Source of the DNA: an uncultured Pseudobdellovibrionaceae bacterium
Lineage (GTDB): Bacteria > Bdellovibrionota > Bdellovibrionia > Bdellovibrionales > JAGQZY01
Direction: 5' to 3'
Assembly (NCBI GenBank): GCA_964588335.1
Contig: CAZPOV010000020.1
Coordinates: 1-64,000 of the forward strand
Length of the DNA: 64,000 bases
This document shows positions 1 to 64,000 of this stretch, piece by piece. Positions within the stretch are counted from its first letter, which is position 1. Every line of letters begins with the position of its first letter. The notes beneath the pieces are model-generated. The model made no database searches. It saw nothing but the letters and a program-made list of their open reading frames with translations, and was not told the origin of the DNA. The translations under genes and the position numbers were made by a program.

Positions 1-404
1 CCAAGATTGGCAAACTCGAGGTCATTCTGCTCTTGCAACCAACGCAAAGAGGTTGACGTCCCGGTTTGCCAATTCTTACTAACCCCTAAGCTCCATTGAG
101 TCTGTTGAGCTCGTAGAGGTTGGAACGGATTGGTTTTCACCGATTGGTCGTCTGAATACCCCACCGAACCGGTGAGAATCGTGTCCGTCAAGCTGTCCAC
201 TTGCAGCTCTTCAATCTCAGAACTGGCGTAATCATATTTCAAGACGCGATAGGCTTGGGCTTTTTCAACAGCGGTTTTAATAACAAAGGGTAAGGTCAGA
301 GTTTGCCCTGGAATTTGATTCAGATAAGCCTGGGCGTCGGGTGGTAGAGCTCCGAAGCTCGGGTGCGCAAACAAAACAACGATGAGATAACAAAGCTTTT
401 TCAT
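1..404 (-). CDS. Outer-membrane efflux (TolC/OEP-like) protein, N-terminal fragment; the gene runs off the left edge of the window
   Basis: Not in the ORF track because it is open at the window edge. My manual reverse-strand translation starts at the ATG (complement of 402-404) and gives MKKLCYLIVVLFAHPSFGALPPDAQAYLNQIPGQTLTLPFVIKTAVEKAQAYRVLKYDYASSEIEELQVDS..., with no stop down to position 1. It has a signal peptide, and the N-terminal pattern resembles OEP/TolC proteins. Only ~134 aa are visible. Confidence 0.45.
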   Translation of the reverse strand, partial: MKKLCYLIVVLFAHPSFGALPPDAQAYLNQIPGQTLTLPFVIKTAVEKAQAYRVLKYDYASSEIEELQVDSLTDTILTGSVGYSDDQSVKTNPFQPLRAQQTQWSLGVSKNWQTGTSTSLRWLQEQNDLEFANL

Positions 405-516
405 GGGCCATGCGAGCGTACTGCAAGCTCTTTTCTGAAGTCAACGTCAGGACTCCATTCATTTTTATGTCAATTTATGGATAGACAAAAAATAAAATAA
501 CAAGAATACTCGGTGC

Positions 517-1416
517 ATGTCTTATATCGCCGCCATTGATATCGGCTCCAATGCTATTCGCCTGGCCATTGCACATAAACGTCGAGGAAAAGTTCATATT
601 TCCTATAAGTCGCGCGAGCCCGTTCGCCTGGGGAGTTCCGTGTTCGCCACCGGGCGAATTGATGAGCCCATTCTTAAGGATCTAAAAGGTGCTCTGGTTC
701 AATTCCGTAACCAGTTGGAAAACCATAATGTGCTTAAATATCGTGCAATCGCCACCAGCGCCATGCGCGAGGCTGGCAACAGCGATGAAGTGGTTGAGGT
801 GCTCAACCAAGAAACCGGTATCAAAATTGAAGTGATCTCCGGCGAAGAAGAGGCCCGCTTGGTATCAACCGCCATTTCACAAAAGGTGGACTTGTCTGAA
901 GGCAATCATTTATTGATCGATATTGGCGGCGGCAGCATTGAATTGGTCGCACTTGTTGATGGCAAAACAGTCAAAAAGGAAAGTTTTGTATTGGGTATGG
1001 TGCGAGTCCTTGAATTGCAAAAAAAGCGCAAGGAAAAATTGCTGAAATGGTTCCCTCAGTATGTCAGTGATCAGGTGGCTGAGTTTTTTAAAGACCTACC
1101 GCCTCTGCACACCGCAGTTGGAACCGGCGGCAACATGGACCGCTTTATTAAGCTCAAACCCCATGTCAGCAAAGATTCGGGAATGGATTTAAGTCACAAA
1201 CAAATGGGCTTGGTCTACGACCTTCTAGCCGCCGTCAGTTATGAAGAGAGAATAAAAAAATTCTCTCTTAAGCCCGACCGCGCCGACGTTATCATTCCAG
1301 CGGCGATTGCGACTTTAGAATTCATGAACATTGGTCAGTGTGACAAAATTTTATTTCCGCAAGTGGGAATAAAAGATGGTGTTCTTCAAGAGCTTTTCTC
1401 TGGACTGGAAAACTGA
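517..1416 (+). CDS. Ppx/GppA-family phosphatase (short form, N-terminal ASKHA-type domains only)
   Basis: The N-terminus IAAIDIGSNAIRLAIA and the later LLIDIGGGSIEL are the two phosphate-binding motifs of Ppx/GppA. At 299 aa it lacks the long C-terminal region of E. coli Ppx. Confidence 0.8.
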   Translation: MSYIAAIDIGSNAIRLAIAHKRRGKVHISYKSREPVRLGSSVFATGRIDEPILKDLKGALVQFRNQLENHNVLKYRAIATSAMREAGNSDEVVEVLNQETGIKIEVISGEEEARLVSTAISQKVDLSEGNHLLIDIGGGSIELVALVDGKTVKKESFVLGMVRVLELQKKRKEKLLKWFPQYVSDQVAEFFKDLPPLHTAVGTGGNMDRFIKLKPHVSKDSGMDLSHKQMGLVYDLLAAVSYEERIKKFSLKPDRADVIIPAAIATLEFMNIGQCDKILFPQVGIKDGVLQELFSGLEN

Positions 1417-3515
1417 CAACGAGCTTGCGTCAATCGCATCAGTTGTTCCTGGGAGCTAAGGGCGTCGCCCTGTCCTTTTCGAAGCTGATAATCCCCCGTG
1501 CTGAGCTGATCCCAACCATTGACCGGATCATCGATACTGATTTGTAAAATTTCAAAAAGCTTTCGACATAAAGCCCGATCCTTCACAGGGGTCACCACTT
1601 CGACCCGACCATGCAGATTTCTTCGCATCCAATCGGCAGAGCCAATGTAAAACTGACCGTCCAAACAATCCTCTTTGCCATCTTGGAAAAAGAAAATACG
1701 TGAATGCTCTAAGAACCGCCCTAAAATAGAAATCACTTTGATATTGTCACTTAACCCCTTAACACCAGGGCGTAAACAACAAAATCCGCGCACTATAAGG
1801 TCAATTTTAACACCCGCCTGCGAGGCTTTATAGAGCTCGGAAATAATCTCACGATCTTCAAGTGAGTTAAACTTGGCGATGATTCGCGCCGGTTTGCCTT
1901 TGTTGGCATTTTTTATCTCTTTATCAATGGCCGCCAAAAAACGCGCCTTCATATTCATTGGCGCCACAAGCAAGCTTTTAAACTCTCGTTGGAACGAGCG
2001 ACCGGTTAAAAAATGAAAAAGTTGAACCACATCTTGGGTGATTTCTTTGTCAGCGGTCAACAATCCGACATCGGTGTAAAGGCGGGCTGTTGAACTGTTG
2101 TAGTTACCGGTTCCGATATGGCTGTAGGCGGTGATTTCTTTGCCTTCTTTTCGTAAAACCAATGCCGTTTTACAGTGAGTCTTAAAGCCGATCACCCCAT
2201 AAACCACATGGATGCCGGCTTTCTCCATCTGTTGGGCCCAAAAAATGTTGCGCTCTTCATCAAAACGGGCTTTCAACTCGACCAAGCACACCACTTGCTT
2301 TCCCATCTCAGCGGCGTGAATCAATGAGGAGATAATCGCACTTTTTTCGTTGGTGCGGTACAAAGTCATTTTGATGGCGAGGACATTTTCATCTTCCGAG
2401 GCACTACGGATAAAACGCTCCACCGAGCCTGAGAAACTCTCGTAGGGATGATGCACCAATTGGTCGTTCTGTTTTATCAAATCAAATATGGGTGTCTGAG
2501 TGTCCTGAAACGGAGCCACCACTCGTGGATCCCAAGGTTTATACTTTAAGTTCGGCAACGGCAGGTCCGTGATATCAAATAACGACGAGTAGTCCAAAAG
2601 CCCCGGGACCTCGTAGATATCACTGTCCGTAAGTTCGAGCTCTTCTTTCAACAACTCCACCATCCAAGGGTCGGTGTTGGTTCCTACCTCAAGCCGAACC
2701 GCTTCGGCAAAACGACGTTGGCGAATTTCTTCAGTGATCATATCCAACAGGTCTTCAGCTCCGTCCTCATCACGCTCCAAGTCGGCATTGCGGGTGATTC
2801 GAAAAGGCATGACCTTTAAAATATTCATATCAGGAAATAGGTCCTCGAGATTATGAGCCACCACCTGCAAGAGCGAAACGTAGGAAACCCCGTCGCCTTC
2901 ATCACCCTCCACTTCCACCCAAGGTGGGAAGATTTTGGGAATTTTCACTCTCCCGAACATGATTTCGCCGCCGGTTTTATTTTCAAGCTTGATGGCTAAT
3001 GAGAGTGACAAGTTTGAAATAAACGGAAATGGCAAGGCGTTGTCCACCACCAGCGGAGTTAAAACCGGAAAAATGTTAGAAATATAGAATTCCCGCAAAG
3101 TGGCTTGTTGCTTTTTATTCAGATCCTTCCACTTTTTTAAATGGATATTGTGCTTGGCAAGCTCCGGAATAATATTTTTTTTGTAAAGTTGAGCCACCGC
3201 CTTTGATTCGGCATCCATGAACTCTCTAATTTTCAGCAACTGCTCGTGGGCGGTAAGACCATCATGGGACCGTTTCGCCAACCCGTAGTCGACTTGACGT
3301 TTTAGACCGCCCACCCGTTTCATGACAAATTCATCAAGATTGGAGCTATAGATTCCTAAAAAACGAAGGCGTTCAAGAAGGGGTGTGTCTGGGTTTTCGG
3401 CTTGGTAAAGAACTCGCTTGTTAAACTCGAGCCACTGAACCTCGCGATTCAGAAAGAGTTCATAGTCCTTGGGCTTGGGAGAAGACTGAGATTTACTGCG
3501 TTTCTTTTTTGCCAA
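1386..3515 (-). CDS. ppk: Polyphosphate kinase 1
   Basis: Colinear with E. coli PPK over its full length. Examples: RFLGIYSSNLDEFVMKRV, VELKARFDEERNIFWAQQMEKAGIHVVYG, HIGTGNYNSSTARLYTDVGLLTAD, GSADWMRRNLHGRVEV. Confidence 0.95.
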   Translation of the reverse strand: MAKKKRSKSQSSPKPKDYELFLNREVQWLEFNKRVLYQAENPDTPLLERLRFLGIYSSNLDEFVMKRVGGLKRQVDYGLAKRSHDGLTAHEQLLKIREFMDAESKAVAQLYKKNIIPELAKHNIHLKKWKDLNKKQQATLREFYISNIFPVLTPLVVDNALPFPFISNLSLSLAIKLENKTGGEIMFGRVKIPKIFPPWVEVEGDEGDGVSYVSLLQVVAHNLEDLFPDMNILKVMPFRITRNADLERDEDGAEDLLDMITEEIRQRRFAEAVRLEVGTNTDPWMVELLKEELELTDSDIYEVPGLLDYSSLFDITDLPLPNLKYKPWDPRVVAPFQDTQTPIFDLIKQNDQLVHHPYESFSGSVERFIRSASEDENVLAIKMTLYRTNEKSAIISSLIHAAEMGKQVVCLVELKARFDEERNIFWAQQMEKAGIHVVYGVIGFKTHCKTALVLRKEGKEITAYSHIGTGNYNSSTARLYTDVGLLTADKEITQDVVQLFHFLTGRSFQREFKSLLVAPMNMKARFLAAIDKEIKNANKGKPARIIAKFNSLEDREIISELYKASQAGVKIDLIVRGFCCLRPGVKGLSDNIKVISILGRFLEHSRIFFFQDGKEDCLDGQFYIGSADWMRRNLHGRVEVVTPVKDRALCRKLFEILQISIDDPVNGWDQLSTGDYQLRKGQGDALSSQEQLMRLTQARCQFSSPEKSS

Positions 3516-3752
3516 CTAGCTGTCTCCATCGTTGCCGATACTCTCGACGGGACATCCCTCCATGGCTTCCACACAAAGTTCTTCTTCTTCGGGGCTTTCT
3601 GGTTGCTTGATCACAAAGGCGTGGCCGTCATCTTCATCAAGAGCAAAATGATCCGGCGCTGTAAGGTTGCAGGCCGCACAGTCGATACAGGAACGGTCCA
3701 CATAATAGCGCCCGCCTATATTGTCTTCATATTTGTCGTTGATGTCGGCCAT
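3516..3752 (-). CDS. Small ferredoxin (single Fe-S cluster type)
   Basis: 78 aa and acidic, with a C-x2-C-x2-C motif (CIDCAAC) plus a distal Cys-Pro (EGCPVESI), as in small 3Fe/4Fe ferredoxins. Confidence 0.75.
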   Translation of the reverse strand: MADINDKYEDNIGGRYYVDRSCIDCAACNLTAPDHFALDEDDGHAFVIKQPESPEEEELCVEAMEGCPVESIGNDGDS

Positions 3753-3758
3753 AAGCTC

Positions 3759-4319
3759 CTATGCTCTTTCAACCAGCCACTGCTGGGCTTGCTCACGAAT
3801 AGACTGATAAACACCCGCAAAGACCACCATCCAAGCCATGGTGCTAATCAAAGTCGGCCAATAAAACAAAAGGCCTCCAACGTAGCAAGTTGTCAGGCCT
3901 GTTAAATTAAAAGGCTGGCATTGCGGGGCCTGAAAAAACCAAACGCCAAAGTTTGAAATAACAAAGAAAAGGGTGGCTGATACAGCACCCGTGCCGACAA
4001 AACCGGCGACATTCAAAAAACCTTTTTTCAGCTGGGGGTATCTCTTGGTCAGAGGCACGAAAGCCATGCCGGCCAACGAGCACCCCAATAAGGCTGCGTA
4101 ATTAAAAAGCATACCCTCGTAGAATCCTAAGAAAAAATCCGTTGCCAACCAAGCCAATGCCGGCAAAGCGAAGCCAAGAGGATTTTTACGAGCTAAGAAG
4201 CCTGCAAAGGCACAAATCGCCAGAGCCGGCCCCCAGTTGGCCGAATGAGGCATCAAACGACTGAAAAACAAGGCCACGGCCAGCACCAATAAACTTAATA
4301 ATAAAGGTTTCGTTTTCAT
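3759..4319 (-). CDS. Small polytopic membrane protein, family not recognised with confidence
   Basis: I trimmed the track ORF to the internal ATG at 4319 (MKTKPLLLSLLVLAVALFF...). It has about 5-6 hydrophobic segments. The 62 codons upstream look non-coding. Confidence 0.5.
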   Translation of the reverse strand: MKTKPLLLSLLVLAVALFFSRLMPHSANWGPALAICAFAGFLARKNPLGFALPALAWLATDFFLGFYEGMLFNYAALLGCSLAGMAFVPLTKRYPQLKKGFLNVAGFVGTGAVSATLFFVISNFGVWFFQAPQCQPFNLTGLTTCYVGGLLFYWPTLISTMAWMVVFAGVYQSIREQAQQWLVERA

Positions 4320-4479
4320 AAGAAATCTCCCAAAAACCACAATTAACACAGCCGTTGAAACCCCACAAGTAAAGGGCGGGGATATTAGGAACTTATGTTG
4401 CTGAATGCTTCGCATCAAGACCCAACATATCAGGTGAAAGGGACTATGATCTTGGAAACAGGAACCTAGGGCTGACTCA

Positions 4480-5511
4480 ATGATCAATTGGCTGGTATTT
4501 TCCACATTTGTACTCTCAATGGCGATGACAATCCTCGGGTTGCTGGTGGATTTGACTTATCAAGTTCGAGTGGCACCACAAATAGAATCGCTGCACCAGC
4601 AGCAAAGAAAAATTCTGCCCGACTACCTGGCAGACAGTAAGAAATATCACCAACATGCGGTTTTTCGCCCCAAGCTTTCTTCACGGCAGGACTTTTCCCA
4701 ACTTTTAGAAAAAATTCAACGGGGTGATTTGCAGAAGCCTCTGATTGATGAAAAAGTGAAAAAATCCATTTATTCAATGGGACCCAATTGGCTTGATCAA
4801 AAACACAAAATCCCGAAATTGGAGCCCGTGGAGTTGCTGTTTTCAGAGATTGAAGACTATGACCACTGGACGCTCCCTTTCGATCCTGACAACAATGTCG
4901 CCAGTGACTTGATCGTCGCCGACCAAATCTTTTTGGCCTGGACTTTTCACTTCCAACCGATTGCCCTCAGGCAAGCCTTAGAAAAATCAAGACACTTAAG
5001 TCGGATCCTTTTAAGCACTCAAGATTTAAATTTTCAAAGAGCAGGCCTATCTCTTCTTGAAAAAGAGAATGAACTTTTGGCATTCTTAAAATCCCGCTAT
5101 CGCAATTACCAAATTTTGTGGACGCCGGTGAGCCAGCAAGAGCTCAAAGCTTTCCGTTACCATTTGCGACAGACGGCGCGCTTCCTGAGCCCGTTAACAG
5201 AACCCAAACTTTTTCAAAAGGTTTTCTTTTCCAAACGAGTCCCCATAGCATTCTGTTCCATAGCCAAAGAAAAAATGCAGATGCTGCTATGGTCGCAAAA
5301 ATTTTTACAACCTCGTTTTCCCTTGGAACCTAACTTTTCAGAAACCATCGAAAACATTGTTAAGCTAGAGGACAAAGTGAAGACCGAGTGTCAAAATTGG
5401 AAATCTCCTCCTTCGCCTCAGGTGACGTGGTTTCAACATATTCCCTATTATCGTCGAATCTATGGCACAAAAATGATGTTCCATGCGGAAAAAAAACGAA
5501 AGATATTATGA
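4480..5511 (+). CDS. Hypothetical protein with N-terminal transmembrane anchor
   Basis: Long ORF with a TM segment at the N-terminus (VFSTFVLSMAMTILGLLV). Its stop overlaps the next gene's start (ATGA at 5508-5511), which suggests an operon with the glycosyltransferase. Confidence 0.5.
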   Translation: MINWLVFSTFVLSMAMTILGLLVDLTYQVRVAPQIESLHQQQRKILPDYLADSKKYHQHAVFRPKLSSRQDFSQLLEKIQRGDLQKPLIDEKVKKSIYSMGPNWLDQKHKIPKLEPVELLFSEIEDYDHWTLPFDPDNNVASDLIVADQIFLAWTFHFQPIALRQALEKSRHLSRILLSTQDLNFQRAGLSLLEKENELLAFLKSRYRNYQILWTPVSQQELKAFRYHLRQTARFLSPLTEPKLFQKVFFSKRVPIAFCSIAKEKMQMLLWSQKFLQPRFPLEPNFSETIENIVKLEDKVKTECQNWKSPPSPQVTWFQHIPYYRRIYGTKMMFHAEKKRKIL

Positions 5512-6626
5512 AAAAGAAGTTCTTACATATTTGCTTATCGGAAAGTTGGGGCGGCCTGGAGATGGCGGTCAGTAAATGGAATGAAATTTTACGGGAACAC
5601 GGCCATTACAATATGAATATTTGCACCCCCGACTCGCCCCTGTCGGAGGATTTGAAAATGAAAGCCCTACCGGTCAACGAATGGGTGAGCGCGCATTATT
5701 TTTCACCGGACTTCACTTGGAAACTTCGCAAATTGGTGCAGGAAAAACAGTTTGATTACGTGATGCTACAGAATCTTCGCGACCTGTGGATCGTTTCGCC
5801 AGCTCTTTACAAGACACCGAACACCCAACTGATTGGCTTTGCGCAAATGCTTTTGGGGGTTAAGAAAAAAGACTTATTGCATCGTTTGGTGTACAGCCGA
5901 CTCGATCACCTGCTCACCTTGACGGACTGGCAGGTTGAAGCCCTGAAACCCTACCTTCCGGTGCCGGCCAACAAGTATGATACGATTCCCAATTTTGTCG
6001 ACACACGGCATTTTCACCCGGCTCATCGCAGCGATAGCTTTCGCTACCAACAAGGCTTTAAATCCGAAGATTTTGTGATCGGAGTGATTGGTCGCATCGA
6101 TGAACAGAAAGGACAATTGGAGCTAGTAAAAGCCTTTCATAAAATTGCTGACAAATACCCATCGGCGCATTTGATGATTGTTGGGGAACCGACTCGGGGC
6201 GAGCCCCAGCAAGAGCAGTACTTTCAATTTATTAAAAGTCAAATTGCCAAGGTCAACCGAGAGAGTCGAATTCACTTTCGAGGATTCCAAAAAGACACCC
6301 GTAAACTGTTCGCCAATTTTGATCTGTTCGTTCTTCCCTCGCATCAAGAAACATTTGGATTTGTGGTTGTTGAGGCGATGGCCAGCGGAACTCCGGTCTT
6401 AGGAACCAATGCCGGAGGCGTTCCAGAGATTTTACAGCAGGGTGAATGTGGCTTTTTATGTGAGCCTAAAAACTCCGCCGATCTTGCTGAAAAACTGGAT
6501 TACATTTTGTCTCATACCGAAGAACGGCAAGCCACTCGTGATAAAGGCATGGCAAGAGCCCGGGCCTTCTACGATAGGCAAGCGGTTTATGGACGCTTTA
6601 TGAAAGTTCTTGAGTCTTCGAAATAA
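5508..6626 (+). CDS. Glycosyltransferase, GT4 (GT-B fold) family
   Basis: Start moved to MKKKFLHICLSESWGGLE (ATG 5508). The C-terminal half carries the typical GT4 pattern: VIGRIDEQKGQ...FDLFVLPSHQETFGFVVVEAMASGTPVLGTNAGGVPEIL. Confidence 0.85.
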   Translation: MKKKFLHICLSESWGGLEMAVSKWNEILREHGHYNMNICTPDSPLSEDLKMKALPVNEWVSAHYFSPDFTWKLRKLVQEKQFDYVMLQNLRDLWIVSPALYKTPNTQLIGFAQMLLGVKKKDLLHRLVYSRLDHLLTLTDWQVEALKPYLPVPANKYDTIPNFVDTRHFHPAHRSDSFRYQQGFKSEDFVIGVIGRIDEQKGQLELVKAFHKIADKYPSAHLMIVGEPTRGEPQQEQYFQFIKSQIAKVNRESRIHFRGFQKDTRKLFANFDLFVLPSHQETFGFVVVEAMASGTPVLGTNAGGVPEILQQGECGFLCEPKNSADLAEKLDYILSHTEERQATRDKGMARARAFYDRQAVYGRFMKVLESSK

Positions 6627-7590
6627 AATCCAAACCTTTTAATTGAGCGCGCCCAAGACTGTGATTAGAAACCGGCAAGGTACTAACCATCGACGAAAGA
6701 GTTTGAATAAACGTCATCGATAATTTGCTGAGATCGATCACATGCCCCTGATCGAGCAGAGGAATCACCGGCTGCTGTAATCTCTGATAGGGCGAAAACG
6801 GAATAATTCCATCATTCGGTCCCCAGGCTCGCAACTTTTCGCGATCTCTCCACTCGTTATTACTCATTGAACTTTTCAAACCTAAAAAATGAACGGTTTT
6901 TATTTTATGACTCAACAATTGATTTTTAAAGTGATTCTGCTCACACGAAAAAGTTCGCTGCGAGGGCGTGGTATTGAAAAACATGCGAACTTTGTTTGAA
7001 CAGTCAAAACGTGGCGATCCAAAAATCAATCCCGATAAATTCATCCATCCTTTTATCGAAGCCAGATCGGAGGCCTCACTTTTATCAAGCATCACCCGCA
7101 CAAAAGCCGATCCAAAAGAGAAAGACACAAGCAAGACTTTACGTTTTTGTTTGTTTTTTTCGAGGATCAGTTGATGCAGTCTTTTGGCTCCATGGATCAC
7201 TCGATCGGTATTGAGTTGAGCCTGACTGACATGAGAAAATCCTGCACTGGTCGCCAACCCCATGGATTGCCGCTTCATTTGTTGAATCACCGGTTGGGTC
7301 AATGAACCGCGCGGAGGAAGAACCAACAGAACGTCGAAATCACGATTCAAGCGATTGCTATTTTCTTTGTGTAATTCGATTTCTCGGCGAAAACGCTTGT
7401 AGCGATTCTGGTTGCTGAAGTAAATTTGCGCATAGACCATGGCGCCAGCAAGACCAATCCGGTTTTTCACTCGCACAAAATCTTGGTCGGGATCAATATC
7501 GTATGCCCGGCGAGCCTGATAATAGGCATCGGTCGATTCTAAATCTCGATTTTTGAAAAATGATCCCAACATATAAAACCCCCGGAACAA
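6598..7590 (-). CDS. Hypothetical protein (possible alpha/beta-hydrolase-like)
   Basis: 330-aa ORF. The only hint is VLLVSFSFGSAFV, a weak GxSxG-like nucleophile-elbow candidate. No family recognised. Confidence 0.45.
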   Translation of the reverse strand: MFRGFYMLGSFFKNRDLESTDAYYQARRAYDIDPDQDFVRVKNRIGLAGAMVYAQIYFSNQNRYKRFRREIELHKENSNRLNRDFDVLLVLPPRGSLTQPVIQQMKRQSMGLATSAGFSHVSQAQLNTDRVIHGAKRLHQLILEKNKQKRKVLLVSFSFGSAFVRVMLDKSEASDLASIKGWMNLSGLIFGSPRFDCSNKVRMFFNTTPSQRTFSCEQNHFKNQLLSHKIKTVHFLGLKSSMSNNEWRDREKLRAWGPNDGIIPFSPYQRLQQPVIPLLDQGHVIDLSKLSMTFIQTLSSMVSTLPVSNHSLGRAQLKGLDFISKTQELS

Positions 7591-7664
7591 TTAGGTTCCA
7601 GGGGTATCATAGCTTTTTTTTTTGAAATTATCTGCACTGTCGTCGAGCAACCTCGACCTTGGTC

Positions 7665-8237
7665 TTAAGAGGACTTCTCTTTCTTCTGCTCTTGATCACG
7701 TTTGTAAATTTGCGCTTTCAGATCGTTCTCACAAATCTCAACTTTTTCGCGGTACTCATCTTCACGCTTTTGCAAGGTTTTCTTATATCCTTTGAAGCGA
7801 TCGATGCGGTCTTTCAAATATTCTTGAGAGACGCCAACCAACTTATCTTTACTGTAGCCAACGTCAAATTCATCTTCTTTGTCGGTGATACGATCAATTG
7901 GCTCAGTCCACTTCAATTTTCCATTGCCTCCGTTGCGAGGGTTTACGAGCTCGGCACGACACTTCTTAAGGACGCCGTAAAGTCCTTGCGAACCATATTT
8001 ACGGTTGCCGTAAACTCGATCCTCAAGACTGTAAACATTGATGTGCAAACGTCGAAGCTCTTCAGCCATATCGACTTTCTTTTGGTAGACCATGTCGCCA
8101 TCTTTTACACCAATACTTTCTTCGTTATTGAGTGACTTTTCCTTTTCCATGGAGGTGTCAATTTCTTTGGCCTTATGAGGATTGGAAGCGCAATAACATA
8201 GGACCAGGGGTAACAATAAAAGACTTAGCATTCTCAT
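7665..8237 (-). CDS. Secreted/lipoprotein-like hypothetical protein
   Basis: Signal peptide MRMLSLLLLPLVLCYCAS followed by a charged, K/E-rich mature part. An aaggag Shine-Dalgarno sits 7 nt upstream of the start. The antisense ORF 7659..8135 is F/L-rich shadow sequence. Confidence 0.6.
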   Translation of the reverse strand: MRMLSLLLLPLVLCYCASNPHKAKEIDTSMEKEKSLNNEESIGVKDGDMVYQKKVDMAEELRRLHINVYSLEDRVYGNRKYGSQGLYGVLKKCRAELVNPRNGGNGKLKWTEPIDRITDKEDEFDVGYSKDKLVGVSQEYLKDRIDRFKGYKKTLQKREDEYREKVEICENDLKAQIYKRDQEQKKEKSS

Positions 8238-8379
8238 AGGAAACTCCTTTTTTGAGCTCTTGCATTGTTTATTTACCCATGATTATAGCCTGGGAACAAG
8301 TGGCGTGGTTGTGCAGGCGAGTCAATGGTCCAAACCCTAGACCGAGTGGCTGAGACACCATGGTGTTAGCCAGCTGTGC

Positions 8380-8414
8380 AAAAAAAAGGCGTTATTCTCA
8401 AACTGATACGCCTT
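8380..8414 (-). terminator. Hairpin plus T-run (read on the minus strand) inside a divergent promoter region
   Basis: The plus strand reads aaaaaaaaGGCGTtattctcaaactgatACGCCtt. On the minus strand this is a 7-bp stem (aaggcgt/acgcctt) followed by a run of T. Nothing annotated lies upstream of it on that strand. Confidence 0.35.
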
Positions 8415-8481
8415 ATTGAGCTCCCGGCTGGCAAAGTCTTTGCATGTATAGAAAGGTAATGATGCCGGAGGGGGTATTAAA

Positions 8482-8808
8482 ATGAAAACAACTAAGATTT
8501 TCCTAATCATTGTTTTGGCTTACTTCACGTCCATGACGGCCAACGCTCGTGACGTTGACGAATCTCAACTGTTGTTGCGTGAAGCTATGATGAATTCTAA
8601 TGCTGATTACAATAAGCACAAGAAGAAAATGAACCACGAGGAATTTGACCGAGCCGATGAGTGGGGCGAACGCGATACCCAAGCCATCGTTATCGATGCC
8701 GCTGGCGCCAACATCGATGGCTTCACTGAGCTGAAAAAAGAAGTTGGTCAAGATCGCGAAGTTTCATCTCACTACGACGATGAATATGACGAAAAAATGC
8801 AAGACTGA
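8482..8808 (+). CDS. Small secreted acidic hypothetical protein
   Basis: Signal peptide MKTTKIFLIIVLAYFTSMTANA with a ggaggg Shine-Dalgarno upstream. No family recognised. Confidence 0.5.
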   Translation: MKTTKIFLIIVLAYFTSMTANARDVDESQLLLREAMMNSNADYNKHKKKMNHEEFDRADEWGERDTQAIVIDAAGANIDGFTELKKEVGQDREVSSHYDDEYDEKMQD

Positions 8809-8882
8809 CACTTTAAAGCCACAGGCAATACCAGTTTGATACAAAGCTTGTGAGCCTGCTTTAAATTAGAGAAAATAGGAGA

Positions 8883-9620
8883 ATGGTCACTCGAAACCTT
8901 CTCCTTTTCTTTTTTAGCCTGCTCTTGGTCAGTCCCGCCCAAGGATATGACTTCAACAAATCAATCCGTGAAAAGCAGCGTGCCAAAGATGCCAAACGCT
9001 GGAGCTTGAGCGAGTGGCTCGCCCAGAAGAGTCGCAACCAGCAAATGGACGCTTGGCTCGGTTACAACCTTCCCAGTCCCTACGAATTTTATCTCAGCGT
9101 CGACACCTCAACAGTCGAGCAAGAGGTTACTGTCAACGATCTCAGTTCGTCTCAATCTTTTCGAAATTACCGTGGAGCTTTAGCCGCGTATGTTACCATG
9201 GTCGGACTTTACGGAGAATATGAGACCTCGGATGAAGAACTGGAACAGTGGAAGGCTTTATTTCTGTTTCGTATTTGGGGCACCTCCGATCAATCGACAA
9301 ATTTGACATTGCACTATGGCCTGATGAATCAAGATTTCAATGACGACCCCACCCAATTTCAAGTCGGCGGCGGCCGCATGAGCCTTTATCTTATCAAAGC
9401 CTTTGGCCTCACAGGGTCCTACGATTACATTTTTAAAGCTGAATCCGAAGCGGGTATCGAACAGAACGGATCTCGCTATGAAGCCGGAGCATTTATTGAA
9501 TATGGGGCTTTCAGAATCTATGGATCATGGTATGAAGAGACCATGGAATTGCTTAACAATTCTGTAGAAAGTGAACGCGTTCGCAAAGGAATTTTATTTG
9601 GCGGTCGCTTGTATTTTTAA
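8883..9620 (+). CDS. Putative outer-membrane beta-barrel protein
   Basis: Signal peptide (LLLFFFSLLLVSPAQG), alternating amphipathic strands, and a C-terminal ...GGRLYF ending in Phe, typical of BAM substrates. Confidence 0.5.
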   Translation: MVTRNLLLFFFSLLLVSPAQGYDFNKSIREKQRAKDAKRWSLSEWLAQKSRNQQMDAWLGYNLPSPYEFYLSVDTSTVEQEVTVNDLSSSQSFRNYRGALAAYVTMVGLYGEYETSDEELEQWKALFLFRIWGTSDQSTNLTLHYGLMNQDFNDDPTQFQVGGGRMSLYLIKAFGLTGSYDYIFKAESEAGIEQNGSRYEAGAFIEYGAFRIYGSWYEETMELLNNSVESERVRKGILFGGRLYF

Positions 9621-9648
9621 TTGATGTCAGCCACGAGGTTGTTTCGCC

Positions 9649-11088
9649 ATGAAATTATTAAGCCGCGAAGACGTTCAGAAAATGGATCAAAAAGTCATCG
9701 CATTAGGACAACCGCAGGCGGCCCTGATCGAAACCGTCGGTGCCAAGTTAAGCCAATGGCTGCATCCCAAAATTTCACAGGACAGCCGCGTTTTAGTGCT
9801 TATGGGCCCTGGGCACAATGGTGATGACGCGGCCGTGGTGCACCGTCGCCTAAAGAATCACGTTCGACAATTGGATGGCCTGGTCATTGGCTCCACCCAA
9901 TCGTCTTTTTTGCACTCTGAAGAAAAGCTTTATAATCTTGATAATTACCAGGCATTAGATTTCAGCCAATTCAATTGGATTATCGACGGCCTGTTTGGGA
10001 CCGGACTGTCCCGCCCACTGGATCTTCCGATTCAAAACCTGCTCCAGAGAATCAATGACTGTGACGCCACCCGTGTCGCCATCGACCTTCCCAGTGGACT
10101 GGACGCCAATACAGGATCAGTTTATGGCGCTGCTTTTCAAGCCGACCATACGCTAACGATCGCTAGCCCCAAACGTGGCCTCTACTTACTCCCCGGCCGC
10201 AACTGCGCCGGTGAAATTCATGTTATCGAAGTCACTGCTCTAAATCAGGCGTTGGAGTCGGAGGAAACAACAACCCATGCCCTCCCCCATTTTGACTTTA
10301 TAAGATTGCAACCGAAACCAGAGCAACACAAATACAGTCGTGGCAAACTGACCGTTGCGATGTCGCCAGACTTCCCCGGCGCCAGCTTGATGGTGGCTTT
10401 GGCTGCCCAAAAATCGGGGGCTGGCTATGTTCAGGTGCTTTGCCCTAGGGCCATGCTGGAAAGTCTGCAAATGAACCAGCCTTATTTGGTGTTTAGTGGC
10501 TATGACAATGTCGACCATCTTTGTCAAATGTTGGCTGAAGACGACAGCCAAGCCGTGGTCATCGGCGCCGGCTGGAAAGACATCCCCAATGATTTTGCAT
10601 GGACCTCGAAAAATTCACGGAGCTGGGTCTTTGACGGTGGTTTTTTAACTCCAGAGCTCCTTAAAAAAACCCGAAACTTCGCTTCGCAGTGCGTGTTAAC
10701 GCCGCATACGGGGGAGCTCAAACGTTTGCTTAACGACGAACCTACGGGCAAGTGGCAACAGATGGAAAAGTTGTTAGAAAAATGGCCAGGTGTATTACTT
10801 GCCAAAGGTTATGATACCATTATCGCAGAGGGCAAAAGCCGACGCTGGATCACAACCTGGAATTCTAGCTCTCTAGCCACCGCCGGTAGCGGCGACATTC
10901 TGGCTGGGATTCTTGGGGCCTTTTTAGCCCAAGACTTTGCGCCCCAGCAGGCAGCATGCCTCGCGGTTGACGCTCACCGACGATTAGCATCCCACCACCC
11001 TGTCTGCATTTCGCCGCAAACTCTTATTAACAGAATTGAAGGTGTTCTGAACGGACACCAACCACCGGTGATCAACGAAACAACGTAG
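9649..11088 (+). CDS. nnr: Bifunctional NAD(P)H-hydrate repair enzyme (epimerase + ADP-dependent dehydratase)
   Basis: The N-terminal YjeF-N motif is LMGPGHNGDDA. The C-terminal carbohydrate-kinase-like part has TPHTGELKRLL and GSGDILAGILGAFLAQ. Confidence 0.9.
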   Translation: MKLLSREDVQKMDQKVIALGQPQAALIETVGAKLSQWLHPKISQDSRVLVLMGPGHNGDDAAVVHRRLKNHVRQLDGLVIGSTQSSFLHSEEKLYNLDNYQALDFSQFNWIIDGLFGTGLSRPLDLPIQNLLQRINDCDATRVAIDLPSGLDANTGSVYGAAFQADHTLTIASPKRGLYLLPGRNCAGEIHVIEVTALNQALESEETTTHALPHFDFIRLQPKPEQHKYSRGKLTVAMSPDFPGASLMVALAAQKSGAGYVQVLCPRAMLESLQMNQPYLVFSGYDNVDHLCQMLAEDDSQAVVIGAGWKDIPNDFAWTSKNSRSWVFDGGFLTPELLKKTRNFASQCVLTPHTGELKRLLNDEPTGKWQQMEKLLEKWPGVLLAKGYDTIIAEGKSRRWITTWNSSSLATAGSGDILAGILGAFLAQDFAPQQAACLAVDAHRRLASHHPVCISPQTLINRIEGVLNGHQPPVINETT

Positions 11089-11150
11089 ACAGCCTCGGCC
11101 CCCTGTGAGACCATGACGTCAATAACAACATCATGACAAGGAGATGTGGG

Positions 11151-12800
11151 ATGGCGGTCTGGCATCAGCACTACCCCAAGGGGATTGAAGCAAAAATTGA
11201 CGTTGAAAATTACGATTCGATTGTCGATCTGATTGCAACCAACGTTGACAAGTACACCGACAAAGTCGCCTTCAGTAATATGGGCGTTTCGATGACCTAC
11301 CGTGAAGTCGATCGGCTATCGAATGATTTTGCCAATTACCTCACCCATAAATGCGGCCTGAAAAAAGGTGACCGCATTGCTTTGCAAATGCCCAATGTCC
11401 TGCAATTTCCAGTGGCTCTGTTTGGAGCGATAAAAGCTGGGATTATTGTCGTCAACACCAACCCTCTTTATACAGAGCGGGAGATGAAACACCAGTTCAA
11501 GGACTCTGGAGCGAAAGCCATTGTCATACTGGCTAACTTTGCTCGGCATTTGGAAAATATCATTGATGAAACAGACATTGAGCATGTCATCATCACAGAA
11601 ATCGGCGACCTGTTCCCCAGTGTGAAACGTTTTATTGTCAACAATGCCGTCAAATACATTAAAAAAATGGTCCCTTCCTACAACTTACCGAAGGCCAAAT
11701 CGTTTTTGACATGTATCGAAGAAGGCAAGCAATATGATTACAAGGCCGCACCCTCTAAGCGTGAAGACATTGCGTTTTTACAATACACGGGTGGAACCAC
11801 GGGCGTCGCCAAAGGGGCTATGCTGACCCATGGCAATATCATCGCTAATATGAATCAAATTTTTGCATGGATGTCGCCAAAATTTGTCGAGGGAAAAGAG
11901 ATTATCATAACGCCCTTGCCTCTTTATCATATCTTTTCGTTGACAGTGAACTGCTTGGCATTGATGTGTTACGGCGGACACAATGTCTTGATCACCAACC
12001 CAAGAGACATCCCTGACTTTATCAAAACTCTTAAAAAATACCCCTTCACCGTCCTGACCGGCGTCAACACTTTGTTTAACGCTCTGTTAGCCAACAAAGA
12101 CATCCAGTCGGTTGATTTTTCGCACACCAAACTGAGTGTTGCGGGAGCAATGGCTTTACAAGACAGTGTCGCCAAAAGATGGTTTGAAATCACTGGTACG
12201 AAAGTGATCGAGGGCTATGGACTGACTGAGGCCAGTCCTGTTTTGTGCTGCAATCCTGTCGATGATTCGGAACAACGCGGCACCATAGGCTTGCCTGTTC
12301 CCAACACAGAAATCAAGCTGGTCGACGAAGACGGCAACGAAGTTCCCGAAGGCGAACCCGGAGAGCTTTGCGCCCGAGGTCCGCAAGTCATGAAAGGTTA
12401 TTGGGAGCGGCCTGAAGAAACCGCATCAACGTTACGGGATGGTTGGCTGCACACCGGCGATATGGCGCAAATGTTGCCCGATGGGTTTTTCAAAATTGTC
12501 GATCGCAAGAAAGATATGATCTTAGTGTCTGGCTTTAATGTCTACCCCAATGAAATTGAAGATGTTGTGGCCGCCCATCCCGCCGTCCACGAAGTGGCCG
12601 CAGTTGGAGTGCCTGATGAAAAGTCAGGCGAAGCCGTAAAAATTTATGTCGTTAAAAAGGCAGAAGTCAGTGGCGAAGAGCTGCGGAACTTTGCAAAGAA
12701 AAACCTGACGGCCTATAAGGTGCCGCGATTCGTTGAGTTTCGCGACGAATTGCCAAAAACAAACGTCGGAAAAATTTTACGACGAGAACTTCGCGATTGA
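11151..12800 (+). CDS. fadD: Long-chain-fatty-acid--CoA ligase
   Basis: Colinear with E. coli FadD from the N-terminus (MAVWHQHYPKGI.. against MKKVWLNRYPADV..). AMP-binding motif LQYTGGTTGVAKGAMLTHGN, plus GYGLTE and TGDMA. Start placed at the ATG at 11151, 7 nt after an aaggag. Confidence 0.9.
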   Translation: MAVWHQHYPKGIEAKIDVENYDSIVDLIATNVDKYTDKVAFSNMGVSMTYREVDRLSNDFANYLTHKCGLKKGDRIALQMPNVLQFPVALFGAIKAGIIVVNTNPLYTEREMKHQFKDSGAKAIVILANFARHLENIIDETDIEHVIITEIGDLFPSVKRFIVNNAVKYIKKMVPSYNLPKAKSFLTCIEEGKQYDYKAAPSKREDIAFLQYTGGTTGVAKGAMLTHGNIIANMNQIFAWMSPKFVEGKEIIITPLPLYHIFSLTVNCLALMCYGGHNVLITNPRDIPDFIKTLKKYPFTVLTGVNTLFNALLANKDIQSVDFSHTKLSVAGAMALQDSVAKRWFEITGTKVIEGYGLTEASPVLCCNPVDDSEQRGTIGLPVPNTEIKLVDEDGNEVPEGEPGELCARGPQVMKGYWERPEETASTLRDGWLHTGDMAQMLPDGFFKIVDRKKDMILVSGFNVYPNEIEDVVAAHPAVHEVAAVGVPDEKSGEAVKIYVVKKAEVSGEELRNFAKKNLTAYKVPRFVEFRDELPKTNVGKILRRELRD

Positions 12801-13520
12801 TCCGGATGGAGGAGTCTGATTCAGACTTCTCTTCCATCGCCAGAGAAATAAAAAGCTCGACAACCCGGAACCGCAAAAAATCATGGTGATAATGACGATT
12901 TGGTAGCGAACAGCGACCAACGGATCAACTCCCGACAGTATTTGACCTGTCATCAATCCCGGTAGCGACACCAATCCCACCGCCATCAGCATATTTATAT
13001 GAGGGATGAAAGCGGCCGTTAAGGCCTTTCTCATAGCGTCTTCCGGTTGACATAACTCTAATTCGGCGGCGAATCGCTCGGCCGCCAGACTCATAGTATT
13101 CATGGAGTTGGCGTAAACCATTCCGGCCAAGGGAATAAGGATTCGCACCTCGTGCCAGTCACCGCCGGGTAAAACAAACAGCACATTCCAAAACAACGCT
13201 GGAGTGGCTCCTAAAAACTGTGCGATCATGGCTTTTGCATAAAGTGAGCGACGCTTTGATTTGACCGATCGCAATGTGATCCAAGATGACAACCCCATCA
13301 TCACCATTAACAACAGTAATACTGTTAACGAGCTGTCACGGGAGAACAGAAAGGTCAGAAAATATCCAACAGCAATCAGTTGTAAAATCATACGAAAGAG
13401 GGCCACTCCCAACTCGCGCCAATTCATTTTCAATTTAAAGAAGAGCCCTATAACCAAGAAAACGGGCAACAGGGACAGCAGGAGCTGTTCAAACGGAATC
13501 TCGATGGCTTTCATAGGCAT
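12777..13520 (-). CDS. FetB/YbbM-like (UPF0014) ABC-type permease
   Basis: Colinear with E. coli FetB: LQLIAVGYFL, IPLAGMVYANSMN, VGLVSLPGLMTGQILSGVDPLVAVRYQI. Start trimmed to the Met at 13520 (13514 is also possible). Confidence 0.8.
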   Translation of the reverse strand: MPMKAIEIPFEQLLLSLLPVFLVIGLFFKLKMNWRELGVALFRMILQLIAVGYFLTFLFSRDSSLTVLLLLMVMMGLSSWITLRSVKSKRRSLYAKAMIAQFLGATPALFWNVLFVLPGGDWHEVRILIPLAGMVYANSMNTMSLAAERFAAELELCQPEDAMRKALTAAFIPHINMLMAVGLVSLPGLMTGQILSGVDPLVAVRYQIVIITMIFCGSGLSSFLFLWRWKRSLNQTPPSGSIAKFSS

Positions 13521-13587
13521 GACGTACCTGGAAAAACAAAGGTTGTCACCCGTTTGTCGCCACCACAACTATAAAATGCAAAACAAA

Positions 13588-13627
13588 ACCAAAAAAAAAT
13601 GCTCTTTTTTTCGCAAAAGAGCATTTT
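13588..13627 (-). terminator. Rho-independent terminator closing the PP2C/GHKL/STAS operon
   Basis: A perfect 13-bp stem aaaatgctctttt/aaaagagcatttt (13596-13608 and 13615-13627). It is followed on the minus strand by a run of about 9 T (the plus-strand A-run at 13591-13599). Confidence 0.75.
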
Positions 13628-13650
13628 GTATTATTAAAATGAAAAATGTT

Positions 13651-14148
13651 TTAAGCAGCCTGGTCGTCCGATTTATTTAAAAGAAAACGGAAGAATTTGA
13701 CTTCGCTAACATCCAATTCAGGGTCACAATCACCTTTGCAAATGCTCGACTTGTCGTAATTCAATTTGACTTGACCACCTTCGATAATAATTTCTTTACC
13801 GACATTCATCATCACGTCTTTTTCTTCGTCGCAATCTTCGCAGAAAAAAGGCACTTGCAGTGACAAAACCTCATGCTTTTCTGGCAAAAAGCCTTCCACC
13901 ATATTCATCTGCATGACAAGAGCTTTTGGGCAATTAACAAATGTAAAATTGGTATTCGGATAATTACCAAACCACATAATCCAGGCACGAATGCCTACGG
14001 AATTGATGGCAGTAACATTTTGCAAGTCGATTGCGACATCACTTGCCATATCATTTACTTCAGGAAAACTGGCTTCTTCATCAATTTGGCCACAAAACTG
14101 GTAACAAGGTTTTCCCATCATCTCGGCTTGTTTAACTTCGAACGACAT
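13651..14148 (-). CDS. STAS-domain (anti-sigma-antagonist-like) protein with C-terminal four-Cys extension (paralogue A1)
   Basis: Colinear with SpoIIAA/RsbV: F-C-G-Q-I-D, then AIDLQNVTAINSVGIRAW, which keeps the phosphorylatable Ser of D-S-x-G, then MNMVEGF. It then continues with VPFFCEDC...CKGDC...FFRFL. Two paralogues lie at 51703 and 53395. Confidence 0.75.
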   Translation of the reverse strand: MSFEVKQAEMMGKPCYQFCGQIDEEASFPEVNDMASDVAIDLQNVTAINSVGIRAWIMWFGNYPNTNFTFVNCPKALVMQMNMVEGFLPEKHEVLSLQVPFFCEDCDEEKDVMMNVGKEIIIEGGQVKLNYDKSSICKGDCDPELDVSEVKFFRFLLNKSDDQAA

Positions 14149-14149
14149 A

Positions 14150-14893
14150 TTAAGACTCCTTAGCCTCTATTATAATCAAACTTTTATTCATTTCAACGCG
14201 GTCTTCGTGATGAGCCGTTCTTGGCATCCAAACCAAGACCAACGTGCCTTTACCTGGATCGACCGTGATGGCCATTCCCACGCCCAAAGTGTAGATCAAA
14301 TAACTCCCAATACCAGCACCCATTCCTTCGTCTTTTTTGATGGCATTCTTAACCCCTTTATCAAAACAGCGCTGCATATTATTGAGCATCTGTTTGGGGT
14401 CGAGAGTACCGAAAAAATCGCGGCAATATATCACCACTGTTTCATCGTTGGCATCAATTCCAAATCGCATTGATTTCGAATGATCTGGTGCTGTTTTAGT
14501 GAAGTTGGTAAATAACTCGTCAGCTATTAGAAAGATATCATCGCGCACGCGTCGATACTTGCTAGATTTCAAAAACTGCTCCACTTGAGCTAAAAAATCC
14601 TTTTTGCTGGAGTGACCAAAAAACTTTTGCTGAAATCGCATACTAATATCTTCTGTGATTTCAATAAGACATTCACCGGGATTATTTAAAAATTTGTTAA
14701 TATCATCTTTAATTTTTACGACACGAAACTCATCAAAGCCGTTCGTGACGACTTGGATGGGAGCGTTCGAAACAGCCATATTCACTGCATCTCCGGGACG
14801 AATATCGGACCCGACCACGATCTTGTCGCGCAACGGACCATGGGCGTCTTTCACGTAGTCTTTTAGATATACGACTTTTTTATCATTGCTCAT
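14150..14893 (-). CDS. GHKL ATPase / RsbW-SpoIIAB-like serine kinase-like protein with unrecognised ~110-aa N-terminal region (paralogue B1)
   Basis: N-box-like ADELFTNFTKTAP, CRDFFGTLD (G1-like) and EGMGAGIGSYLIY (G2-like), in the order expected for anti-sigma-factor kinases. A paralogue lies at 53893..54717. The start overlaps the PP2C stop (TGATG). Confidence 0.6.
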   Translation of the reverse strand: MSNDKKVVYLKDYVKDAHGPLRDKIVVGSDIRPGDAVNMAVSNAPIQVVTNGFDEFRVVKIKDDINKFLNNPGECLIEITEDISMRFQQKFFGHSSKKDFLAQVEQFLKSSKYRRVRDDIFLIADELFTNFTKTAPDHSKSMRFGIDANDETVVIYCRDFFGTLDPKQMLNNMQRCFDKGVKNAIKKDEGMGAGIGSYLIYTLGVGMAITVDPGKGTLVLVWMPRTAHHEDRVEMNKSLIIIEAKES

Positions 14894-16710
14894 CAGGCGG
14901 CCACCTTTTGCTTCTCAAATTCAACTACTACTAGCGTCACATCATCATCGAGAGGTGTCTCTTTTCTAAATTCATTCAATTCCCCAAATACGCTGTTCAC
15001 TGTGGCATCAACATTTTGCACGTTGATCTGCCCTAACGACTTCAAAAAACGTCGCTCTCCCCAATTTTCTCCTTCAGGGCTTTTAACATCAACAATTCCA
15101 TCTGTGTAAAACACAATTCTGTCACCCTCTTCGACATTCATCGTATAGTTTGAGTATTCGGAGTCTGGACTCTCACCCAACCGAGGATTGTTGATTTCCA
15201 TCAAGGGATAGTAGTCCCGCCGCTTGGGTTTGCCCTCAACTTCATGACTCAAGAAAAAGGGCGGATCGTGTGAGGCGTTGGAATAAGTTAAAGTATTGTC
15301 ATCTAAATCAAAACAAGCGAGGAAGAAAGTCATCATCATTTCTCCCTTTGAGGTGGAATAAATCGCTTTATTCAGCATCGACAAAGCAGTACCGGGAGTT
15401 ATATCCGGAATCCCCTCAATCACCGAGGCCACGGCTCGCGCAGCGCTTGTTAAAAGGGCCGCCGGCACACCGTGCCCAGTGGCATCGCCAATCCATAGAT
15501 AAACTTTATTGTCGACATGACTATAGTGCCACCAATCACCACCACATTCTGAAGCTGGGACAGAATCGCCATAGATGTTGAAGGGTCCTATCTTGGCATC
15601 GTTCTTGGGAAACAACGTATCCTGCACAGTTTGGGCAGTCTGTAACTCGGCTTCCATTCGGGCGTTCTCAGCTGTCTTATCCAGTAACCTTGAAACTTCT
15701 TCTGTCATTTTGTTAAAGCTTTTTGCTAAAACACCAATCTCATCACCTGATTTTTCTTCAACACGCACGCTGAAATCACCATCCATGACCTTACTCGTGG
15801 CCTCCGCCAACCCACGTAAGGCACTGGTGAGTGTATTGGAGGCGAAAACTCCAATAATAATCAGAAAACAAAGAATCAAAGCTGTAAAAACCACCGAGCG
15901 CTGCATGAGCTTGCGAACCGCACTCAATGCCTTTTCTTTATTAACCAAAGACACCACATAGAGATGGGCCTTACCAACTTTCGAATAGGATGTTAGGTAG
16001 GTCGTGTCACCAAAATTAGCTTCTTTGGTTCCTTCGTGAAATTTATTATTAAAAACATTGTTATCAAGATACTTGGGAAGGTTTTTGTGCTGCAGATCAC
16101 CGGCCACAAATCCACGCAGAGAGTGGAACAACAATGACTGATCGCCATCTCCTTGACCAAAAAGTGCAAAAAAGTTTGCATTCTCGACCAGCAAAACACT
16201 GAGTCCTTTGAAATTGGCCGAATCGGCTTTGGCGATAAGATAAAAATGCATGGGGTGATCTTTGGAGACTCCCACTGTAAAACCGGTGTACCAGGCTTCC
16301 TGCATCAACGTATCCAATTTCGATTTTTCAACTGAGCTAAAGTTTAACCCTTTCGAGATACTAAATTCTTCATTGAACGATTTGCCATTCCAGGTGAAAC
16401 TTTTGAAAGCCTTCAAATCCGCCTCTGAAGAGAAGTAAGTTCTACCATTGTTAGACATGTTTCTTGATGACGGATCGAAATTGGAATTGATGGCTTTTAA
16501 AGATTGGATATAACTATTAAGCTGTGAATCCACTGTCGAGGCCTTAGCCCGTGTCGATGACAATGTCGAATCGTATACATAAGCCAACTTGTCGTCTTCA
16601 AACAAGCTTGTCGCCATAACCACAATAAGACTGATCGCCAGTATTGGCAGCGTCGATAAGACGATGAGAATCTTATTTTTAATAGAAAGCGATTTCAAAC
16701 TTAGTGTCAT
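14893..16710 (-). CDS. Membrane sensor phosphatase: two TM segments + periplasmic domain + HAMP + PP2C/SpoIIE domain (RsbU-like)
   Basis: TM1 is ILIVLSTLPILAISLIVVMA and TM2 is VFTALILCFLIIIGVFA. HAMP region: ALRGLAEATSKVMDGDFSVRVEEKSGDEIGVLAKSFNKM. SpoIIE/PP2C motifs: CGGDWWHY, GDATGHGVPAALLTS, FYTDGIVD, DDVTLVVV. Confidence 0.9.
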   Translation of the reverse strand: MTLSLKSLSIKNKILIVLSTLPILAISLIVVMATSLFEDDKLAYVYDSTLSSTRAKASTVDSQLNSYIQSLKAINSNFDPSSRNMSNNGRTYFSSEADLKAFKSFTWNGKSFNEEFSISKGLNFSSVEKSKLDTLMQEAWYTGFTVGVSKDHPMHFYLIAKADSANFKGLSVLLVENANFFALFGQGDGDQSLLFHSLRGFVAGDLQHKNLPKYLDNNVFNNKFHEGTKEANFGDTTYLTSYSKVGKAHLYVVSLVNKEKALSAVRKLMQRSVVFTALILCFLIIIGVFASNTLTSALRGLAEATSKVMDGDFSVRVEEKSGDEIGVLAKSFNKMTEEVSRLLDKTAENARMEAELQTAQTVQDTLFPKNDAKIGPFNIYGDSVPASECGGDWWHYSHVDNKVYLWIGDATGHGVPAALLTSAARAVASVIEGIPDITPGTALSMLNKAIYSTSKGEMMMTFFLACFDLDDNTLTYSNASHDPPFFLSHEVEGKPKRRDYYPLMEINNPRLGESPDSEYSNYTMNVEEGDRIVFYTDGIVDVKSPEGENWGERRFLKSLGQINVQNVDATVNSVFGELNEFRKETPLDDDVTLVVVEFEKQKVAA

Positions 16711-16834
16711 AGTGCTTTTTTCGGCATATCTCCCAAAAAACTAACTTCATGATTCGGATTTCTTTTAAGAAATGGTCGAAGGTCTAGGAAATATATAGAC
16801 CAATACGCCGATTCTATAATTAAGGAGAAAAGGT

Positions 16835-18706
16835 TTGAAAAGGACTCAAAACTTGGAAACATCTGATAAGTGGATAGTGGGCCTCACGGCACTCTGTGCA
16901 CTCTTGCTATTTTCATGGCTGATGTACGATATTGCCTTTTACAATCCCCTTCTCGAAGGCCAAACCCCGATTGGAAAAATCTACGAGGCACAAAATCGAG
17001 TCAAACGTAAATTTAATCGTAGTCTTATTTGGTATGCCGCTGAATCCAATGAGACAGTCTACGAGAATGATTGGATTTTTACAGGCTCACAATCTCTGGC
17101 TAAGATCCGTCTGGATTCTGGCGGGGAGATCATAATTGAGCCTGACTCTCTCATTATATTGTCACGAAAAAACGGTGTTCTTCAGTTAGATCTTCAACAT
17201 GGTCGCTTGATGGCTGACGTTAAAAGCCAAGACGTGCAGATTAACATTGTCAAAAATGGAAGTTCCGAAAAGGTTGATACCAGCCAGGGTGTGGTTCGCA
17301 TCGCACAAGACGAAGGCCGCAAACAGAAGCCTTTGATCGAAGATCTAAAATTGGATGACAATGCTGATGGCAAAATTGATGAGACCCTTAGTGATCTCGC
17401 CGATCGAAAGTATTACAAGCCCGACCCTGGATACTCTGAGATGAAAGTTAACGGCTTGTCTTTAAGTGAAAAAAATCAATTCAACTTCAAGTTGCTTAAG
17501 GGACAAAAAGCCACCGTCCGTCTTGACTGGAAAGATCCTTTCGAAAGATGGCAAAATTATGAAGCACAAGTCGGCGAGGATCCGAGTTTTTCAACAATCG
17601 TTTCACAAAAGACAGACCCAACACTAGAAGTCGACTTTCAGGTTGCCGACACTCAACAGCTGTTTTGGCGAGTGCGTGGCTTTGACGAAAATGGCGAAGC
17701 CTCGCTTTGGTCTGAGAGTCAGCCGGTGCAAGTGAATATCGAATTCTTGCAAAAGTCAGAACCGGTGCGGTTGGCGCGAAAGAAGCTGTTGTATCGCATG
17801 AACAAAAGCGAACTGGAAAAAGTCAAACCGAACAGAACCTATGATATCGATGACAAAAAACCCGTTAAAATTGAATGGGAAAAAGATCAAAAGGCTGCCG
17901 CCTACCGGGTCGAGGTCTCAGATAAAGAGGATTTCTCGAATATTATTGAGCAAAAAATTGTCGAAGACAATCAGCTGGCTCTTAAAAACATCAACCTTGG
18001 AAAAACATTTTTCAGAGTGACTCCAGAGACCAAAGACGGAGTGGCCATTGCCGAGGAAGCCGTCGGCGAAGTTCAAACTTACTTCCCTGCCCCCTCAGCG
18101 GACTCCCTTGAAACTGTCGACAAAAAAGAATTTCAAGTGTTGCAATGGGATGCGGTTCCTTATGCCCCTGGCTACCAAGTGACATATAAAACCGATAAAA
18201 ATTCCGACAAGGAAACAGTCAAGTACGTTACTGGCAACAAACTTCGTGTCGAAAATAAAACCGGTTATCTGCAGTGGAAAGTGCGGGTCATCGATCCTGA
18301 AACAAAAAAACACATGAGTTCCAATTCAAAAACCGTCGACTGGTACAACGCTGCAAAGCGTTTGGCGAGTTTACACGGCACTGGACAAGCCGGGCGTCTT
18401 TATCCAAAGATCACCCGACCTGAGCCTCGCAAAACTTTTATTTCGGTCAACAACTCGCCTCTTTTTATTGTTATGAGTTGGGAGTACGCGAAAAAGGTCG
18501 CTGCCTATGAGGTTGAAGTTTCTAAAACGCCTGAGATGAATGATCTGGTCTATAAAAAACGAGTCGATCGCCAACGCGCTGTGATCAATCAGTCTTTCCG
18601 ACCCGGTATCTATTTTATTCGAGTCCGAGCCGTGGCTGAAGATGTGACACAAGAGACATGGTCCGAGGTGGAAGTGTTTCGAGTCATCAATCGGAAAGCT
18701 CGTTAA
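16835..18706 (+). CDS. FecR-like domain protein with four Fn3-like repeats, N-terminal membrane anchor
   Basis: TTG start 7 nt after an aaggag, then a TM helix (WIVGLTALCALLLFSWLMY). The FecR-like stretch is LDSGGEIIIEPDSLIILS. It is followed by four ~75-aa repeats of pattern W-x6-8-Y-x-V/Q-V-x4-F...F/WRV, for example KIEWEKDQKAAAYRVEVSDKEDFS and VMSWEYAKKVAAYEVEVSKTPEM. Confidence 0.6.
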   Translation: MKRTQNLETSDKWIVGLTALCALLLFSWLMYDIAFYNPLLEGQTPIGKIYEAQNRVKRKFNRSLIWYAAESNETVYENDWIFTGSQSLAKIRLDSGGEIIIEPDSLIILSRKNGVLQLDLQHGRLMADVKSQDVQINIVKNGSSEKVDTSQGVVRIAQDEGRKQKPLIEDLKLDDNADGKIDETLSDLADRKYYKPDPGYSEMKVNGLSLSEKNQFNFKLLKGQKATVRLDWKDPFERWQNYEAQVGEDPSFSTIVSQKTDPTLEVDFQVADTQQLFWRVRGFDENGEASLWSESQPVQVNIEFLQKSEPVRLARKKLLYRMNKSELEKVKPNRTYDIDDKKPVKIEWEKDQKAAAYRVEVSDKEDFSNIIEQKIVEDNQLALKNINLGKTFFRVTPETKDGVAIAEEAVGEVQTYFPAPSADSLETVDKKEFQVLQWDAVPYAPGYQVTYKTDKNSDKETVKYVTGNKLRVENKTGYLQWKVRVIDPETKKHMSSNSKTVDWYNAAKRLASLHGTGQAGRLYPKITRPEPRKTFISVNNSPLFIVMSWEYAKKVAAYEVEVSKTPEMNDLVYKKRVDRQRAVINQSFRPGIYFIRVRAVAEDVTQETWSEVEVFRVINRKAR

Positions 18707-18845
18707 CAGTAATTTGCATACATATTAAGCATCCGATTTGAATTTTCACTAGTTTCGGTGCCTGACGCGCCACAAGCCCAGGGCCCTTTCTTGTTGGCCT
18801 TCTCCGCTTCTGATAGAACGTCCCTTCTTCAATGGAGATTGTCAA

Positions 18846-19166
18846 ATGAGTCAAAAAGCTGTTTCTGCCAAATGGTGGGGTCTTCTCCCACTCATACTCG
18901 CTATTGCCTACTGTTTGCCGCGCCTTCTTGTGAGCACCCTGGGCGCAGAAAATCCTTGGACCAGTTATTTTTACCTCTATGGATTTGGGGCCATTTATTC
19001 CGGGCTGGGACTGCTATTGATTTTAAAAAGTGGCGCCTGTCGTCTTGACCGGCCCCGCGATCGGTTTTGGTTTAGCATGCTCATTGCTGGCTTTTGCTAT
19101 TTTGCAGGCCTACATGCCTTGTGGATTTACCTATCGCTTTCAATTCCTTATTTAGGAGGTCAGTAA
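18846..19166 (+). CDS. Small membrane protein (3 predicted TM) preceding the symporter
   Basis: 106 aa and hydrophobic. Its stop overlaps the symporter start (TAATG at 19164-19168). No family recognised. Confidence 0.45.
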   Translation: MSQKAVSAKWWGLLPLILAIAYCLPRLLVSTLGAENPWTSYFYLYGFGAIYSGLGLLLILKSGACRLDRPRDRFWFSMLIAGFCYFAGLHALWIYLSLSIPYLGGQ

Positions 19167-21070
19167 TGGAAGGCATGGGAATTGACCTGACTTTCTATTC
19201 AAAAGTCGCCATTGGAGTTGTCGCCGTTCTTTATATCGCCGTTATCACCGCTTTTGGTGGATATTTCGCACGTTTTAATAAAAACATTAATGACTTCTTT
19301 TATTCTGGCAATCGATTCTCTTGGTGGTTACCAGCCGCCAGTATGGTCGCCACAGGTATCGGTTCTTACAGCTACCTAAAATACTCCGAACAAGGCTACA
19401 ACACGGGAATGAGTTCAACCATGACCTATCTTAATGATTGGTTCTTAGCGCCTTTTTTCTTTTTTGGTTGGCTACCCATTATTTACTTTGCACGCATAAA
19501 GTCGGTTCCCGAATATTTTGAACGGCGCTTCAACTCGGCGGCTCGTTATATTTCTCTGACAATCATTTTAGCCTATATGTTTTTCTATATTGGCTACAAT
19601 CTTTATACCATCGGCGTCGCCATGGAAGGAATGTTCCAAGTCTCGCAGATTTACTCTGTTCCGATTTTAGCTCTTTTCCTTGGTGCTTATGTCACCTTCG
19701 GAGGTCAGACTGCGGTTATTTTTACCGATCTCTTTCAAGGTATCATGCTCTATATTGCCGGCGGTATTGCCATCTTTGCAGGAATTTACGCCCTTGGGGG
19801 TTTCGATGAGTGGTGGTCTTTTCTTCCCGTCTCTCACCGCTTGCCTTTTGTTCATCTGAATGAAAATCCGAAGTTCAGTTCGGCAGGACTGTTTTGGGGC
19901 GAAGCCTTAGCCGGCAGTATCGCTTTTACGTTTATGAACCAAGGTTTTTTAATGCGTTATTTGACCATTAAAAGTGTTGATGACGGGCGAAAAGCCGCGT
20001 TTTTTAATGTGATGGTCACGCTCCCCGTGTCAGCCATCATTGTCGGCGCTATCGGTTGGATTGGAAAATCCTTAGTTATGAAGCAAACAGCTTTGGGCGG
20101 CGCCTTAACCGGTTATGAATTTGTTCACATTGAAAACACTTTTCACACCTTTATTGTCGTCTGTTGGGCGACAGTGAAACACAATCCTTGGGTTTTCGGA
20201 TTTATTGTTGCCGCTTTGATGGCAGCTTTGATGTCGACTATCGACACTCTTATCAATGCTTGTGCCGCTATCGGAATCTACGATCTTTACAAGCCCCTAG
20301 TAAAACCTGAAGCCTCCGATGAGCATTACCTAAAAGCGGCACGGTGGGCTTCGATTATTACAACAGTGATCGGAACGATTTTGGTGATCTGGTTTAACAC
20401 TCAGAAAGACAGTTTAATGAACATTCACTACAAAGGGATCATGACCATCATTCCCGCTATCGTTACAACCATTTTCATGGGCGCTTTTTGGAAGCGTTTC
20501 AACTCCTATGCCGCGTGCACATCTATGATTGTTGGCAGTCTGATCACGGTGACCACCGTTTGGTACCCCCAGTGGATTGCACCCCTATCGCGATTTGTTT
20601 TAGGCCCCGAGGCGAACGATTACATTTACTTTCGTGCTCTTTTTGGGATGTCGACAACAGCTGTCATCGGTTTTGTTATCACTCTACTCACCAGTGGAAA
20701 GAAATTTAAAGATGTCACCGGCCTAACCATCGGCACCCTCGATGAAGCTATGATTTCTTATAAAGATGGCGGCATACCAAATCATGAACGCGGTAAGAAA
20801 GTGAAAGGTCTGGTTGCTAAAATCGACGAGAGCATCGAAACCGATTGGATTCTTTTGTCGCCAGCCGCCATGGAAACCTTGAAAGCCAAAGATGGCGATA
20901 TCATTTATATGAGTGACTCGCGTTGGTGGCTGGGTGGCCTTCGATCCCACCATGTGAAGGTAAAAACTAAAAACAGTCTTGCCGATTCGGAGATCGCAAT
21001 GTCGACGCCGACCTTCAATGAGGCTTACTTGCTTGATGGAAATCCATTAATCGCTGAAAAGATTTTCTAA
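19166..21070 (+). CDS. Sodium:solute symporter (SSS/SSF) family transporter with extra ~110-aa cytoplasmic C-terminal domain
   Basis: Start placed at the ATG at 19166, after aggagg (19154-19159). It has about 13 TM segments with an SSF-like layout. The soluble tail is ...ILLSPAAMETLKAKDGDIIYMSDSRWWLGGLRSHHVKV.... Confidence 0.85.
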   Translation: MEGMGIDLTFYSKVAIGVVAVLYIAVITAFGGYFARFNKNINDFFYSGNRFSWWLPAASMVATGIGSYSYLKYSEQGYNTGMSSTMTYLNDWFLAPFFFFGWLPIIYFARIKSVPEYFERRFNSAARYISLTIILAYMFFYIGYNLYTIGVAMEGMFQVSQIYSVPILALFLGAYVTFGGQTAVIFTDLFQGIMLYIAGGIAIFAGIYALGGFDEWWSFLPVSHRLPFVHLNENPKFSSAGLFWGEALAGSIAFTFMNQGFLMRYLTIKSVDDGRKAAFFNVMVTLPVSAIIVGAIGWIGKSLVMKQTALGGALTGYEFVHIENTFHTFIVVCWATVKHNPWVFGFIVAALMAALMSTIDTLINACAAIGIYDLYKPLVKPEASDEHYLKAARWASIITTVIGTILVIWFNTQKDSLMNIHYKGIMTIIPAIVTTIFMGAFWKRFNSYAACTSMIVGSLITVTTVWYPQWIAPLSRFVLGPEANDYIYFRALFGMSTTAVIGFVITLLTSGKKFKDVTGLTIGTLDEAMISYKDGGIPNHERGKKVKGLVAKIDESIETDWILLSPAAMETLKAKDGDIIYMSDSRWWLGGLRSHHVKVKTKNSLADSEIAMSTPTFNEAYLLDGNPLIAEKIF

Positions 21071-23403
21071 GCGACGATTCGGCTGACAAAAAGATCCCGC
21101 GCCTTGCGAAGCTGGTCGAGCTCTTCTGGGCTTATGGTTTTTCTACCATACTCAGATTTGCAAAACGACTCTGTGATGGGTTGGATCGCATCGGCAAAAC
21201 CGACAAATTCCTGTTGAACTTGCCACTGAAAATCGGTGGCAGGGCACCACTGACTTTTCGGAAAATCAGCCATGGCCATTGCTTCTAAAAAGAATCGATA
21301 GGTCTGACGAACCTCTTGGTCGGGACTCAATCGAGACTGCCTTAAAACACCAACCTTGCGTTGAATGTTTTGCTTTTTTTCATCAGAAAGCCCCACCTGC
21401 TTTATGATTGTTTCATTGATTTTGTATTTTTTAAAATGTCGAGACAATCGATAGATCAAGAATCCTAAAGAAAAAACAAAAACAATTTTCAAAAGGCCCA
21501 CAAGGTGGGCGAATATCTGATTTATTTTCATCTGCAATTCTTTGATTCGTGTTTTTTCCAAAAGAGCTTTTCCCGAATCGTCCTGTTCAACGCGCTTTGC
21601 TTTGTCGTCCGCTTCAATCGATGTGTTTTTATTCATGGCCGAGCTTACGGATTTTGAATTTTTTTTGAATGCGACAGGATTCATGATGTCATCTTGTGAT
21701 CTTGCTGTTGAATCATCAACAGACGTTTTTGACCCTCGGTGAGACACTTTTTCAAAACCTGATTTCGAGTTCGCTTGATCAACGCGACCAGAGCCCGTGG
21801 TTCTTCCTTTGCCTGAGTGTTTCACTGTCTTGCCATTGGCGTCAGTGCCAGATATCGAACTCTGACCCAACTCTAAGTCTGGACTCGAGCCCGCCACCGA
21901 ATCGGGTCCTGAATCCGATTGAGAAGTTAAGCCTTGGCCGTCCATCCCGTTAGCCTCGGACTCCGACCGGCCCTTCTGCTGAATGGCCGAAGGTGTTCCT
22001 GCCAGAGAGTGTGGTGACGCTTTCGGATCCAGCGATTTAGCATCAGGAGTTGCAGAGGTGTCTTTATACGAAGGCTTTGAAAGATCTGGAGACGCGGTCG
22101 CACCGTCATCGGAAGAACCATTTTGTTGGCCCGTCAACCGGCCATTTTTCAACGCTAAAGACTGAAGAATTTTTTGTAGCTCTGCGATATTTATATTCAG
22201 GTTTTTCTTCTTCATATCCCTCTGTAGAGTTTTTATATCAACAGTCTCTAGATCCTGTTTTCGTAATCTCTCGATCTGACGTCTTGATCTTTCCATACTC
22301 TGCAGGGCTTGCTTTCTTTCTAGATCCACGAATTTCGACCGTTTTTGTTGAAATTCGGTGTTGAGTTTACTGAACAATTCTTTTTCTTTTGCAAGTCGCT
22401 CTTGCAGATCGTGGATTTTCTTTAAAGACTGTTGTTTTACAAGGTCTTGAACAATAGTTTCCATGGCCTCAGATGATACAGATGACTCTTGGGGCCTGCC
22501 TCTATCTTGTTGTCGAATCTCAACAACCGGCTCTGCCGATACAGCGGTCGCGGCCCCCACTTTGTTTTTGTTTTGATTCTCTTTTTCGATTTGCTGGGAT
22601 ACATACTGCTCAATTTTTCGATTGGCAAAATCCTCGATTTTCTTCTGTAGATGATTGGAGATTCTATCTCTTTCTGGTTGGGTTTGATTGGCAAAATAGT
22701 CAATCATATGAAAAATAAGAAAACTGCAGGCTACAAAAACACACGTCATGTTAAGGGCATTTTGAAAATGGCTGGAAACCATGATTGACTTCGATTTTTC
22801 GATACTTTCCTCAGTGTCACGAGTCAGTAGTCGAAACAGTGACAGACTGACAAAAAACATAACAATGTAAGGAATATAGATCCATGGAGATGGGTCGCTT
22901 GACTGTAAAAACGCCAAAATAACAATCAGAAAACTTAAGGCTTGGGCTAGAAGATAATGCGACAGCTGATAACTATTGAGAAAAACCCATGAGGCTAAAA
23001 ATCCAAGACCCAAACCAACAGTCAATGGCAAATTCAAACGAGGAAAAATGACGGAGGTACATAATAGACTCCAGCCGGTAAATGCCAAGTATTTTAAACC
23101 ACGAACTTTCCAAGTTCCAATCCGGCTTACAATTTTGTGTATTTTTTGAAATGGGTCTTTTTCATCTCGGAAACTACCAAACAGAAATATCTGCTGCCTG
23201 GAGTGGCTGGCTTTCTTGATGTCGCGATCCACTGAAAAAATCTCGAAGCCTATTATCCAGTCTCGGATCGCAATCATTGCAATAAAGTTGACAGCTAAAA
23301 AACAAACAGCGGGCAAAGAGTAAAAACCTTGATAGTGCCAAACCGCTAAACTTAAATGAGCGACCAATGATGCAATGAACATAACATAGGCTCGACGATT
23401 CAC
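21067..23403 (-). CDS. Large membrane protein: N-terminal polytopic region, coiled coil, long Ser/Gly/Asp-rich disordered region, TM, C-terminal DUF4129-like domain
   Basis: It sits third in a MoxR-DUF58 operon, with only 2 nt between it and DUF58. The C-terminal segment after the last TM (VFVFSLGFLIYRL) has the DUF4129-like pattern ...RQTYRFFLEAMAMADFPKSQWCPATDF.... I saw no transglutaminase Cys motif. Confidence 0.55.
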   Translation of the reverse strand: MNRRAYVMFIASLVAHLSLAVWHYQGFYSLPAVCFLAVNFIAMIAIRDWIIGFEIFSVDRDIKKASHSRQQIFLFGSFRDEKDPFQKIHKIVSRIGTWKVRGLKYLAFTGWSLLCTSVIFPRLNLPLTVGLGLGFLASWVFLNSYQLSHYLLAQALSFLIVILAFLQSSDPSPWIYIPYIVMFFVSLSLFRLLTRDTEESIEKSKSIMVSSHFQNALNMTCVFVACSFLIFHMIDYFANQTQPERDRISNHLQKKIEDFANRKIEQYVSQQIEKENQNKNKVGAATAVSAEPVVEIRQQDRGRPQESSVSSEAMETIVQDLVKQQSLKKIHDLQERLAKEKELFSKLNTEFQQKRSKFVDLERKQALQSMERSRRQIERLRKQDLETVDIKTLQRDMKKKNLNINIAELQKILQSLALKNGRLTGQQNGSSDDGATASPDLSKPSYKDTSATPDAKSLDPKASPHSLAGTPSAIQQKGRSESEANGMDGQGLTSQSDSGPDSVAGSSPDLELGQSSISGTDANGKTVKHSGKGRTTGSGRVDQANSKSGFEKVSHRGSKTSVDDSTARSQDDIMNPVAFKKNSKSVSSAMNKNTSIEADDKAKRVEQDDSGKALLEKTRIKELQMKINQIFAHLVGLLKIVFVFSLGFLIYRLSRHFKKYKINETIIKQVGLSDEKKQNIQRKVGVLRQSRLSPDQEVRQTYRFFLEAMAMADFPKSQWCPATDFQWQVQQEFVGFADAIQPITESFCKSEYGRKTISPEELDQLRKARDLFVSRIVA

Positions 23404-23405
23404 TA

Positions 23406-24791
23406 TTAAGCCCCTTCTTTCAAGTGCAGAAATGACTCGCTCATTGGAACCGATGCTTGCAGCAAGCTGACTTCAATATCGCGAACTTGCAACTCTTCCA
23501 TTGTCGAAAAAAGTTTATTGGCGACAGGGAAGAAAATCTTTTCGCTGAAGTCAATTTTATGATTGAACTCGTCGATAAAACTTTGAACATCAATAAACAC
23601 GATAAAGATTTTCACATGACTCAATCTTAAGGATTTCATCACTTTTAATAGTGGATCTTGAATGGCATCGACATAAGGGGTGATATAAAACAGAGACATC
23701 CCTGGTTCCACAGATCTGAAAAGATCAGTGAAATGGGACTGTGCCAGGTTCGGATCAAAATGATCAAACGGAGTGTTGAAAATATCTTGATTGGCGAGTT
23801 GAATGGCTAAAGCCTCGAAGGAATTCTGCGAGTCCGAAAGATCATAGGACCATTCATTGGACATATAGCGAACGGAATTGCCCATTTCCAACTGCTGAGA
23901 AATTAATGAGAGGCTTACATCTCGAGTCATCTCCCAGGTCGACATGGATTTTTGCCCTATATGTAAAGTGGGGTGGCTATTGACCGCGACAATGATGTCC
24001 GAATTTACCATTCGATCAAATTCTTTAACCATTATTTCGTTATGTTTAGCAGAAATCCTCCAAGCGATATGCTGTAGTGAATCTCCCTCAACAAATTCAC
24101 GGATCCCACGAAACTTGACACTGTGTCCCCGCTCGGACACCTCATATCGGCCGTACAAACCCGAAGTCTTTGATCCCTGAACTTCCAACTCTGGCAATGA
24201 TTCGATTTTGGGAACAACTTCCAAAATTTCTGAATTGTCTTCTCTCACCTCAAAAGTAAAGATTCCGAAACAGTCGGTCACGAGAATTAGGGTCGGCCCT
24301 ATAACCTTGGCACCACAACCGCCATCGCAGACCTTATTGTAGGTTTTTTTGATTTTCGTCTTTGCGCGAAGTCCCTGGGGAAAAGTAATTTCTGTTTCTT
24401 CGTTCAGACTGGCTGTGAAACGATCGATAACATGAAAACAGGTCGAGGTTGCCAAGGAACTATTGATAATGAACAGATCGACCACCACATTGTCACCTTC
24501 CATACATTTTTTTGTCTTGATTTTTCGTTCTACGAACAAGTTATGAGCACTCGCCCGAGTATGGAAATAGAGAAACATCAAAACAAGAAAGACACTGAGG
24601 CCAGCGGCCAAACAGACCTTAGAGGACAGTCCTCCGACGATGAGCAGCACTCCAGTGAAAGTCAGTAAGGAAAGACTATTCAATTTAGGACTTTGCCGAA
24701 ACAAAAAAGGAAAGTTTCGTGTTTGTCTTTTCCGGTCTCGGGAAACAAAAAACTGAGATCGTAAAGGTTGGGGGACGACTTGTCTCACCAA
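23406..24791 (-). CDS. DUF58-domain protein (MoxR-associated)
   Basis: The DUF58 signature is GIREFVEGDSLQHIAWRISAKHNEIMVKEFD. Two N-terminal TM segments. Its GTG start overlaps the MoxR stop by 7 nt. Confidence 0.8.
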   Translation of the reverse strand: MVRQVVPQPLRSQFFVSRDRKRQTRNFPFLFRQSPKLNSLSLLTFTGVLLIVGGLSSKVCLAAGLSVFLVLMFLYFHTRASAHNLFVERKIKTKKCMEGDNVVVDLFIINSSLATSTCFHVIDRFTASLNEETEITFPQGLRAKTKIKKTYNKVCDGGCGAKVIGPTLILVTDCFGIFTFEVREDNSEILEVVPKIESLPELEVQGSKTSGLYGRYEVSERGHSVKFRGIREFVEGDSLQHIAWRISAKHNEIMVKEFDRMVNSDIIVAVNSHPTLHIGQKSMSTWEMTRDVSLSLISQQLEMGNSVRYMSNEWSYDLSDSQNSFEALAIQLANQDIFNTPFDHFDPNLAQSHFTDLFRSVEPGMSLFYITPYVDAIQDPLLKVMKSLRLSHVKIFIVFIDVQSFIDEFNHKIDFSEKIFFPVANKLFSTMEELQVRDIEVSLLQASVPMSESFLHLKEGA

Positions 24792-25729
24792 TCCACCGTT
24801 GGCACTTTTACAGCTTGCTTGATCTCTTGCATGACAGTCTTTTGAGTCATGCCGGTCAATTTCGCTTCTGGCGTTAAAATCAGACGATGCGCGATCACGT
24901 CATCAAGAAACCGAAACACATGGGTTGGACGCACGTGATCCAACCCCTCGACAAGGGCTGCGGCCTGGGCAATACGTGTTAAGGCAATAGAAGCTCGAGG
25001 ACTGGCGCCTAAACGGAGATGACTGGAATGACGGGTCAGATTAAGCACTTCCACAATATAAGAGTAAACATCGTCGTTGACACTCACCATGGGTACCGTC
25101 TTTTTTAATTGCAGCAAAGATTCTTTACTTACAACCGGCTTCAAGGTTTCAATGGGATGACTTTGATTTTGATTTTTGAGCATTAAAACTTCATCTTTGG
25201 GCTGAGGATATCCGAGGCTGAGTCGCATCATAAATCGGTCCAACTGAGCCTCTGGCAATGCATGGGTTCCCAGTTGATCCACTGGATTCTGTGTTGCCAA
25301 TGTAAAAAACAAAGAATCTAAAGGGTGGGTTTTACCTTCGATGGAGGTCTGGCCCTCGCTCATTGCTTCGAGCAATGCAGACTGAGTTCTTGGCGTCGCT
25401 CGGTTGATTTCATCTCCCAAAAGAACAGTCGTGAATATCGGACCCGGATGAAATTCAAATTCGAATTTTTTTTGATTGAAAACTGACGATCCTAAAATAT
25501 CAGTGGGTAAAAGATCGGGGGTGAACTGTACTCGGTTCCAGTCACAATGGGTGGAACAAGCAATGGCTCGGGCCAACATGGTTTTACCGGTTCCAGGAAC
25601 ATCTTCAAGCAGAACGTGCCCTCCGGACAACCAAGCCAAAAGGACTTTGCGAATCACTTCGTCTTTACCAACGATGACTTCTTTGACGTTTTCAAAAACC
25701 TTTTGAAATGCTGTGACGACCTCTTCCAA
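24785..25729 (-). CDS. MoxR-family AAA+ ATPase
   Basis: Walker A is GHVLLEDVPGTGKTMLARAIA and Walker B is VLLGDEINRATPRTQSALLEAM. The 314-aa length is typical of MoxR. Confidence 0.95.
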   Translation of the reverse strand: MEEVVTAFQKVFENVKEVIVGKDEVIRKVLLAWLSGGHVLLEDVPGTGKTMLARAIACSTHCDWNRVQFTPDLLPTDILGSSVFNQKKFEFEFHPGPIFTTVLLGDEINRATPRTQSALLEAMSEGQTSIEGKTHPLDSLFFTLATQNPVDQLGTHALPEAQLDRFMMRLSLGYPQPKDEVLMLKNQNQSHPIETLKPVVSKESLLQLKKTVPMVSVNDDVYSYIVEVLNLTRHSSHLRLGASPRASIALTRIAQAAALVEGLDHVRPTHVFRFLDDVIAHRLILTPEAKLTGMTQKTVMQEIKQAVKVPTVDW

Positions 25730-25963
25730 GCGTGCCCCCCAAGTGTCTTCTAATCGGAATTTTTCTTTGGAAATTCAAACCAGGTTGGCGTTTTTAAGAA
25801 GCTTTGAATCGAATAGGTTTTCAACAGTGTCTGCCCTTTTTTGTCACCCCCCGACCTTGGTTGATAAACCTCTTCAAACCCCCACTGTAACATACTGAAA
25901 TACCTTACATTTTATTAATGTATTTGTCTCATTTTGGCATGTTTTGTGAACTTCCTTAAATTC

Positions 25964-26941
25964 ATGAAGAAGACTCTCGTATCAACATTACAACTTATCT
26001 TACTCATCACACTTTTGATGGGGTTTAATTTTTTAAGCTCTTGTGGGCCCGATGCGAAAGAAGCACGCATCGAGGATACCGAGGGAGGCCTGGAACTTCT
26101 TGAACGAGAGTTTGGTGAGTGTGAGGAAGTCACTGAAGACGACAATATCCCTCAGTACCTTCGTCGCGCCAGTGATTTTGAAAGACGCAACCAGAATCAA
26201 AATACTTATCCTCATGCCTACGCCAGCCTTGGAGAGATGTATCCGATGCGAGGAACCTTTCGTCAGAGTAAAGATGAAATCCTTGATATTGTCGACCGCT
26301 ACATCTGGTCTCAAGAGCGTGGTGTAAAAAAACTTCTCGATTATTTTGATATGGTTTTACTTTTAAATGTGGCGGCTCGTGATAGCAATGATCCTGAAAA
26401 TAGCTCAGCTCAACGTATGCAAGTATTTGTTCGCAACGGAAACTCTAATAATATTGAAGATTGGGACTTGATACACACTTGGCCGATCTCCTCCGGAATC
26501 CCCTGTGGTAAGAAAATCGCCACCTTCACAGGAGTTTATAAATTCAATCCTGACCGAATATATAGAAGATACTACTCTCAGCTTTTCGATGATGCCGATA
26601 TGTTCGAAACCATGTTTCTATACCATCAGTACCAGAACGGAAACCCCACAGGGGTAGCCATTCATGGAACTTATGCCACCACCAGTCTGGGGCGTAAAGA
26701 CTCAGGCGGTTGTGTACGCCTGCACCGAGACAACTCACAATGCCTTTATGAAACCATCATGGGCGAGCGAAGCTCACGCTGTCTTGATGGCGGACATCTG
26801 AATTACTGGGGACGGGTGCCCAGTTTTATGCCTCGCTATGGGGAGGCTGACCCTGAGTATCTCGATGCCAACGGAAGACTGGAAGTGAATGGAATAAAGG
26901 TATTAGTAGCAATTTTTAATGAAAAAGAAGACAGACTTTAG
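25964..26941 (+). CDS. L,D-transpeptidase (YkuD) domain protein, secreted
   Basis: The catalytic motif is GVAIHGTYATTSLGRKDSGGCVRLHRDN (H-G...S-x-G-C-x-R). Start trimmed to MKKTLVSTLQLILLITLL, which gives a signal peptide with a possible lipobox (LSSC). Confidence 0.85.
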   Translation: MKKTLVSTLQLILLITLLMGFNFLSSCGPDAKEARIEDTEGGLELLEREFGECEEVTEDDNIPQYLRRASDFERRNQNQNTYPHAYASLGEMYPMRGTFRQSKDEILDIVDRYIWSQERGVKKLLDYFDMVLLLNVAARDSNDPENSSAQRMQVFVRNGNSNNIEDWDLIHTWPISSGIPCGKKIATFTGVYKFNPDRIYRRYYSQLFDDADMFETMFLYHQYQNGNPTGVAIHGTYATTSLGRKDSGGCVRLHRDNSQCLYETIMGERSSRCLDGGHLNYWGRVPSFMPRYGEADPEYLDANGRLEVNGIKVLVAIFNEKEDRL

Positions 26942-26965
26942 AAAAAAAACCTTGAAGGAGGAAAA

Positions 26966-27526
26966 ATGAATAACCTAATAAAGACCTTAGTGATCGGTCT
27001 TTTCCTTTTTGGCCTAGCCAACTGCGGTAGCGATGGCGGCGGTGGTGGCGGTGGCGGCGCCACTCCAAATGCAGGCCTCGCAGGAAACGCCGATACAATT
27101 ACAATTGATGATGGACAGTCCGGTGGACCCGTTCAGTGGTCGAGCAATTACGCCAATATCTACAACAATATTTCACCGAACGGAAATTGTGTGGATGGGC
27201 TAGCCCAGAGCGCTGACGATGCAACACTTGAAGTAGCACTGGCCGAAATGCGGGACCTTCTAAACGCTGCAGAAGTTCAAAGTGGAACCGGTGAAGGCTT
27301 TGCTTTCGCATCTTCGTCGATGCCAACCTTGACTATCGGTTCAGGCTCCGATTCTGAAATTTATTATCTCGTCGATCGCGAAGACATCCCTTCCGACGCA
27401 AAAACTCTCTCAAATGCGGATGCAATCCTGGATTTCTACGACCAAGTTCTAAATGAGCTTAACAACAATGGATACTACTACTGCCCAGGAAAAGGACACA
27501 CCCTTCCAGGAAACGGCAACGACTAA
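26966..27526 (+). CDS. Lipoprotein, hypothetical
   Basis: The lipobox is LFGLANC|GSD, followed by a poly-Gly linker. A ggagg Shine-Dalgarno lies upstream. Confidence 0.55.
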   Translation: MNNLIKTLVIGLFLFGLANCGSDGGGGGGGGATPNAGLAGNADTITIDDGQSGGPVQWSSNYANIYNNISPNGNCVDGLAQSADDATLEVALAEMRDLLNAAEVQSGTGEGFAFASSSMPTLTIGSGSDSEIYYLVDREDIPSDAKTLSNADAILDFYDQVLNELNNNGYYYCPGKGHTLPGNGND

Positions 27527-27550
27527 TTCTTGCAACCAGCATTTTTATTG

Positions 27551-27580
27551 AAAAGAGCTCCCCTAAAGAGCTCTTTTTTT
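27551..27580 (+). terminator. Rho-independent terminator
   Basis: Stem aaaagagctc (27551-60), loop ccctaaa, stem gagctctttt (27568-77), running into a T-run. Confidence 0.75.
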
Positions 27581-27836
27581 ATTAGAATTCCACAAGATCA
27601 ATAATACCGATGCTATGATTGTTAACTGAATTGCCTAATTCCTTTACGAATGGAAGTTTTTTAAAAGTGTCAAACTTTTTAAATGTCGCTAAGTTGTTGG
27701 ACCGCCTTTACTATTCGCGAATATTTTTGAACTGTCTTGAATCGAAACAGGACTAAAGAACTTTTTAGGGCTTAAGTGCATCAAGATTTATAGGTCGCCT
27801 CTGATTGCACCGATTTTGTAGCATCGGAGGTTATCC

Positions 27837-29870
27837 ATGCGATTATTGAGCGGGCTTCTTTTAGTTTTAAGTTTGTTTCTATTTATAGGATGTGGTGGCG
27901 CAGGCGATGCGGCACAGCCAGCTAGCGACGACAGCAATACATCAACTGGAACTGGGGGCGATGTCACGCCTACACCCAACCCCACGCCAGACCCTGACCC
28001 GGATCCTGTGCCTGTGCAACCTGTGCCAGGTGATATAGTCGCAGCATCAGAACCGGACCCAAACGCCACTTATCCCCCTTTAGGTCAAGCGATCGAGCCA
28101 ACACCAGATCCTTTTGTGGAGCCTAATACCGATTACGAAAAGCCTATTATTGGAATCACCTCACAACCCAATCCTTATATTGCGAGCAGTGCCGGCACTA
28201 TACAATTGCAAGCCGCTGACAACACTGGCGGATCAGGACTCCGAGATATTGAGTGCAGTATCGATGGCAGCGCCTACAGTTCGTGTTCCGAGACTGTCGC
28301 CATGGATAATCTTAGTGAAGGGTTACACACTTTAACCGCACGAGCCATTGACTGGGATGACAATATGTCGACTGAAGTGTCATATACTTTTTATGTCGAT
28401 CAGACGCCACCGACAGTGAGCATCGCCAATGCACCGGTGGCAGCAACCAAAGATGTATCAGCCGCCTTTGAGTTTCAAAGTGCTGATGGCGGTAGCGGCG
28501 TCTCGCATTATCGCTGTAAAATAGAAGATGGATCTTATGCCAATTGCAGTGATCAAGAATTGCTTGAAAATTTATCGGAGGGTCAACACACTTTAACTGT
28601 TCAAGCCGTCGATAATGTTGGAAATACATCGGCGCCACTCACCCATGACTGGGTGGTGGATCTTTCACCACCGATTATTAATGTTGTGAAGCAGCCGACT
28701 GCGGTCGTTTATGTCGACGACCCCGACCCGATTTTAAATTTCGATGTGTCGGATGTTTACAGTCCAAATAATGTATCTGTCGAGTGTAAACTCAATGGTG
28801 TTATTGTTGCTTGTGCCTCTGGCAACGATTATCCCACTCCAGCCAATCAACCGGCCAGTTTCACCTATGAAATTACCGCCACAGATGCTCTTGGTCACTC
28901 GTCGACTCAAACAATCACCTGGCAAGCGGTCAACGAAGCTGAGAATCGCTCAACAAGTATCATGGTTGGCGATATCCGTCCGGTCGATATCTTATTTGTC
29001 GTCGATAACTCTGGTTCAATGTCTTTTGAACGCTCCAATCTTGCTGAAAGAATTGATGGCATGATTAACATCATTGATGGTTTGGATTGGCAAATTGCTG
29101 TGACCAGTACAGATGTGACAAATACCGACAATAAATCTGATGGGAAGTTCATCGAATTGATTGGTATGCCTGGGAACTATATTCTCGATTCCTCCATGGA
29201 TCCAGCGACAGCCCAGTCGGTGTTTGGGAATACTGTCCAAAACTTTGGTGGCGGTTCAGGACGAGAAGAAGGAATCCATGCGTCTCGACGCGTGATCGAG
29301 CGCTATGTTGACGGCAACGTTCAACATAGAAGCTTTATTCGCGATGGCGCCGACCTTTCGATTGTGGTTCTTTCAGACGAAGATGAGAGCTCAAACGGTC
29401 AAGACGTTCGCACCACACCTCAACAGTTTGTGAATCTCGTCGATACCACATTCAATAATCAAAAGAATATGGTTTTTCACAGCATTATCACTCGCCCAGG
29501 TGATTCCACTTGCTTAAGTGGTCAAGGGGCTGCTTACGGTAACACCTACGACGAGCTGTCTCGCTTGACCGGTTACGGAGAGCAAGGCGGAGCGATCATT
29601 GGCTCGGTCTGTAACCAGGACTACACCAGCCAGCTGGCTGATATCGGGCAAAGTGTTAAAGACTTGCAAAACTCAATTAAACTTGAGTGCGCTCCATTTG
29701 ATGCGAACATGGATGGAACTCCTGAAGTTGCTGTTCTTTATCGCGCTGACGCTCAGCAGGCTTACGCTCCTTACAATGCACCCAACACGATCTCCAATGA
29801 TCGCGTGATCTTTAATGATCTACTGCCTCCTGGAGATTACAAAGTTGATTACAAATGTAAAATTAATTAA
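27837..29870 (+). CDS. Lipoprotein with Pro/Thr/Asp linker, tandem Ig-like repeats and a C-terminal von Willebrand factor A (vWA) domain
   Basis: The lipobox is LFLFIGC|GG. Two clearly homologous ~85-aa repeats are present: GGSGLRDIECSIDGSAYSSCSETVAMDNLSEGLHTLTARAIDWDDN... and GGSGVSHYRCKIEDGSYANCSDQELLENLSEGQHTLTVQAVDNVGN.... The vWA MIDAS start is VDILFVVDNSGSM. Confidence 0.8.
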   Translation: MRLLSGLLLVLSLFLFIGCGGAGDAAQPASDDSNTSTGTGGDVTPTPNPTPDPDPDPVPVQPVPGDIVAASEPDPNATYPPLGQAIEPTPDPFVEPNTDYEKPIIGITSQPNPYIASSAGTIQLQAADNTGGSGLRDIECSIDGSAYSSCSETVAMDNLSEGLHTLTARAIDWDDNMSTEVSYTFYVDQTPPTVSIANAPVAATKDVSAAFEFQSADGGSGVSHYRCKIEDGSYANCSDQELLENLSEGQHTLTVQAVDNVGNTSAPLTHDWVVDLSPPIINVVKQPTAVVYVDDPDPILNFDVSDVYSPNNVSVECKLNGVIVACASGNDYPTPANQPASFTYEITATDALGHSSTQTITWQAVNEAENRSTSIMVGDIRPVDILFVVDNSGSMSFERSNLAERIDGMINIIDGLDWQIAVTSTDVTNTDNKSDGKFIELIGMPGNYILDSSMDPATAQSVFGNTVQNFGGGSGREEGIHASRRVIERYVDGNVQHRSFIRDGADLSIVVLSDEDESSNGQDVRTTPQQFVNLVDTTFNNQKNMVFHSIITRPGDSTCLSGQGAAYGNTYDELSRLTGYGEQGGAIIGSVCNQDYTSQLADIGQSVKDLQNSIKLECAPFDANMDGTPEVAVLYRADAQQAYAPYNAPNTISNDRVIFNDLLPPGDYKVDYKCKIN

Positions 29871-29899
29871 TCCGAATGGAAATTGACAGTGACTCACAA

Positions 29900-29925
29900 C
29901 CCCCGCCTCCGACGGGGGTTTTTTA
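29900..29925 (+). terminator. Rho-independent terminator
   Basis: cccccg (29900-05), loop cctccga, cggggg (29913-18), followed by tttttt. Confidence 0.8.
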
Positions 29926-29995
29926 TTGCGACCTTTAAATATTATGTTACTTGTAGAAGTGACAACTCATCGATTTCCGACTAGCCTCTATAAGC

Positions 29996-31024
29996 ATGAG
30001 CCGAAAATCACAATCTTCCAATTGGAGCCAGTTTAACGACGAAGACTTATTAGAGCTTCGGTTCTGCGATTTGAAATTAAAAATACAAGGCAGTCGCATT
30101 GAACCCTTAGTCGAACAGCTTTACGATGAACTCGCTGACAAAGGCCTTCGCTTCGAACCCCATATATGGATTTCAGAGGACTGGTTTTCAGCCGACGGCA
30201 TTCCGGGAATCGCAGTGCCTTTTTTTGTGGTGCATGAGCGCTTAGCTCGCTTGGAACGCAAACTGATCCTTGAGGTTGAAGGTTTCAATCAACGAGAGTG
30301 CATGAAACTGCTTCGCCACGAAGCCGGACACGCCATCGACAATGCGTTCCGCCTCAGAAAGTCGAGAAAACGCCAGAATCTTTTTGGTTTGTCCTCCACT
30401 CCTTATCCCGAGGCCTATTCACCCAAAGCTTACTCGCGCAAATATGTGGTCCATCTGAATTCTTGGTATGCTCAAAGCCACCCCGACGAAGACTGGGCTG
30501 AGACGTTTGCGGTTTGGCTGAACCCGAAGTCGAATTGGCGCAAACGCTATCGAAACTGGCCGGCTCTTAAAAAATTGCAACTTGTTGATCAAATGATGCA
30601 AGAGATAGCGGGTCAGAAACCTCCGGTTCGTAAAAAGGAAAAACCAGGGCTGATTGATAAAAGTCGAAAAAAATTGAAAACCTATTACAACAACAAAAAA
30701 GAATATTTGGGGTTGGATGAACCGTTTTATCTCGATCCCCTGCTGGTGCGCCTGTTTTCGACCGCGCCTGAATTCAAAAAAAATAAACGAGCCGCCACCT
30801 TCATTCGTCAAGAGCGAAAATTGATTGCTGGCATGGTGGCGCGCTGGACAGGTCAGTATAAATACACAATTGATCTTATGTTGAGTGAGGTCATTCAAAG
30901 CTGCAAAGAAAAAAAACTCCATTTAACAAAGTCCGAAAAAGAAACACGCCTGGACCTTGTTGGAATGTTAACGGCCCAAACGCTGAATTATATTAGCTCC
31001 GGGCACCATACGATCGCGATGTGA
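29996..31024 (+). CDS. Putative zinc metallopeptidase (HExxH; resembles the 'putative zinc-binding metallo-peptidase' family)
   Basis: The HExxH motif lies in KLLRHEAGHAIDNAF, with a later HPDEDWAETFAVW. Lys/Arg-rich central segment. No signal peptide. Confidence 0.65.
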   Translation: MSRKSQSSNWSQFNDEDLLELRFCDLKLKIQGSRIEPLVEQLYDELADKGLRFEPHIWISEDWFSADGIPGIAVPFFVVHERLARLERKLILEVEGFNQRECMKLLRHEAGHAIDNAFRLRKSRKRQNLFGLSSTPYPEAYSPKAYSRKYVVHLNSWYAQSHPDEDWAETFAVWLNPKSNWRKRYRNWPALKKLQLVDQMMQEIAGQKPPVRKKEKPGLIDKSRKKLKTYYNNKKEYLGLDEPFYLDPLLVRLFSTAPEFKKNKRAATFIRQERKLIAGMVARWTGQYKYTIDLMLSEVIQSCKEKKLHLTKSEKETRLDLVGMLTAQTLNYISSGHHTIAM

Positions 31025-31027
31025 AAA

Positions 31028-32041
31028 ATGAAAATAATTTTGCTTGTCCACCCCGACCTTATCCCGCCTCCCGACATCAAAGAAAGCGAGATTGATTGGG
31101 ATAAGATTGAATGGGCCACCGAGTATGACGTTCACAAAGCACTGCTCGCCATGGGCCACGATGTGGTTTTACTGGGTGTGATGGAGGACCTTACTAAGAT
31201 TCGCAAAGCCATTGATGAGATCGACCCTCATATTGTGTTCAATCTCCTTGAGGAGTTCAAAGGTGAGGCGATTTTCGATCAAAATATTGTCAGCTATTTA
31301 GAGCTTCTCAGCATCCCCTATACTGGTTGCAACCCGAAAGGCATGATTATCGGTCGCGACAAAGCCCTGTCGAAAAAAATACTGAGTTATCATAAGATTA
31401 AAACTCCCAAATTCCAGGTCTTCCCTCGTAACAATCCGAGAAGAAAACTCAACTTAAAAAACTTTCCGGTGATCGTTAAATGCCTGAATGAAGAAGCCTC
31501 GCTAGGACTATCGCAAGCCTCCATTGTCCATAACGAAGACAAGCTTCGCGAACGAGTGGAGTTCATTCACAAACGATTTTCGACTGACGCCATTGCTGAG
31601 CAATTTATCGAGGGCCATGAATATTTTGTTGGAGTGATGGGGAATTACCGATTAGAGACATTGCCGGTTTGGGAATTGAAGTTTGAATCCGTCGACGATC
31701 CTGGCAAAGAGTTTTATTCTACAAAAGCCAAATTTGACTATGGGTACAGAGACCGAAAAGGTATTAAAACAGGCCCCGCCGATTTGAATGAGGATCAAAG
31801 ATTGGCTTTGCAGAAGTTGGCAAAGCGGGCCTATAAAGCCCTTGGCCTCAGTGGCTATGCGCGCATGGATTTACGAGTCGACGAATCGGGACAGGCTTAT
31901 TTGTTGGAGGCCAACCCCAACCCCGATATCTCAGAATTCGATGATTTTGCTGAAAGTGCAAAAAAGCAGGGGTACACTTACCACGAACTGTTAGCGAAAA
32001 TATTGCGACTTGGCCGCCAATGGAACCCCATCGATCATTGA
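31028..32041 (+). CDS. ATP-grasp enzyme, D-alanine--D-alanine-ligase-like family
   Basis: KALSKKILSYHKIKTPKF, PVIVKCLNEEASLGLSQASIV, EQFIEGHEYFVGVMGN and YARMDLRVDESGQAYLLEANPNPDI follow the ATP-grasp order. The gene starts 3 nt after the peptidase gene. Confidence 0.85.
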   Translation: MKIILLVHPDLIPPPDIKESEIDWDKIEWATEYDVHKALLAMGHDVVLLGVMEDLTKIRKAIDEIDPHIVFNLLEEFKGEAIFDQNIVSYLELLSIPYTGCNPKGMIIGRDKALSKKILSYHKIKTPKFQVFPRNNPRRKLNLKNFPVIVKCLNEEASLGLSQASIVHNEDKLRERVEFIHKRFSTDAIAEQFIEGHEYFVGVMGNYRLETLPVWELKFESVDDPGKEFYSTKAKFDYGYRDRKGIKTGPADLNEDQRLALQKLAKRAYKALGLSGYARMDLRVDESGQAYLLEANPNPDISEFDDFAESAKKQGYTYHELLAKILRLGRQWNPIDH

Positions 32042-32119
32042 ACGATTTACATTGGAACAGATTACAAATGAGACCGCCACTGGCCGAGCTCAAATTTGTA
32101 TGTTAGACGTTAGCGATAC

Positions 32120-34147
32120 ATGAAAATTCTATATTGTGTTGAGGAGGCTCCAATCGCACCTGCAGAACGCCCATTCGATCAAAACATTAACAAACCCGTT
32201 TTCTTTCTCTCCTCTTTTATTATTTTTGTGGTCACTTTGCTGGGAGCCATTGCGCCCGAGGTGGCGAAAACAGTTTTTGACGGCATTCAGGATTGGCTGA
32301 TCGTAAAAACCAGCTGGATTTATGTTCTTGGAGTCGGAACCGTTTTGTTTTTTTCGATCTGGTTGATGATGAGCCGCATGGGCGACATCAAACTGGGGCC
32401 GGACCACTCGGAGCCCGACTACCAAAACCTGTCTTGGTTTGCCATGTTGTTTTCAGCCGGAATGGGTATCGGACTTTTATTTTTTGGCGTTGCCGAACCC
32501 TTGATGCACTTTTCACAACCTCCTGTCGGTGAGCCGTTAACAATGGCAACCGCCCAAGAGGCCATGAAAATCACATTCTTTCACTGGGGCCTGCATGCGT
32601 GGGCTATCTATGCCGTACTCGCCGTTATATTGGCCTATTTCGCGTACCGCAAAGACTTACCGCTGTTACCACGTTCCGCCTTCTATCCCTTAATCGGCAA
32701 AAAAATTTACGGCGTCACCGGTGATATCATTGATACCTTTTGTGTGATTGGAACGCTTTTTGGAGTGGCGACATCGTTAGGATTGGGCGTCGCTCAGGTG
32801 AACGCTGGGCTTAATTATTTGATGCCGGCGATTCCGCAAACCGCCGTTGTGCAAGTGATATTGATCGCCATCATCACAGGCATGGCGACAGTCTCTGTGG
32901 TTCTTGGCTTGGATGGTGGCATCAAACGCCTTTCCAATATCAATATGATTTTGGCGGCCGGCTTGCTTTTATTTGTTTTACTTTTTGGTGAAACCGTCAT
33001 GCTTTTTAAATCCTATGTTCAAAACACAGGAGCTTACCTTTCTGACATCATTTATAAGACTTTCAACCTTTACACCTATGAACGGCAAGAGGAATGGGTC
33101 GGTGGCTGGACCCTTCTTTACTGGGGCTGGTGGGTGTCATGGGCCCCCTTTGTCGGAATGTTTATCGCCAGGATCTCCCGCGGACGGACAATTCGCCAGT
33201 TTATGGCGGGGGTTCTTTTTATTCCTGCTGGTTTCACCTTTTTCTGGATGACCGTCTTTGGTAACACCGCCATTGATTTGGTTTTGAATAAAAATGGAGG
33301 CGATCTCATCAAAGTGGTCAACGAGAATGTTCCAGTTGCCCTGTTTCGCTTTCTCGAATTCTTTCCCATGTCTGGGGCACTGTCGGTTTTAGGTCTCTGC
33401 TTGGTGGTCACTTTCTTTGTGAGTTCATCGGATTCAGGATCTTTGGTCATCGACACCTTGGCTTCCGGGGGAGCTCAAGAGCCGCCGGTTTGGCAGCGCA
33501 TTTATTGGGCTGTTCTCGAAGGATTTGTCGCCGCGGTCTTACTTTTAACCGGCGGTCTTGAGGCCCTACAAACCATGACCATCGCCTCAGCCTTTCCAAT
33601 GATTTTACTGATTATGGTGGCCATGATTTCCTTCGTAAAATCCCTGAAAGAGGACTACACCCTATTCAGCGCCGTTCAAAACCCCACACTAGCGGCGCCC
33701 CCGACGGCCACTCCCGGCGGCAAGCATTGGCTGGATCGCCTAGATTCCATTATTAGCCACCCGCGACTGAACGAGGCTCAACGCTTTATCAATGAAGTGG
33801 TCAGACCCGGTCTAGGAGAGCTCTGTGATGAGTTGAAAAATAAGAATTTTGATGTCAATCTTGACCTTAGTAAGACCGATTCGGTTCGACTGGTTGTCCG
33901 CAATAAAGGGGTGGAAAATTTCAATTATGGAGTTCGTCTGCGAACCTTCGTAACTCCCAATTACATCCCTGAAATGAACGACTACTATTATCGCGCCGAA
34001 GTCTTCCTACTCCAAGGGGGCCAAGATTACGACGTTTATGGATACAGCAAAGAACAGGTTATTGCCGATGCGATCAACCAATACAAAAAGCATTTGCATT
34101 ACCTCCATCTCACCCACTCGGAACAGTGGCGGGCTGAAGACGTCTAA
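32120..34147 (+). CDS. BCCT-family (betaine/carnitine/choline) transporter with long C-terminal cytoplasmic tail
   Basis: The BCCT signature is WTLLYWGWWVSWAPFVGMFIARISRGRTIRQF, in a 12-TM layout. Confidence 0.95.
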   Translation: MKILYCVEEAPIAPAERPFDQNINKPVFFLSSFIIFVVTLLGAIAPEVAKTVFDGIQDWLIVKTSWIYVLGVGTVLFFSIWLMMSRMGDIKLGPDHSEPDYQNLSWFAMLFSAGMGIGLLFFGVAEPLMHFSQPPVGEPLTMATAQEAMKITFFHWGLHAWAIYAVLAVILAYFAYRKDLPLLPRSAFYPLIGKKIYGVTGDIIDTFCVIGTLFGVATSLGLGVAQVNAGLNYLMPAIPQTAVVQVILIAIITGMATVSVVLGLDGGIKRLSNINMILAAGLLLFVLLFGETVMLFKSYVQNTGAYLSDIIYKTFNLYTYERQEEWVGGWTLLYWGWWVSWAPFVGMFIARISRGRTIRQFMAGVLFIPAGFTFFWMTVFGNTAIDLVLNKNGGDLIKVVNENVPVALFRFLEFFPMSGALSVLGLCLVVTFFVSSSDSGSLVIDTLASGGAQEPPVWQRIYWAVLEGFVAAVLLLTGGLEALQTMTIASAFPMILLIMVAMISFVKSLKEDYTLFSAVQNPTLAAPPTATPGGKHWLDRLDSIISHPRLNEAQRFINEVVRPGLGELCDELKNKNFDVNLDLSKTDSVRLVVRNKGVENFNYGVRLRTFVTPNYIPEMNDYYYRAEVFLLQGGQDYDVYGYSKEQVIADAINQYKKHLHYLHLTHSEQWRAEDV

Positions 34148-34156
34148 AGAGGCTGT

Positions 34157-35095
34157 ATGCTAGAATCCATTGAACCGTACATGGGTTTCAAATTTATTTA
34201 TCTCATCCTTGTCGCTTCCGGAGCTTTTTTCCTTTTAACCCGAGGCATCTTCATCATTCGTCGTGAAGAAAGACGGCGCATTAAAAAAGCCAAAAAAATG
34301 GACTATTCCGAGGCTGTTATTCCGGCCGAGTCCGTGGAAGAGGATGACGGCGAAAACTTGATCAATCGCCGCCGTGCTGTGCAGAGTATCGAAGCTCGGT
34401 TTGATTTTATGCGACGGTTTTATATACCGCTGGTTCTTTTCTTCAGTCTGGTTCTGATATCCTTTCCTTTTCTGCCAACATTGCCAGCCACCTATCTGTC
34501 CCTTTTTACAGGTCTGATTGCCGGTCTTTTTGGACTGGCCGCCAAGCCGGTCATCGAAAATGCAATTGCAGGCATGGTTCTTACTTTTTCACAACCGATT
34601 CGCATCAATGACACTGTCGTTATCGATGATCAATACGGTACGGTCGAAAAAATTGACCTCCTTCACACCCGCATTAAAATTTGGAATTGGCGTCGTCTGG
34701 TCATCCCCAATCACAAACTTTTGCAAAAAGAAATTCAAAACTTAACCTTAGGTGATGAAAACGAATGGGCTCACATCGCCTTTTATGTAGAACCCAATGT
34801 CGACATTCATAAAGTGAAAACTCTAGCCAAAGCGTCCATGGACTCTAAGTATAGAGACGACAGCGAAGAGGCCTCGTTTTGGATTATGGATATGGACAAA
34901 GACTCCATTCTTTGTTGGGTCGCCGGCTGGGCCTCGGATCCCGCCCAAGCCTGGGCCCTAAAGTCGGCCGCCCGACGCAACCTTATTCAAAGCCTGCGTG
35001 ATGCCAACATCTCCTTTCAAATGGCCAATACGAATATTCAAATGGACCCTAAAATCTTTGCGCACTTCCGAGGTAAAAATGAACCCATGGCATGA
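34157..35095 (+). CDS. Mechanosensitive ion channel (MscS) family protein
   Basis: TM helices are followed by the MscS beta-domain pattern [42 protein letters not shown]. Confidence 0.8.
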
Positions 35096-35609
35096 TGTTA
35101 AGATCGGTCCGAATGCGCCGACCGAAGTTTCAGCAATCATCGAGGTCCCGAAAGGTTCGAAAAACAAATATGAATTGGACAAAGACAGCGGTTTGATAAA
35201 AGTCGACCGGGTCTTATTCAGTGCTGTCCACTACCCGGCCAACTACGGATTTATTCCGCAAACCTACTGTGAAGACAAAGATCCTTTGGATATTCTTGTC
35301 TTAGGACAAGAGCCGGTCTACCCGATGTCGATTATGACGGCCAAACCCATTGGCGTCATGAAAATGAAAGACGAAGGCGAGGCCGACGACAAAATCATCG
35401 CCGTCCATCTTCACGATCCTGAGTACTGTGATTACGAGAGCATCCATGATTTGCCCAGCCATCGCTTAAGCGAGGTGCGCCGTTTCTTTGAGGACTACAA
35501 AACCTTGGAAGACAAAATCGTGGTCGTAGAACATTTTCTTGATACCGATGCGGCTCACAAAACCATTCTCGATAGCATTGCCCTTTATAAAAAAACTTTT
35601 AAGCCTTGA
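35079..35609 (+). CDS. ppa: Inorganic pyrophosphatase, family I
   Basis: Colinear with E. coli Ppa: [42 protein letters not shown]. Start placed at MNPWHDV (ATG 35079), which overlaps the MscS 3' end by 17 nt. Confidence 0.95.
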
Positions 35610-35639
35610 TTCTTGGTGGGTTTATCTTGGCGTGAAAGC

Positions 35640-35753
35640 CTTTACTGAGGTTCCTGAAATCAAGACCGGGCTCCTGCCCTTGCCGGCATTTCGCCCTTTG
35701 GGCGAAAACGCGTCACGCTTGCCGGAGTCTTGATTTCAGGAACCTCAGTAAAG
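35640..35753. repeat. Structured intergenic repeat, copy 1 (27-bp perfect outer stem around a ~60-nt conserved core)
   Basis: Left arm ctttactgaggttcctgaaatcaagac (35640-35666) pairs perfectly with right arm gtcttgatttcaggaacctcagtaaag (35727-35753). The core cgggctcctgcccttgccggcatttcgccctttgggcgaaaacgcgtcacgcttgccggag recurs, reverse-complemented, at 41876-41938. Confidence 0.85.
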
Positions 35754-35764
35754 ACTTGTCGTGC

Positions 35765-36736
35765 CTAAGATTTCCACCACTTTACGAAGTCGGTCATGGC
35801 TTGTTGGTTTGAGACTTTGGGTTGGTAGTTGAGTTTGGTTTTTACTTTTTCAATATTCATGGTCATAGTGTAGGCTGAGACCGCTAATTTTACAGGAAGA
35901 ATTCTGGGTTCTCTTTTGATTTTTAAAGTTTTGCAAACAACCTCGTTGAACTGAGCCATCGGCATCAATACACCCAACGGCCATCGCTTCCTTTGACCGT
36001 CCATTCCGACTTTTTCTAATCCTGTTTCGATAAAATTCCAAAAATTCACCGGATCGCCGTTGGTCACATTGTAAACCTCTCCGAATGCTTCAGGCTCGAC
36101 GTGCAAACAACGCTCCAGGAGCTCCACCAGATTGTCAATGGATGTGAATTCCGCCAGATTCTCTCCGTTTCCCACTTGCACCAGGCGACCTTGTTTGCGC
36201 ATTTCAATGACTCGTGGAAACCAATTGCGGTCGCCAGCACCAATAACACCTCTCGGTCTTAACGACAGAGTTAATAGTTGTTTGCCATGAGCTTGGCTGA
36301 CGATCTGTTCGGCTTGATATTTCGTCTCGGCATAAGCGTTTATAAATTGTTTGGGGATGTCCTGCTCTTTTAGGTCCCACTGATCTTTATAAGCTGTATA
36401 AACCGACGGTGACGATAGGTTGATAAATCGTGTGACCGAACTGTTTTGACAGGCCTTCACAAGATTGTCGGTGGCTTGTACGTTGCCTTGATAATAATCC
36501 ACAAAAGGTCCCCAGGTGCCCGCCTTGCCTGCACAATGGATGACGACATCCATATCTTTAACGGCCGTACGACATTGTTCGCTATCAAGCAAATCCAATG
36601 GGCGATAGTGGCCAGCAAAATCTTTTGGTTTGTTTTGTCCGCGTCCACTACCGTAGACCGAGTGCGCCTTTTTTTGCAGATGCTTGGCTGTGGCCTCGCC
36701 GATAAAGCCACTCACCCCTGTGATTAGTACATTCAT
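35765..36736 (-). CDS. NAD-dependent epimerase/dehydratase (extended SDR; 3-beta-HSD-like)
   Basis: Start trimmed to MNVLITGVSGFIGEA (GxxGxxG Rossmann motif). The catalytic YxxxK lies in YAETKYQAE. Confidence 0.85.
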   Translation of the reverse strand: MNVLITGVSGFIGEATAKHLQKKAHSVYGSGRGQNKPKDFAGHYRPLDLLDSEQCRTAVKDMDVVIHCAGKAGTWGPFVDYYQGNVQATDNLVKACQNSSVTRFINLSSPSVYTAYKDQWDLKEQDIPKQFINAYAETKYQAEQIVSQAHGKQLLTLSLRPRGVIGAGDRNWFPRVIEMRKQGRLVQVGNGENLAEFTSIDNLVELLERCLHVEPEAFGEVYNVTNGDPVNFWNFIETGLEKVGMDGQRKRWPLGVLMPMAQFNEVVCKTLKIKREPRILPVKLAVSAYTMTMNIEKVKTKLNYQPKVSNQQAMTDFVKWWKS

Positions 36737-36823
36737 AACAATGCAATGACAGGACAACCTTAGAAAATCAAGAAATGTCTTCACTTTACTTTGTTGTTTC
36801 TTTGCTAACAGTTGTTTTCTACT

Positions 36824-37246
36824 TTATTCACAGAGGGTGAGATCTTCGAGACGCTCCGGGGCTCCAAGGTTCATCCACGCCGCCATCAAATTGATGTTTT
36901 CATCGCTGACTGGGGGAGCGGCAAAAGGCATGCGACCACTGTCCATAGAATTAAAGATCTGTTGCAAGTGGGCGGTGACACCAGCGAAGTTGGAAGTATT
37001 GATTCCTGCGGCTGGAGAATTTCCACCGTGGCACTGAGTGCAGGTGGTGGAGAAAATGGCTTGATTGACATCTTGAAAATCAACCAATTCCATTTCCGAC
37101 GGCAGGCAATCAAGGTTTGTCCCCGTATCCTCTTTTCCCATACCGTCGCCTAAAGTTGTTTCGTCGTTGATCGATTCCGGACGTTGATGGGTCGCCGAAC
37201 AAGCAACCAGCCCAAAAACAAAGAGTATAAGTGTTAGTTTTTTCAT
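36824..37246 (-). CDS. Small lipoprotein with a single CxxCH haem-c motif (PSCyt1-like cytochrome c domain)
   Basis: Start trimmed to MKKLTLILFVFGLVAC|S (lipobox). It contains FSTTCTQCHGGNSPAAGI...GRMP...DENINLMAAWMNLGAP, which matches my recollection of the Planctomycete-type cytochrome c (PSCyt1) pattern. Confidence 0.55.
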   Translation of the reverse strand: MKKLTLILFVFGLVACSATHQRPESINDETTLGDGMGKEDTGTNLDCLPSEMELVDFQDVNQAIFSTTCTQCHGGNSPAAGINTSNFAGVTAHLQQIFNSMDSGRMPFAAPPVSDENINLMAAWMNLGAPERLEDLTLCE

Positions 37247-37379
37247 AAACTCCCCCCTTGCGGCCCACACCGGGCAGCATTTTCCGCTGAGACGCGACTG
37301 AGCCGACTTCCAACGGTCGGCTGTTGAAATTACAATAGGCAAAAAAGGGTCTCGACGGAACGAACATGAGCTGGTAAAA

Positions 37380-39185
37380 ATGTTGCGATTTGTGGTGATA
37401 AGGGGGATCATGACCACCGAACATCTTTACCAACAAGCCCATTTTCAGAAGTTAAAAACCCAGGGAAAAACTGATATTTATCTGCTTGCGGCCCATTGCT
37501 TTACAGGCGATCACCAACGCACCCGGTGGTTGGCCGAAGATCTGCTTCCGCAGGCCACAGCCGAGGAACAGGCCTTTATAGGGTTTCACTTGGGTGTGAG
37601 CCTGACGCGAACCTCGAATTACAAAAAAGCCGCGCGTGTCTTTAAACGCAATATGGAGCTAGCAAAACAGCATCCTAATAATGCCATGATTTGGTTTTTA
37701 GCTTGGCAGGGTCTTGGCTTTTTTTATTACTTTTTTTCGCGTCATAGTCACAGCTTACAGGCGGCTCAAAAAGCGCGGCGCGCTCTTGAAAAAGTGAAAG
37801 ACCCTGGCAACAAAACCTTGTTTGCGATTTTATGCTTAGACCTGGAGGGGCACAATTTAATCCATCGCTTTCGCATCCACAAAGGTGTGGAGGTGTTACA
37901 AGAAGCTCTCGATATCGCGCAGAAAAACGGTGTGGAGTCTTTTGCTCATTCTTTGCAACTGTCCATTTTACTGTACACATGCAAATACATTAAAAAACCG
38001 AACCAGGCCATTCCGCTGCTCAAACAAGCTTTGCAAGAAACCGCCACCGATGACGACTACTCTCGTTCGGAGCTGGTGTGTCTAATCTCAAACCTTTTAA
38101 TGCTGACCGGAGAATTTAAACAGGCGCAGGATTATTTATCAGACCACTATCAGGTGATCTATAAAACCGAGAACAAAAGACAAATGGGCCATTTGAATTT
38201 TCGTATGACCTATAATATGTATCGCCGTGGCTCTTTCGAGCAGGCTCTGTATTTAGCCAAGACAGCTCGCTCCAATCTTAATTCAATCACTGACCGAAAC
38301 TTGGTTGCAAAAATATTGGGTCTTGAAATCAAAATTTTAGAAGCTATGGGAGAACCAACCGGTGAGTCGATCGTTACGCTGAAACAGCTTGAAAGTAAAA
38401 TTGAAAGCATGATTTCACTGCGCGCCAACAATAGAACCTTAAAACAACGCGCCTCTTTCAACGAGGGTGAAGATCGTTGTGGCGACCTTATTGATCGCCT
38501 GCATGGAAAAAGATCAAAAAATGTTTACAAAGAAATTATCCAAGGCGGCTACTATGGTCTGCTCATGGATTTCTTTGACCGAAAACCGGGTGATGAATTT
38601 ATTATCGTCAACGCCCCCGATGGTCACTGCGTGGTTAATACCAAGGAGCGATGCTATGTGGTTGACAAAAAATTAGGACCCACCCTGACAAAGCTTCTTG
38701 TCACCGTCGGTGGTGGCGAAAGCACGAAAGAAAAATTGATTGAAAAGGTTTGGGGATACTCAGAATATGACCCGCTACGCCACGATTCCTTGATCTACAC
38801 CTCAATGGCGCGCCTGCGCAGTCTACTCAACATCGACGAGAATCGGCTTTTTTTCGACGGTCAAAGCTACCGCTGCAGTCTCAATATTGTTGATGACCTT
38901 CTCGGAAACACAGCTGCAGAGGTGACCTCTGATTCGAATAAGAAAACTCAAATGTTGACGGCCGACCCTTTTGCGCGAGAAATCTCGTCAAATTTGAATT
39001 ACCGACAGATACAAACATTAAAAAATAGACAAATCGAATCGATTTCTGTCAAAAACTACTCCAATCAGTTTGACGTGACGACGATGACAGCCTTACGCGA
39101 CTTAAAATTACTCTGTGAGTTAGGCTATTTGAAAAAAACCGGCCGAGCACGCTCGACACGCTATTTGAAATTATTCAAACCATGA
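37380..39185 (+). CDS. Large putative transcriptional regulator: TPR-like helical N-terminal half, OmpR/PhoB-type winged helix, C-terminal HTH
   Basis: STKEKLIEKVWGYSEYDPLRHDSLIYTSMARLRSLL fits the trans_reg_C pattern (W-G...R-LR). The C-terminal VKNYSNQFDVTTMTALRDLKLLCELGYLKKTGRARSTRY looks like a wHTH. The start is uncertain (37380 or Met at 37410). Confidence 0.55.
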   Translation: MLRFVVIRGIMTTEHLYQQAHFQKLKTQGKTDIYLLAAHCFTGDHQRTRWLAEDLLPQATAEEQAFIGFHLGVSLTRTSNYKKAARVFKRNMELAKQHPNNAMIWFLAWQGLGFFYYFFSRHSHSLQAAQKARRALEKVKDPGNKTLFAILCLDLEGHNLIHRFRIHKGVEVLQEALDIAQKNGVESFAHSLQLSILLYTCKYIKKPNQAIPLLKQALQETATDDDYSRSELVCLISNLLMLTGEFKQAQDYLSDHYQVIYKTENKRQMGHLNFRMTYNMYRRGSFEQALYLAKTARSNLNSITDRNLVAKILGLEIKILEAMGEPTGESIVTLKQLESKIESMISLRANNRTLKQRASFNEGEDRCGDLIDRLHGKRSKNVYKEIIQGGYYGLLMDFFDRKPGDEFIIVNAPDGHCVVNTKERCYVVDKKLGPTLTKLLVTVGGGESTKEKLIEKVWGYSEYDPLRHDSLIYTSMARLRSLLNIDENRLFFDGQSYRCSLNIVDDLLGNTAAEVTSDSNKKTQMLTADPFAREISSNLNYRQIQTLKNRQIESISVKNYSNQFDVTTMTALRDLKLLCELGYLKKTGRARSTRYLKLFKP

Positions 39186-39240
39186 CAAAACTTGAAAGGT
39201 TTGGTAAGAAATTGAGCAATCACTTCCAAGGGGGAAGACA

Positions 39241-39834
39241 ATGAAGGTATTAATTTTTATAGGCATCCTGACAGTCACACTCTCGACCTGGGCCCAAAAC
39301 ACGACCCATGATGGCGTCTACCAAGTTTTGGATAGTGAAGGTCACATCGTTGAATTTTTCTCGGAACTGCAGTTTGAAGGCGACAACTTTGCCGAAGCCG
39401 AGACCATCACCCTTCTTTTCCCGGAAACCTTGGCCGGAGAATCAAACCGGATTGAATTGGAGAATATCGATGGCACCTGGCTGGGGCACCCTGACCTTTT
39501 TGAATCCTTGGAATGCCAAGCCGATGAGGTCTATGATTTTTCGTGTTTTATGGTTTTTAACAGTGAAAACCTTTTGAAAACCGAAAAATGGACAGCCGCG
39601 CAAAACCATATGACATTGAATGCGTTTTCAGGTTTTCTCAATGCCAGTGCGGCTGTGCCGGAGGTGGGTGCGGGCGTTTTAAAGGTCAACAAACTGAAAG
39701 CCCAACAAGCCCTTGAAGCCCAGGGTTTTGCAGGCGAAGTCTTGGAACATCGTTTGAGTGTGGTCGATCAGTTCTTCAGTGAGCCCATTGGCTGGATTCG
39801 TTATCGAAAAAGCGGAGTCTACTCTCTGGACTAA
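39241..39834 (+). CDS. Secreted hypothetical protein
   Basis: Signal peptide MKVLIFIGILTVTLSTWAQ with a gggggaag Shine-Dalgarno-like sequence upstream. Confidence 0.5.
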   Translation: MKVLIFIGILTVTLSTWAQNTTHDGVYQVLDSEGHIVEFFSELQFEGDNFAEAETITLLFPETLAGESNRIELENIDGTWLGHPDLFESLECQADEVYDFSCFMVFNSENLLKTEKWTAAQNHMTLNAFSGFLNASAAVPEVGAGVLKVNKLKAQQALEAQGFAGEVLEHRLSVVDQFFSEPIGWIRYRKSGVYSLD

Positions 39835-39995
39835 ACCCACTCTGTAAGTTAACGAACAGTCGTATTGTTTCAAGGAAACGGCTCGATCCTGTTTAGTGAT
39901 CTCATTCTGAAATTTTCAAGAACTGATCGATTAAAATTCCGTATTATATAGAGATTTCATTAACGAAAATCACTTGTAAGACCGATAGATTGAAT

Positions 39996-41813
39996 ATGAA
40001 ATCATGTTTGTTAGGTCTTTTTCTAATCCTTCCCTTGGCGTTGTCGTGCACTAAAAAAAGTAGCGATCATGCGCAAGTTAAAATTCAATTTGATAGTTCT
40101 ATTTTCAAAAATGATGACCCATTAGCAAAAACAGTGAGTGCCGCCAGCGCTCCCGATTGGGGCGTGGGCGATCCCGCCACTCTATCGGAGGTTCAATGCT
40201 GGGGTGTTTTTGTTGGCGGCCCTGAAACAAATATGCAATCCAGTCGATGCAAAAACCCCAATGGCGATGTTGTTGCGCGATTTGGCCCACGCGCAGGTTT
40301 CTATCCTATTGACGAAGCCGGAGTCGTCAATGTTCCAAAAGGTAAAGATCGACTTTTCTACTTAATGGCCATGGCCTCCGCCGATGGCACCTGCCATGCG
40401 GGCTTTGACCAAGAGGCCGATATTGAATTCAGCAATTTTTCAGCCCCTTACATCATTGCTAAGACCAAAACAGATGTTTTGGAAAACAAAAAGAATGTCT
40501 ATCTTGAACTGCAAAACGTTTTTTCTAGTCAAAACAAAATTGACGATTGTGACTTTATCAAACCCGGACTTCCAGACCCCAATTTGCAAGTGACTCTCTT
40601 TCAATCGAATCGCAATATTTGGATTGCCGGTAACCCCGTTCCACGCACCGTTACTTTCACTCACAATTTGGGAACGGCCTATTGCTCAAACGACGACCTC
40701 AATTTCAGTGAATGCAGCAGCGGAACCTACACCTGGGCATGGGCTGATGCCACCAACACCCACACCATTCGAATCGAAGATGAAAATGGCTATATTTTAG
40801 ATTCCTTCAGTTTCACCCCCTCCAATGAATACCCCTCCCTGTCTCCAGGAACCTGTGATCTGACCATCACTGACGGCGACTCTTTTTCTTCCATCGCCTC
40901 TCCTTTACTCGGGACGGGAAATATTATTTGCGTTGACGATGGCATTACCATTTCTGAAGCCAGTGCGGCACTAGGAATGGGAGACAGCAATTATCTGATT
41001 GTCCCCTATGGCGCTACCGCCACTTTCGAGAACACAAGCGCCATTAACTCCATGTTTAACTTGGCCTCCGGAAACAACAACAACCATATTTATGGACTGC
41101 AGATTATCAGCGCTTCGGCCAGCTCTGCGACATTTGACATCACGGACGCAACAGGTACAAAGTTGGTCGATGTGGAAATCATCAACAACAATGGCGGCCC
41201 CGCTTTATCACTTTATACAGCCTCCGCCGATATCAATGCTGAGGTCTATAGCAGCGCTCTGCGAGCTAATGGCGGGACCACTGGAATTGGACTCAGAACA
41301 TCATCGTCCACGGCGTCAATCAAACCTATCGTTCTTGTTTCTGACAATAGCACTCTTGAGGGAACCAGCTTTGGTTTTCAAGCCCTACAGGCTTCTGAGC
41401 TTCAAATCGAAAACAGTCACATAGAGGGCCTTGGTAACAGTAGTTTTACCTTTGGTTTGTGGCAAAGAGCCGATGTCAAAGTCGCGAATTCAAGGATCGT
41501 CGACAACAATGGCTGGGGCGTGCAACTGGGTTGCAATTTTAGCGCGACCCCTTTGAATCTAGAAATCAGTGGCAACACGTTTGTAAGAAACAACGTCGCC
41601 GGTTCACAGGCTGCTGGAGCGGCCCTCGGCTTCAATGATTGTGGTGTAAACTATGGCCCCGTTACCATCGATTCTGCAGACAATGACAATATCTTTTGTG
41701 CGGTTGATCCAATGATCGCTACCTTTGGATCAATTCGCCAAGACAATGATGCTCACTCTCCAACAAGCACCTTTATGCCAGGCCTCTACACGGTTCAAGC
41801 TTGCCCACTTTGA
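39996..41813 (+). CDS. Lipoprotein with probable right-handed beta-helix C-terminal region
   Basis: I used the ATG at 39996 (MKSCLLGLFLILPLALSC|TKK, lipobox). The C-terminal half is rich in short Gly/Asn/Ser repeats (IINNNGG, NSRIVDNNGWG, ISGNTFVRNN), typical of parallel beta-helix proteins. Confidence 0.5.
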   Translation: MKSCLLGLFLILPLALSCTKKSSDHAQVKIQFDSSIFKNDDPLAKTVSAASAPDWGVGDPATLSEVQCWGVFVGGPETNMQSSRCKNPNGDVVARFGPRAGFYPIDEAGVVNVPKGKDRLFYLMAMASADGTCHAGFDQEADIEFSNFSAPYIIAKTKTDVLENKKNVYLELQNVFSSQNKIDDCDFIKPGLPDPNLQVTLFQSNRNIWIAGNPVPRTVTFTHNLGTAYCSNDDLNFSECSSGTYTWAWADATNTHTIRIEDENGYILDSFSFTPSNEYPSLSPGTCDLTITDGDSFSSIASPLLGTGNIICVDDGITISEASAALGMGDSNYLIVPYGATATFENTSAINSMFNLASGNNNNHIYGLQIISASASSATFDITDATGTKLVDVEIINNNGGPALSLYTASADINAEVYSSALRANGGTTGIGLRTSSSTASIKPIVLVSDNSTLEGTSFGFQALQASELQIENSHIEGLGNSSFTFGLWQRADVKVANSRIVDNNGWGVQLGCNFSATPLNLEISGNTFVRNNVAGSQAAGAALGFNDCGVNYGPVTIDSADNDNIFCAVDPMIATFGSIRQDNDAHSPTSTFMPGLYTVQACPL

Positions 41814-41848
41814 TAACTTAGACAAAATCTATTCGGCGCGAGTGGTGG

Positions 41849-41965
41849 CCTTGGGTGAGTCTCCCCTTATCAAGACTCCGGCAAGCGTGACGCGTTTTCA
41901 CACGCAGGGTGAAATGCCGGCGAGGGCATGGAGCCCGCTCTTGATAAGGGGAGACTCACCCAAGG
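41849..41965. repeat. Structured intergenic repeat, copy 2 (inverted orientation relative to copy 1)
   Basis: Left arm ccttgggtgagtctccccttatcaaga (41849-41875) pairs perfectly with right arm tcttgataaggggagactcacccaagg (41939-41965). The reverse complement of the core is gcgggctccatgccctcgccggcatttcaccctgcgtgtgaaaacgcgtcacgcttgccggag, which aligns with the copy 1 core. Confidence 0.85.
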
Positions 41966-42002
41966 TCCCCACCCATCGAATAACTCTATGTATTTTCAGT
42001 CA

Positions 42003-43190
42003 TTAATTTTCAGAGGGCGTTCCTCGGCGAGGCGCTCGCGGCACCCGTGATGTGGACTGATTGAAGTGACAGATGTTGGGGTCACGATTGAACTGCTGTT
42101 GACACTTGCGCCGATTGGCAGCGTTGTCGCGAATACAAACATGCATGTGATCGTCGTGGTGAATCAAGTTTCGAAATCCTAGGCTGCTTAAATTGGGATC
42201 GTTAAAAAACATTTGTGGAGTGCCATTGCCCCCAGGCCGCGGAGTGGTTTCGATTCCCCACTGGACTAGCATTTGCGCGAAGCGCCCAGTTAAGGCACTG
42301 GAGTAGCTGCCGCTGTTGACAGTCACGCCTTGATCAAGACCGTGCCCGGGTCGGCGCATCGGCCAGATGTCCATACACTCACCATTGTTATGGGAAGCAT
42401 GGGGCCACTCGCTGGGTTCACGACCATTGTGACCAAAATCACCGTACATGATTCGACAGTTCGCCTGATTGCCACGGCAAACCTCTTGCTGCCACTGTTG
42501 AGATGCGCCAGCAAATAAACAGGCCGTGGTTGGATTCAAATAAGGAGGAGTTCGATGCCCGCGGATATGGAATCCACCGCAGGGTCCGGTTCGATCACCT
42601 GCTCCCGACATGGGCAACTGATATCGACTGTCAGAACCTCTCGGCCCATCGGGCGAGGCTTGCGGGAAAAATTGGTAAAAGTTTTCACCACTATTTATGG
42701 GATTGGGTATTCTTGGGTCGCGCGGAAGGCGCGGTGTGCGTGGCGGTGTTTCTCCCCCAACGCGCAGCCCATCATCTGGCCGACGGCCCACCGGCTGTGG
42801 CACCCCTTGGTGGTTGACTGGAGTTAAACGAATCTCATTGCCATTGGGCGTGTTCCTTTCCGGGATCAGTGTTCGAGGCTGACCTCCCGGTGGCAGCAGG
42901 AGAAGAGGGTTTCCTAAAAAGGCTGCGATAGAGACAAAACTAATAGAACCACCTTGCTGGATCTGGACATAGCCATTGGCAGTGATCCGCAAGCAGCGAT
43001 AAGGTTGATTGCGTCTTAAAAAACTTCCCACATTCCCATTGTTCACCACATTGGTATCATCAGTGGGGGAAACATAGACCGGAATTTGTCGCGAGCGAGC
43101 ATCCTGGCGAAGAACACAGGCTAAGGAGGGATCGGAAATGAGAATAATGAGTGCCAGACCAATAGCCTGTTTAAAGTATTTTCTAAGCAT
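42003..43190 (-). CDS. Secreted LAS-superfamily zinc peptidase-like protein (MepA / murein endopeptidase-like) with Pro/Arg-rich linker
   Basis: Signal peptide with a possible lipobox (LISDPSLAC). HASHNNGECMDIW (H-x-S-H...D) and the distal IHHDDHMHVCI (H-x-H) match the metal-ligand arrangement of LAS enzymes as I remember it. Confidence 0.5.
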   Translation of the reverse strand: MLRKYFKQAIGLALIILISDPSLACVLRQDARSRQIPVYVSPTDDTNVVNNGNVGSFLRRNQPYRCLRITANGYVQIQQGGSISFVSIAAFLGNPLLLLPPGGQPRTLIPERNTPNGNEIRLTPVNHQGVPQPVGRRPDDGLRVGGETPPRTPRLPRDPRIPNPINSGENFYQFFPQASPDGPRGSDSRYQLPMSGAGDRTGPCGGFHIRGHRTPPYLNPTTACLFAGASQQWQQEVCRGNQANCRIMYGDFGHNGREPSEWPHASHNNGECMDIWPMRRPGHGLDQGVTVNSGSYSSALTGRFAQMLVQWGIETTPRPGGNGTPQMFFNDPNLSSLGFRNLIHHDDHMHVCIRDNAANRRKCQQQFNRDPNICHFNQSTSRVPRAPRRGTPSEN

Positions 43191-43221
43191 GGTTTCCTAT
43201 CGGTTGTTTAGAAATGATACT

Positions 43222-43413
43222 TTACTGGGAATTGCGCAGGTAACTCATTAATATCCCTAACAAACCCACCCCAAAAATGCAGGCATTGATCCAATCTCCG
43301 TTATTCATCTTGTAAAACAGAAACGCCCCACCCAGGCAGCCGAAAACCAAAACTGCTGTAAAGACATCACGCAAAATTGCTCCTCCAGGACCACCTGATA
43401 TCTTTCCTGCCAC
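43222..43413 (-). CDS. Possible small two-TM membrane protein
   Basis: 63-aa ORF with two hydrophobic helices. It has a GTG start and no clear Shine-Dalgarno, so support is weak. Confidence 0.3.
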   Translation of the reverse strand: MAGKISGGPGGAILRDVFTAVLVFGCLGGAFLFYKMNNGDWINACIFGVGLLGILMSYLRNSQ

Positions 43414-43694
43414 ATAAAAAAAGGATATTGTCGACGCGTGGAAAGAGTGATCTAAACTCTCACCACACTTTCATCAGGAGGCTCCAGATGCAACAAAAAA
43501 TAACCCTATTTTGGCGCCGATTGTTTTGAATATTTTTTTAGTGCATGCCTTAATGGCGCCAGAGGGATTGCCAATAGCTTTGTTGATTGGAATTCTTGAA
43601 ATTTACTTAGCCTTTTTCGCCAAGCCTTATTGTGATATTATTTTAAAAATTTTCAATCAACCGAAAGCGAGGGCTTGAAATAGGGAATTCCAAC

Positions 43695-44432
43695 TTGCGT
43701 GTGATTTCAATGGTTCCCAGTTGGACCGAGACTCTGGTTGCCGCCAACGTCAATGTTGTCGGTCGCACTCGGTATTGCATTCATCCTCAAACCCCAGTTT
43801 CTAAAATTCCTATTGTTGGCGGCACCAAAGATTGGGATTTGCAAAAAATTCAAGATCTCAATCCTGATCTTTTAATTTTGGATAAAGAAGAAAATCCGAA
43901 ATTTATGGCTGAGCAAAATGAAATTCCCTGGAAGGCCACGCATATTGAAAGCATCCAGAACCTTCCTGCCAACTTGCTAGATCTGGTTGGAACTCTTTCT
44001 GCCCCGAAACTCAATGAGTACGCCCAGCGTTGGCAAAATGTCATTGCTCGTAAAAGCCAAACCGAAAGTGACTTTAAAGAACTTCCTGGTTTGATTGAAT
44101 GGGGACGACAGCCGACTGAGACTATTGACACCATTCTTTATGTCATCTGGAAGGACCCATGGATGGTTGTCAGCCGTAACACTTTTATTGGCAGTGTTCT
44201 GGCACATCTTGGATTACCGATTCCACAGATGGCGAGCAAGTATCCTAAAATCAGTCTCGATGATTATGATCCCAAAAAGACCCTACTGCTTCTCTCCTCT
44301 GAGCCGTATCCGTTTTTGAAAAAAAAGAAAGACATTCAAGATCTCCCTTTTCCTTACGCCATCGTCGATGGCGAGAGTTTCAGTTGGTTTGGGTTGCGTT
44401 CTCTGCAGTTTTTAGAGGAGCAATTGCGCTAG
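43695..44432 (+). CDS. Class III periplasmic-binding-protein fold (BtuF/TroA-like, cobalamin/siderophore-binding type) protein without a signal peptide
   Basis: RVISMVPSWTETLVAANVNVVGRT...GGTKDWDLQKIQDLNPDLLILDKEENP is the typical N-lobe pattern of PF01497-type binding proteins. TTG start. Confidence 0.65.
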   Translation: MRVISMVPSWTETLVAANVNVVGRTRYCIHPQTPVSKIPIVGGTKDWDLQKIQDLNPDLLILDKEENPKFMAEQNEIPWKATHIESIQNLPANLLDLVGTLSAPKLNEYAQRWQNVIARKSQTESDFKELPGLIEWGRQPTETIDTILYVIWKDPWMVVSRNTFIGSVLAHLGLPIPQMASKYPKISLDDYDPKKTLLLLSSEPYPFLKKKKDIQDLPFPYAIVDGESFSWFGLRSLQFLEEQLR

Positions 44433-44543
44433 ACCACCCTCCTTCTTGAAAAAATACCCCCCCTTAAATAATCGAATTTATAAACTTTGCCAAAACCAGT
44501 CTTTTTTATAATGATCTGGTGAGGTTTTCGTTAAGGTTTCGAG

Positions 44544-45353
44544 ATGGGGCTCTTGGGGCGAATTCTTTTTTTAACACTGATTTTACAAACTTCACTGGTA
44601 GCAAGAGCCAAAACCCCGCCGTCGCTTCCACTGCCAGACTTCTTCCACGATTTTACGGATCACTCTCTTTTTAAAGAAACAGATCCACAAAATAGAGACC
44701 TCTGGTTGATGCATTTAAAATCCCAGTATCCGGAACTTAAAATTGTCGTAGTGGCTTTACTCGCTCCCCAATTTCCCGATGTTCCACCGCTTCATTTCAA
44801 AGATGACAGTGTCATTCCCATAGCCCAAGAGTATTACCATCAATACTCTTTAACTATGATTCAAAACGTGGCCTTTTATGCCGCTCCTGGAGCTGCAGTG
44901 AACGACGACCTCGATAGGCCCGAAATCGACTCTCCTCTATTAGTCCTGCGTGAAAATACTCCGTTTCATGCGTTAATGCATGAAGTGGGGCATTTTTTAA
45001 TTGATCACAAGCAGCGCAAAGACCTTATTGATCAATCTCTTCCTAGAATTGTGTTCGACCGGCTTATAGAAATACTTTCAGGTGTGGCGGAGGAGAGTTT
45101 TGTCGACGCCCTTTTACTCACACAAGCCGAGACATTGGCTTGGAGTCTTAGTGAAATATGTCCTCGTCATAAGTATTTATCCCAGAACAATCAGGTTCTC
45201 AAATTCCACCTTGATGATCTTCGAAAAAAGGTCACTGCTCTTTCAAAAGATGACAAAGCCATTTTCGATGAGCTAGCCGATCTCTACCGATGGACACGCC
45301 AACTACAAAATCAATGGCACACACAATGCTTCCTTTGGTCTTTTAAAAATTAA
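44544..45353 (+). CDS. Secreted hypothetical protein with HExxH motif
   Basis: Signal peptide MGLLGRILFLTLILQTSLVARA. It also contains FHALMHEVGHFLIDH. No family recognised. Confidence 0.45.
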   Translation: MGLLGRILFLTLILQTSLVARAKTPPSLPLPDFFHDFTDHSLFKETDPQNRDLWLMHLKSQYPELKIVVVALLAPQFPDVPPLHFKDDSVIPIAQEYYHQYSLTMIQNVAFYAAPGAAVNDDLDRPEIDSPLLVLRENTPFHALMHEVGHFLIDHKQRKDLIDQSLPRIVFDRLIEILSGVAEESFVDALLLTQAETLAWSLSEICPRHKYLSQNNQVLKFHLDDLRKKVTALSKDDKAIFDELADLYRWTRQLQNQWHTQCFLWSFKN

Positions 45354-45582
45354 AACTCCACACAACTCCAACGAAGTTTGAAATTAAAAACATTATGTTT
45401 CTTAAAGGCCTAACAAAACTTGTATTGCAATTTTAATCGTTAAAATATTGAACGTGTTTTCTTGTATTATGTCATTTCAAAAAACAAGAAGTCAGGTCGC
45501 AGCTTGCTCTATTTATACAAGCCTTCGCATTGGCGCCAACTTAAAAATCGTGACCTTTGATCAACCACAGGTTCTTGCTCAC

Positions 45583-47481
45583 TCACTGGCTGGCTGAGCA
45601 GTAATTCATGACCTGTGCTGGGAACCGAGTGCCTTTGAGCATTTGACAAAGTTTGGATTCGGGTGGATTCGACATTTTGGCCAAAGTTTTTTGAATCATC
45701 GATTGGTACCTATCAACACATTCACCCATGGCCACGGTTTGAAAATCTTTTTGTAAGCCCTCGGGCATCATTTCAATGGATGCCAGCATATTTTGAACGG
45801 CTAATTTTTGCCGTCGACTCTTGCAGAAGGACGAATCAAAATCAGAGCGATGGGCTTCAGCGTAGACCGACAAAGCATAGCGAGGCAAATAATGATAAGT
45901 GATTTGATCGGCCATCGACAACAATGACTCGACGCCAACAGGAGCCCGTCCGATCAGCTGAAAAAGATGGTCGATACAGTTGGTGGAACCAGACTGAAGA
46001 CAGGCCTGCATGGCTTTTTCCACCCACTGACTGCGGGCTTTAATAAACTCAGGATATTTCTTTAACTGATTGAACGAGTAAATTGTGTCATCCAAGCGCT
46101 GAATCGTGTCCGCCTTAATTTCACCTTGATTGCGCCATTTCACAAGAGCCACAGTCACTTCCACCAAAGCCTCTTCCCACTGCTGGTTTCGCTTTTGGGG
46201 ATCCACGGTTTTTAATGTTTGTAAGGCTTCTTGCCAATTCTCCTGGCTGATCAGGACTTGCACTTGACTCATGGTTCTGACTTTTGAAGTTTGATACCAT
46301 TGACTGTAGCCCATCCAAATTGACTGAGCCACAAACAGACCGACCAACAGAGCCATGGCGGCCCAGCGCCAAGAACTGCTTTTAAGGGATGTCGCCCGGG
46401 CCTTGTTGCCGCCGGCCCCTGGCAGCGCTCCCACCGGTACAGAATCGGAGATCACGAACTCTGTGTCTTCATCCGTGACCCCATTCATGTATATTTTTGC
46501 TTGTGATAAAAGGTTTTGCAGCTTTTCTTTTTCTTTGTCTATTTCTGTTGTGAACTGAGATTCAATCCATGTTTTCACTACTGGCACCACAGAATGCCCT
46601 TCACAAAGTCGAGTCGACTCTTGATAGACTTCTTCACGAAACTCATCGATGTTTGGGTATCGATCCTGGGGATTATGTTCTAAGGCTTTTAAAATAATTC
46701 GACTCAAGTTTTCTGAACATTCTGGGTTGAACTCTCTTGGATCTTTAATTTCAAACTCTTTTAATTTTTTTAGGTACTCGGCACTGCTATGGGCCGCAAA
46801 AAGTTTTTGGTTGGCCACCATGTTCCATAAAACAACGCCCAAGGAAAATATATCGGTACGGCAATCAATGCTTTCACTGGCATTGGCTTGCTCTGGAGAC
46901 ATATAAAAAGGTTTGCCTTTTAAGACTCCATGACCGGTGTGAGACAGGTTGTTGGCGACCTTGGCGATACCAAAATCAAGAATTTTTACCTCAGAACTAA
47001 AGCTTAACATGATATTGTGAGGCGATATGTCGCGGTGGATGATATTCAACGATTCCCCGGTCAGCTTGTCTTTCATGTTGTGAGCGTAATACAAGCCCTT
47101 TGCTACCTCATGGGCGACGAATAAAGCCACCGACAAAGGAATTTTCTCTCCCCGTTCATTGAGCTCCGACCAAATTTCATTGATGGTTTTTCCATAGACG
47201 TATTCCAGTTCGATGTACTCTCCCGAATTGCCATAGGAATTCAAGTGGACGATATTGGGATGATTCATTCGGGCTGAGACTTTAATTTCATCTAAAAACA
47301 TACTGCGAATCTGCGGATCACGCTGAATCATGGAGTGACTTTTTTTAATCACAACCAAACGTGAAACAGGATCCCGAGTGATTGCACGGAACACTTCAGC
47401 CATGCCGCCACTGCCACACCGATCGAGCAAAAGGTAGTCCTCATACTCGCAGGGAAATATGTTTTTCATAGTGAAATTCAT
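45583..47481 (-). CDS. Hanks-type serine/threonine protein kinase with TM segment and helical extracytoplasmic C-terminal domain
   Basis: G-loop GSGGMAEVFRA, catalytic loop HRDISPHNIML, DFGIAK, YMSPEQ. The TM segment is WRWAAMALLVGLFVAQSIWMGY. Confidence 0.9.
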   Translation of the reverse strand: MNFTMKNIFPCEYEDYLLLDRCGSGGMAEVFRAITRDPVSRLVVIKKSHSMIQRDPQIRSMFLDEIKVSARMNHPNIVHLNSYGNSGEYIELEYVYGKTINEIWSELNERGEKIPLSVALFVAHEVAKGLYYAHNMKDKLTGESLNIIHRDISPHNIMLSFSSEVKILDFGIAKVANNLSHTGHGVLKGKPFYMSPEQANASESIDCRTDIFSLGVVLWNMVANQKLFAAHSSAEYLKKLKEFEIKDPREFNPECSENLSRIILKALEHNPQDRYPNIDEFREEVYQESTRLCEGHSVVPVVKTWIESQFTTEIDKEKEKLQNLLSQAKIYMNGVTDEDTEFVISDSVPVGALPGAGGNKARATSLKSSSWRWAAMALLVGLFVAQSIWMGYSQWYQTSKVRTMSQVQVLISQENWQEALQTLKTVDPQKRNQQWEEALVEVTVALVKWRNQGEIKADTIQRLDDTIYSFNQLKKYPEFIKARSQWVEKAMQACLQSGSTNCIDHLFQLIGRAPVGVESLLSMADQITYHYLPRYALSVYAEAHRSDFDSSFCKSRRQKLAVQNMLASIEMMPEGLQKDFQTVAMGECVDRYQSMIQKTLAKMSNPPESKLCQMLKGTRFPAQVMNYCSASQ

Positions 47482-47598
47482 ACTTTAAAATCGGTCGTTC
47501 TTAGAAAAAACTCGAGAGGGCCAAAGGCCAAGGTAAGATTCTAAAAGCCAGCCTTAAGGCCTAGACTCTGTTATCAAAAACGGCTTATTCCAATGCAC

Positions 47599-48828
47599 TT
47601 AATAGTGCAGCATAAACGTCAGACCGGCCACAGACTCATGATCGGCCCAAAGGTTGGTGGCGGTTAAACCCGCGCCATAGTCGGTTTTTTCAAAATAAGC
47701 CCCCCACCTTAGTTTATTACCTTTAAGATAATGGTTGAGACCAACCAGCCACGACGATTGGTTGAAATCGGTATTTTCTTTAAAACGGTTCCAACTTTGC
47801 CATCGCGCAAAAGGGGCTAAGTAGTGAAAGTCGGTTAAGACATACTCCACCTGGGCAAAGGCGCCTTCACTTTTGCCGGTATTCAGCGGTTGGCTGGCAA
47901 AGCTTTCAATAACTCCATCAAACAGAGAGTACTCAGTTAAGAAAGAAAAGGATCGATAGTGAAAAGAGAGGTCAAAATTAAACAGCTGACGGTCCACTTC
48001 ACCGCTAATACTACCTACAGTGTAATTGATGTTATCAACGAAAAAAGCGCCAGCGCCGACAGCAAAGTGCTGTCCTTGTCCCAAAAAGGTCTCGGTTATT
48101 TTTTTGAGCTCCCAGCCAGCCAACGGAGAGGCTCGCAAGCGTGCACCATAAGCGAAGTTTTGACTGTTGAGAGTGGCTGCGGCTAAGCCCAGGGCATCAA
48201 AAAAGGCCGCCTCTTGTAGACTATCTCCAACCACAATTTGTGCTCGCAATCGATTGCTCCAATTGGCCAACAACTGGAGATTACTGGCTCGTCGCCCGGT
48301 GGAAATAAAACTGGCGGAATAGTCTGAAACTGAGGCTCGTATTTGGTGCAGCAAGTCCGCCGAGCTAGAGGTTTGAGAATAGGAAACCTGGTATTTACTG
48401 CGAAACACTCGCAAACTCAGCGGTTCGTAATTCCAAAGGTTTTCCACCTGAAAATAGGCATCTCCTAGTGCGAAACCATTATCGGAGGCGTTGATCTGAT
48501 CGACTCCATCGGCACGAACATCCATATAAAAAGACATGTCCGAACGCATTTTTGCAAGCACTTGTAAACGGGCCCGGTTGATATAAAAATCCTGTTGAGT
48601 GGGAGCTTGCGTTCCGTTTCCTGTTGTCGAGTTTTGACTGACGGCCATTCCTTGTAAACGGGTGCCAATACGCAAATGCAAATCACTTTCGGCAGATGGG
48701 TTTGCTATTTCCACGCCCCACTTGAAACTTTCAGCACCGGCTCCAAAATCGTAATCCAGGGTCTTAGAAGGACTGGCCCACAGACAGAACGTAGAAAGTA
48801 AAATAATAAGAATAAGAGCAAACTTCAT
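47599..48828 (-). CDS. Outer-membrane porin-like beta-barrel (possibly phosphate-selective porin O/P-like)
   Basis: Signal peptide MKFALILIILLSTFCLWA, alternating strand pattern throughout, and an aromatic C-terminus ...LTFMLHY. Confidence 0.55.
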   Translation of the reverse strand: MKFALILIILLSTFCLWASPSKTLDYDFGAGAESFKWGVEIANPSAESDLHLRIGTRLQGMAVSQNSTTGNGTQAPTQQDFYINRARLQVLAKMRSDMSFYMDVRADGVDQINASDNGFALGDAYFQVENLWNYEPLSLRVFRSKYQVSYSQTSSSADLLHQIRASVSDYSASFISTGRRASNLQLLANWSNRLRAQIVVGDSLQEAAFFDALGLAAATLNSQNFAYGARLRASPLAGWELKKITETFLGQGQHFAVGAGAFFVDNINYTVGSISGEVDRQLFNFDLSFHYRSFSFLTEYSLFDGVIESFASQPLNTGKSEGAFAQVEYVLTDFHYLAPFARWQSWNRFKENTDFNQSSWLVGLNHYLKGNKLRWGAYFEKTDYGAGLTATNLWADHESVAGLTFMLHY

Positions 48829-48947
48829 TGATCAACCTATTTTCCGGAAAAAGCATTTGCGACTACGAGTAGGAGAGTAAAACTTTTTTCAAGGTTTCAT
48901 CAAGATCAGGTCAAGAATGCTGTTGCTGCGCATTAAATAGGATCTGC

Positions 48948-49793
48948 TTAAGAGGCCGATCTTTCGAATTCAAAAACACCGCGATCGAGATCAAAAATGA
49001 TCTTGTGAAGATTTTCTTCGGTAATTCTTTCCGACTCCGGACGTGGGCGAATAAATCCGATGGGCTGCGGGCGGGCTGGAGCGTCCGTGGTATTTTGCTT
49101 TGGTGGCACAAAGCCAATCGGGCCTGGCTCAACAACTTCCTCAAATTCAACCAGTTCACGAATTGTTTTTTCTAAATTTTTTGGATTTTGAATCTCGAAG
49201 CCCATGGGAATTTTCTCAACAGCATCGCTATCATTTTCCGTCTCGCGTTCGCGGGCTCGAAATCCAATCGGCTGGCGAGCCACTGAATCACTATGAAAGC
49301 TCTCTGAGGATTGATCTCGTCCAAAGCCAATGGCTCGACGCTGTTGGCGGGCCTCATACTGCGCTTTTAACTCCGCCACATCATTTTGCACACGATTCTG
49401 TATCGCCTCTTGCATGGCATTGTTACCGATCTCTAAACGGATTTGTAACTTTTCAATCAATTGCTCGGTCATTGACGCTTTTTGAGCCTGAACTTCAGGC
49501 GGCATTTTTTGAAAATTCATAGCGATTATATAATCGACGGCGGTGTCCAAAATGCGGTTGGCTAGTACCACCAAGCTATGAATCTGTTGGTTGGCCTCTG
49601 AGCGGATTGTTGTTTGACTCAACTCTTGACTGCGGACATCCAGTTCTCGCATCAGTTCATTGGCCATTAAAAATTCAAGACCATTGGTCTGAGTTTTTTG
49701 ATAGATTTCGGCACATTGAAAATTGGCCGTTGCGGTGTTGGTTAAGCCTAGAACCGCGAAAAATAGGATTCCCAATAGTACTGATAACTTCAC
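48948..49793 (-). CDS. Secreted protein with five [PA]-[IM]-G-F repeats
   Basis: Signal peptide MKLSVLLGILFFAVLGLTNTATA and a helical N-terminal half. These are followed by RRAIGFGRD, RQPIGFRAR, KIPMGFEIQ, GPIGFVPPK and PQPIGFIRP. Confidence 0.55.
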   Translation of the reverse strand: MKLSVLLGILFFAVLGLTNTATANFQCAEIYQKTQTNGLEFLMANELMRELDVRSQELSQTTIRSEANQQIHSLVVLANRILDTAVDYIIAMNFQKMPPEVQAQKASMTEQLIEKLQIRLEIGNNAMQEAIQNRVQNDVAELKAQYEARQQRRAIGFGRDQSSESFHSDSVARQPIGFRARERETENDSDAVEKIPMGFEIQNPKNLEKTIRELVEFEEVVEPGPIGFVPPKQNTTDAPARPQPIGFIRPRPESERITEENLHKIIFDLDRGVFEFERSAS

Positions 49794-49960
49794 TCTGCCC
49801 CCCCCCGATTGGATTCACATCCCCAGAATCCTCGACAGGTCTATCAGAACTTTTAGTGATTATCTCTAATAAGTAATCAGAATAACTCGATTATAAAATA
49901 TTTAGGTGAATCGTCGAGATGTTCTATAAAAACAACACAGCTTGCTCAAAAAAAATGCAC

Positions 49961-51574
49961 TTATTGGACAGGTTTGCCGTGAGAAAAGATCCGGGTGACT
50001 CTAAGTGCTCCTGAAGAATCGTACCAACGACTCTCTCCATGGAGTTGGCCCCTGTGGTAAGAAAAATCACCTTCTAAGCTCCCATCCGGGCGAAACAACT
50101 GATGCCGCCCCTCTTTTTGCCCCTCAACCCAAGTGATTTTTCCGTAAAGTTGACCGTTGGCGTGAAAATACTCGGCCACACCATGGTACTTGCCAGCGAC
50201 CAGAGGAATTTTTGACCGAAGGGCTCCGTCAGGATAATTCACAGTTTGGTACTTGTCCGGCGCAGGGAATTTTGGAAACTGAGCCTGCCAATTTTTCAAT
50301 TCTTTGATGGGTGGTCGTTGGGAGTCCTCGATCTTCTTTGTCCTTCGCTTCGATGGAGACTCGATATTGTACGACGAAATATAAGGAACCCCTAAAAAGC
50401 CCATTTTGAGTTCACCCTTGATCATTGATCGATCCACCATCGCTTTTTTAAAAATCTTTTTAGCCACCCGAACCTCTGAAGACTCATCGATTTTCAACAA
50501 ATATTGCGCTTGTGGTTCTATCAGATCAAATTTCAACCGGTAGCTGCGGCTGTTTTTATTTCTCACCACTCTTTTCGAGGTGACCGGCGCTTCGAACCTT
50601 TGAGTTCGACTGGCAACAAACCGATCGATACCAATTATCAAATTTGTGCTGACCGCTATCATTGTTAAAAAATACAGCCAGAGTGGAGTTTCCGTTCCAA
50701 AACCTTTCTGTAGGGTAAGACTAAATAAGTTGTTTTTAAACGCCAGGGCAAGACCGCATCCCATCGCCACCGCATAAAGACCGAACGTTAAAACAGCTGA
50801 ATAATAGTGCAAAGGAGTTGACACCAAAAGCAGCGTAAAAAAACCAATGAATCCAAAAACTCCAGCGAACACGAAACTTATAAAGTAGGCATATTTCTTT
50901 TTACGAAAACTTTGTGCTGTCTCACTGAAAGGCGAGCGATCTTCAGGTAAACCAGAAAGTCGATGCAAAGCTTTGTACATTTCTTTTTTTTGTTCTGTCT
51001 TCAAAGGGTTCTTGAAGCGAAAGACATCCTCGTCGGCTCCTGGCCTTTTCAGTTTAACAATGAATTGTGGCGGCGAGTTTTTGCTACCAGGCTGGGTTTC
51101 AAGATCAGTAATCGACGAAATATCGAAAACGAAAACAGAGTCACCCTCTTGTTTGTAACGCTGCGGGTTTTTACCGTAAGACAGGGAAGCAGGAAAGCTT
51201 AATTGATGGGGTGAAATCACAATGCAAGTCGTTGCTGGGTTATCCAATTGTTTATTTGTTTTTTTCACATCGGATTTTCTTTTATTGATCAGATAGAAGA
51301 CAATAACAGCGCTGAAAACCGTGCCTAGAATCACCGGTAAAAGCAGCAAAGATTTCGAATTTCCACCCACAACAAAGAAAATGGCAACAAACGGAATGAC
51401 AGTGGCAAATATCGCAGAGACCACTATTAACCTTTGAGCTTGCAGTGTGGTCTTTGAAGCCACCGGTATCTTCAATGAGTCTTTATGGTAATGGTACCTT
51501 TGTTCTTTTTTAGCCATCATCATAAATCTTATCGGATTCCAGAGGAGGATTTTGAGTTTCGAAGCATGCATCAA
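49961..51574 (-). CDS. Polytopic membrane protein with C-terminal MORN-variant (YwqK-like) repeats
   Basis: The C-terminus YPDGALRSKIPLVAGKYHGVAEYFHANGQLYGKITWVEGQKEGRHQLFRPDGSLEGDFSYHRGQLHGESRWYDSSG shows the G-x-x-x-G/H-G-x-x-x-x-Y/W periodicity of MORN variant repeats. Several TM helices lie upstream. The start is uncertain. Confidence 0.65.
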   Translation of the reverse strand: MMHASKLKILLWNPIRFMMMAKKEQRYHYHKDSLKIPVASKTTLQAQRLIVVSAIFATVIPFVAIFFVVGGNSKSLLLLPVILGTVFSAVIVFYLINKRKSDVKKTNKQLDNPATTCIVISPHQLSFPASLSYGKNPQRYKQEGDSVFVFDISSITDLETQPGSKNSPPQFIVKLKRPGADEDVFRFKNPLKTEQKKEMYKALHRLSGLPEDRSPFSETAQSFRKKKYAYFISFVFAGVFGFIGFFTLLLVSTPLHYYSAVLTFGLYAVAMGCGLALAFKNNLFSLTLQKGFGTETPLWLYFLTMIAVSTNLIIGIDRFVASRTQRFEAPVTSKRVVRNKNSRSYRLKFDLIEPQAQYLLKIDESSEVRVAKKIFKKAMVDRSMIKGELKMGFLGVPYISSYNIESPSKRRTKKIEDSQRPPIKELKNWQAQFPKFPAPDKYQTVNYPDGALRSKIPLVAGKYHGVAEYFHANGQLYGKITWVEGQKEGRHQLFRPDGSLEGDFSYHRGQLHGESRWYDSSGALRVTRIFSHGKPVQ

Positions 51575-51702
51575 TCAAAAGTTCCTGATTCGTTGCTATC
51601 ATCTTAGGCCGCCCCAAAGTCCAGGGAACTGAAGACCTGCTGAACTTCCGAAAGTGAATTTAAGCCTTCCTAAAACTATATTGCTTTGCTAGACTTTTAA
51701 AG

Positions 51703-52203
51703 ATGGATTTTTCCTACAAAACAAAAGCCGAAGGCTCCACCGTTGAACTGCATCTTATTGGCTACTTCGATGAATTTGCGAAACTCCCTTCTCATGAAGA
51801 CTTTTCCGAATACTCGAAAGTGATTATTGATTTTAGTGCTGTGGAGTTTATCAACTCCGGTGGAATAAAGGTTTGGCTGGGTTTTTCGGACAATATTGGC
51901 CTGATCGATACTCTCACCTCTGAAATGCGCGGTTGCCGACGTTTTGTTGTTGACCAGGTCAACATGATTGAAGGCTTTGTACCTAAAAATGGTAAAGTCA
52001 CTTCTGTTTACGTTCCTATTTTCTGTGACAAATGCGAAATGAGCTATGATGTTCATCAACCCATAGCCACTTTGGATAAAGACTTTCCCGATGTCTTCGA
52101 CAAAGTGAAGCCGGATAATTGCAAAGAGTTCCCCAAGTGTCGAAAATATTTCGAACTGGATATCGTTAAAAATAGTTACTTTCGATTTCTTGATAGCGAA
52201 TAA
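51703..52203 (+). CDS. STAS-domain protein with C-terminal four-Cys extension (paralogue A2)
   Basis: Aligns with A1 and A3: IIDFSAVEFINSGGIKVW, VNMIEGFVPKNGKVTSVYVPIFCDKC, CKEFPKC...YFRFL. This paralogy shows the + strand ORF is the real one, not the antisense 51697..52227. Confidence 0.7.
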   Translation: MDFSYKTKAEGSTVELHLIGYFDEFAKLPSHEDFSEYSKVIIDFSAVEFINSGGIKVWLGFSDNIGLIDTLTSEMRGCRRFVVDQVNMIEGFVPKNGKVTSVYVPIFCDKCEMSYDVHQPIATLDKDFPDVFDKVKPDNCKEFPKCRKYFELDIVKNSYFRFLDSE

Positions 52204-52411
52204 ATCTGGCTCTGTGTTTCCATTCAACTTTATTTTTAGAAGTGTCTGGCTTTGATTCTCGCGCCTTGTTTATCGAACGACTCAAAAAGAGAAATTTGAC
52301 TCAACCCTTAAAACCCTCTCAAGTCTGGCCATCAACTTGAAAATTCATGGAATTTGGCATTCAATAGAAGACTAGGCATTTATTGACTTTATAAATGAAG
52401 GGTTCCCGTCA

Positions 52412-53398
52412 ATGGCTTTCGCAGTGAAATTACTTGGTGTCCGTGGCACTCTCCCCACTCCGTTGACTCCGTCACAACGAGACGACAAAATCAAACAAGC
52501 CATACAGGCCTTTATAGCGTCTCCTCAAGCCTCGGTTTTTGAAGTCCAAGAATTCATGAAAGACTACCCAGCACACCTTAGGGGCGGCTACGGAGGCCAT
52601 ACCTCCTGCGTCCAAATTTCCTCGAAAAGCGAGCAACTGATTATTGATTGCGGCACTGGTCTGAGCCAATTGGTTCCTGAACTCGCTAACACTGAATTCA
52701 AAGAAGGGAAAGGGCAAATCCATATCTTAATGACACACTTTCATTGGGATCACCTGATGGGACTTCTCACCTTTTTCCCCCTTTTTATCAAAGGCAATAA
52801 GATTCATTTCTATGCCGTTCAGCCTGAGCTTGCGCAAGTTATAAAAGCCATTTTTCAAAAGCCCTTCTTTCCTGTTCCGTTTGAAAGTCTGGGAGGGACT
52901 CTGTACTTCCATCAACTCAGTCCGCGTGAACCTCGACCTATCAATGGATTTAACATTACACCTTATCAATTGGACCATCCAGACCCTTGCTGGGGCTTTC
53001 GAGTGGAAAAAGATGGGGCCGTCTATTCCCACTGTGTTGACACAGAAGGGGTCAGACTGACTCCTGAAGAGCTGGGCCCAGACCTACCACTCTATCAGAA
53101 TGTCGACCTGATGCTATTTGACTCCCAATACACCATGCAAGAGATCACTGAAAAGGTGAACTGGGGTCACGCTACGGCCAACTTTGGAATTGATCTCGCC
53201 CTGACTCAAAATATACGTAAGATACTCTTTGCCCACCACGATCCTTTTGCCAGTGATTCTAAAATCAAAGAGACGAGCGTGCAGGTGCAGCACTACTATG
53301 AAAGCATGTGTCGAATGTACAAAAAGAACAATATACCCTTCAATGATGTGGAATGGGACATTGCTCGCGAAGGCATGAGAATTGAGGTCAAAGTATGA
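52412..53398 (+). CDS. MBL-fold metallo-hydrolase
   Basis: HxHxDH motif in ILMTHFHWDHLMG. Further ligand candidates are LDHPDP, CVDTEG and FAHHDP. The N-terminal LGVRGTLPTP...GGHTSCVQI pattern occurs in a widespread uncharacterised MBL subfamily. Confidence 0.9.
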   Translation: MAFAVKLLGVRGTLPTPLTPSQRDDKIKQAIQAFIASPQASVFEVQEFMKDYPAHLRGGYGGHTSCVQISSKSEQLIIDCGTGLSQLVPELANTEFKEGKGQIHILMTHFHWDHLMGLLTFFPLFIKGNKIHFYAVQPELAQVIKAIFQKPFFPVPFESLGGTLYFHQLSPREPRPINGFNITPYQLDHPDPCWGFRVEKDGAVYSHCVDTEGVRLTPEELGPDLPLYQNVDLMLFDSQYTMQEITEKVNWGHATANFGIDLALTQNIRKILFAHHDPFASDSKIKETSVQVQHYYESMCRMYKKNNIPFNDVEWDIAREGMRIEVKV

Positions 53399-53892
53399 GC
53401 GAATTCACAAGTAAATATGCGCCTGATCAAAACGAGGATATGGTTTTCTTTTTTTCGGGCATTATCGACAGCAGAGCTCAGTTGCCAAACTTGGACGATA
53501 GCGAAGATTCGATTATTCGCATCGACCTTGGCGACTTGAAAATGATGAACTCTGGCGGCATTCGAGAATGGATTTTATGGATAGAAAAATATAAAAACAA
53601 AAGCTTTTCTTTTTATCGGATTCCCACTTTCTTCACAAACCATCTGCAATTGGTCGAAAATTTGATACCGACAGACAGCAACATTGCTTCTTTCTTTGTG
53701 CCCTATTTCTGCCCTCAATGCGATACAGACAACGACCTTCTGTTTTTTCGCGATAAAGAATTCACCAATAGCGGTGAGGTGGTTTTATTAGTCAAAGCAC
53801 AATGTGCTGACTGCAAAGTTCCCATGGAACCGAGTATTCGCGCTGATCGGTTTTTTAGAGCTCTGAAACTGCGCCCACCCCAAGTTTGGTGA
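53395..53892 (+). CDS. STAS-domain protein with C-terminal four-Cys extension (paralogue A3)
   Basis: RIDLGDLKMMNSGGIREW, LQLVENLIPTDSNIASFFVPYFCPQC, CADC...RFFRAL. Its start overlaps the MBL stop (ATGA at 53395-53398). Confidence 0.7.
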   Translation: MSEFTSKYAPDQNEDMVFFFSGIIDSRAQLPNLDDSEDSIIRIDLGDLKMMNSGGIREWILWIEKYKNKSFSFYRIPTFFTNHLQLVENLIPTDSNIASFFVPYFCPQCDTDNDLLFFRDKEFTNSGEVVLLVKAQCADCKVPMEPSIRADRFFRALKLRPPQVW

Positions 53893-54717
53893 TCAGGTGG
53901 AAGGCGAATGTAAGTGGATGTGCCGACTGACTTGTGAATCAATGGTGCGAGCCGATTTAGGGCAAAGCACCGAGGTGATCAAAGTCTGCTCGCCTTCTAA
54001 AACCCCCAGGTAAAAACTGGTACTCAGGTTATAGATGAGATAAGCTCCAATTCCAGCCCCACCTTCACCTTGATTCATCATTTGACGAGCGCCTTCGCGA
54101 TAGCAACGGGCAATTCTATCAAGATATTTTTTCATATCCAAGGAACCATAAAAATCACGACATGAAATGACCGTACGTTGGTCTTTAAACCCGATGATTA
54201 TTTCACCACCCTTGTCTTCAGGCAAAACGATCTTTTGGGTGCGATCAATCAGCTTCCCTTGTCCAACAAAAGGAGCATTGTAAATGACGTTGGTAAAAAG
54301 CTCATCAATGATTAACTGAGAACGCTCTAAAATAACTCGGGGTCCACCGCCGGACTGTTTAATAGCCTCTAGGGCTTTACTCAAAACCATCTGTTTTTGG
54401 TCGGAACGGTGGAATGGAATTCGACACAAAGTCATCCGCTGATTGGATTCCTCTTGCACAGACTCAGGTGACAGCACTGTAGCGACGGGAAATTTAAAGT
54501 AGTTATCGGGATTTTTCAACATTTCGACACCCGAGCTAAGCTCTTCGTCGAAGTACATTAAATTTTTATTCACAACATGGGGAACTTGGTGATCGAGAAA
54601 CAGGCGAAGTGTATCGTGTGTATCGACCTCTTCAGTGACATAGACCTTTTCGCTTCCACGTTCTGGTTGTTTATCTTTGTTGAAATGAATTATGAGGTCC
54701 TTGTTGGAGTCTGCCAT
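53893..54717 (-). CDS. GHKL ATPase / anti-sigma-factor-kinase-like protein (paralogue B2)
   Basis: IIDELFTNVIYNAP, ISCRDFYGSLD and EGGAGIGAYLIY align with B1 (14150..14893). The ~130-aa N-terminal region is not similar to that of B1. Confidence 0.6.
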   Translation of the reverse strand: MADSNKDLIIHFNKDKQPERGSEKVYVTEEVDTHDTLRLFLDHQVPHVVNKNLMYFDEELSSGVEMLKNPDNYFKFPVATVLSPESVQEESNQRMTLCRIPFHRSDQKQMVLSKALEAIKQSGGGPRVILERSQLIIDELFTNVIYNAPFVGQGKLIDRTQKIVLPEDKGGEIIIGFKDQRTVISCRDFYGSLDMKKYLDRIARCYREGARQMMNQGEGGAGIGAYLIYNLSTSFYLGVLEGEQTLITSVLCPKSARTIDSQVSRHIHLHSPST

Positions 54718-54966
54718 TTTTGTATTTTCTCCCCTCTGAAGGTCGTTAGTCTCATTATAGAAGATTAACGGCCCTTGAGCAAAAAATAGCCAGCTCCGCC
54801 CTAGACTGAGGCGAAATCAGGTAAATATCTGTTTTTTATGGACTTCCGAGGATTACAAAAGGTCTTTCGATTAATGTTTTATTAAAAATTCCATAGTATT
54901 TTGAAGCTTGCAAATAAACCTTTGCAAAGGTCCTAATGAAATCTCATCCATGTCTTATTTTTAGAC

Positions 54967-55977
54967 TTAATAGCGCCAACGGTTCGCCAAACCGACCAAG
55001 CTCAACATCACTGGAACTTCGATGAGCACACCCACCACAGTCGCTAACGAGGCACCGGAATTCAGTCCAAACAAAGATATGGCAACAGCCACCGCCAGTT
55101 CAAAGAAATTACTAGCACCAATCATCGAGCCAGGTGATAAAATCCTGTGGGGCAATCGCATTTTCCGGCCTAAAAACCAAGTGACGAAGAAGATCACGTA
55201 GGTCTGTAATATCAAAGGGATCGCAATTAAAATGATATCAAACGGCGAACCCAAAATCGTCGCGCCCTGAAAAGCAAAGATTAAAACTAAGGTGGATAAT
55301 AGTGCCACCATTGAAAGGGGCTTCAAGGTTGGTAAAAATCGCTCCTTAAACCAAACCTCACCGTATTTTAATATTAATAAGCGATTGGAAATCACTCCAG
55401 CAGCCAAGGGAATAACCACAAAAACCACCACTGAGTAAAATAAAGTGGAAAATGGAATGCGAATGTCAGTCATTCCCAACAGAAGCTGAACAATGGGAAC
55501 AAAGGCAAACAAAAGCACAAGGTCGTTCACCGAAACCTGCACCAATGTGTACTCGGGGTCACCCTGGGTCAAATAAGACCAGACAAAGACCATGGCCGTG
55601 CAAGGGGCCGCTCCTAAGAGGATGGCGCCCGCCATATACTGTTCGGCCATTTCGGGTGAAAGAATTGAGGCAAACAAATGGTCAAAGAAGATCCAAGCAA
55701 AAAATGCCATCGAAAAAGGCTTGATCAGCCAATTGATAAAAAGAGTCAGCCAAAGACCTTTTGGATTCTTACCAACATCCTTGATGGAACCAAAGTCAAT
55801 TTGCACCATCATCGGATAAATCATAAACCAAACCAAAACCGCCACTGGTAAATTGACAGTTCCGAGGTTCATTTGACTCAAGGGTTGAATGGAGTCACCG
55901 AAAATCGACCCCAGCAGTATCCCTAAAACAATACAGCCGGTCACCCAAACCGTTAAATATCTCTCAAAAAAACCCAC
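54967..55977 (-). CDS. acr3: Arsenite efflux transporter, ACR3 family
   Basis: The N-terminal FERYLTVWV and the ACR3 signature LGAAPCTAMVFVW are present, in a 10-TM layout. Confidence 0.95.
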   Translation of the reverse strand: MGFFERYLTVWVTGCIVLGILLGSIFGDSIQPLSQMNLGTVNLPVAVLVWFMIYPMMVQIDFGSIKDVGKNPKGLWLTLFINWLIKPFSMAFFAWIFFDHLFASILSPEMAEQYMAGAILLGAAPCTAMVFVWSYLTQGDPEYTLVQVSVNDLVLLFAFVPIVQLLLGMTDIRIPFSTLFYSVVVFVVIPLAAGVISNRLLILKYGEVWFKERFLPTLKPLSMVALLSTLVLIFAFQGATILGSPFDIILIAIPLILQTYVIFFVTWFLGRKMRLPHRILSPGSMIGASNFFELAVAVAISLFGLNSGASLATVVGVLIEVPVMLSLVGLANRWRY

Positions 55978-55989
55978 ACGTCTCCCCGA

Positions 55990-56412
55990 TCAGTCTTCGA
56001 TGTATTTTTCTATATTAACCACAAAATTTTTAATCTGATCGCGCACGCGCCGATACTCCTGTAGGACGCTCTCCTCGTCGGTCAATTTCTTGGTCAAACC
56101 AGGCGGATCGTCGAATCCGACATGAATGATACGGCTTCCGGGAAATGTCGGACAGGTTTGGTCAGCATCGGAGCAGACCGTAAAAACCACATCCAAAGGT
56201 TCATTACGAAATTCAGCGATTGTTTTTGATCGATGTTGGGAGATATCGATACCGACCTCGGCCATCACTTGAACCGCCCTCGGATTCAAACCATGGGCAT
56301 GAGTGCCTGCTGAGTGAAACCGGTATGATGTCCCCAGCAAAGATTTTCCCCACCCTTCCGCGATTTGCGAACGGCAGGAATTACCAGTACAAAGAAAAAG
56401 GATATTTTTCAT
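55990..56412 (-). CDS. arsC: Arsenate reductase, thioredoxin-coupled LMW-PTP type
   Basis: Colinear with S. aureus pI258 ArsC: LCTGNSCRSQIAEGWGK (P-loop, Cys10), VCSDADQTCP (Cys82/Cys89), GFDDP. Confidence 0.95.
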   Translation of the reverse strand: MKNILFLCTGNSCRSQIAEGWGKSLLGTSYRFHSAGTHAHGLNPRAVQVMAEVGIDISQHRSKTIAEFRNEPLDVVFTVCSDADQTCPTFPGSRIIHVGFDDPPGLTKKLTDEESVLQEYRRVRDQIKNFVVNIEKYIED

Positions 56413-56819
56413 GAGTTCTCCAAAAAGTTATCTAGAATGGGACAGTCACTTAAAAGCACACTCTCTTCAACGCAGCAACTGGCGATGCTTTTTAAAGACT
56501 TCTTGATTCTTTTCAGGTCCTTAATTTTAGCTTCTACTTCTTGCATCTTTTGACTGGTTTTGCTGAGGACATCACTGCATCTTGCCTGGCTTTTTATTCT
56601 AATATTCAGCAATTCTTTGGCCTCTTTTAAAGTAAAACCCAGCTCTTGGCAGCGCTTGATAAAGCGGATGCGCTGAATATCAGATTCGGGATATTGACGA
56701 AAAGCTCCGGTTTTTCGAGGCTGCTTTAATAATCCCCGTCTCTCGTAAAAGCGGATGGTTTCGACATTGACGGAGGCCTGTTTAGCGAGTTTTCCTATGG
56801 TCAATTTCTGTGAGTTCAT
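56409..56819 (-). CDS. MerR-family regulator closely resembling Hg(II)-MerR (all three metal-ligand Cys positions conserved)
   Basis: [26 protein letters not shown] matches Tn21/Tn501 MerR [26 protein letters not shown] (recalled from memory). Cys residues in ARCSDV, ASCCVE and SDCPIL correspond to MerR C82, C117 and C126. The stop overlaps the arsC start by 4 nt. Confidence 0.9.
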   Translation of the reverse strand: [136 protein letters not shown]

Positions 56820-56825
56820 AAGACC

Positions 56826-56857
56826 ACTTTAAACTCCGTACCATGGTACGGAGTCAA
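56826..56857 (-). promoter_or_regulatory. MerR-type promoter/operator: -35 TTGACT, a 22-bp perfect dyad, a -10-like TTAAAGT, and a 19-20-bp spacer
   Basis: The minus strand reads TTGACTCCGTACCATGGTACGGAGTTTAAAGT. The palindrome actccgtaccatggtacggagt spans 56833-56854. Its half-sites TCCGTAC/GTACGGA are those of the Tn501/Tn21 mer operator as I recall it (TTGACTCCGTACATGAGTACGGAAGTAAGGT). Confidence 0.75.
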
Positions 56858-57063
56858 GGCTTGAGCAGAAAAAACCGGAGGAGGGCCTCTGGATTCCCTA
56901 GTCGCTGCCACATTCAGTCATGATTTGAAAAGTGAAACCGGGCTTTGCTTTAAAAACTCAGACGAAAAGTATTAACCGTATTCAAAAAGACCGGTGCAAT
57001 AGACCCTGTAAGCTCATCGTGCTCCAGAAGCAAAGTCTTGCCAACTCGCGCAAGATTCTTAGA

Positions 57064-57117
57064 AAACAAAAAAATACCCGATGTTCTTAAGTAACAAGAC
57101 CTAAAAGCATCGGGTAT
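57064..57117 (-). terminator. Candidate minus-strand intrinsic terminator in the ORF-free gap
   Basis: A 10-bp stem atacccgatg (57074-83) / catcgggtat (57108-17) is followed on the minus strand by ttttttt. The loop is long (24 nt), which lowers confidence. Confidence 0.4.
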
Positions 57118-57815
57118 CGAGTTAAGTTTAATGCATTATTAAATAATGCATAACTTTCTTGTGAATAAAGAGTCCTAGTCTCTTTTATATCCGCATATAC
57201 GGAACCTTCACATTGTTTTGAATCGAGGTTCAAAGCAATAATAAAGTTTCACAAGTCTCTGGCTTTTAAGAGAGACAAGGTCAAAGCCTCATCCAGAGGT
57301 CTTCGACCTCATTCCTAAAAACAGCCTCAGTTAATCATATTTTAAAAAATAAAGATTCCATGAATTGTTTCTTGAATGTGAAAAAATGTACAAGGGGAAG
57401 CTCTAACTTCCAGAGGCCCTACATCGAATCTCCGCTCTGTAGAACTGATCAAAACTTCAACTTTGTGAAGATCTACAGTTTTGGAAATTTTGACACCAGT
57501 CGGTACGTTTGATCACCCGATACTCTTTCTTGCGCTGAAGACTGAAGACATTTCATTTTTCTGATTTAATTTCACAAATTCATTGGAAACTTTCAGAAAG
57601 AGCTCTTAAAAAATTCAATAGCCAACGTCATTAATCAAAAAGTCTCTTATACTTTAGTCATGAAGTTTTCTTTTTCACTTTGATATTCTCTTTAAGAAGC
57701 GCTCAGCTTCATGTAACGATATAACTAAACTTTGTGTGTTGATAAGATTTTAATATGAGATCTTTTGTCCGATGTTTTGACGGACCCAAATGTGTTTGTT
57801 ATAGTAAGTTCAATC

Positions 57816-58970
57816 ATGAAATTTGAATCTGTACGAAGCGAACTTGACGGTTGTAAGCGAATCGTGGTCAAAGTCGGCAGCAATGTCGTCACAAAAAAAA
57901 GTGGAAAATGCGATCTGAGAAAAATGAGGATTATCGTAGAGGATATCTGCGAACTCACTGATCTTGGATTTGAGGTCGTACTCGTCAGCTCAGGCTCTGT
58001 GGCCGTCGGCAAAGCTTTTCTTAAGAAAATGCTTCCTGAAGAGGGGGGCGTTGATTTACAACAGTCCGCCAGCTCCATTGGTCAGCCAAAGTTGATTAAT
58101 CGTTACTCAACACTTTTTGAAGACCACCAGCATATTTGCTCGCAAATTCTATTAACCCACGACGATTTTCGAAGTCGAAAACGTTTTCTTCATGCCAAGC
58201 AGACCATTGAGGTGCTCTTAAAAAACAAGATCACTCCAATCCTGAACGAAAACGACTCGATTTCTTATTCGAAGAATACGGTTGGCGACAATGATCACTT
58301 AGCCGCATCAGCGGCACAGATGGTGAAAGCCGATGCCTTAATCATTATCACCAGTGCCCAGGGCCTGTTTGACAGAGATCCCAATGAAAAAGGGGCGGAG
58401 CTGATCAAGAATGTCAAATATGGTGAGTCGTTTAAGAATATTGATATGTCGGCAAAAACACATTGTGGCCGTGGCGGTATGGAATCAAAAGTTCATGCCG
58501 TCAATAAGGTAACACCATTGGGGATCAAAGCCATTATCGCTTCGAAAGACAGCGAACGCATCATCATCGATGCTTTGACAAAACCCATCGGTACCTTTTT
58601 TGGCCCGAAAGCGACACTGGACCCCGAGCTGCGCAAGGCCTGGTTGATTTCAACCAAGAAACTCAATTGCCATATTGAAATCAATGATCGCGCTTTTCGA
58701 CAGTTGCAGGCTGGCAAGCCCCTGTCTCCAGCTGGGATCATTAAATCGTCGGGAGTGTTTTACAAAGGGGATTCGGTCGACATTGTTTACGATCGAAAAG
58801 TGATCGCCGTTGGCGTCTCCGAGTATGATCGCGATGAAATTGAAAAGATAAAGGAAAAAACCCGTAACAAAATCGCAACTGTTCTTGGCAGCAGTCTTTC
58901 GAATGCGGTTGTAATGGCAACAAATTTTGTATTAACAGGAGAATATTATAAAAATGCTCAATCTAGCTAA
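57816..58970 (+). CDS. proB: Glutamate 5-kinase (with C-terminal PUA domain)
   Basis: Colinear with E. coli ProB: RIVVKVGSNVVT, PILNENDSISYSKNTVGDNDHLAASAA, GRGGMESKV. Start trimmed to MKFESVRSEL (ATG 57816). Confidence 0.95.
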   Translation: MKFESVRSELDGCKRIVVKVGSNVVTKKSGKCDLRKMRIIVEDICELTDLGFEVVLVSSGSVAVGKAFLKKMLPEEGGVDLQQSASSIGQPKLINRYSTLFEDHQHICSQILLTHDDFRSRKRFLHAKQTIEVLLKNKITPILNENDSISYSKNTVGDNDHLAASAAQMVKADALIIITSAQGLFDRDPNEKGAELIKNVKYGESFKNIDMSAKTHCGRGGMESKVHAVNKVTPLGIKAIIASKDSERIIIDALTKPIGTFFGPKATLDPELRKAWLISTKKLNCHIEINDRAFRQLQAGKPLSPAGIIKSSGVFYKGDSVDIVYDRKVIAVGVSEYDRDEIEKIKEKTRNKIATVLGSSLSNAVVMATNFVLTGEYYKNAQSS

Positions 58971-60192
58971 AAAATCGAAACAGGCCTCTCGAAGTTTGCG
59001 TGGACTTGACACGCAAAAACGAAAGGACATTCTATTTAAATTGGCGGACTCATTGGAAGCCAATAAAGACCGAGTGATCGAAGCCAACAAGAAAGACTTG
59101 GCTTATGCCGAAGAAACCAACCTGTCAGCGGCTTTAAAAGACCGGCTGATGCTCGATGAAAAAAGAATTCAAGGCATGGCCCAGGGCGTCCGTGAGATTG
59201 CCGAACAACCGGAAGTGGTTGGCCAATTCAGTGATGAATTTAAAAACAAAGAGGGACTCACCATCAAACGTCAACGTATTCCCTTGGGAGTGATTCTAAT
59301 GATTTTTGAGTCTCGCCCAAACGTGGTGATCGACTGTGCCGCCCTCGCGCTCAAGTCATCCAACGCTATTATTTTGAAAGGTGGAAAAGAGGCCAAGCAT
59401 TCTAATGAAGTCTTAGGCGCCATTATCACCGAAGCTCTTGGCGAGGATCTTCCCAAGGAAAGTGTACAAGTTCTTGCTTCAGACAGTCGCGAGGAAGTGA
59501 ACACACTGCTTTCCATGGATGAGTTTATTGACGTGGTCATTCCCCGGGGTGGCGAAAAGCTGATCGAACATGTACACAAAAATGCCAAAATGCCGGTGAT
59601 TGCCCACTTTAAAGGCCTTTGCCATATGTATTTAGACAAAGAGGCCAATCTTGATAAAGCCGTTGATCTTGTAATGAATGCCAAAACCCAAAGAACCGGT
59701 GTTTGCAATGCCATTGAAACCTTGTTGGTTCATAAAGACATTGTTGATAAAATTGCCAGCCCTCTTTCAGAGAAACTTCTTGAGAAAAACACCGAGTTGC
59801 GGGTTGATGAAAAGTTTATGAAAGCCGCCAATAAAGAGCTGAAAGAGGCCACAGATAATGACTGGGCAACAGAGTATCTCGACAACATCCTGTCGGTCAA
59901 AACCGTGGACTCTATCGATGAGGCGATTGCTCATATTGACCAATACGGCAGTTTTCACACCGAAGGCATTGTTTCAGAAGACAAATCCGCTTGTGAAAAA
60001 TTTCAAAGAAATGTGGATGCCAGCTGTATTGCCGTGAACGCCTCCACCCGCTTTAACGATGGTGGGCAGTTGGGACTTGGAGCAGAGCTCGGAATCTCAA
60101 CCACAAAATTTCATGCCTACGGCCCAATGGGTGCTGAACAAATGACAACCACCCGTTATGTTATCGAAGGCCAAGGTCACGTCAGAAGCTAA
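58954..60192 (+). CDS. proA: Glutamate-5-semialdehyde dehydrogenase
   Basis: Aldehyde-dehydrogenase fold with ProA patterns: IFESRPNVVIDCAALALKSSNAIILKGGKEA, CNAIETLLVH, ASTRFNDGGQ. Overlaps proB by 17 nt. Confidence 0.95.
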   Translation: MLNLAKKSKQASRSLRGLDTQKRKDILFKLADSLEANKDRVIEANKKDLAYAEETNLSAALKDRLMLDEKRIQGMAQGVREIAEQPEVVGQFSDEFKNKEGLTIKRQRIPLGVILMIFESRPNVVIDCAALALKSSNAIILKGGKEAKHSNEVLGAIITEALGEDLPKESVQVLASDSREEVNTLLSMDEFIDVVIPRGGEKLIEHVHKNAKMPVIAHFKGLCHMYLDKEANLDKAVDLVMNAKTQRTGVCNAIETLLVHKDIVDKIASPLSEKLLEKNTELRVDEKFMKAANKELKEATDNDWATEYLDNILSVKTVDSIDEAIAHIDQYGSFHTEGIVSEDKSACEKFQRNVDASCIAVNASTRFNDGGQLGLGAELGISTTKFHAYGPMGAEQMTTTRYVIEGQGHVRS

Positions 60193-60207
60193 AAGAAGGG
60201 ATCGAAA

Positions 60208-61008
60208 ATGATTGGAATTATTGGATGTGGAAACATGGGACAAGCCATTATCAAAGGCTTTTACAGCAAGCACCCTGACCAAAAATTTATGACTTGGGAT
60301 CCTGACACCGACAAAGCTCAGTCGCTGGCCGATAGTATCAACGGCGAAAGGGCCACAAGCTTAGCTGACTTGCAAAAGGTCTCGCACTTGGTGCTGGCTT
60401 GTAAACCGCAACACCTGAACAGTTTGGCAGAAGATTTTAAGAAAAATGATATGGATTTAAAAGAGGTCCACATCATTTCCATTCTTGCCGGTACGGCGAC
60501 TGAAACCATTCAACAGAAGTTGGATGCTGCAAAGGTGACGCGAGTGATGCCTAACACTCCGGCTCTATTCTCTGAGGCCATGTCGTTAATATTTCACGCC
60601 TCACAAGTGACAGAGAACGAACACGCCTTAACCGAAAAGTTCTTTAAAGCCTGTGGTGAAATCGCTTACATGCCTGATGAGTTAACCTTCGACCGCGTGA
60701 CCACGGTGTCTGGTTCAGGTCCCGCCTACGTTTTTCTATTTGCCGAAGCCATGGTGAATCAGTTGCAGGAGTGGGACATCGAACAGAGTGCGGCGAGAAA
60801 AATCGTTATGCAATTGTTTAAAGGCAGCACCCTGTTGATGCAAAACGAAACCGAGACACCTCTCCCCGATCTGATCGACCGGGTTTGTTCTAAGGGTGGC
60901 GTCACCATTGAAGCGGTGAACGTTTTTCGCGACAGCGGCTTGCGTGAAACCACAGCAAAAGCCCTTAAAAAAGCAGAAACACGAGCCATGGAACTTCGCG
61001 ACGCCTAA
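60208..61008 (+). CDS. proC: Pyrroline-5-carboxylate reductase
   Basis: IGIIGCGNMGQAIIKGF (Rossmann), RVMPNTPA, and a C-terminal P5CR dimerisation-domain pattern SKGGVTIEAV. Confidence 0.95.
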   Translation: MIGIIGCGNMGQAIIKGFYSKHPDQKFMTWDPDTDKAQSLADSINGERATSLADLQKVSHLVLACKPQHLNSLAEDFKKNDMDLKEVHIISILAGTATETIQQKLDAAKVTRVMPNTPALFSEAMSLIFHASQVTENEHALTEKFFKACGEIAYMPDELTFDRVTTVSGSGPAYVFLFAEAMVNQLQEWDIEQSAARKIVMQLFKGSTLLMQNETETPLPDLIDRVCSKGGVTIEAVNVFRDSGLRETTAKALKKAETRAMELRDA

Positions 61009-61255
61009 ATAAATCCACTGCTTCGACGCCAAGGGCTCTCCAAAGCTATTTGGGAGCTCCTTTTGATTTGGACGACTTACAGGACCCCAGCGTTTCTGTA
61101 CCCTACGAAAACTAAACTTGAAGCGCAAACCTCGAAAATCCCAAGCCGGAGCCAAATATATTATTGGGTCGCTCCCCGATTTTACTCAGGTTGTAAGGAT
61201 CTCGTCAGTCTCGATAGCCCTTTTTTTATGTTTAGGAAATTTTAGATTTTTAAAC

Positions 61256-62185
61256 CTAATTAAGTAGGCGTACAAACATGGTGGTGGCTCCGCCACAGTT
61301 AGAGGTCACAGATAGACTGAAACTGTCAGCATTGGCTGGAATTGGCAAAAGGGAGCTTGATGATGGCTTACTTTTTTCTGAGGTGACACAGGCCTGAAAA
61401 CTTAGGGTGCTACCATCATTCATTGCGAATGAGGTTGTAGCCGAGGAACCTCCGCTGCTACTGGTACAGCGACACAAAGATTCTGTATGCATAAATTTAG
61501 CATCTGGATGCAGACTTAAATCAACCGTTGCAGAGTTCGGAGCACTCGCGTCTGTGGCCACATTAAAAGAACCCGAAACTTCTCCTAAAAAGTCACCAGA
61601 ACTACCAGACTCCAAACAACTAGCGATTGTTCGATTGGTGGGGTTTCCCGGAACCGGAGTTGTTCTGAAGGCTTGATGTTGACGGACCTGGCGGGAATAG
61701 AAGCCATTTTGCATTCCAAATTCAATGACCCATTCAGCATCGTAGATGTCACCACTGACTTGTTTAATGTTTTCAAGACGAACGTCAGACACCAGGAGCA
61801 CTGGATCATTCCAAAGTGACTCACCTTTTTTAACCAAAGGTGAAGATCCAACACCACATTCTTGAAACACCGATTCAAGTCCGATATTGACACCCCCATT
61901 CACAGAGCCATTAAATTCAAGTTTCTTTTTAATCTTTGCCGAATTCGGGTTCGCTGGGTCGAGCCTATTTAGCTGACAGGAGCATGTGTTGCCGACCGAC
62001 AAAATATCTCGAAACGCGTTTTTAAAATCAACCAATACCAATCGTTTTTCTAAAAGAAGAGTCTGCTTCGATTGGCGCGCCAAAGATGATGCCATAAAGG
62101 TGAAAAGTATAACGCCAATTGCAGACGCCAAAAGCAATTCGACCAAGCTAAAGCCATTTTGATTGGTGGTATATGAAGCCCCCAT
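61256..62185 (-). CDS. Type IV pilin / pseudopilin-like protein (prepilin N-terminal cleavage/methylation motif)
   Basis: The N-terminus ...NQNG|FSLVELLLASAIGVILFTF matches the G|F-[ST]-L-[IV]-E prepilin motif plus a hydrophobic helix. The C-terminus is Ser/Cys-rich. Confidence 0.7.
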   Translation of the reverse strand: MGASYTTNQNGFSLVELLLASAIGVILFTFMASSLARQSKQTLLLEKRLVLVDFKNAFRDILSVGNTCSCQLNRLDPANPNSAKIKKKLEFNGSVNGGVNIGLESVFQECGVGSSPLVKKGESLWNDPVLLVSDVRLENIKQVSGDIYDAEWVIEFGMQNGFYSRQVRQHQAFRTTPVPGNPTNRTIASCLESGSSGDFLGEVSGSFNVATDASAPNSATVDLSLHPDAKFMHTESLCRCTSSSGGSSATTSFAMNDGSTLSFQACVTSEKSKPSSSSLLPIPANADSFSLSVTSNCGGATTMFVRLLN

Positions 62186-62420
62186 AACGTCCTTTTTCTA
62201 AAGAATACTTTTCGGCATATAATGATAAAAGTAAACGAATTTTAACTCTAAACAGAAAAATTTCTTTATATAAGAGGAATAATGAATCTCTATTTGATAC
62301 AAATAAAAACCAAAAATGCCAGTTCTTTCAAACATCACCTTTTGGGCAACTCACCCAACCACCGACTGTTCGAGGCATCATAACCCTTAAAATCGAGAAT
62401 CACATTCCACCAAACAGGTC

Positions 62421-63740
62421 TCAGTGGTTAGTTTTTTTTAAGGTTGTGATCAGGTTTTCAGCGAAAGTCTTTAAGGCTGACCCTGGCCCATCAACATCAT
62501 TGGTCAATCTTGTATCGTTTAAACTTGGCTTGATGATTTTAATTAAAGTCTCTTTAGCATCAGATGAATAACGATTCCATAAAGCCTCTTGTTGTATGTG
62601 CGTGAATATAGCTCTTACCTCTGAAGCATCCGTTTTTCTGAAGAAATCAATCATTTCTGAGTTTGGCTCAGGCATTTTCATCTCAATTAAATATTCATAG
62701 AAGAACCAACGGTGTTGAGCCTTATAACTGAGAGCGTTCTCTGATTTATATATTTTTCTAACTTCTCTTGAAAAATCAAAGTTGAAGATTCGTAAAGCTC
62801 TTAAATATGAACCGACCCAACGATATTCTGAAACGTCATCAACTGTAAGTCTCAAAGCTTCCTCAACAATTGATAAAGTGTTTGGATTTTGCTGGACAGA
62901 CGAATGATACTTGAGCAACAGAGTCAAATAAATATTTTTAACATTATCAGATACTTTTTTCTGGTTTATATATTGATCTGAAAGGTGCCCGATGACAGCA
63001 TTGATACATTCTATTCCGAGATTTTTGGCTAATACTCCATCCAATTTTAGGCCCATTGAACTGCCAATCTCAACAGGATCCATTTTCTTTGCTAAAAGCT
63101 CGGGGCAATGAGCCTGAATATCCAGTAAGAAATCTTTTGAATTTTTCGTCTTGGCATTTTTGACTCGGAGATTTCTATTCGATCCTTGACTTGTGCATTC
63201 CTTCAACACAGATTCATATTCGGCAAAAACACTTCTAAGAGAACCGATACTTTCAGGTATCGGAAGGTTCAGTATGGCATAAGAGGCTCTGGCGTAGAAA
63301 TTCTCAATATTTGAATTTGTGATAGCTCCACCTTTTAGAACAGTAGTTAACTTGTTGAGACCATCTTTTTTACCTAAAAGCGCCAGCGTAGCCGCTGCCT
63401 CAACTATCACAAGAGGATCTTCATCATTAAGAAGTTTTTTCAGGAACGGAACACCCTGCATCGGATCATCTAACTCCAGGACCAAGCCTGCTAACCCATG
63501 CTTTGCACCTTTTGTACTTTCACTAATCAATAGTAAGTTGTCGAGAGTTTTTTCATCAGAAAAAAGGTTGTTTGCTTTTAAAGTGTCTCGATAGTTCAGT
63601 TTTTCAGCCAGAAGCTCCCTTAACTGGCGGCATTTCACTTCGTTCACTTGACGCTCCAATTGAGAGTTACCTAAACTGAAAAACAAACTACTTAAAAAAA
63701 ATAAATTTAGAACTTCCCTCACATTTTTATATAGACACAA
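62421..63740 (-). CDS. Hypothetical secreted protein, possibly HEAT/ARM-like helical repeats
   Basis: Long ORF in an AT-rich segment. NDEDPLVIVEAAATLALLGKKDGL looks like a HEAT repeat. The N-terminal hydrophobic stretch may be a signal peptide. The start is uncertain (TTG 63740 or GTG 63722). Confidence 0.4.
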   Translation of the reverse strand: MCLYKNVREVLNLFFLSSLFFSLGNSQLERQVNEVKCRQLRELLAEKLNYRDTLKANNLFSDEKTLDNLLLISESTKGAKHGLAGLVLELDDPMQGVPFLKKLLNDEDPLVIVEAAATLALLGKKDGLNKLTTVLKGGAITNSNIENFYARASYAILNLPIPESIGSLRSVFAEYESVLKECTSQGSNRNLRVKNAKTKNSKDFLLDIQAHCPELLAKKMDPVEIGSSMGLKLDGVLAKNLGIECINAVIGHLSDQYINQKKVSDNVKNIYLTLLLKYHSSVQQNPNTLSIVEEALRLTVDDVSEYRWVGSYLRALRIFNFDFSREVRKIYKSENALSYKAQHRWFFYEYLIEMKMPEPNSEMIDFFRKTDASEVRAIFTHIQQEALWNRYSSDAKETLIKIIKPSLNDTRLTNDVDGPGSALKTFAENLITTLKKTNH

Positions 63741-64000
63741 TATATTTAATTAGTCACCAGACCAAAAGCCCAGGTAGACGTCTAAATCTCAAAAAAGATG
63801 GGAACCCAAGAACATAAACCAAATTTTTCTTTACCCCTAACGAGTTTACATCTAAATTAATAAGAAACGAAAGGATAACTGCTACAGGTTAAATTAACTC
63901 AATCAACCGTGAAATTTCAAGCAGTCTAAGAAAATGAAGAATATCGATTCCACATTAACTTCCAAACGTTCTATTATCATAGCCTTTTTAATTGTTTCTG

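Follow-up and report, generated by a model that had tools for sequence, protein, structure and literature searches.

Partner-switching modules that lack a sigma factor gene are common, and few of their outputs have been identified. The locus described here raises the question of what an MBL-fold hydrolase does next to STAS-like antagonists and a GHKL kinase-like protein, at a position where a PP2C phosphatase would be expected. The original prediction was mainly that the enzyme may stand in for the phosphatase. We analysed the locus within a stretch of 64,000 nucleotides from an uncultured Pseudobdellovibrionaceae bacterium (the window). The ORF list and the sequence confirmed the predicted arrangement of four genes, here called locus 2, together with their junctions and the HFHWDH motif of the hydrolase:

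51703-52203, + strand: A2, 166 aa, STAS plus Cys-rich ribbon protein, a divergent A-family paralogue
52204-52411, + strand: spacer between A2 and MBL, 208 bp
52412-53398, + strand: MBL, 328 aa, predicted binuclear metallo-hydrolase of the ElaC/PhnP/YhfI phosphodiesterase type
52970-52993, 53033-53047, 53159-53170 and 53231-53245, + strand: further MBL motifs LDHPDPCW, CVDTE, NWGH and AHHDP, respectively
53395-53398, + strand: ATGA, overlap of the MBL stop and A3 start codons, coupling MBL and A3
53395-53892, + strand: A3, 165 aa, STAS plus Cys4 ribbon protein of the MBL-linked A subtype
53893-54717, - strand: B2, 274 aa, SpoIIAB/RsbW-like GHKL protein with a family-specific N-terminal domain

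The stop codons of A3 and of the convergent B2 abut in the sequence TGATCA (53890-53895). Because 208 bp separate A2 from MBL, tight coupling is limited to MBL and A3. At its 3′ end, 129 bp of this spacer share 84% identity with the sister genome (blastn against L012), and the spacer probably contains a promoter or leader for MBL-A3; a scan for consensus promoters and terminators gave no decisive signal. A gene for a MORN-repeat membrane protein flanks the locus on one side and an SBF/LMWPc/MerR cluster on the other. As the original prediction had stated, the ORF list and HMM searches revealed no cognate PPM/PP2C gene in the region, and no sigma factor gene lies beside locus 2 or beside locus 1, the other partner-switching locus of the window. 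No further A, B, PP2C or MBL paralogue was found in the window beyond these two loci.

The A proteins proved to be distant members of the STAS group. A2 scored 17.0 bits against Pfam STAS (E = 0.005), under the cut-off of 22.6; A1, the paralogue encoded at locus 1, and A3 matched neither STAS (PF01740) nor STAS_2, and one family member, P0126, barely exceeded the STAS cut-off (22.9 bits). Since A3 and B2 retrieved the sister genome alone when homologues were sought through a word index, we used an exhaustive profile search. The A-family HMM matched A2 and A3 with E-values of 4e-48 and 7e-46, respectively, and the family comprises 3,899 clusters at 50% identity. When compared with the PDB, a family profile built from 52 sequences matched MlaB (5.6e-4), TM1442 (1.2e-3), RsbV (0.03) and also SpoIIAA. 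The A proteins are predicted from these matches to carry a STAS fold, A2 and A3 through their homology to the family. A1, A2 and A3 share about 32% identity, with the N-S-x-G and CxxC motifs invariant. The former was present in 52 of the 52 aligned members (N52, S53 and G55 being invariant in the alignment), in A1, A2 and A3 and in all MBL-linked A proteins, and provides a conserved, potentially phosphorylatable serine in the loop before STAS helix 2, which we take to be the position of the phospho-serine in the D-S-S-G loop of SpoIIAA and RsbV. In A2 the loop reads N-S-G-G (Ser52, nt 51853-51864) and the cysteines are Cys108/111 and Cys140/146; in A3 it is likewise N-S-G-G (Ser53, nt 53548-53559), with Cys106/109/137/140. 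The description of both proteins as STAS-like and Cys-rich thus stands, with the kept serine and the structural matches of the family behind it, but the Cys4 label needs amending for A2, in which the second pair (C140/C146) is Cx5C and not CxxC. In the A-family tree, A2 groups with the A3 clade. An A2-like protein encoded elsewhere (P0128, locus L174) is adjoined by neither MBL nor B.

B2 matched the B-family HMM at 4e-101 and gave no match in a Pfam search, while B1, its paralogue at locus 1, reached 17 bits against HATPase_c_2 (PF13581), under the cut-off of 27.4; such a weak match appeared in just 3 of 18 B members. The only residues invariant among 18 diverse B proteins were E139, N143, D188, G191, G220, G222 and G224 (B2 numbering), which correspond to the E..N, D..G and GxGxG motifs. 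B2 itself contains the N-box DELFTN (54289-54306), the G1 box RDFYGSL (54139-54159) and the G2 box GGAGIG (54046-54063). A naturally fused B-A protein (P0258) was modelled with AF2 (pLDDT 89); in Foldseek this model matched SpoIIAB and RsbW best (target TM 0.71-0.76), and also matched the STAS domains YchM-STAS and MlaB. By homology with this fusion, B2 would adopt a SpoIIAB/RsbW-like GHKL fold, and its N, G1 and G2 boxes mark it as a predicted kinase partner of the Bergerat (GHKL) type. The intact ATP-binding motifs and the structural matches of the fusion model bear out the kinase-like assignment made earlier. No nucleotide-binding domain other than this GHKL ATP site was recognisable in A or B with Pfam or NCBIfam. 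B1 and B2 are 37% identical across the C-terminal 120 aa (E = 2e-21). Their N-terminal halves had been described as different; pairwise similarity was indeed not significant, and yet each half aligns to one and the same family-wide N-terminal domain.

Together, A and B make up a large partner-switching family without a curated Pfam or NCBIfam model. Weak NCBIfam matches to "slr1658/slr1659 superfamily regulators" were discarded, neither A nor B being a member, and we found no functional literature on those regulators. Because the 52 aligned A sequences were too diverse to retrieve loci with, a narrower A1-centred alignment was used; the sample of 80 A-centred loci was seeded with A1-type patterns and is therefore biased to canonical A1-type genes. 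B or PP2C was the immediate upstream neighbour of A in 51 of 58 loci. Among the 31 loci with enough upstream sequence, PP2C lay upstream of A in 27, in the orders PP2C-B-A (13 loci), PP2C-A (10) and PP2C-B fusion followed by A (4). In addition, A and B are found fused in both orders (B-A, n = 7; A-B, n = 1). These fusions and the conserved PP2C-B-A operons argue for a functional link between A and B. MBL was present in 0 of the 80 A-centred loci of this A1-seeded sample. In a metagenome locus (L109) the A/B module is interleaved with genes for a GGDEF cyclase and an HD-GYP phosphodiesterase. Another B-A fusion gene (P0180) follows genes for a REC and a PAS-HATPase protein, and no MBL gene accompanies it. 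Locus 1 of our window shows the canonical PP2C-B-A order:

14893-16710, - strand: PP2C, 605 aa, membrane-anchored HAMP-SpoIIE phosphatase (Pfam SpoIIE 1.2e-37, HAMP 6e-13)
14150-14893, - strand: B1, 247 aa, GHKL kinase-like paralogue with a weak HATPase_c_2 match (E = 0.006)
13651-14148, - strand: A1, 165 aa, canonical STAS plus Cys4 protein, N-S-V-G at nt 13993-14004

In the tree, A1 is nearest to PP2C/B-linked A proteins. The HAMP-SpoIIE protein is the sole PP2C of the window, and likely serves as the phosphatase for A1, A2 and A3 alike.

The hydrolase, MBL, matched Pfam Lactamase_B_2 (PF12706) at 7e-16 (58.8 bits; cut-off, 27) and carries the complete HxHxDH, H, D, H set of MBL-fold hydrolases, HFHWDH occupying residues 109-114 (nt 52736-52753). 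Across 38 homologues the metal ligands H109, H111, D113, H114, H189, D210, H253 and D277 were invariant, and H276 nearly so. The top Foldseek matches of its AF2 model (pLDDT 90) were YhfI, BA1088, PhnP and RNase Z, and its best PDB sequence match was E. coli RNase BN/Z (6.8e-8). MBL shares PF12706 and the binuclear HxHxDH site with the "atypical class-II" phosphodiesterases (YhfI, BA1088, Rv1339, CpdA), PhnP and RNase Z/BN, and is thus predicted to be a phosphodiesterase-type enzyme of the ElaC/PhnP/YhfI kind. Identity to these top structural and sequence neighbours is just 12-18%, and MBL exceeds them in length by about 80 aa; its AF2 model shows a helical insertion at residues 20-51 and, at 282-305, a long C-terminal helix. 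As an equivalog it fell far under every NCBIfam cut-off, whether for RNase Z (48.7-53.8 bits against 252-293), PhnP (37.7 against 272) or the cyclic-nucleotide phosphodiesterase cyc_nuc_deg_phdiest (35.3 against 400). An activity on (cyclic) nucleotides, as had also been suggested, fits the fold data, but sequence and fold comparison does not separate RNase-Z-like, PhnP-like and cNMP-phosphodiesterase-like substrate types.

We then considered where MBL genes occur. Over 1,100 homologues of MBL have identities near 50%, and the family is well conserved in Bdellovibrionota, in at least 583 species genomes; no A or B gene adjoins MBL in 86% of species. An A gene lies immediately 3′ of MBL in 10 of 71 species loci, as well as in loci L010 and L011 and in the sister genome, and its ORF opens before the MBL stop codon or at most 31 bp past it. 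These pairs were found in at least six unrelated flanking contexts, all other neighbours varying. The MBL-linked A proteins, A3 among them, cluster apart from the PP2C-linked ones, their tree mirrors that of MBL, and all retain the serine and both CxxC pairs. A conserved MBL-STAS gene pair is therefore real in part of Bdellovibrionota. The expected co-occurrence of MBL with STAS and GHKL genes thus applies to STAS, in a minority of lineages, but not to GHKL, since B was found near MBL in 0 of 80 MBL-centred loci, this lineage being the sole exception. No MBL-A fusion was found among the best 120 MBL or the best 150 A-family matches; an apparent one (L015) was a stop-to-stop frame artefact of a GC-rich genome, in which the real genes overlap as TGATG. 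Three loci with A about 2 kb upstream of MBL (L059, L060, L069) were not counted as operons because a convergent acyl-CoA carboxylase gene separates the two. MBL positions 98, 299 and 303 differ between A-linked and A-less enzymes (hydrophobic versus K/R/Q), a suggestive pattern that phylogeny confounds. A literature search on partner switching in Bdellovibrio, or on STAS proteins partnered by an MBL, yielded nothing relevant.

Because MBL recurs beside an A gene in other species, it is more likely a partner or target of the STAS switch than a substitute for PP2C. Locus 2 would then be a composite of two parts, the conserved MBL-A3 pair, co-produced through translational coupling, and extra kinase-like and STAS copies specific to this lineage, that is, the convergent B2 and the upstream A2. 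B2, B1 or both would act as the kinase, binding the A proteins and placing a phosphate on their invariant N-S-x-G serine, with A2 and A3 perhaps competing for the same kinase or kinases. On an envelope signal, the HAMP-PP2C of locus 1 would take the phosphate off, and A3 in one phospho-state may bind MBL and alter its activity, localisation or stability. The enzyme, proposed as the partner of A3 from gene order, would act on a phosphodiester (RNA, or a nucleotide in cyclic or linear form) and would be the output or regulated partner of the switch, not its phosphatase. This explanation as a whole, with the composite locus, MBL as output and the locus-1 PP2C as phosphatase, is the one we prefer, tentatively and with not quite even confidence. 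Counted against it are the independence of the core function of MBL from a neighbouring A, as most species lack one, the missing B near MBL elsewhere, the missing MBL in the A-centred loci and the lack of fusions among the matches searched. A bolder form, in which A3 is a phospho-switchable regulatory subunit of the metallo-phosphodiesterase, the PP2C-B-A family controls phosphodiester hydrolysis directly without a sigma factor, and the module in this lineage has acquired B2 as a kinase of its own and A2 as a rival antagonist, is possible but, taken jointly, rather doubtful.

Known partner-switching systems offer partial parallels. In SpoIIE-SpoIIAB-SpoIIAA and RsbU-RsbW-RsbV of Bacillus, as here, a PPM/PP2C phosphatase is combined with a small GHKL serine kinase/anti-sigma factor and a STAS antagonist in which a serine is conserved; B finds its best structural matches in SpoIIAB and RsbW, the profile matches of A include SpoIIAA, RsbV and TM1442, and locus 1 holds the PP2C-kinase-STAS set in a single operon. 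Unlike those modules, the present loci have no associated sigma factor gene, A ends in an additional Cys-rich ribbon and B begins with an additional domain of about 120 aa, both score under the Pfam STAS and HATPase_c_2 cut-offs, and locus 2 has, in place of a PP2C, an MBL enzyme coupled to a STAS gene. The Chlamydia RsbU-RsbW-RsbV1/RsbV2 system resembles ours in having several STAS antagonists per kinase, a PP2C that is itself a transmembrane sensor, and no dedicated sigma gene in its loci. Its proteins, unlike A and B, are canonical STAS and RsbW proteins without zinc ribbon or N-terminal extension, and we know of no hydrolase partner in it. Nor, to our knowledge, is any YhfI-, PhnP- or RNase Z-type enzyme paired with a STAS protein. 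MlaB, the best profile match of the A family, consists of a STAS domain alone and is the obligate partner of the ATPase MlaF, which it binds and regulates; it differs from A in lacking a phospho-serine switch context, a ribbon, and kinase or phosphatase partners. The relationship proposed for A3 and MBL, and likewise locus L109, has its closest functional analogues in HsbR-HsbA-HsbD and SiaA-SiaB-SiaC-SiaD of Pseudomonas, where a phospho-switchable STAS or STAS-like protein (HsbA, SiaC) directly governs a nucleotide second-messenger enzyme (HsbD, SiaD) instead of a sigma factor (PMC5085249, PMC8457831). That enzyme is a GGDEF diguanylate cyclase and not, like the candidate partner of A3, an MBL-fold phosphodiesterase, and SiaC and HsbA are unrelated in sequence to the A family except for the fold. 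In the HenR/All4160 module of Anabaena, the STAS domain of All4160, a direct regulator of an enzyme, is the target of kinases and of a PP2C phosphatase (PMC13555669); that domain is part of a fusion with a glycosyltransferase, whereas A3 is a separate protein translationally coupled to the hydrolase.

MBL might instead be a constitutive RNA- or nucleotide-processing phosphodiesterase, RNase Z/BN- or PhnP/YhfI-like and with its own promoter, whose operon the A gene simply uses; A3, A2 and B2 would then form a second switch on the locus-1 PP2C with a target unrelated to MBL. The breadth and conservation of the MBL family, mostly without an A neighbour, agree with this, as do the RNase BN/Z sequence match, the conserved spacer 5′ of MBL and its neighbours elsewhere, which include RNase R, RNase Y, infC/thrS/rplT and greA, contexts that also suit a housekeeping RNA enzyme co-expressed with A. 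What makes a passenger relationship unlikely, if still to be reckoned with, is that the MBL-A overlap or near-abutment is kept through at least six flanking contexts while other neighbours change, that the MBL-linked A proteins form clusters of their own tracking the MBL tree, and that MBL scores so far under the RNase Z, PhnP and cNMP-phosphodiesterase cut-offs.

It is distinctly improbable, in our judgement, that MBL sets the state of the switch instead of being controlled by it, by degrading a cNMP, c-di-NMP or 2′,3′-cyclic nucleotide sensed by A or B. Fold relatives of the YhfI/Rv1339 type are cNMP phosphodiesterases, with hydrolysis of cAMP and cGMP (PMC9117128, PMC9293780), and the L109 A/B module sits among c-di-GMP enzymes; but the GHKL ATP site is the sole recognisable nucleotide-binding domain in A or B, no one substrate is indicated for MBL, and tight translational coupling suggests a stoichiometric complex over a diffusible signal. 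The original idea of MBL as the phospho-STAS phosphatase of a B2/A2/A3 switch drew on the lack of a PP2C in locus 2, the coupling to A3, the intact active-site motifs and the recurrence of the MBL-A linkage between species, but it predicts MBL together with B and A, and we find it highly improbable, given that MBL is linked to A alone where it is linked at all, is absent from the 80 A-centred loci sampled, which almost always have a PP2C, has phosphodiesterases as its nearest folds and shares its genome with the canonical PP2C of locus 1. We know of no MBL-fold phospho-serine protein phosphatase.

The analysis defines a very large family of STAS plus zinc-ribbon antagonists and SpoIIAB-like kinases, neither of which is captured by a Pfam or NCBIfam model, and offers a candidate output for one branch of it, a conserved MBL-fold phosphodiesterase. 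The host is a predatory-type bacterium of the Bdellovibrionota that carries extra copies of a partner-switching pair beside the gene for this enzyme. If A3 does regulate MBL, a nucleotide or RNA hydrolase would join the short list of enzymes under direct control of a STAS phospho-switch, so far diguanylate cyclases and a glycosyltransferase, and signalling in predatory bacteria would become more accessible to study. Otherwise, the locus would remain useful as part of a network of three antagonists, two kinases and one phosphatase for studies of cross-talk.

All four reading frames of locus 2 (A2, MBL, A3 and B2) lie exactly where the original prediction had placed them. Inspection of the sequence also bore out the details described for them: an ATGA at 53395-53398 in which the stop codon of MBL overlaps the start of A3, a TGATCA at 53890-53895 formed by the abutting convergent stops of A3 and B2, and an HFHWDH motif at residues 109-114 of MBL. 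The genes of the two loci are as follows.

Genes of loci 1 and 2 in the window
13651-14148, minus strand: A1, STAS and Cys-rich-ribbon paralogue (locus 1)
14150-14893, minus strand: B1, GHKL kinase-like paralogue (locus 1)
14893-16710, minus strand: HAMP-SpoIIE PP2C (locus 1)
51703-52203, plus strand: A2, STAS and Cys-rich-ribbon paralogue (locus 2)
52412-53398, plus strand: MBL, MBL-fold metallo-hydrolase (locus 2)
53395-53892, plus strand: A3, STAS and Cys-rich-ribbon paralogue (locus 2)
53893-54717, minus strand: B2, GHKL kinase-like paralogue (locus 2)

Identity among A1, A2 and A3 is ∼32%, and B1 and B2 are 37% identical across their C-terminal 120 residues. A profile HMM scan of the window found no A, B, PP2C or MBL genes beyond these two loci. 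The sister genome GCA_041259715.1 has the same arrangement, which says little about function because the relatives are so close (82-87% protein identity). Next to B2, the minus-strand genes at 54967-56819 encode an SBF/ACR3-like transporter, a low-molecular-weight, ArsC-like phosphatase (PF01451 in the sister genome) and a MerR-family regulator; together they resemble an operon for arsenic resistance, with no relation to the MBL/STAS finding. A large FecR-domain/Ig-like protein is encoded divergently from the locus-1 PP2C (16835-18706, plus strand), and a FecR-like protein of ∼609 aa lies near MBL in another locus (L001:206-2035, plus strand).

Curated libraries gave only sub-threshold matches for A2 (STAS) and B1 (HATPase_c_2), and none for A1, A3 or B2. 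Neither Pfam nor NCBIfam holds a family model for A or B, and public sources offered no useful names. The A family is large: an exhaustive search with the A paralogues as profile query returned 3,899 clusters (50% identity) at E <= 1e-3, 2,248 of which reach E <= 1e-10. In a 52-member alignment G22, N52, S53, G55, S99, C106 and C109 (A3 numbering) are invariant, and the position of the N-S-x-G loop is that of the phosphorylated serine in SpoIIAA and RsbV. The profile of these 52 proteins matches the solved STAS proteins MlaB (5.6e-4), TM1442 (1.2e-3), RsbV (0.03) and SpoIIAA (0.17), while its C-terminal part matches zinc-ribbon and zinc-finger proteins. Apart from the initiator Met, 18 diverse B proteins share only E139 and N143, D188 and G191, and G220, G222 and G224 (B2 numbering), which correspond to the N, G1 and G2 boxes of GHKL ATP-binding sites. 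Fusions account for 8 of the 150 best A-family proteins, their other half matching B1 and B2 (B2 E down to 7e-30); seven are in the order B-A (P0258, P0180, P0147, P0260, P0161, P0246 and P0179) and one is A-B (P0220). Together with PP2C-B fusions upstream of A (L137, L143, L150, L162, L164 and L170), these B/A fusions in both orders provide Rosetta-stone evidence that the three proteins act together. The naturally occurring fusion P0258 gave a confident AlphaFold2 model (mean pLDDT 89, pTM 0.74), whose best PDB matches are SpoIIAB structures (1til, 1tid, 1th8 and 1l0o; target TM 0.73-0.76) and RsbW (6m37, target TM 0.71-0.73), with YchM and MlaB matched through their STAS domains further down the list. 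Based on the conserved positions, the STAS profile matches, the fusions and these model matches, A is an antagonist-like protein made of a STAS domain and a Cys-rich ribbon, and B a predicted SpoIIAB/RsbW-like kinase with an additional N-terminal domain, the folds of A3 and B2 being assigned by homology to P0258.

We scanned 80 A-centred metagenome loci with HMMs for A, B, PP2C and MBL and counted arrangements in the 31 where 3.2 kb or more of sequence precedes A; the search patterns came from an A1-headed alignment, so that A1-type genes were over-sampled.

Genes upstream of A in A-centred loci
PP2C, then B, then A: 13/31
PP2C, then A: 10/31
PP2C-B fusion, then A: 4/31
B, then A: 1/31
neither PP2C nor B upstream of A: 3/31

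Where 500 bp or more of sequence precedes A (58 loci), the gene immediately upstream of A is B or PP2C in 51, and MBL was detected in none of the 80 loci of this sample, which is weighted to A1-type genes. Because PP2C or B precedes A in most A-centred loci and MBL occurs in none, locus 1 represents the standard version of a three-gene module that is widespread, and locus 2 is the unusual one. In two loci, L118 and L125, A has no upstream PP2C or B and is followed by a ∼660-aa protein (L118:6566-8581 and L125:3778-5736, both plus strand) whose N-terminus resembles, by eye, a response-regulator receiver.

The MBL protein matches Lactamase_B_2 (7e-16) and scores far under every NCBIfam equivalog cut-off. 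Homologues at ∼50% identity number more than 1,100, and those that carry a name belong to Bdellovibrionales, Bdellovibrionota and Oligoflexia. When species genomes were scanned, at least 583 had a relative, cultured Bdellovibrio bacteriovorus among them. Every metal-binding motif is invariant across 38 aligned homologues. E. coli RNase BN/Z leads the sequence-profile matches, with PhnP and the ElaC homologue of B. anthracis, BA1088, next; among solved structures, the confident AF2 model (pLDDT 90) lies closest to YhfI, BA1088, RNase Z and enzymes of the PhnP family. PF12706 enzymes of the YhfI type count as ‘atypical class-II’ phosphodiesterases that act on cyclic nucleotides (PMC9293780), and the preferred substrates of YhfI itself are cAMP and cGMP (PMC9117128). 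These data mark MBL as a phosphodiesterase-type enzyme, and nothing points to a protein phosphatase.

Among 80 MBL-centred species loci scanned for A, B and PP2C, none has B within 8 kb of MBL and one contains a PP2C. Of the 71 loci that extend far enough downstream, 10 have an A gene immediately after MBL, and an incomplete locus (L050) adds an eleventh case. The linked A frame opens before the MBL stop codon or at most 31 bp after it. L010/L011 carry this pair as well, with an overlap of 4 bp. In the MBL tree the pair occupies several deep branches, namely one clade (9/11 members), the window's clade and L085; the Bdellovibrio sensu stricto clade lacks it. Its flanks represent at least six unrelated contexts, and no neighbour other than A is conserved across the MBL family. 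MBL-linked A proteins cluster on their own, in clusters that parallel the MBL tree, and in every one of them the serine and the two CxxC pairs are retained; A2 falls in with the A3 clade. Given the deep branches, unrelated contexts, parallel trees and kept motifs, the MBL-A pair is an old operon that selection has maintained in a minority (∼14%) of lineages, and the presence of B2 and A2 beside it is specific to the window's lineage.

An apparent MBL-A fusion in L015 proved to be a frame artefact, and A genes ∼2 kb upstream of MBL in L059, L060 and L069 were discounted, a convergent carboxylase gene lying in between. In L008/L009 (7987-9861, minus strand), a close relative lacking the A gene, a Hanks-type Ser/Thr kinase gene converges on MBL and overlaps its end. 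The window's lineage has a Pkinase gene too, ∼4 kb upstream of A2 (45583-47481, minus strand; syntenic with L012:2183-4072, minus strand).

A functional pairing of A3 and MBL is the reading best supported. From the gene order, the conserved serine and three precedents in which a STAS or STAS-like switch protein directly controls an enzyme, HsbA-HsbD (PMC5085249), SiaC-SiaD (PMC8457831) and All4160 (PMC13555669), we infer that the state of A3 may be set by a PP2C/B/A phospho-switch, involving the locus-1 PP2C and B1 and/or B2, and that A3 would in turn modulate the MBL enzyme, with A2 as a possible competing substrate or decoy. The chief alternative casts MBL as a housekeeping enzyme acting on RNA or nucleotides, with A simply co-expressed, and fits both the near-ubiquity of the enzyme and neighbours such as RNase R, RNase Y, infC/thrS and greA. 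The largest synteny group (L017:6856-12048; also L022, L052, L066 and L093) has, after MBL and A and in their orientation, an RNase R gene (RNB and S1 domains) and a UbiB/ABC1 kinase-like gene, an arrangement that hints at an RNA-metabolism context for MBL. The original idea, that MBL stands in the place of PP2C as a phospho-STAS phosphatase, predicts joint MBL-B-A and PP2C-less systems, neither of which was seen, and it fails because MBL is paired with A only, the A-centred loci sampled almost always have PP2C and in no case MBL, the window's genome has a PP2C, and MBL looks like a phosphodiesterase.

A candidate A-binding surface is marked by MBL residues 98, 299 and 303 (window nt about 52703, 53306 and 53318), partly on the long C-terminal helix, where A-linked MBLs tend to hydrophobic residues and A-less ones carry K, R or Q, a difference confounded by phylogeny; the window's own MBL carries E98. 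An A/B module interleaved with c-di-GMP enzymes was found on metagenome contig Ga0170475_129547119 (L109:5-5548).

Genes of L109
5-898, plus strand: B
786-1802, plus strand: PAS-GGDEF cyclase
1864-2385, plus strand: A
2382-2888, plus strand: A
2922-4610, minus strand: GAF-HD-GYP phosphodiesterase, convergent
4607-5548, minus strand: second B

L109 resembles locus 2 in its two A genes and convergent B, but second-messenger enzymes replace MBL; in spirit, it supports A3 as a possible enzyme regulator. Among the papers that could be searched, none describes partner-switching in Bdellovibrio or links a STAS protein to an MBL-fold enzyme. Locus 2 is partner-switching with a proposed enzyme partner rather than a new category, and a regulatory link between A3 and MBL, if confirmed, would raise its interest.

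Follow-up and report, generated by a model that had tools for sequence, protein, structure and literature searches.

A MerR-family regulator heading an arsC-acr3 operon, a probable arsenic-sensing switch, in an uncultured Pseudobdellovibrionaceae bacterium

Among the closest known counterparts of the regulator considered here are the mercury sensors of the MerR family. MerR of Tn21/Tn501 controls merTPCAD, its gene is divergently oriented, the spacer of its promoter measures 19 bp, and the protein carries a C-x8-C loop. In Gram-positive mer operons such as that of Bacillus megaterium MB1/RC607, the regulator gene comes first in the operon that its product activates, and the locus described below likewise has its regulator gene in first position. 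The Bacillus MerR likewise controls mer genes and has the C-x8-C loop, and Hg(II) is its demonstrated effector, whereas the effector of the regulator described here is one that we infer. PbrR691 and CadR (PDB 5gpe and 6jni), also with Cys at the three equivalent positions, control Pb/Cd efflux ATPases. The ArsR/SmtB repressors (R773 ArsR, CgArsR, AfArsR) have the same genomic role as the present regulator and stand before acr3-arsC in sister genomes, but they have an unrelated fold and are winged-helix repressors leaving the DNA on binding. ArsR senses As(III) via three cysteine thiolates (PMC11672702). According to a 2024 review, the metals sensed by MerR proteins are Hg, Cd, Pb, Co, Zn, Fe, Ni, Au, and Cu, with As absent from the list, and all arsenic-responsive regulators named there belong to the ArsR/SmtB family (PMC11672702). 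No account of an ars regulator or arsenic sensor of the MerR type turned up in the literature searched, in which most subscription journals are not represented.

In this study, we analyzed a 64,000-nt stretch of DNA (the window) from an uncultured Pseudobdellovibrionaceae bacterium with a genome of the predatory-bacterium type. Reading of the ORFs revealed a three-gene arsenic-resistance operon on the minus strand in the order merR-like, arsC, and acr3 (Table 1). The merR-like stop codon and the arsC start codon overlap by 4 nt (ATGA), and a gap of 12 nt separates arsC from acr3, which is preceded by the Shine-Dalgarno sequence GGGGAGA; gene order and both junctions agree with the initial annotation of this DNA. 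ArsC matched the Pfam family LMWPc, while its best NCBIfam match, TIGR02691 (arsC_pI258_fam), scored 142.9 bits and thus below the cut-off of 174.3. The protein has a CX5R loop from C8 to R14 as well as C80 and C87; we take C8, C80, and C87 to be the equivalents of C10, C82, and C89 of the pI258 enzyme. Acr3 matched TIGR00832 with 395.6 bits, above the cut-off of 282.8, and by direct reading contains the motif GAAPCTAM with C126. The hairpin directly downstream of acr3 was not flagged by the terminator scan. As to signs of a genomic island, neither a tRNA nor a GC anomaly was found at the locus. We consider it likely that the merR-like gene encodes a dedicated transcriptional regulator of this merR-arsC-acr3 operon, acting by the mechanism proposed below.

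Table 1. Genes and regulatory elements of the arsenic-resistance operon (positions within the 64,000-nt window).
Feature	Position	Strand	Description
merR-like	56409-56819	-	136 aa; MerR-family metalloregulator; ars-linked clade, group A (CC-x9-C loop)
arsC	55990-56412	-	140 aa; predicted thioredoxin-coupled LMW-PTP-type arsenate reductase
acr3	54967-55977	-	336 aa; GTG start; Acr3 arsenite efflux permease
Candidate weak intrinsic terminator	54905-54935	-	ACCTTTGCAAAGGT followed by TTATTTG, directly 3' of acr3; direct reading; low confidence
-35 hexamer TTGACT	56852-56857	-	direct reading; the operator dyad begins with its final T
Operator, perfect inverted repeat TCCGTAC-CATG-GTACGGA	56835-56852	.	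TCCGTACCATGGTACGGA; within the promoter spacer
-10 hexamer TAAAGT	56826-56831	-	direct reading; 20 bp from the -35 hexamer (spacer 56832-56851)

The regulator contains the domains MerR_1 (PF13411; 75.5 bits) and MerR-DNA-bind (PF09278; 64.1 bits), both above cut-off, and no ArsR/SmtB domain of the HTH_5 or HTH_20 type. Its AlphaFold model (pLDDT 84.5) has the MerR topology a1-a2-b-b-a3-a4-a5(81-115)-loop-a6, that is, the plan of the heavy-metal-responsive MerR subgroup with a winged helix-turn-helix and a long dimerization helix. Foldseek comparisons with PbrR, CadR, MerR, and CueR gave TM scores of 0.72-0.81, PbrR691 and CadR being the top structural matches (0.79-0.80). In sequence, these two are less similar to the regulator than the Hg-responsive MerRs; the best solved relatives were the Bacillus megaterium protein (PDB 4ua1; E 3e-29) and the Tn21/Tn501 protein (PDB 5crl; 2e-26), the latter with about 40% identity and the same fold. 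A DNA-binding region like that of Tn21/Tn501 MerR had been noted before, and the recognition-helix stretch of the helix-turn-helix, ending in GLL, is in fact identical to Tn501 MerR. The designation as a Hg-type MerR holds insofar as TIGR02051, the Hg-MerR equivalog, is the best NCBIfam match, but with 137.1 bits the score stays below the cut-off of 150.85; NF010315 scored 102.1 against a cut-off of 261.

Cys residues are located at positions 57, 81, 115, 116, and 126. As had been claimed, all three Hg-ligand positions are occupied by Cys: C81, C116, and C126 align with C82, C117, and C126 of Tn501 MerR and with C79, C114, and C123 of Bacillus MerR. The site is nevertheless not the plain Hg-type one, since, compared with Hg-MerRs, the loop contains one additional residue (C-x9-C versus C-x8-C) and C115 has been gained, forming a CC doublet. 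CC-x9-C is the loop of the ars-linked clade introduced below, whereas nearly all sampled mer-linked MerRs and Tn21 MerR have C-x8-C. C131, present in most members of group A of this clade, is missing from the regulator of the window, and group B members have an extra C-terminal Cys. Because PbrR and CadR also use Cys there, the three positions alone leave the specificity unfixed, and a response to Hg(II) may still occur, as both the operator and the three aligned Cys match those of a Hg sensor. One alternative explanation is that the protein is still a sensor of Hg, or of soft metals such as Hg, Cd, and Pb in general, with arsenic not being a ligand and induction of arsC-acr3 a side benefit. 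The best family model, the best solved relatives, and the retained ligand positions agree with such a sensor; the score below the equivalog cut-off, the lengthened loop, and the gained Cys do not.

In the promoter, TTGACT-N20-TAAAGT holds the dyad TCCGTAC-N4-GTACGGA, which abuts the -35 hexamer. An over-long spacer of 19-20 bp is the criterion of MerR-type promoters (PMC11672702); here, as is characteristic of the MerR heavy-metal subgroup, a sigma-70 promoter with such a spacer contains the operator dyad. The sigma-70 scan accepts only spacers of 16-18 bp and gave no report of this promoter. The Tn21 operator-promoter (plasmid R100, between merR and merT) reads TTGACTCCGTACATGAGTACGGAAGTAAGGT. 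The -35 hexamer and both half-sites, TCCGTAC and GTACGGA around a 4-bp center, are identical in the window and in Tn21 merO, a further point in favor of a Hg sensor. The mer-type operator half-sites named in the initial annotation are confirmed; the spacer measures 20 bp instead of 19 bp, and the regulator gene is the co-directional first gene and not divergent as in Tn21/Tn501. With up to two mismatches allowed, the dyad occurs once in the window, as an exact copy, with 0.07 sites expected. Only 6 nt (56820-56825), without a Shine-Dalgarno sequence, separate the -10 hexamer from the merR-like ATG; therefore, the mRNA is probably leaderless, with a predicted transcription start at the A of this ATG (56819). 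Conservation of these elements was analyzed in the 46 ars-linked loci described below. The operator is kept in 43 of them and TTGACT or a one-off variant in nearly all, while TAnnnT at N20 together with ATG at N6 was found in 36 of the 46, with a distance of 5-8 nt in seven more.

The absence of arsR, merT, and merA, observed before for the window, extends to the whole genome, which is 99% complete. No HTH_5 or HTH_20 match of the ArsR/SmtB type was obtained genome-wide, while all 14 control genomes gave matches. Neither merT nor arsB or arsH was found in the whole genome, and no merA match exceeded the cut-off, the best matches being dihydrolipoyl dehydrogenase-type enzymes. A search for mer genes with the same operator had been suggested: scanning all 3.67 Mb of the genome with at most one mismatch gave no second copy of the dyad, and the only MerC-family gene is located on another contig and has no operator. 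As the regulator is the only MerR_1 protein of the genome, no ArsR/SmtB protein was found, and acr3 and the operator each occur once, no other known arsenic regulator is in sight.

Relatives were collected by genome searches and a metagenome scan; distant proteobacterial MerRs from a single-protein contig search were left out of the comparison. In total, 46 MerR genes were found at the head of arsenic modules, in metagenomes as well as in two classes of the phylum. They comprise that of the window, those of 10 further genomes within the order, 29 loci from elsewhere in the phylum, and six on metagenome contigs. A 30th locus from the rest of the phylum (L212) is also ars-linked, its ORF as called being too short for the tree. 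Five module types are headed by these genes, namely ArsC-Acr3(-ArsH), Acr3-ArsH-ArsC-ArsO, ArsI/MIP/ArsC, ArsC-MIP-ArsH, and GAPDH-ArsJ, with Acr3, ArsH, ArsO, ArsI/CadI, ArsJ, and the ArsJ-associated GAPDH scoring above their NCBIfam cut-offs. A maximum-likelihood tree placed all 46 ars-linked proteins in one clade (UFBoot 90, SH-aLRT 90; 142 usable columns, with moderate supports and a bootstrap not fully converged). In group A, the subclade of the window, 33 of 33 members are ars-linked (92/95); in group B, 11 of 13 are (99/94), and the remaining two end at contig edges. Within this broad clade, one nested subgroup (11 rows) heads a MerC-like/thioredoxin cassette and not ars genes. In the phylogeny and neighborhood analysis that had been proposed, the mer-linked MerRs of the order (with MerT-MerP, or MerC-like with MerA) are separate: they fall into other clades, have 38-45% identity to the regulator of the window, and use different operators, TCTGTAG..CTACAGA or CTATAG... 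Genome G007 contains both an ars-linked and a mer-linked MerR.

These data also bear on the explanation that the locus arose recently by fusion or deletion, as the remnant of a mer-ars island with a functionally orphaned regulator. That decay of such loci does occur is evident from G049, a genome of the same genus, where a decayed copy has its helix-turn-helix deleted and its operator degraded. The intact copies, however, share the conserved promoter, the 4-nt overlap, and a purifying-selection-like conservation across 46 loci in two classes. Fragments of mer genes near the operons of relatives had been named as a point that would speak for a remnant; beside the 46 ars-linked members, neither mer genes nor mer fragments were found. 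The comparative data contradict this explanation, and we regard it as extremely improbable; judged from the sequences compared, the arrangement is not a mer-ars fusion remnant. Since dozens of related genomes show the same merR-ars pairing, it probably represents an arsenic-sensing switch.

A survey of acr3 in 201 genomes of the order yielded 34 loci. ArsR accompanies 17 of these, mostly divergent and immediately upstream, and four of the 17 come from the same genus as the window; nine are MerR-headed, one has a MerR remnant, and seven lie at contig edges or are unclear. No ArsR directly adjoins the MerR-headed operons, and no MerR is present where ArsR precedes acr3; at two MerR-headed loci (L056 and L058) a weak ArsR-like ORF lies a few genes off. 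Together, the 46 conserved loci, the clade of their own, and the lack of an adjoining ArsR support the proposal that a three-Cys MerR of the Hg type was recruited as regulator of an ars operon. They also weaken the explanation of a persisting Hg or soft-metal sensor. None of the 46 members has a mer gene beside it, the true mer-linked MerRs of the order use a different operator even within G007, the five arsenic-specific modules, including GAPDH-ArsJ and ArsI, would be ill-suited to control by Hg, and close relatives without the regulator have ArsR before acr3 instead. Overall, we consider a sensor for which arsenic is not the ligand improbable.

As a further alternative, the regulator might sense not the metalloid itself but the thiol or redox stress that arsenic causes, for example via disulfides among the clustered Cys. 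Candidates for such disulfides are the vicinal CC pair and, in group B, the additional C-terminal Cys, and SoxR and NmlR are MerR-family members that sense redox or carbonyl stress (PMC11672702). The nearest sequence relatives, however, belong to the metal-binding MerR/ZntR/CueR/CadR subgroup and not to SoxR/NmlR, and the regulon comprises arsenic genes only, without general redox genes. We consider this explanation unlikely, to about the same degree as control by Hg.

For an arsenic-sensing switch, the following mechanism is proposed. The regulator would bind as a homodimer to the dyad within the 20-bp spacer of its own promoter. Without inducer, expression would be low because the -35 and -10 hexamers are out of phase. 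Candidate effectors are As(III), Sb(III), and organoarsenicals. The thiolates would bind a trivalent arsenical, with As(III) either imported or made by ArsC from As(V), and possibly Sb(III) as well. One subunit would probably contribute C81, with which its dimerization helix starts, as a ligand, and the other subunit its loop residues C115/C116 and C126. The liganded dimer would underwind the operator, realign the hexamers, and activate transcription as in MerR, CueR, and ZntR, a predicted promoter remodeling that differs from the release of DNA by ArsR. The product would be the probably leaderless merR-arsC-acr3 mRNA, with ArsC reducing arsenate and Acr3 exporting arsenite. With the regulator gene in first position, induction would lead to positive feedback, as it does in the mer operons of Gram-positive bacteria. 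For the clade as a whole, we lean, with somewhat less confidence than for the regulatory role itself, toward direct binding of As(III), and perhaps of Sb(III) or, in group B, methylarsenite, by a rebuilt S3/S4 Cys site and activation by DNA distortion.

If true, the metalloid As would be added to the known MerR effectors, as the first activator-type arsenic switch, and an unrelated regulator would have taken the place of ArsR within one genus. The alternation of ArsR-headed and MerR-headed acr3 loci in this genus is a clear example, found in nature, of non-orthologous regulator displacement. With an As(III) sensor of the MerR type, the chemistry of the family would come to include a trigonal-pyramidal metalloid, and such a sensor would show how a one-residue loop insertion and one Cys might retune a Hg site. 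It would also supply arsenic biosensors with an activator-type part of low background and steep response; in biosensors based on ArsR repressors, cross-talk with Sb is a known problem.

Several further candidates were not counted as ars-linked members. Two metagenome loci outside the clade (L100 and L153) have an ars gene upstream or divergent, which is ambiguous, and were set aside, and the ars label of L133 was dropped as its downstream side is lost at the contig end. The best plasmid match, with 50% identity, was a MerR on plasmid p2 of Pseudorhizobium banfieldiae NT-26, a strain that oxidizes arsenite. With a C-x8-C loop, no dyad, and MFS/ArsR neighbors, this protein is placed outside the ars clade.

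The merR-like gene, arsC, and acr3 are packed tightly on the minus strand within positions 54967–56857 (see table). The 4-nt merR-arsC overlap and the 12-nt gap between arsC and acr3 are as described in the initial annotation; the stop codon of merR shares the sequence ATGA with the arsC start codon, and the gap contains GGGGAGA. Acr3 scored well over its NCBIfam cut-off (395.6 vs. 282.8). The top NCBIfam match of ArsC was the pI258 thioredoxin-type family with 142.9, under the cut-off of 174.3; ArsC retains Cys 8, 80, and 87 along with the CX5R loop.

Coordinates of the operon genes and the operator
Feature	Position	Strand	Description
operator dyad	56835-56852		TCCGTAC-N4-GTACGGA, perfect inverted repeat
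merR-like	56409-56819	-	MerR-family protein, 136 aa; first gene of operon
arsC	55990-56412	-	LMW-PTP-type ArsC, 140 aa; second gene
acr3	54967-55977	-	Acr3, 336 aa, GTG start; third gene

The initial annotation had noted that arsR, merA, merT, and merP are absent from the window; for arsR, merT, and merA (above the cut-off), this extends to the whole genome assembly, which is 99% complete. It contains no HTH_5/HTH_20 (ArsR/SmtB) protein; all 14 control genomes have one. Neither a second MerR_1 protein nor merT, arsB, or arsH was found in the genome, and no merA above the cut-off, the top matches being FAD oxidoreductase or dihydrolipoyl dehydrogenase types. As the genome also has a single acr3, the merR-arsC-acr3 operon is therefore its only recognisable arsenic determinant and the first gene of the operon the only candidate regulator. 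The single MerC-family gene of the genome is located on another contig (C2:187719-188066; fetched locus L192:1381-2043), encodes a His-rich C-terminal tail, and adjoins neither a MerR gene nor a mer-type operator.

A survey of 201 genomes of the order yielded 34 acr3 loci, nine of them headed by MerR. ArsR (HTH_5) accompanied acr3 at 17 loci, among them loci in four genomes congeneric with that of the window, and was mostly divergent and immediately upstream; seven loci were at contig ends or ambiguous, and one had a MerR remnant. Both regulators directly adjoined acr3 at none of the 34 loci; at two MerR-headed loci (L056, L058), a weak ArsR-like ORF lies a few genes off. The remnant, found in a genome of the same genus (G049), is a decayed copy ahead of arsC-acr3 (L182:2845-3081) of which only residues 84–135 are left, comprising the coiled coil and the CC-x9-C loop; a deletion has removed the HTH, and degradation has left the operator as CCGTACTATGGCACGG.

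The closest database homologues bear the names Halobacteriovorax, Bacteriovorax, and Bdellovibrionales. When MerR homologues in the 201 genomes were sorted by context, those with approximately 44–64% identity to the window protein headed arsenic genes, those with 38–45% headed MerT-MerP or MerC-like genes with MerA, and those with 35–41% adjoined P-type ATPases. In one family of another class of the phylum, such a homologue (E ≤ 1e-30) occurred in 46 of 100 genomes; 30 of 40 loci fetched from the rest of the phylum were ars-linked, and six metagenome contigs gave further cases. The downstream modules comprised ArsC-Acr3 with or without ArsH, Acr3-ArsH-ArsC-ArsO, ArsI with MIP or Acr3 and ArsC, MIP-ArsC or ArsC-MIP-ArsH, and ArsJ-associated GAPDH with ArsJ, the key gene assignments exceeding NCBIfam cut-offs. 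Some genomes (G423, G433) have two ars-type MerR paralogues with a different arsenic module behind each. Both have MerR-ArsC-Acr3-ArsH, and their second ars-type MerR heads ArsJ-associated GAPDH and ArsJ (L211:2330-4979 and L212; both above NCBIfam cut-offs); G423 has an additional third MerR with a MerC-like/thioredoxin cassette.

The phylogeny with gene neighbourhoods that had been proposed separated an ars-linked clade from the order's mer-linked MerRs. In this maximum-likelihood tree (121 context-labelled MerRs, 142 columns, bootstrap without full convergence), one clade held all 46 ars-linked rows (support 90/90), and the ars label needed 5 changes vs. 37 with shuffled labels. Group A, including the window protein, was ars-linked in all 33 rows (92/95), and group B in 11 of 13 (99/94), with contig ends truncating the other two. 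Most economically, the regulator would be a MerR-type activator, the effector of which is probably a trivalent arsenical. That the arrangement is merely a fusion remnant is contradicted by its conservation, and we consider this extremely improbable.

The regulator contains MerR_1 and MerR-DNA-bind domains; its best family is Hg-MerR TIGR02051 (137.1 bits, below the cut-off of 150.85), and the relatives of known structure that match it best are Bacillus MerR (4ua1, E 3e-29) and Tn501 MerR (5crl, 2e-26). Its AlphaFold model has MerR topology (mean pLDDT 84.5), with Foldseek TM values of 0.72–0.81 against PbrR, CadR, MerR, and CueR. Sensing of Hg or soft metals, to which this kinship might point, appears unlikely. 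The cysteines are C57, C81, C115, C116, and C126; in the model, C81 starts the long helix 81–115, C115 and C116 lie at its end, and C126 is directly ahead of the last helix. Nearly all sampled mer-linked MerRs and Tn21 MerR have a C-x8-C loop, whereas the ars clade has C-x9-C plus one added Cys, with C81 retained throughout. The pattern is CC-x9-C-P-[IV]-L-[DE]-(C)-F in group A and C-x9/10-(C)C, CF, C-terminal C in group B; C131, found in most group A members, is missing from the window protein. A protein with these cysteines might also respond to thiol stress, which we likewise regard as improbable. No MerR-type arsenic regulator was described in the literature searched, coverage of which was incomplete; a 2024 Chem Rev review gives As under ArsR only (PMC11672702).

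The promoter of the presumed arsenical-responsive activator (minus strand, 56857-56817) consists of TTGACT, CCGTACCATGGTACGGAGTT, TAAAGT, ggtctt, and ATG in that order. The mer-type half-sites claimed initially were checked against the plasmid R100 record, in which the merR-merT intergenic stretch with the Tn21 operator-promoter reads TTGACTCCGTACATGAGTACGGAAGTAAGGT; the −35 and both half-sites are thus identical. The spacer is 20 bp vs. 19 in Tn21, and an over-long spacer of 19–20 bp is a hallmark of MerR-type activation (PMC11672702). The dyad occurs once in the window (0.07 expected) and once in the 3.67-Mb genome with at most one mismatch. Ars-linked loci have the operator (T)CCGTAC-N4-GTACGG(A), and the dyads of the order's mer-linked loci are TCTGTAG..CTACAGA or of the CTATAG type. 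Genome G007 contains one operator of either kind, so that at the DNA level the ars and mer regulons look insulated from each other. The exact layout −35, N20, −10, N6, ATG was found in 36 of 46 ars-linked loci, all lacking a Shine-Dalgarno sequence (56817-56831 for the window's own locus), which suggests a leaderless mRNA of the regulator; in seven further loci the gap from −10 to ATG is 5–8 nt.

The window regulator is 56–68% identical to those from the family in the other class, which are nearer to it than most homologues of its own order, suggesting horizontal transfer of the cassette. Neither a tRNA nor a GC anomaly was found at the window locus.

A subgroup nested between groups A and B heads a MerC-like membrane protein with a fused DF-domain, followed by a mini-thioredoxin (L054:6042-7444; L222-L226, L228, L229, L232), with no adjoining merA; many metagenome loci (e.g., L094, L120, L126) have this cassette. 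In its MerRs closest to the ars clade, the loop is C-x9-C with only one Cys, and most metagenome copies retain C-x8-C. Just downstream of the neighbour of the operon in the window, two paralogous Cys-rich ORFs of approximately 165 aa each (51703-52203 and 53395-53892) flank a metallo-beta-lactamase-fold-like ORF (52412-53398).
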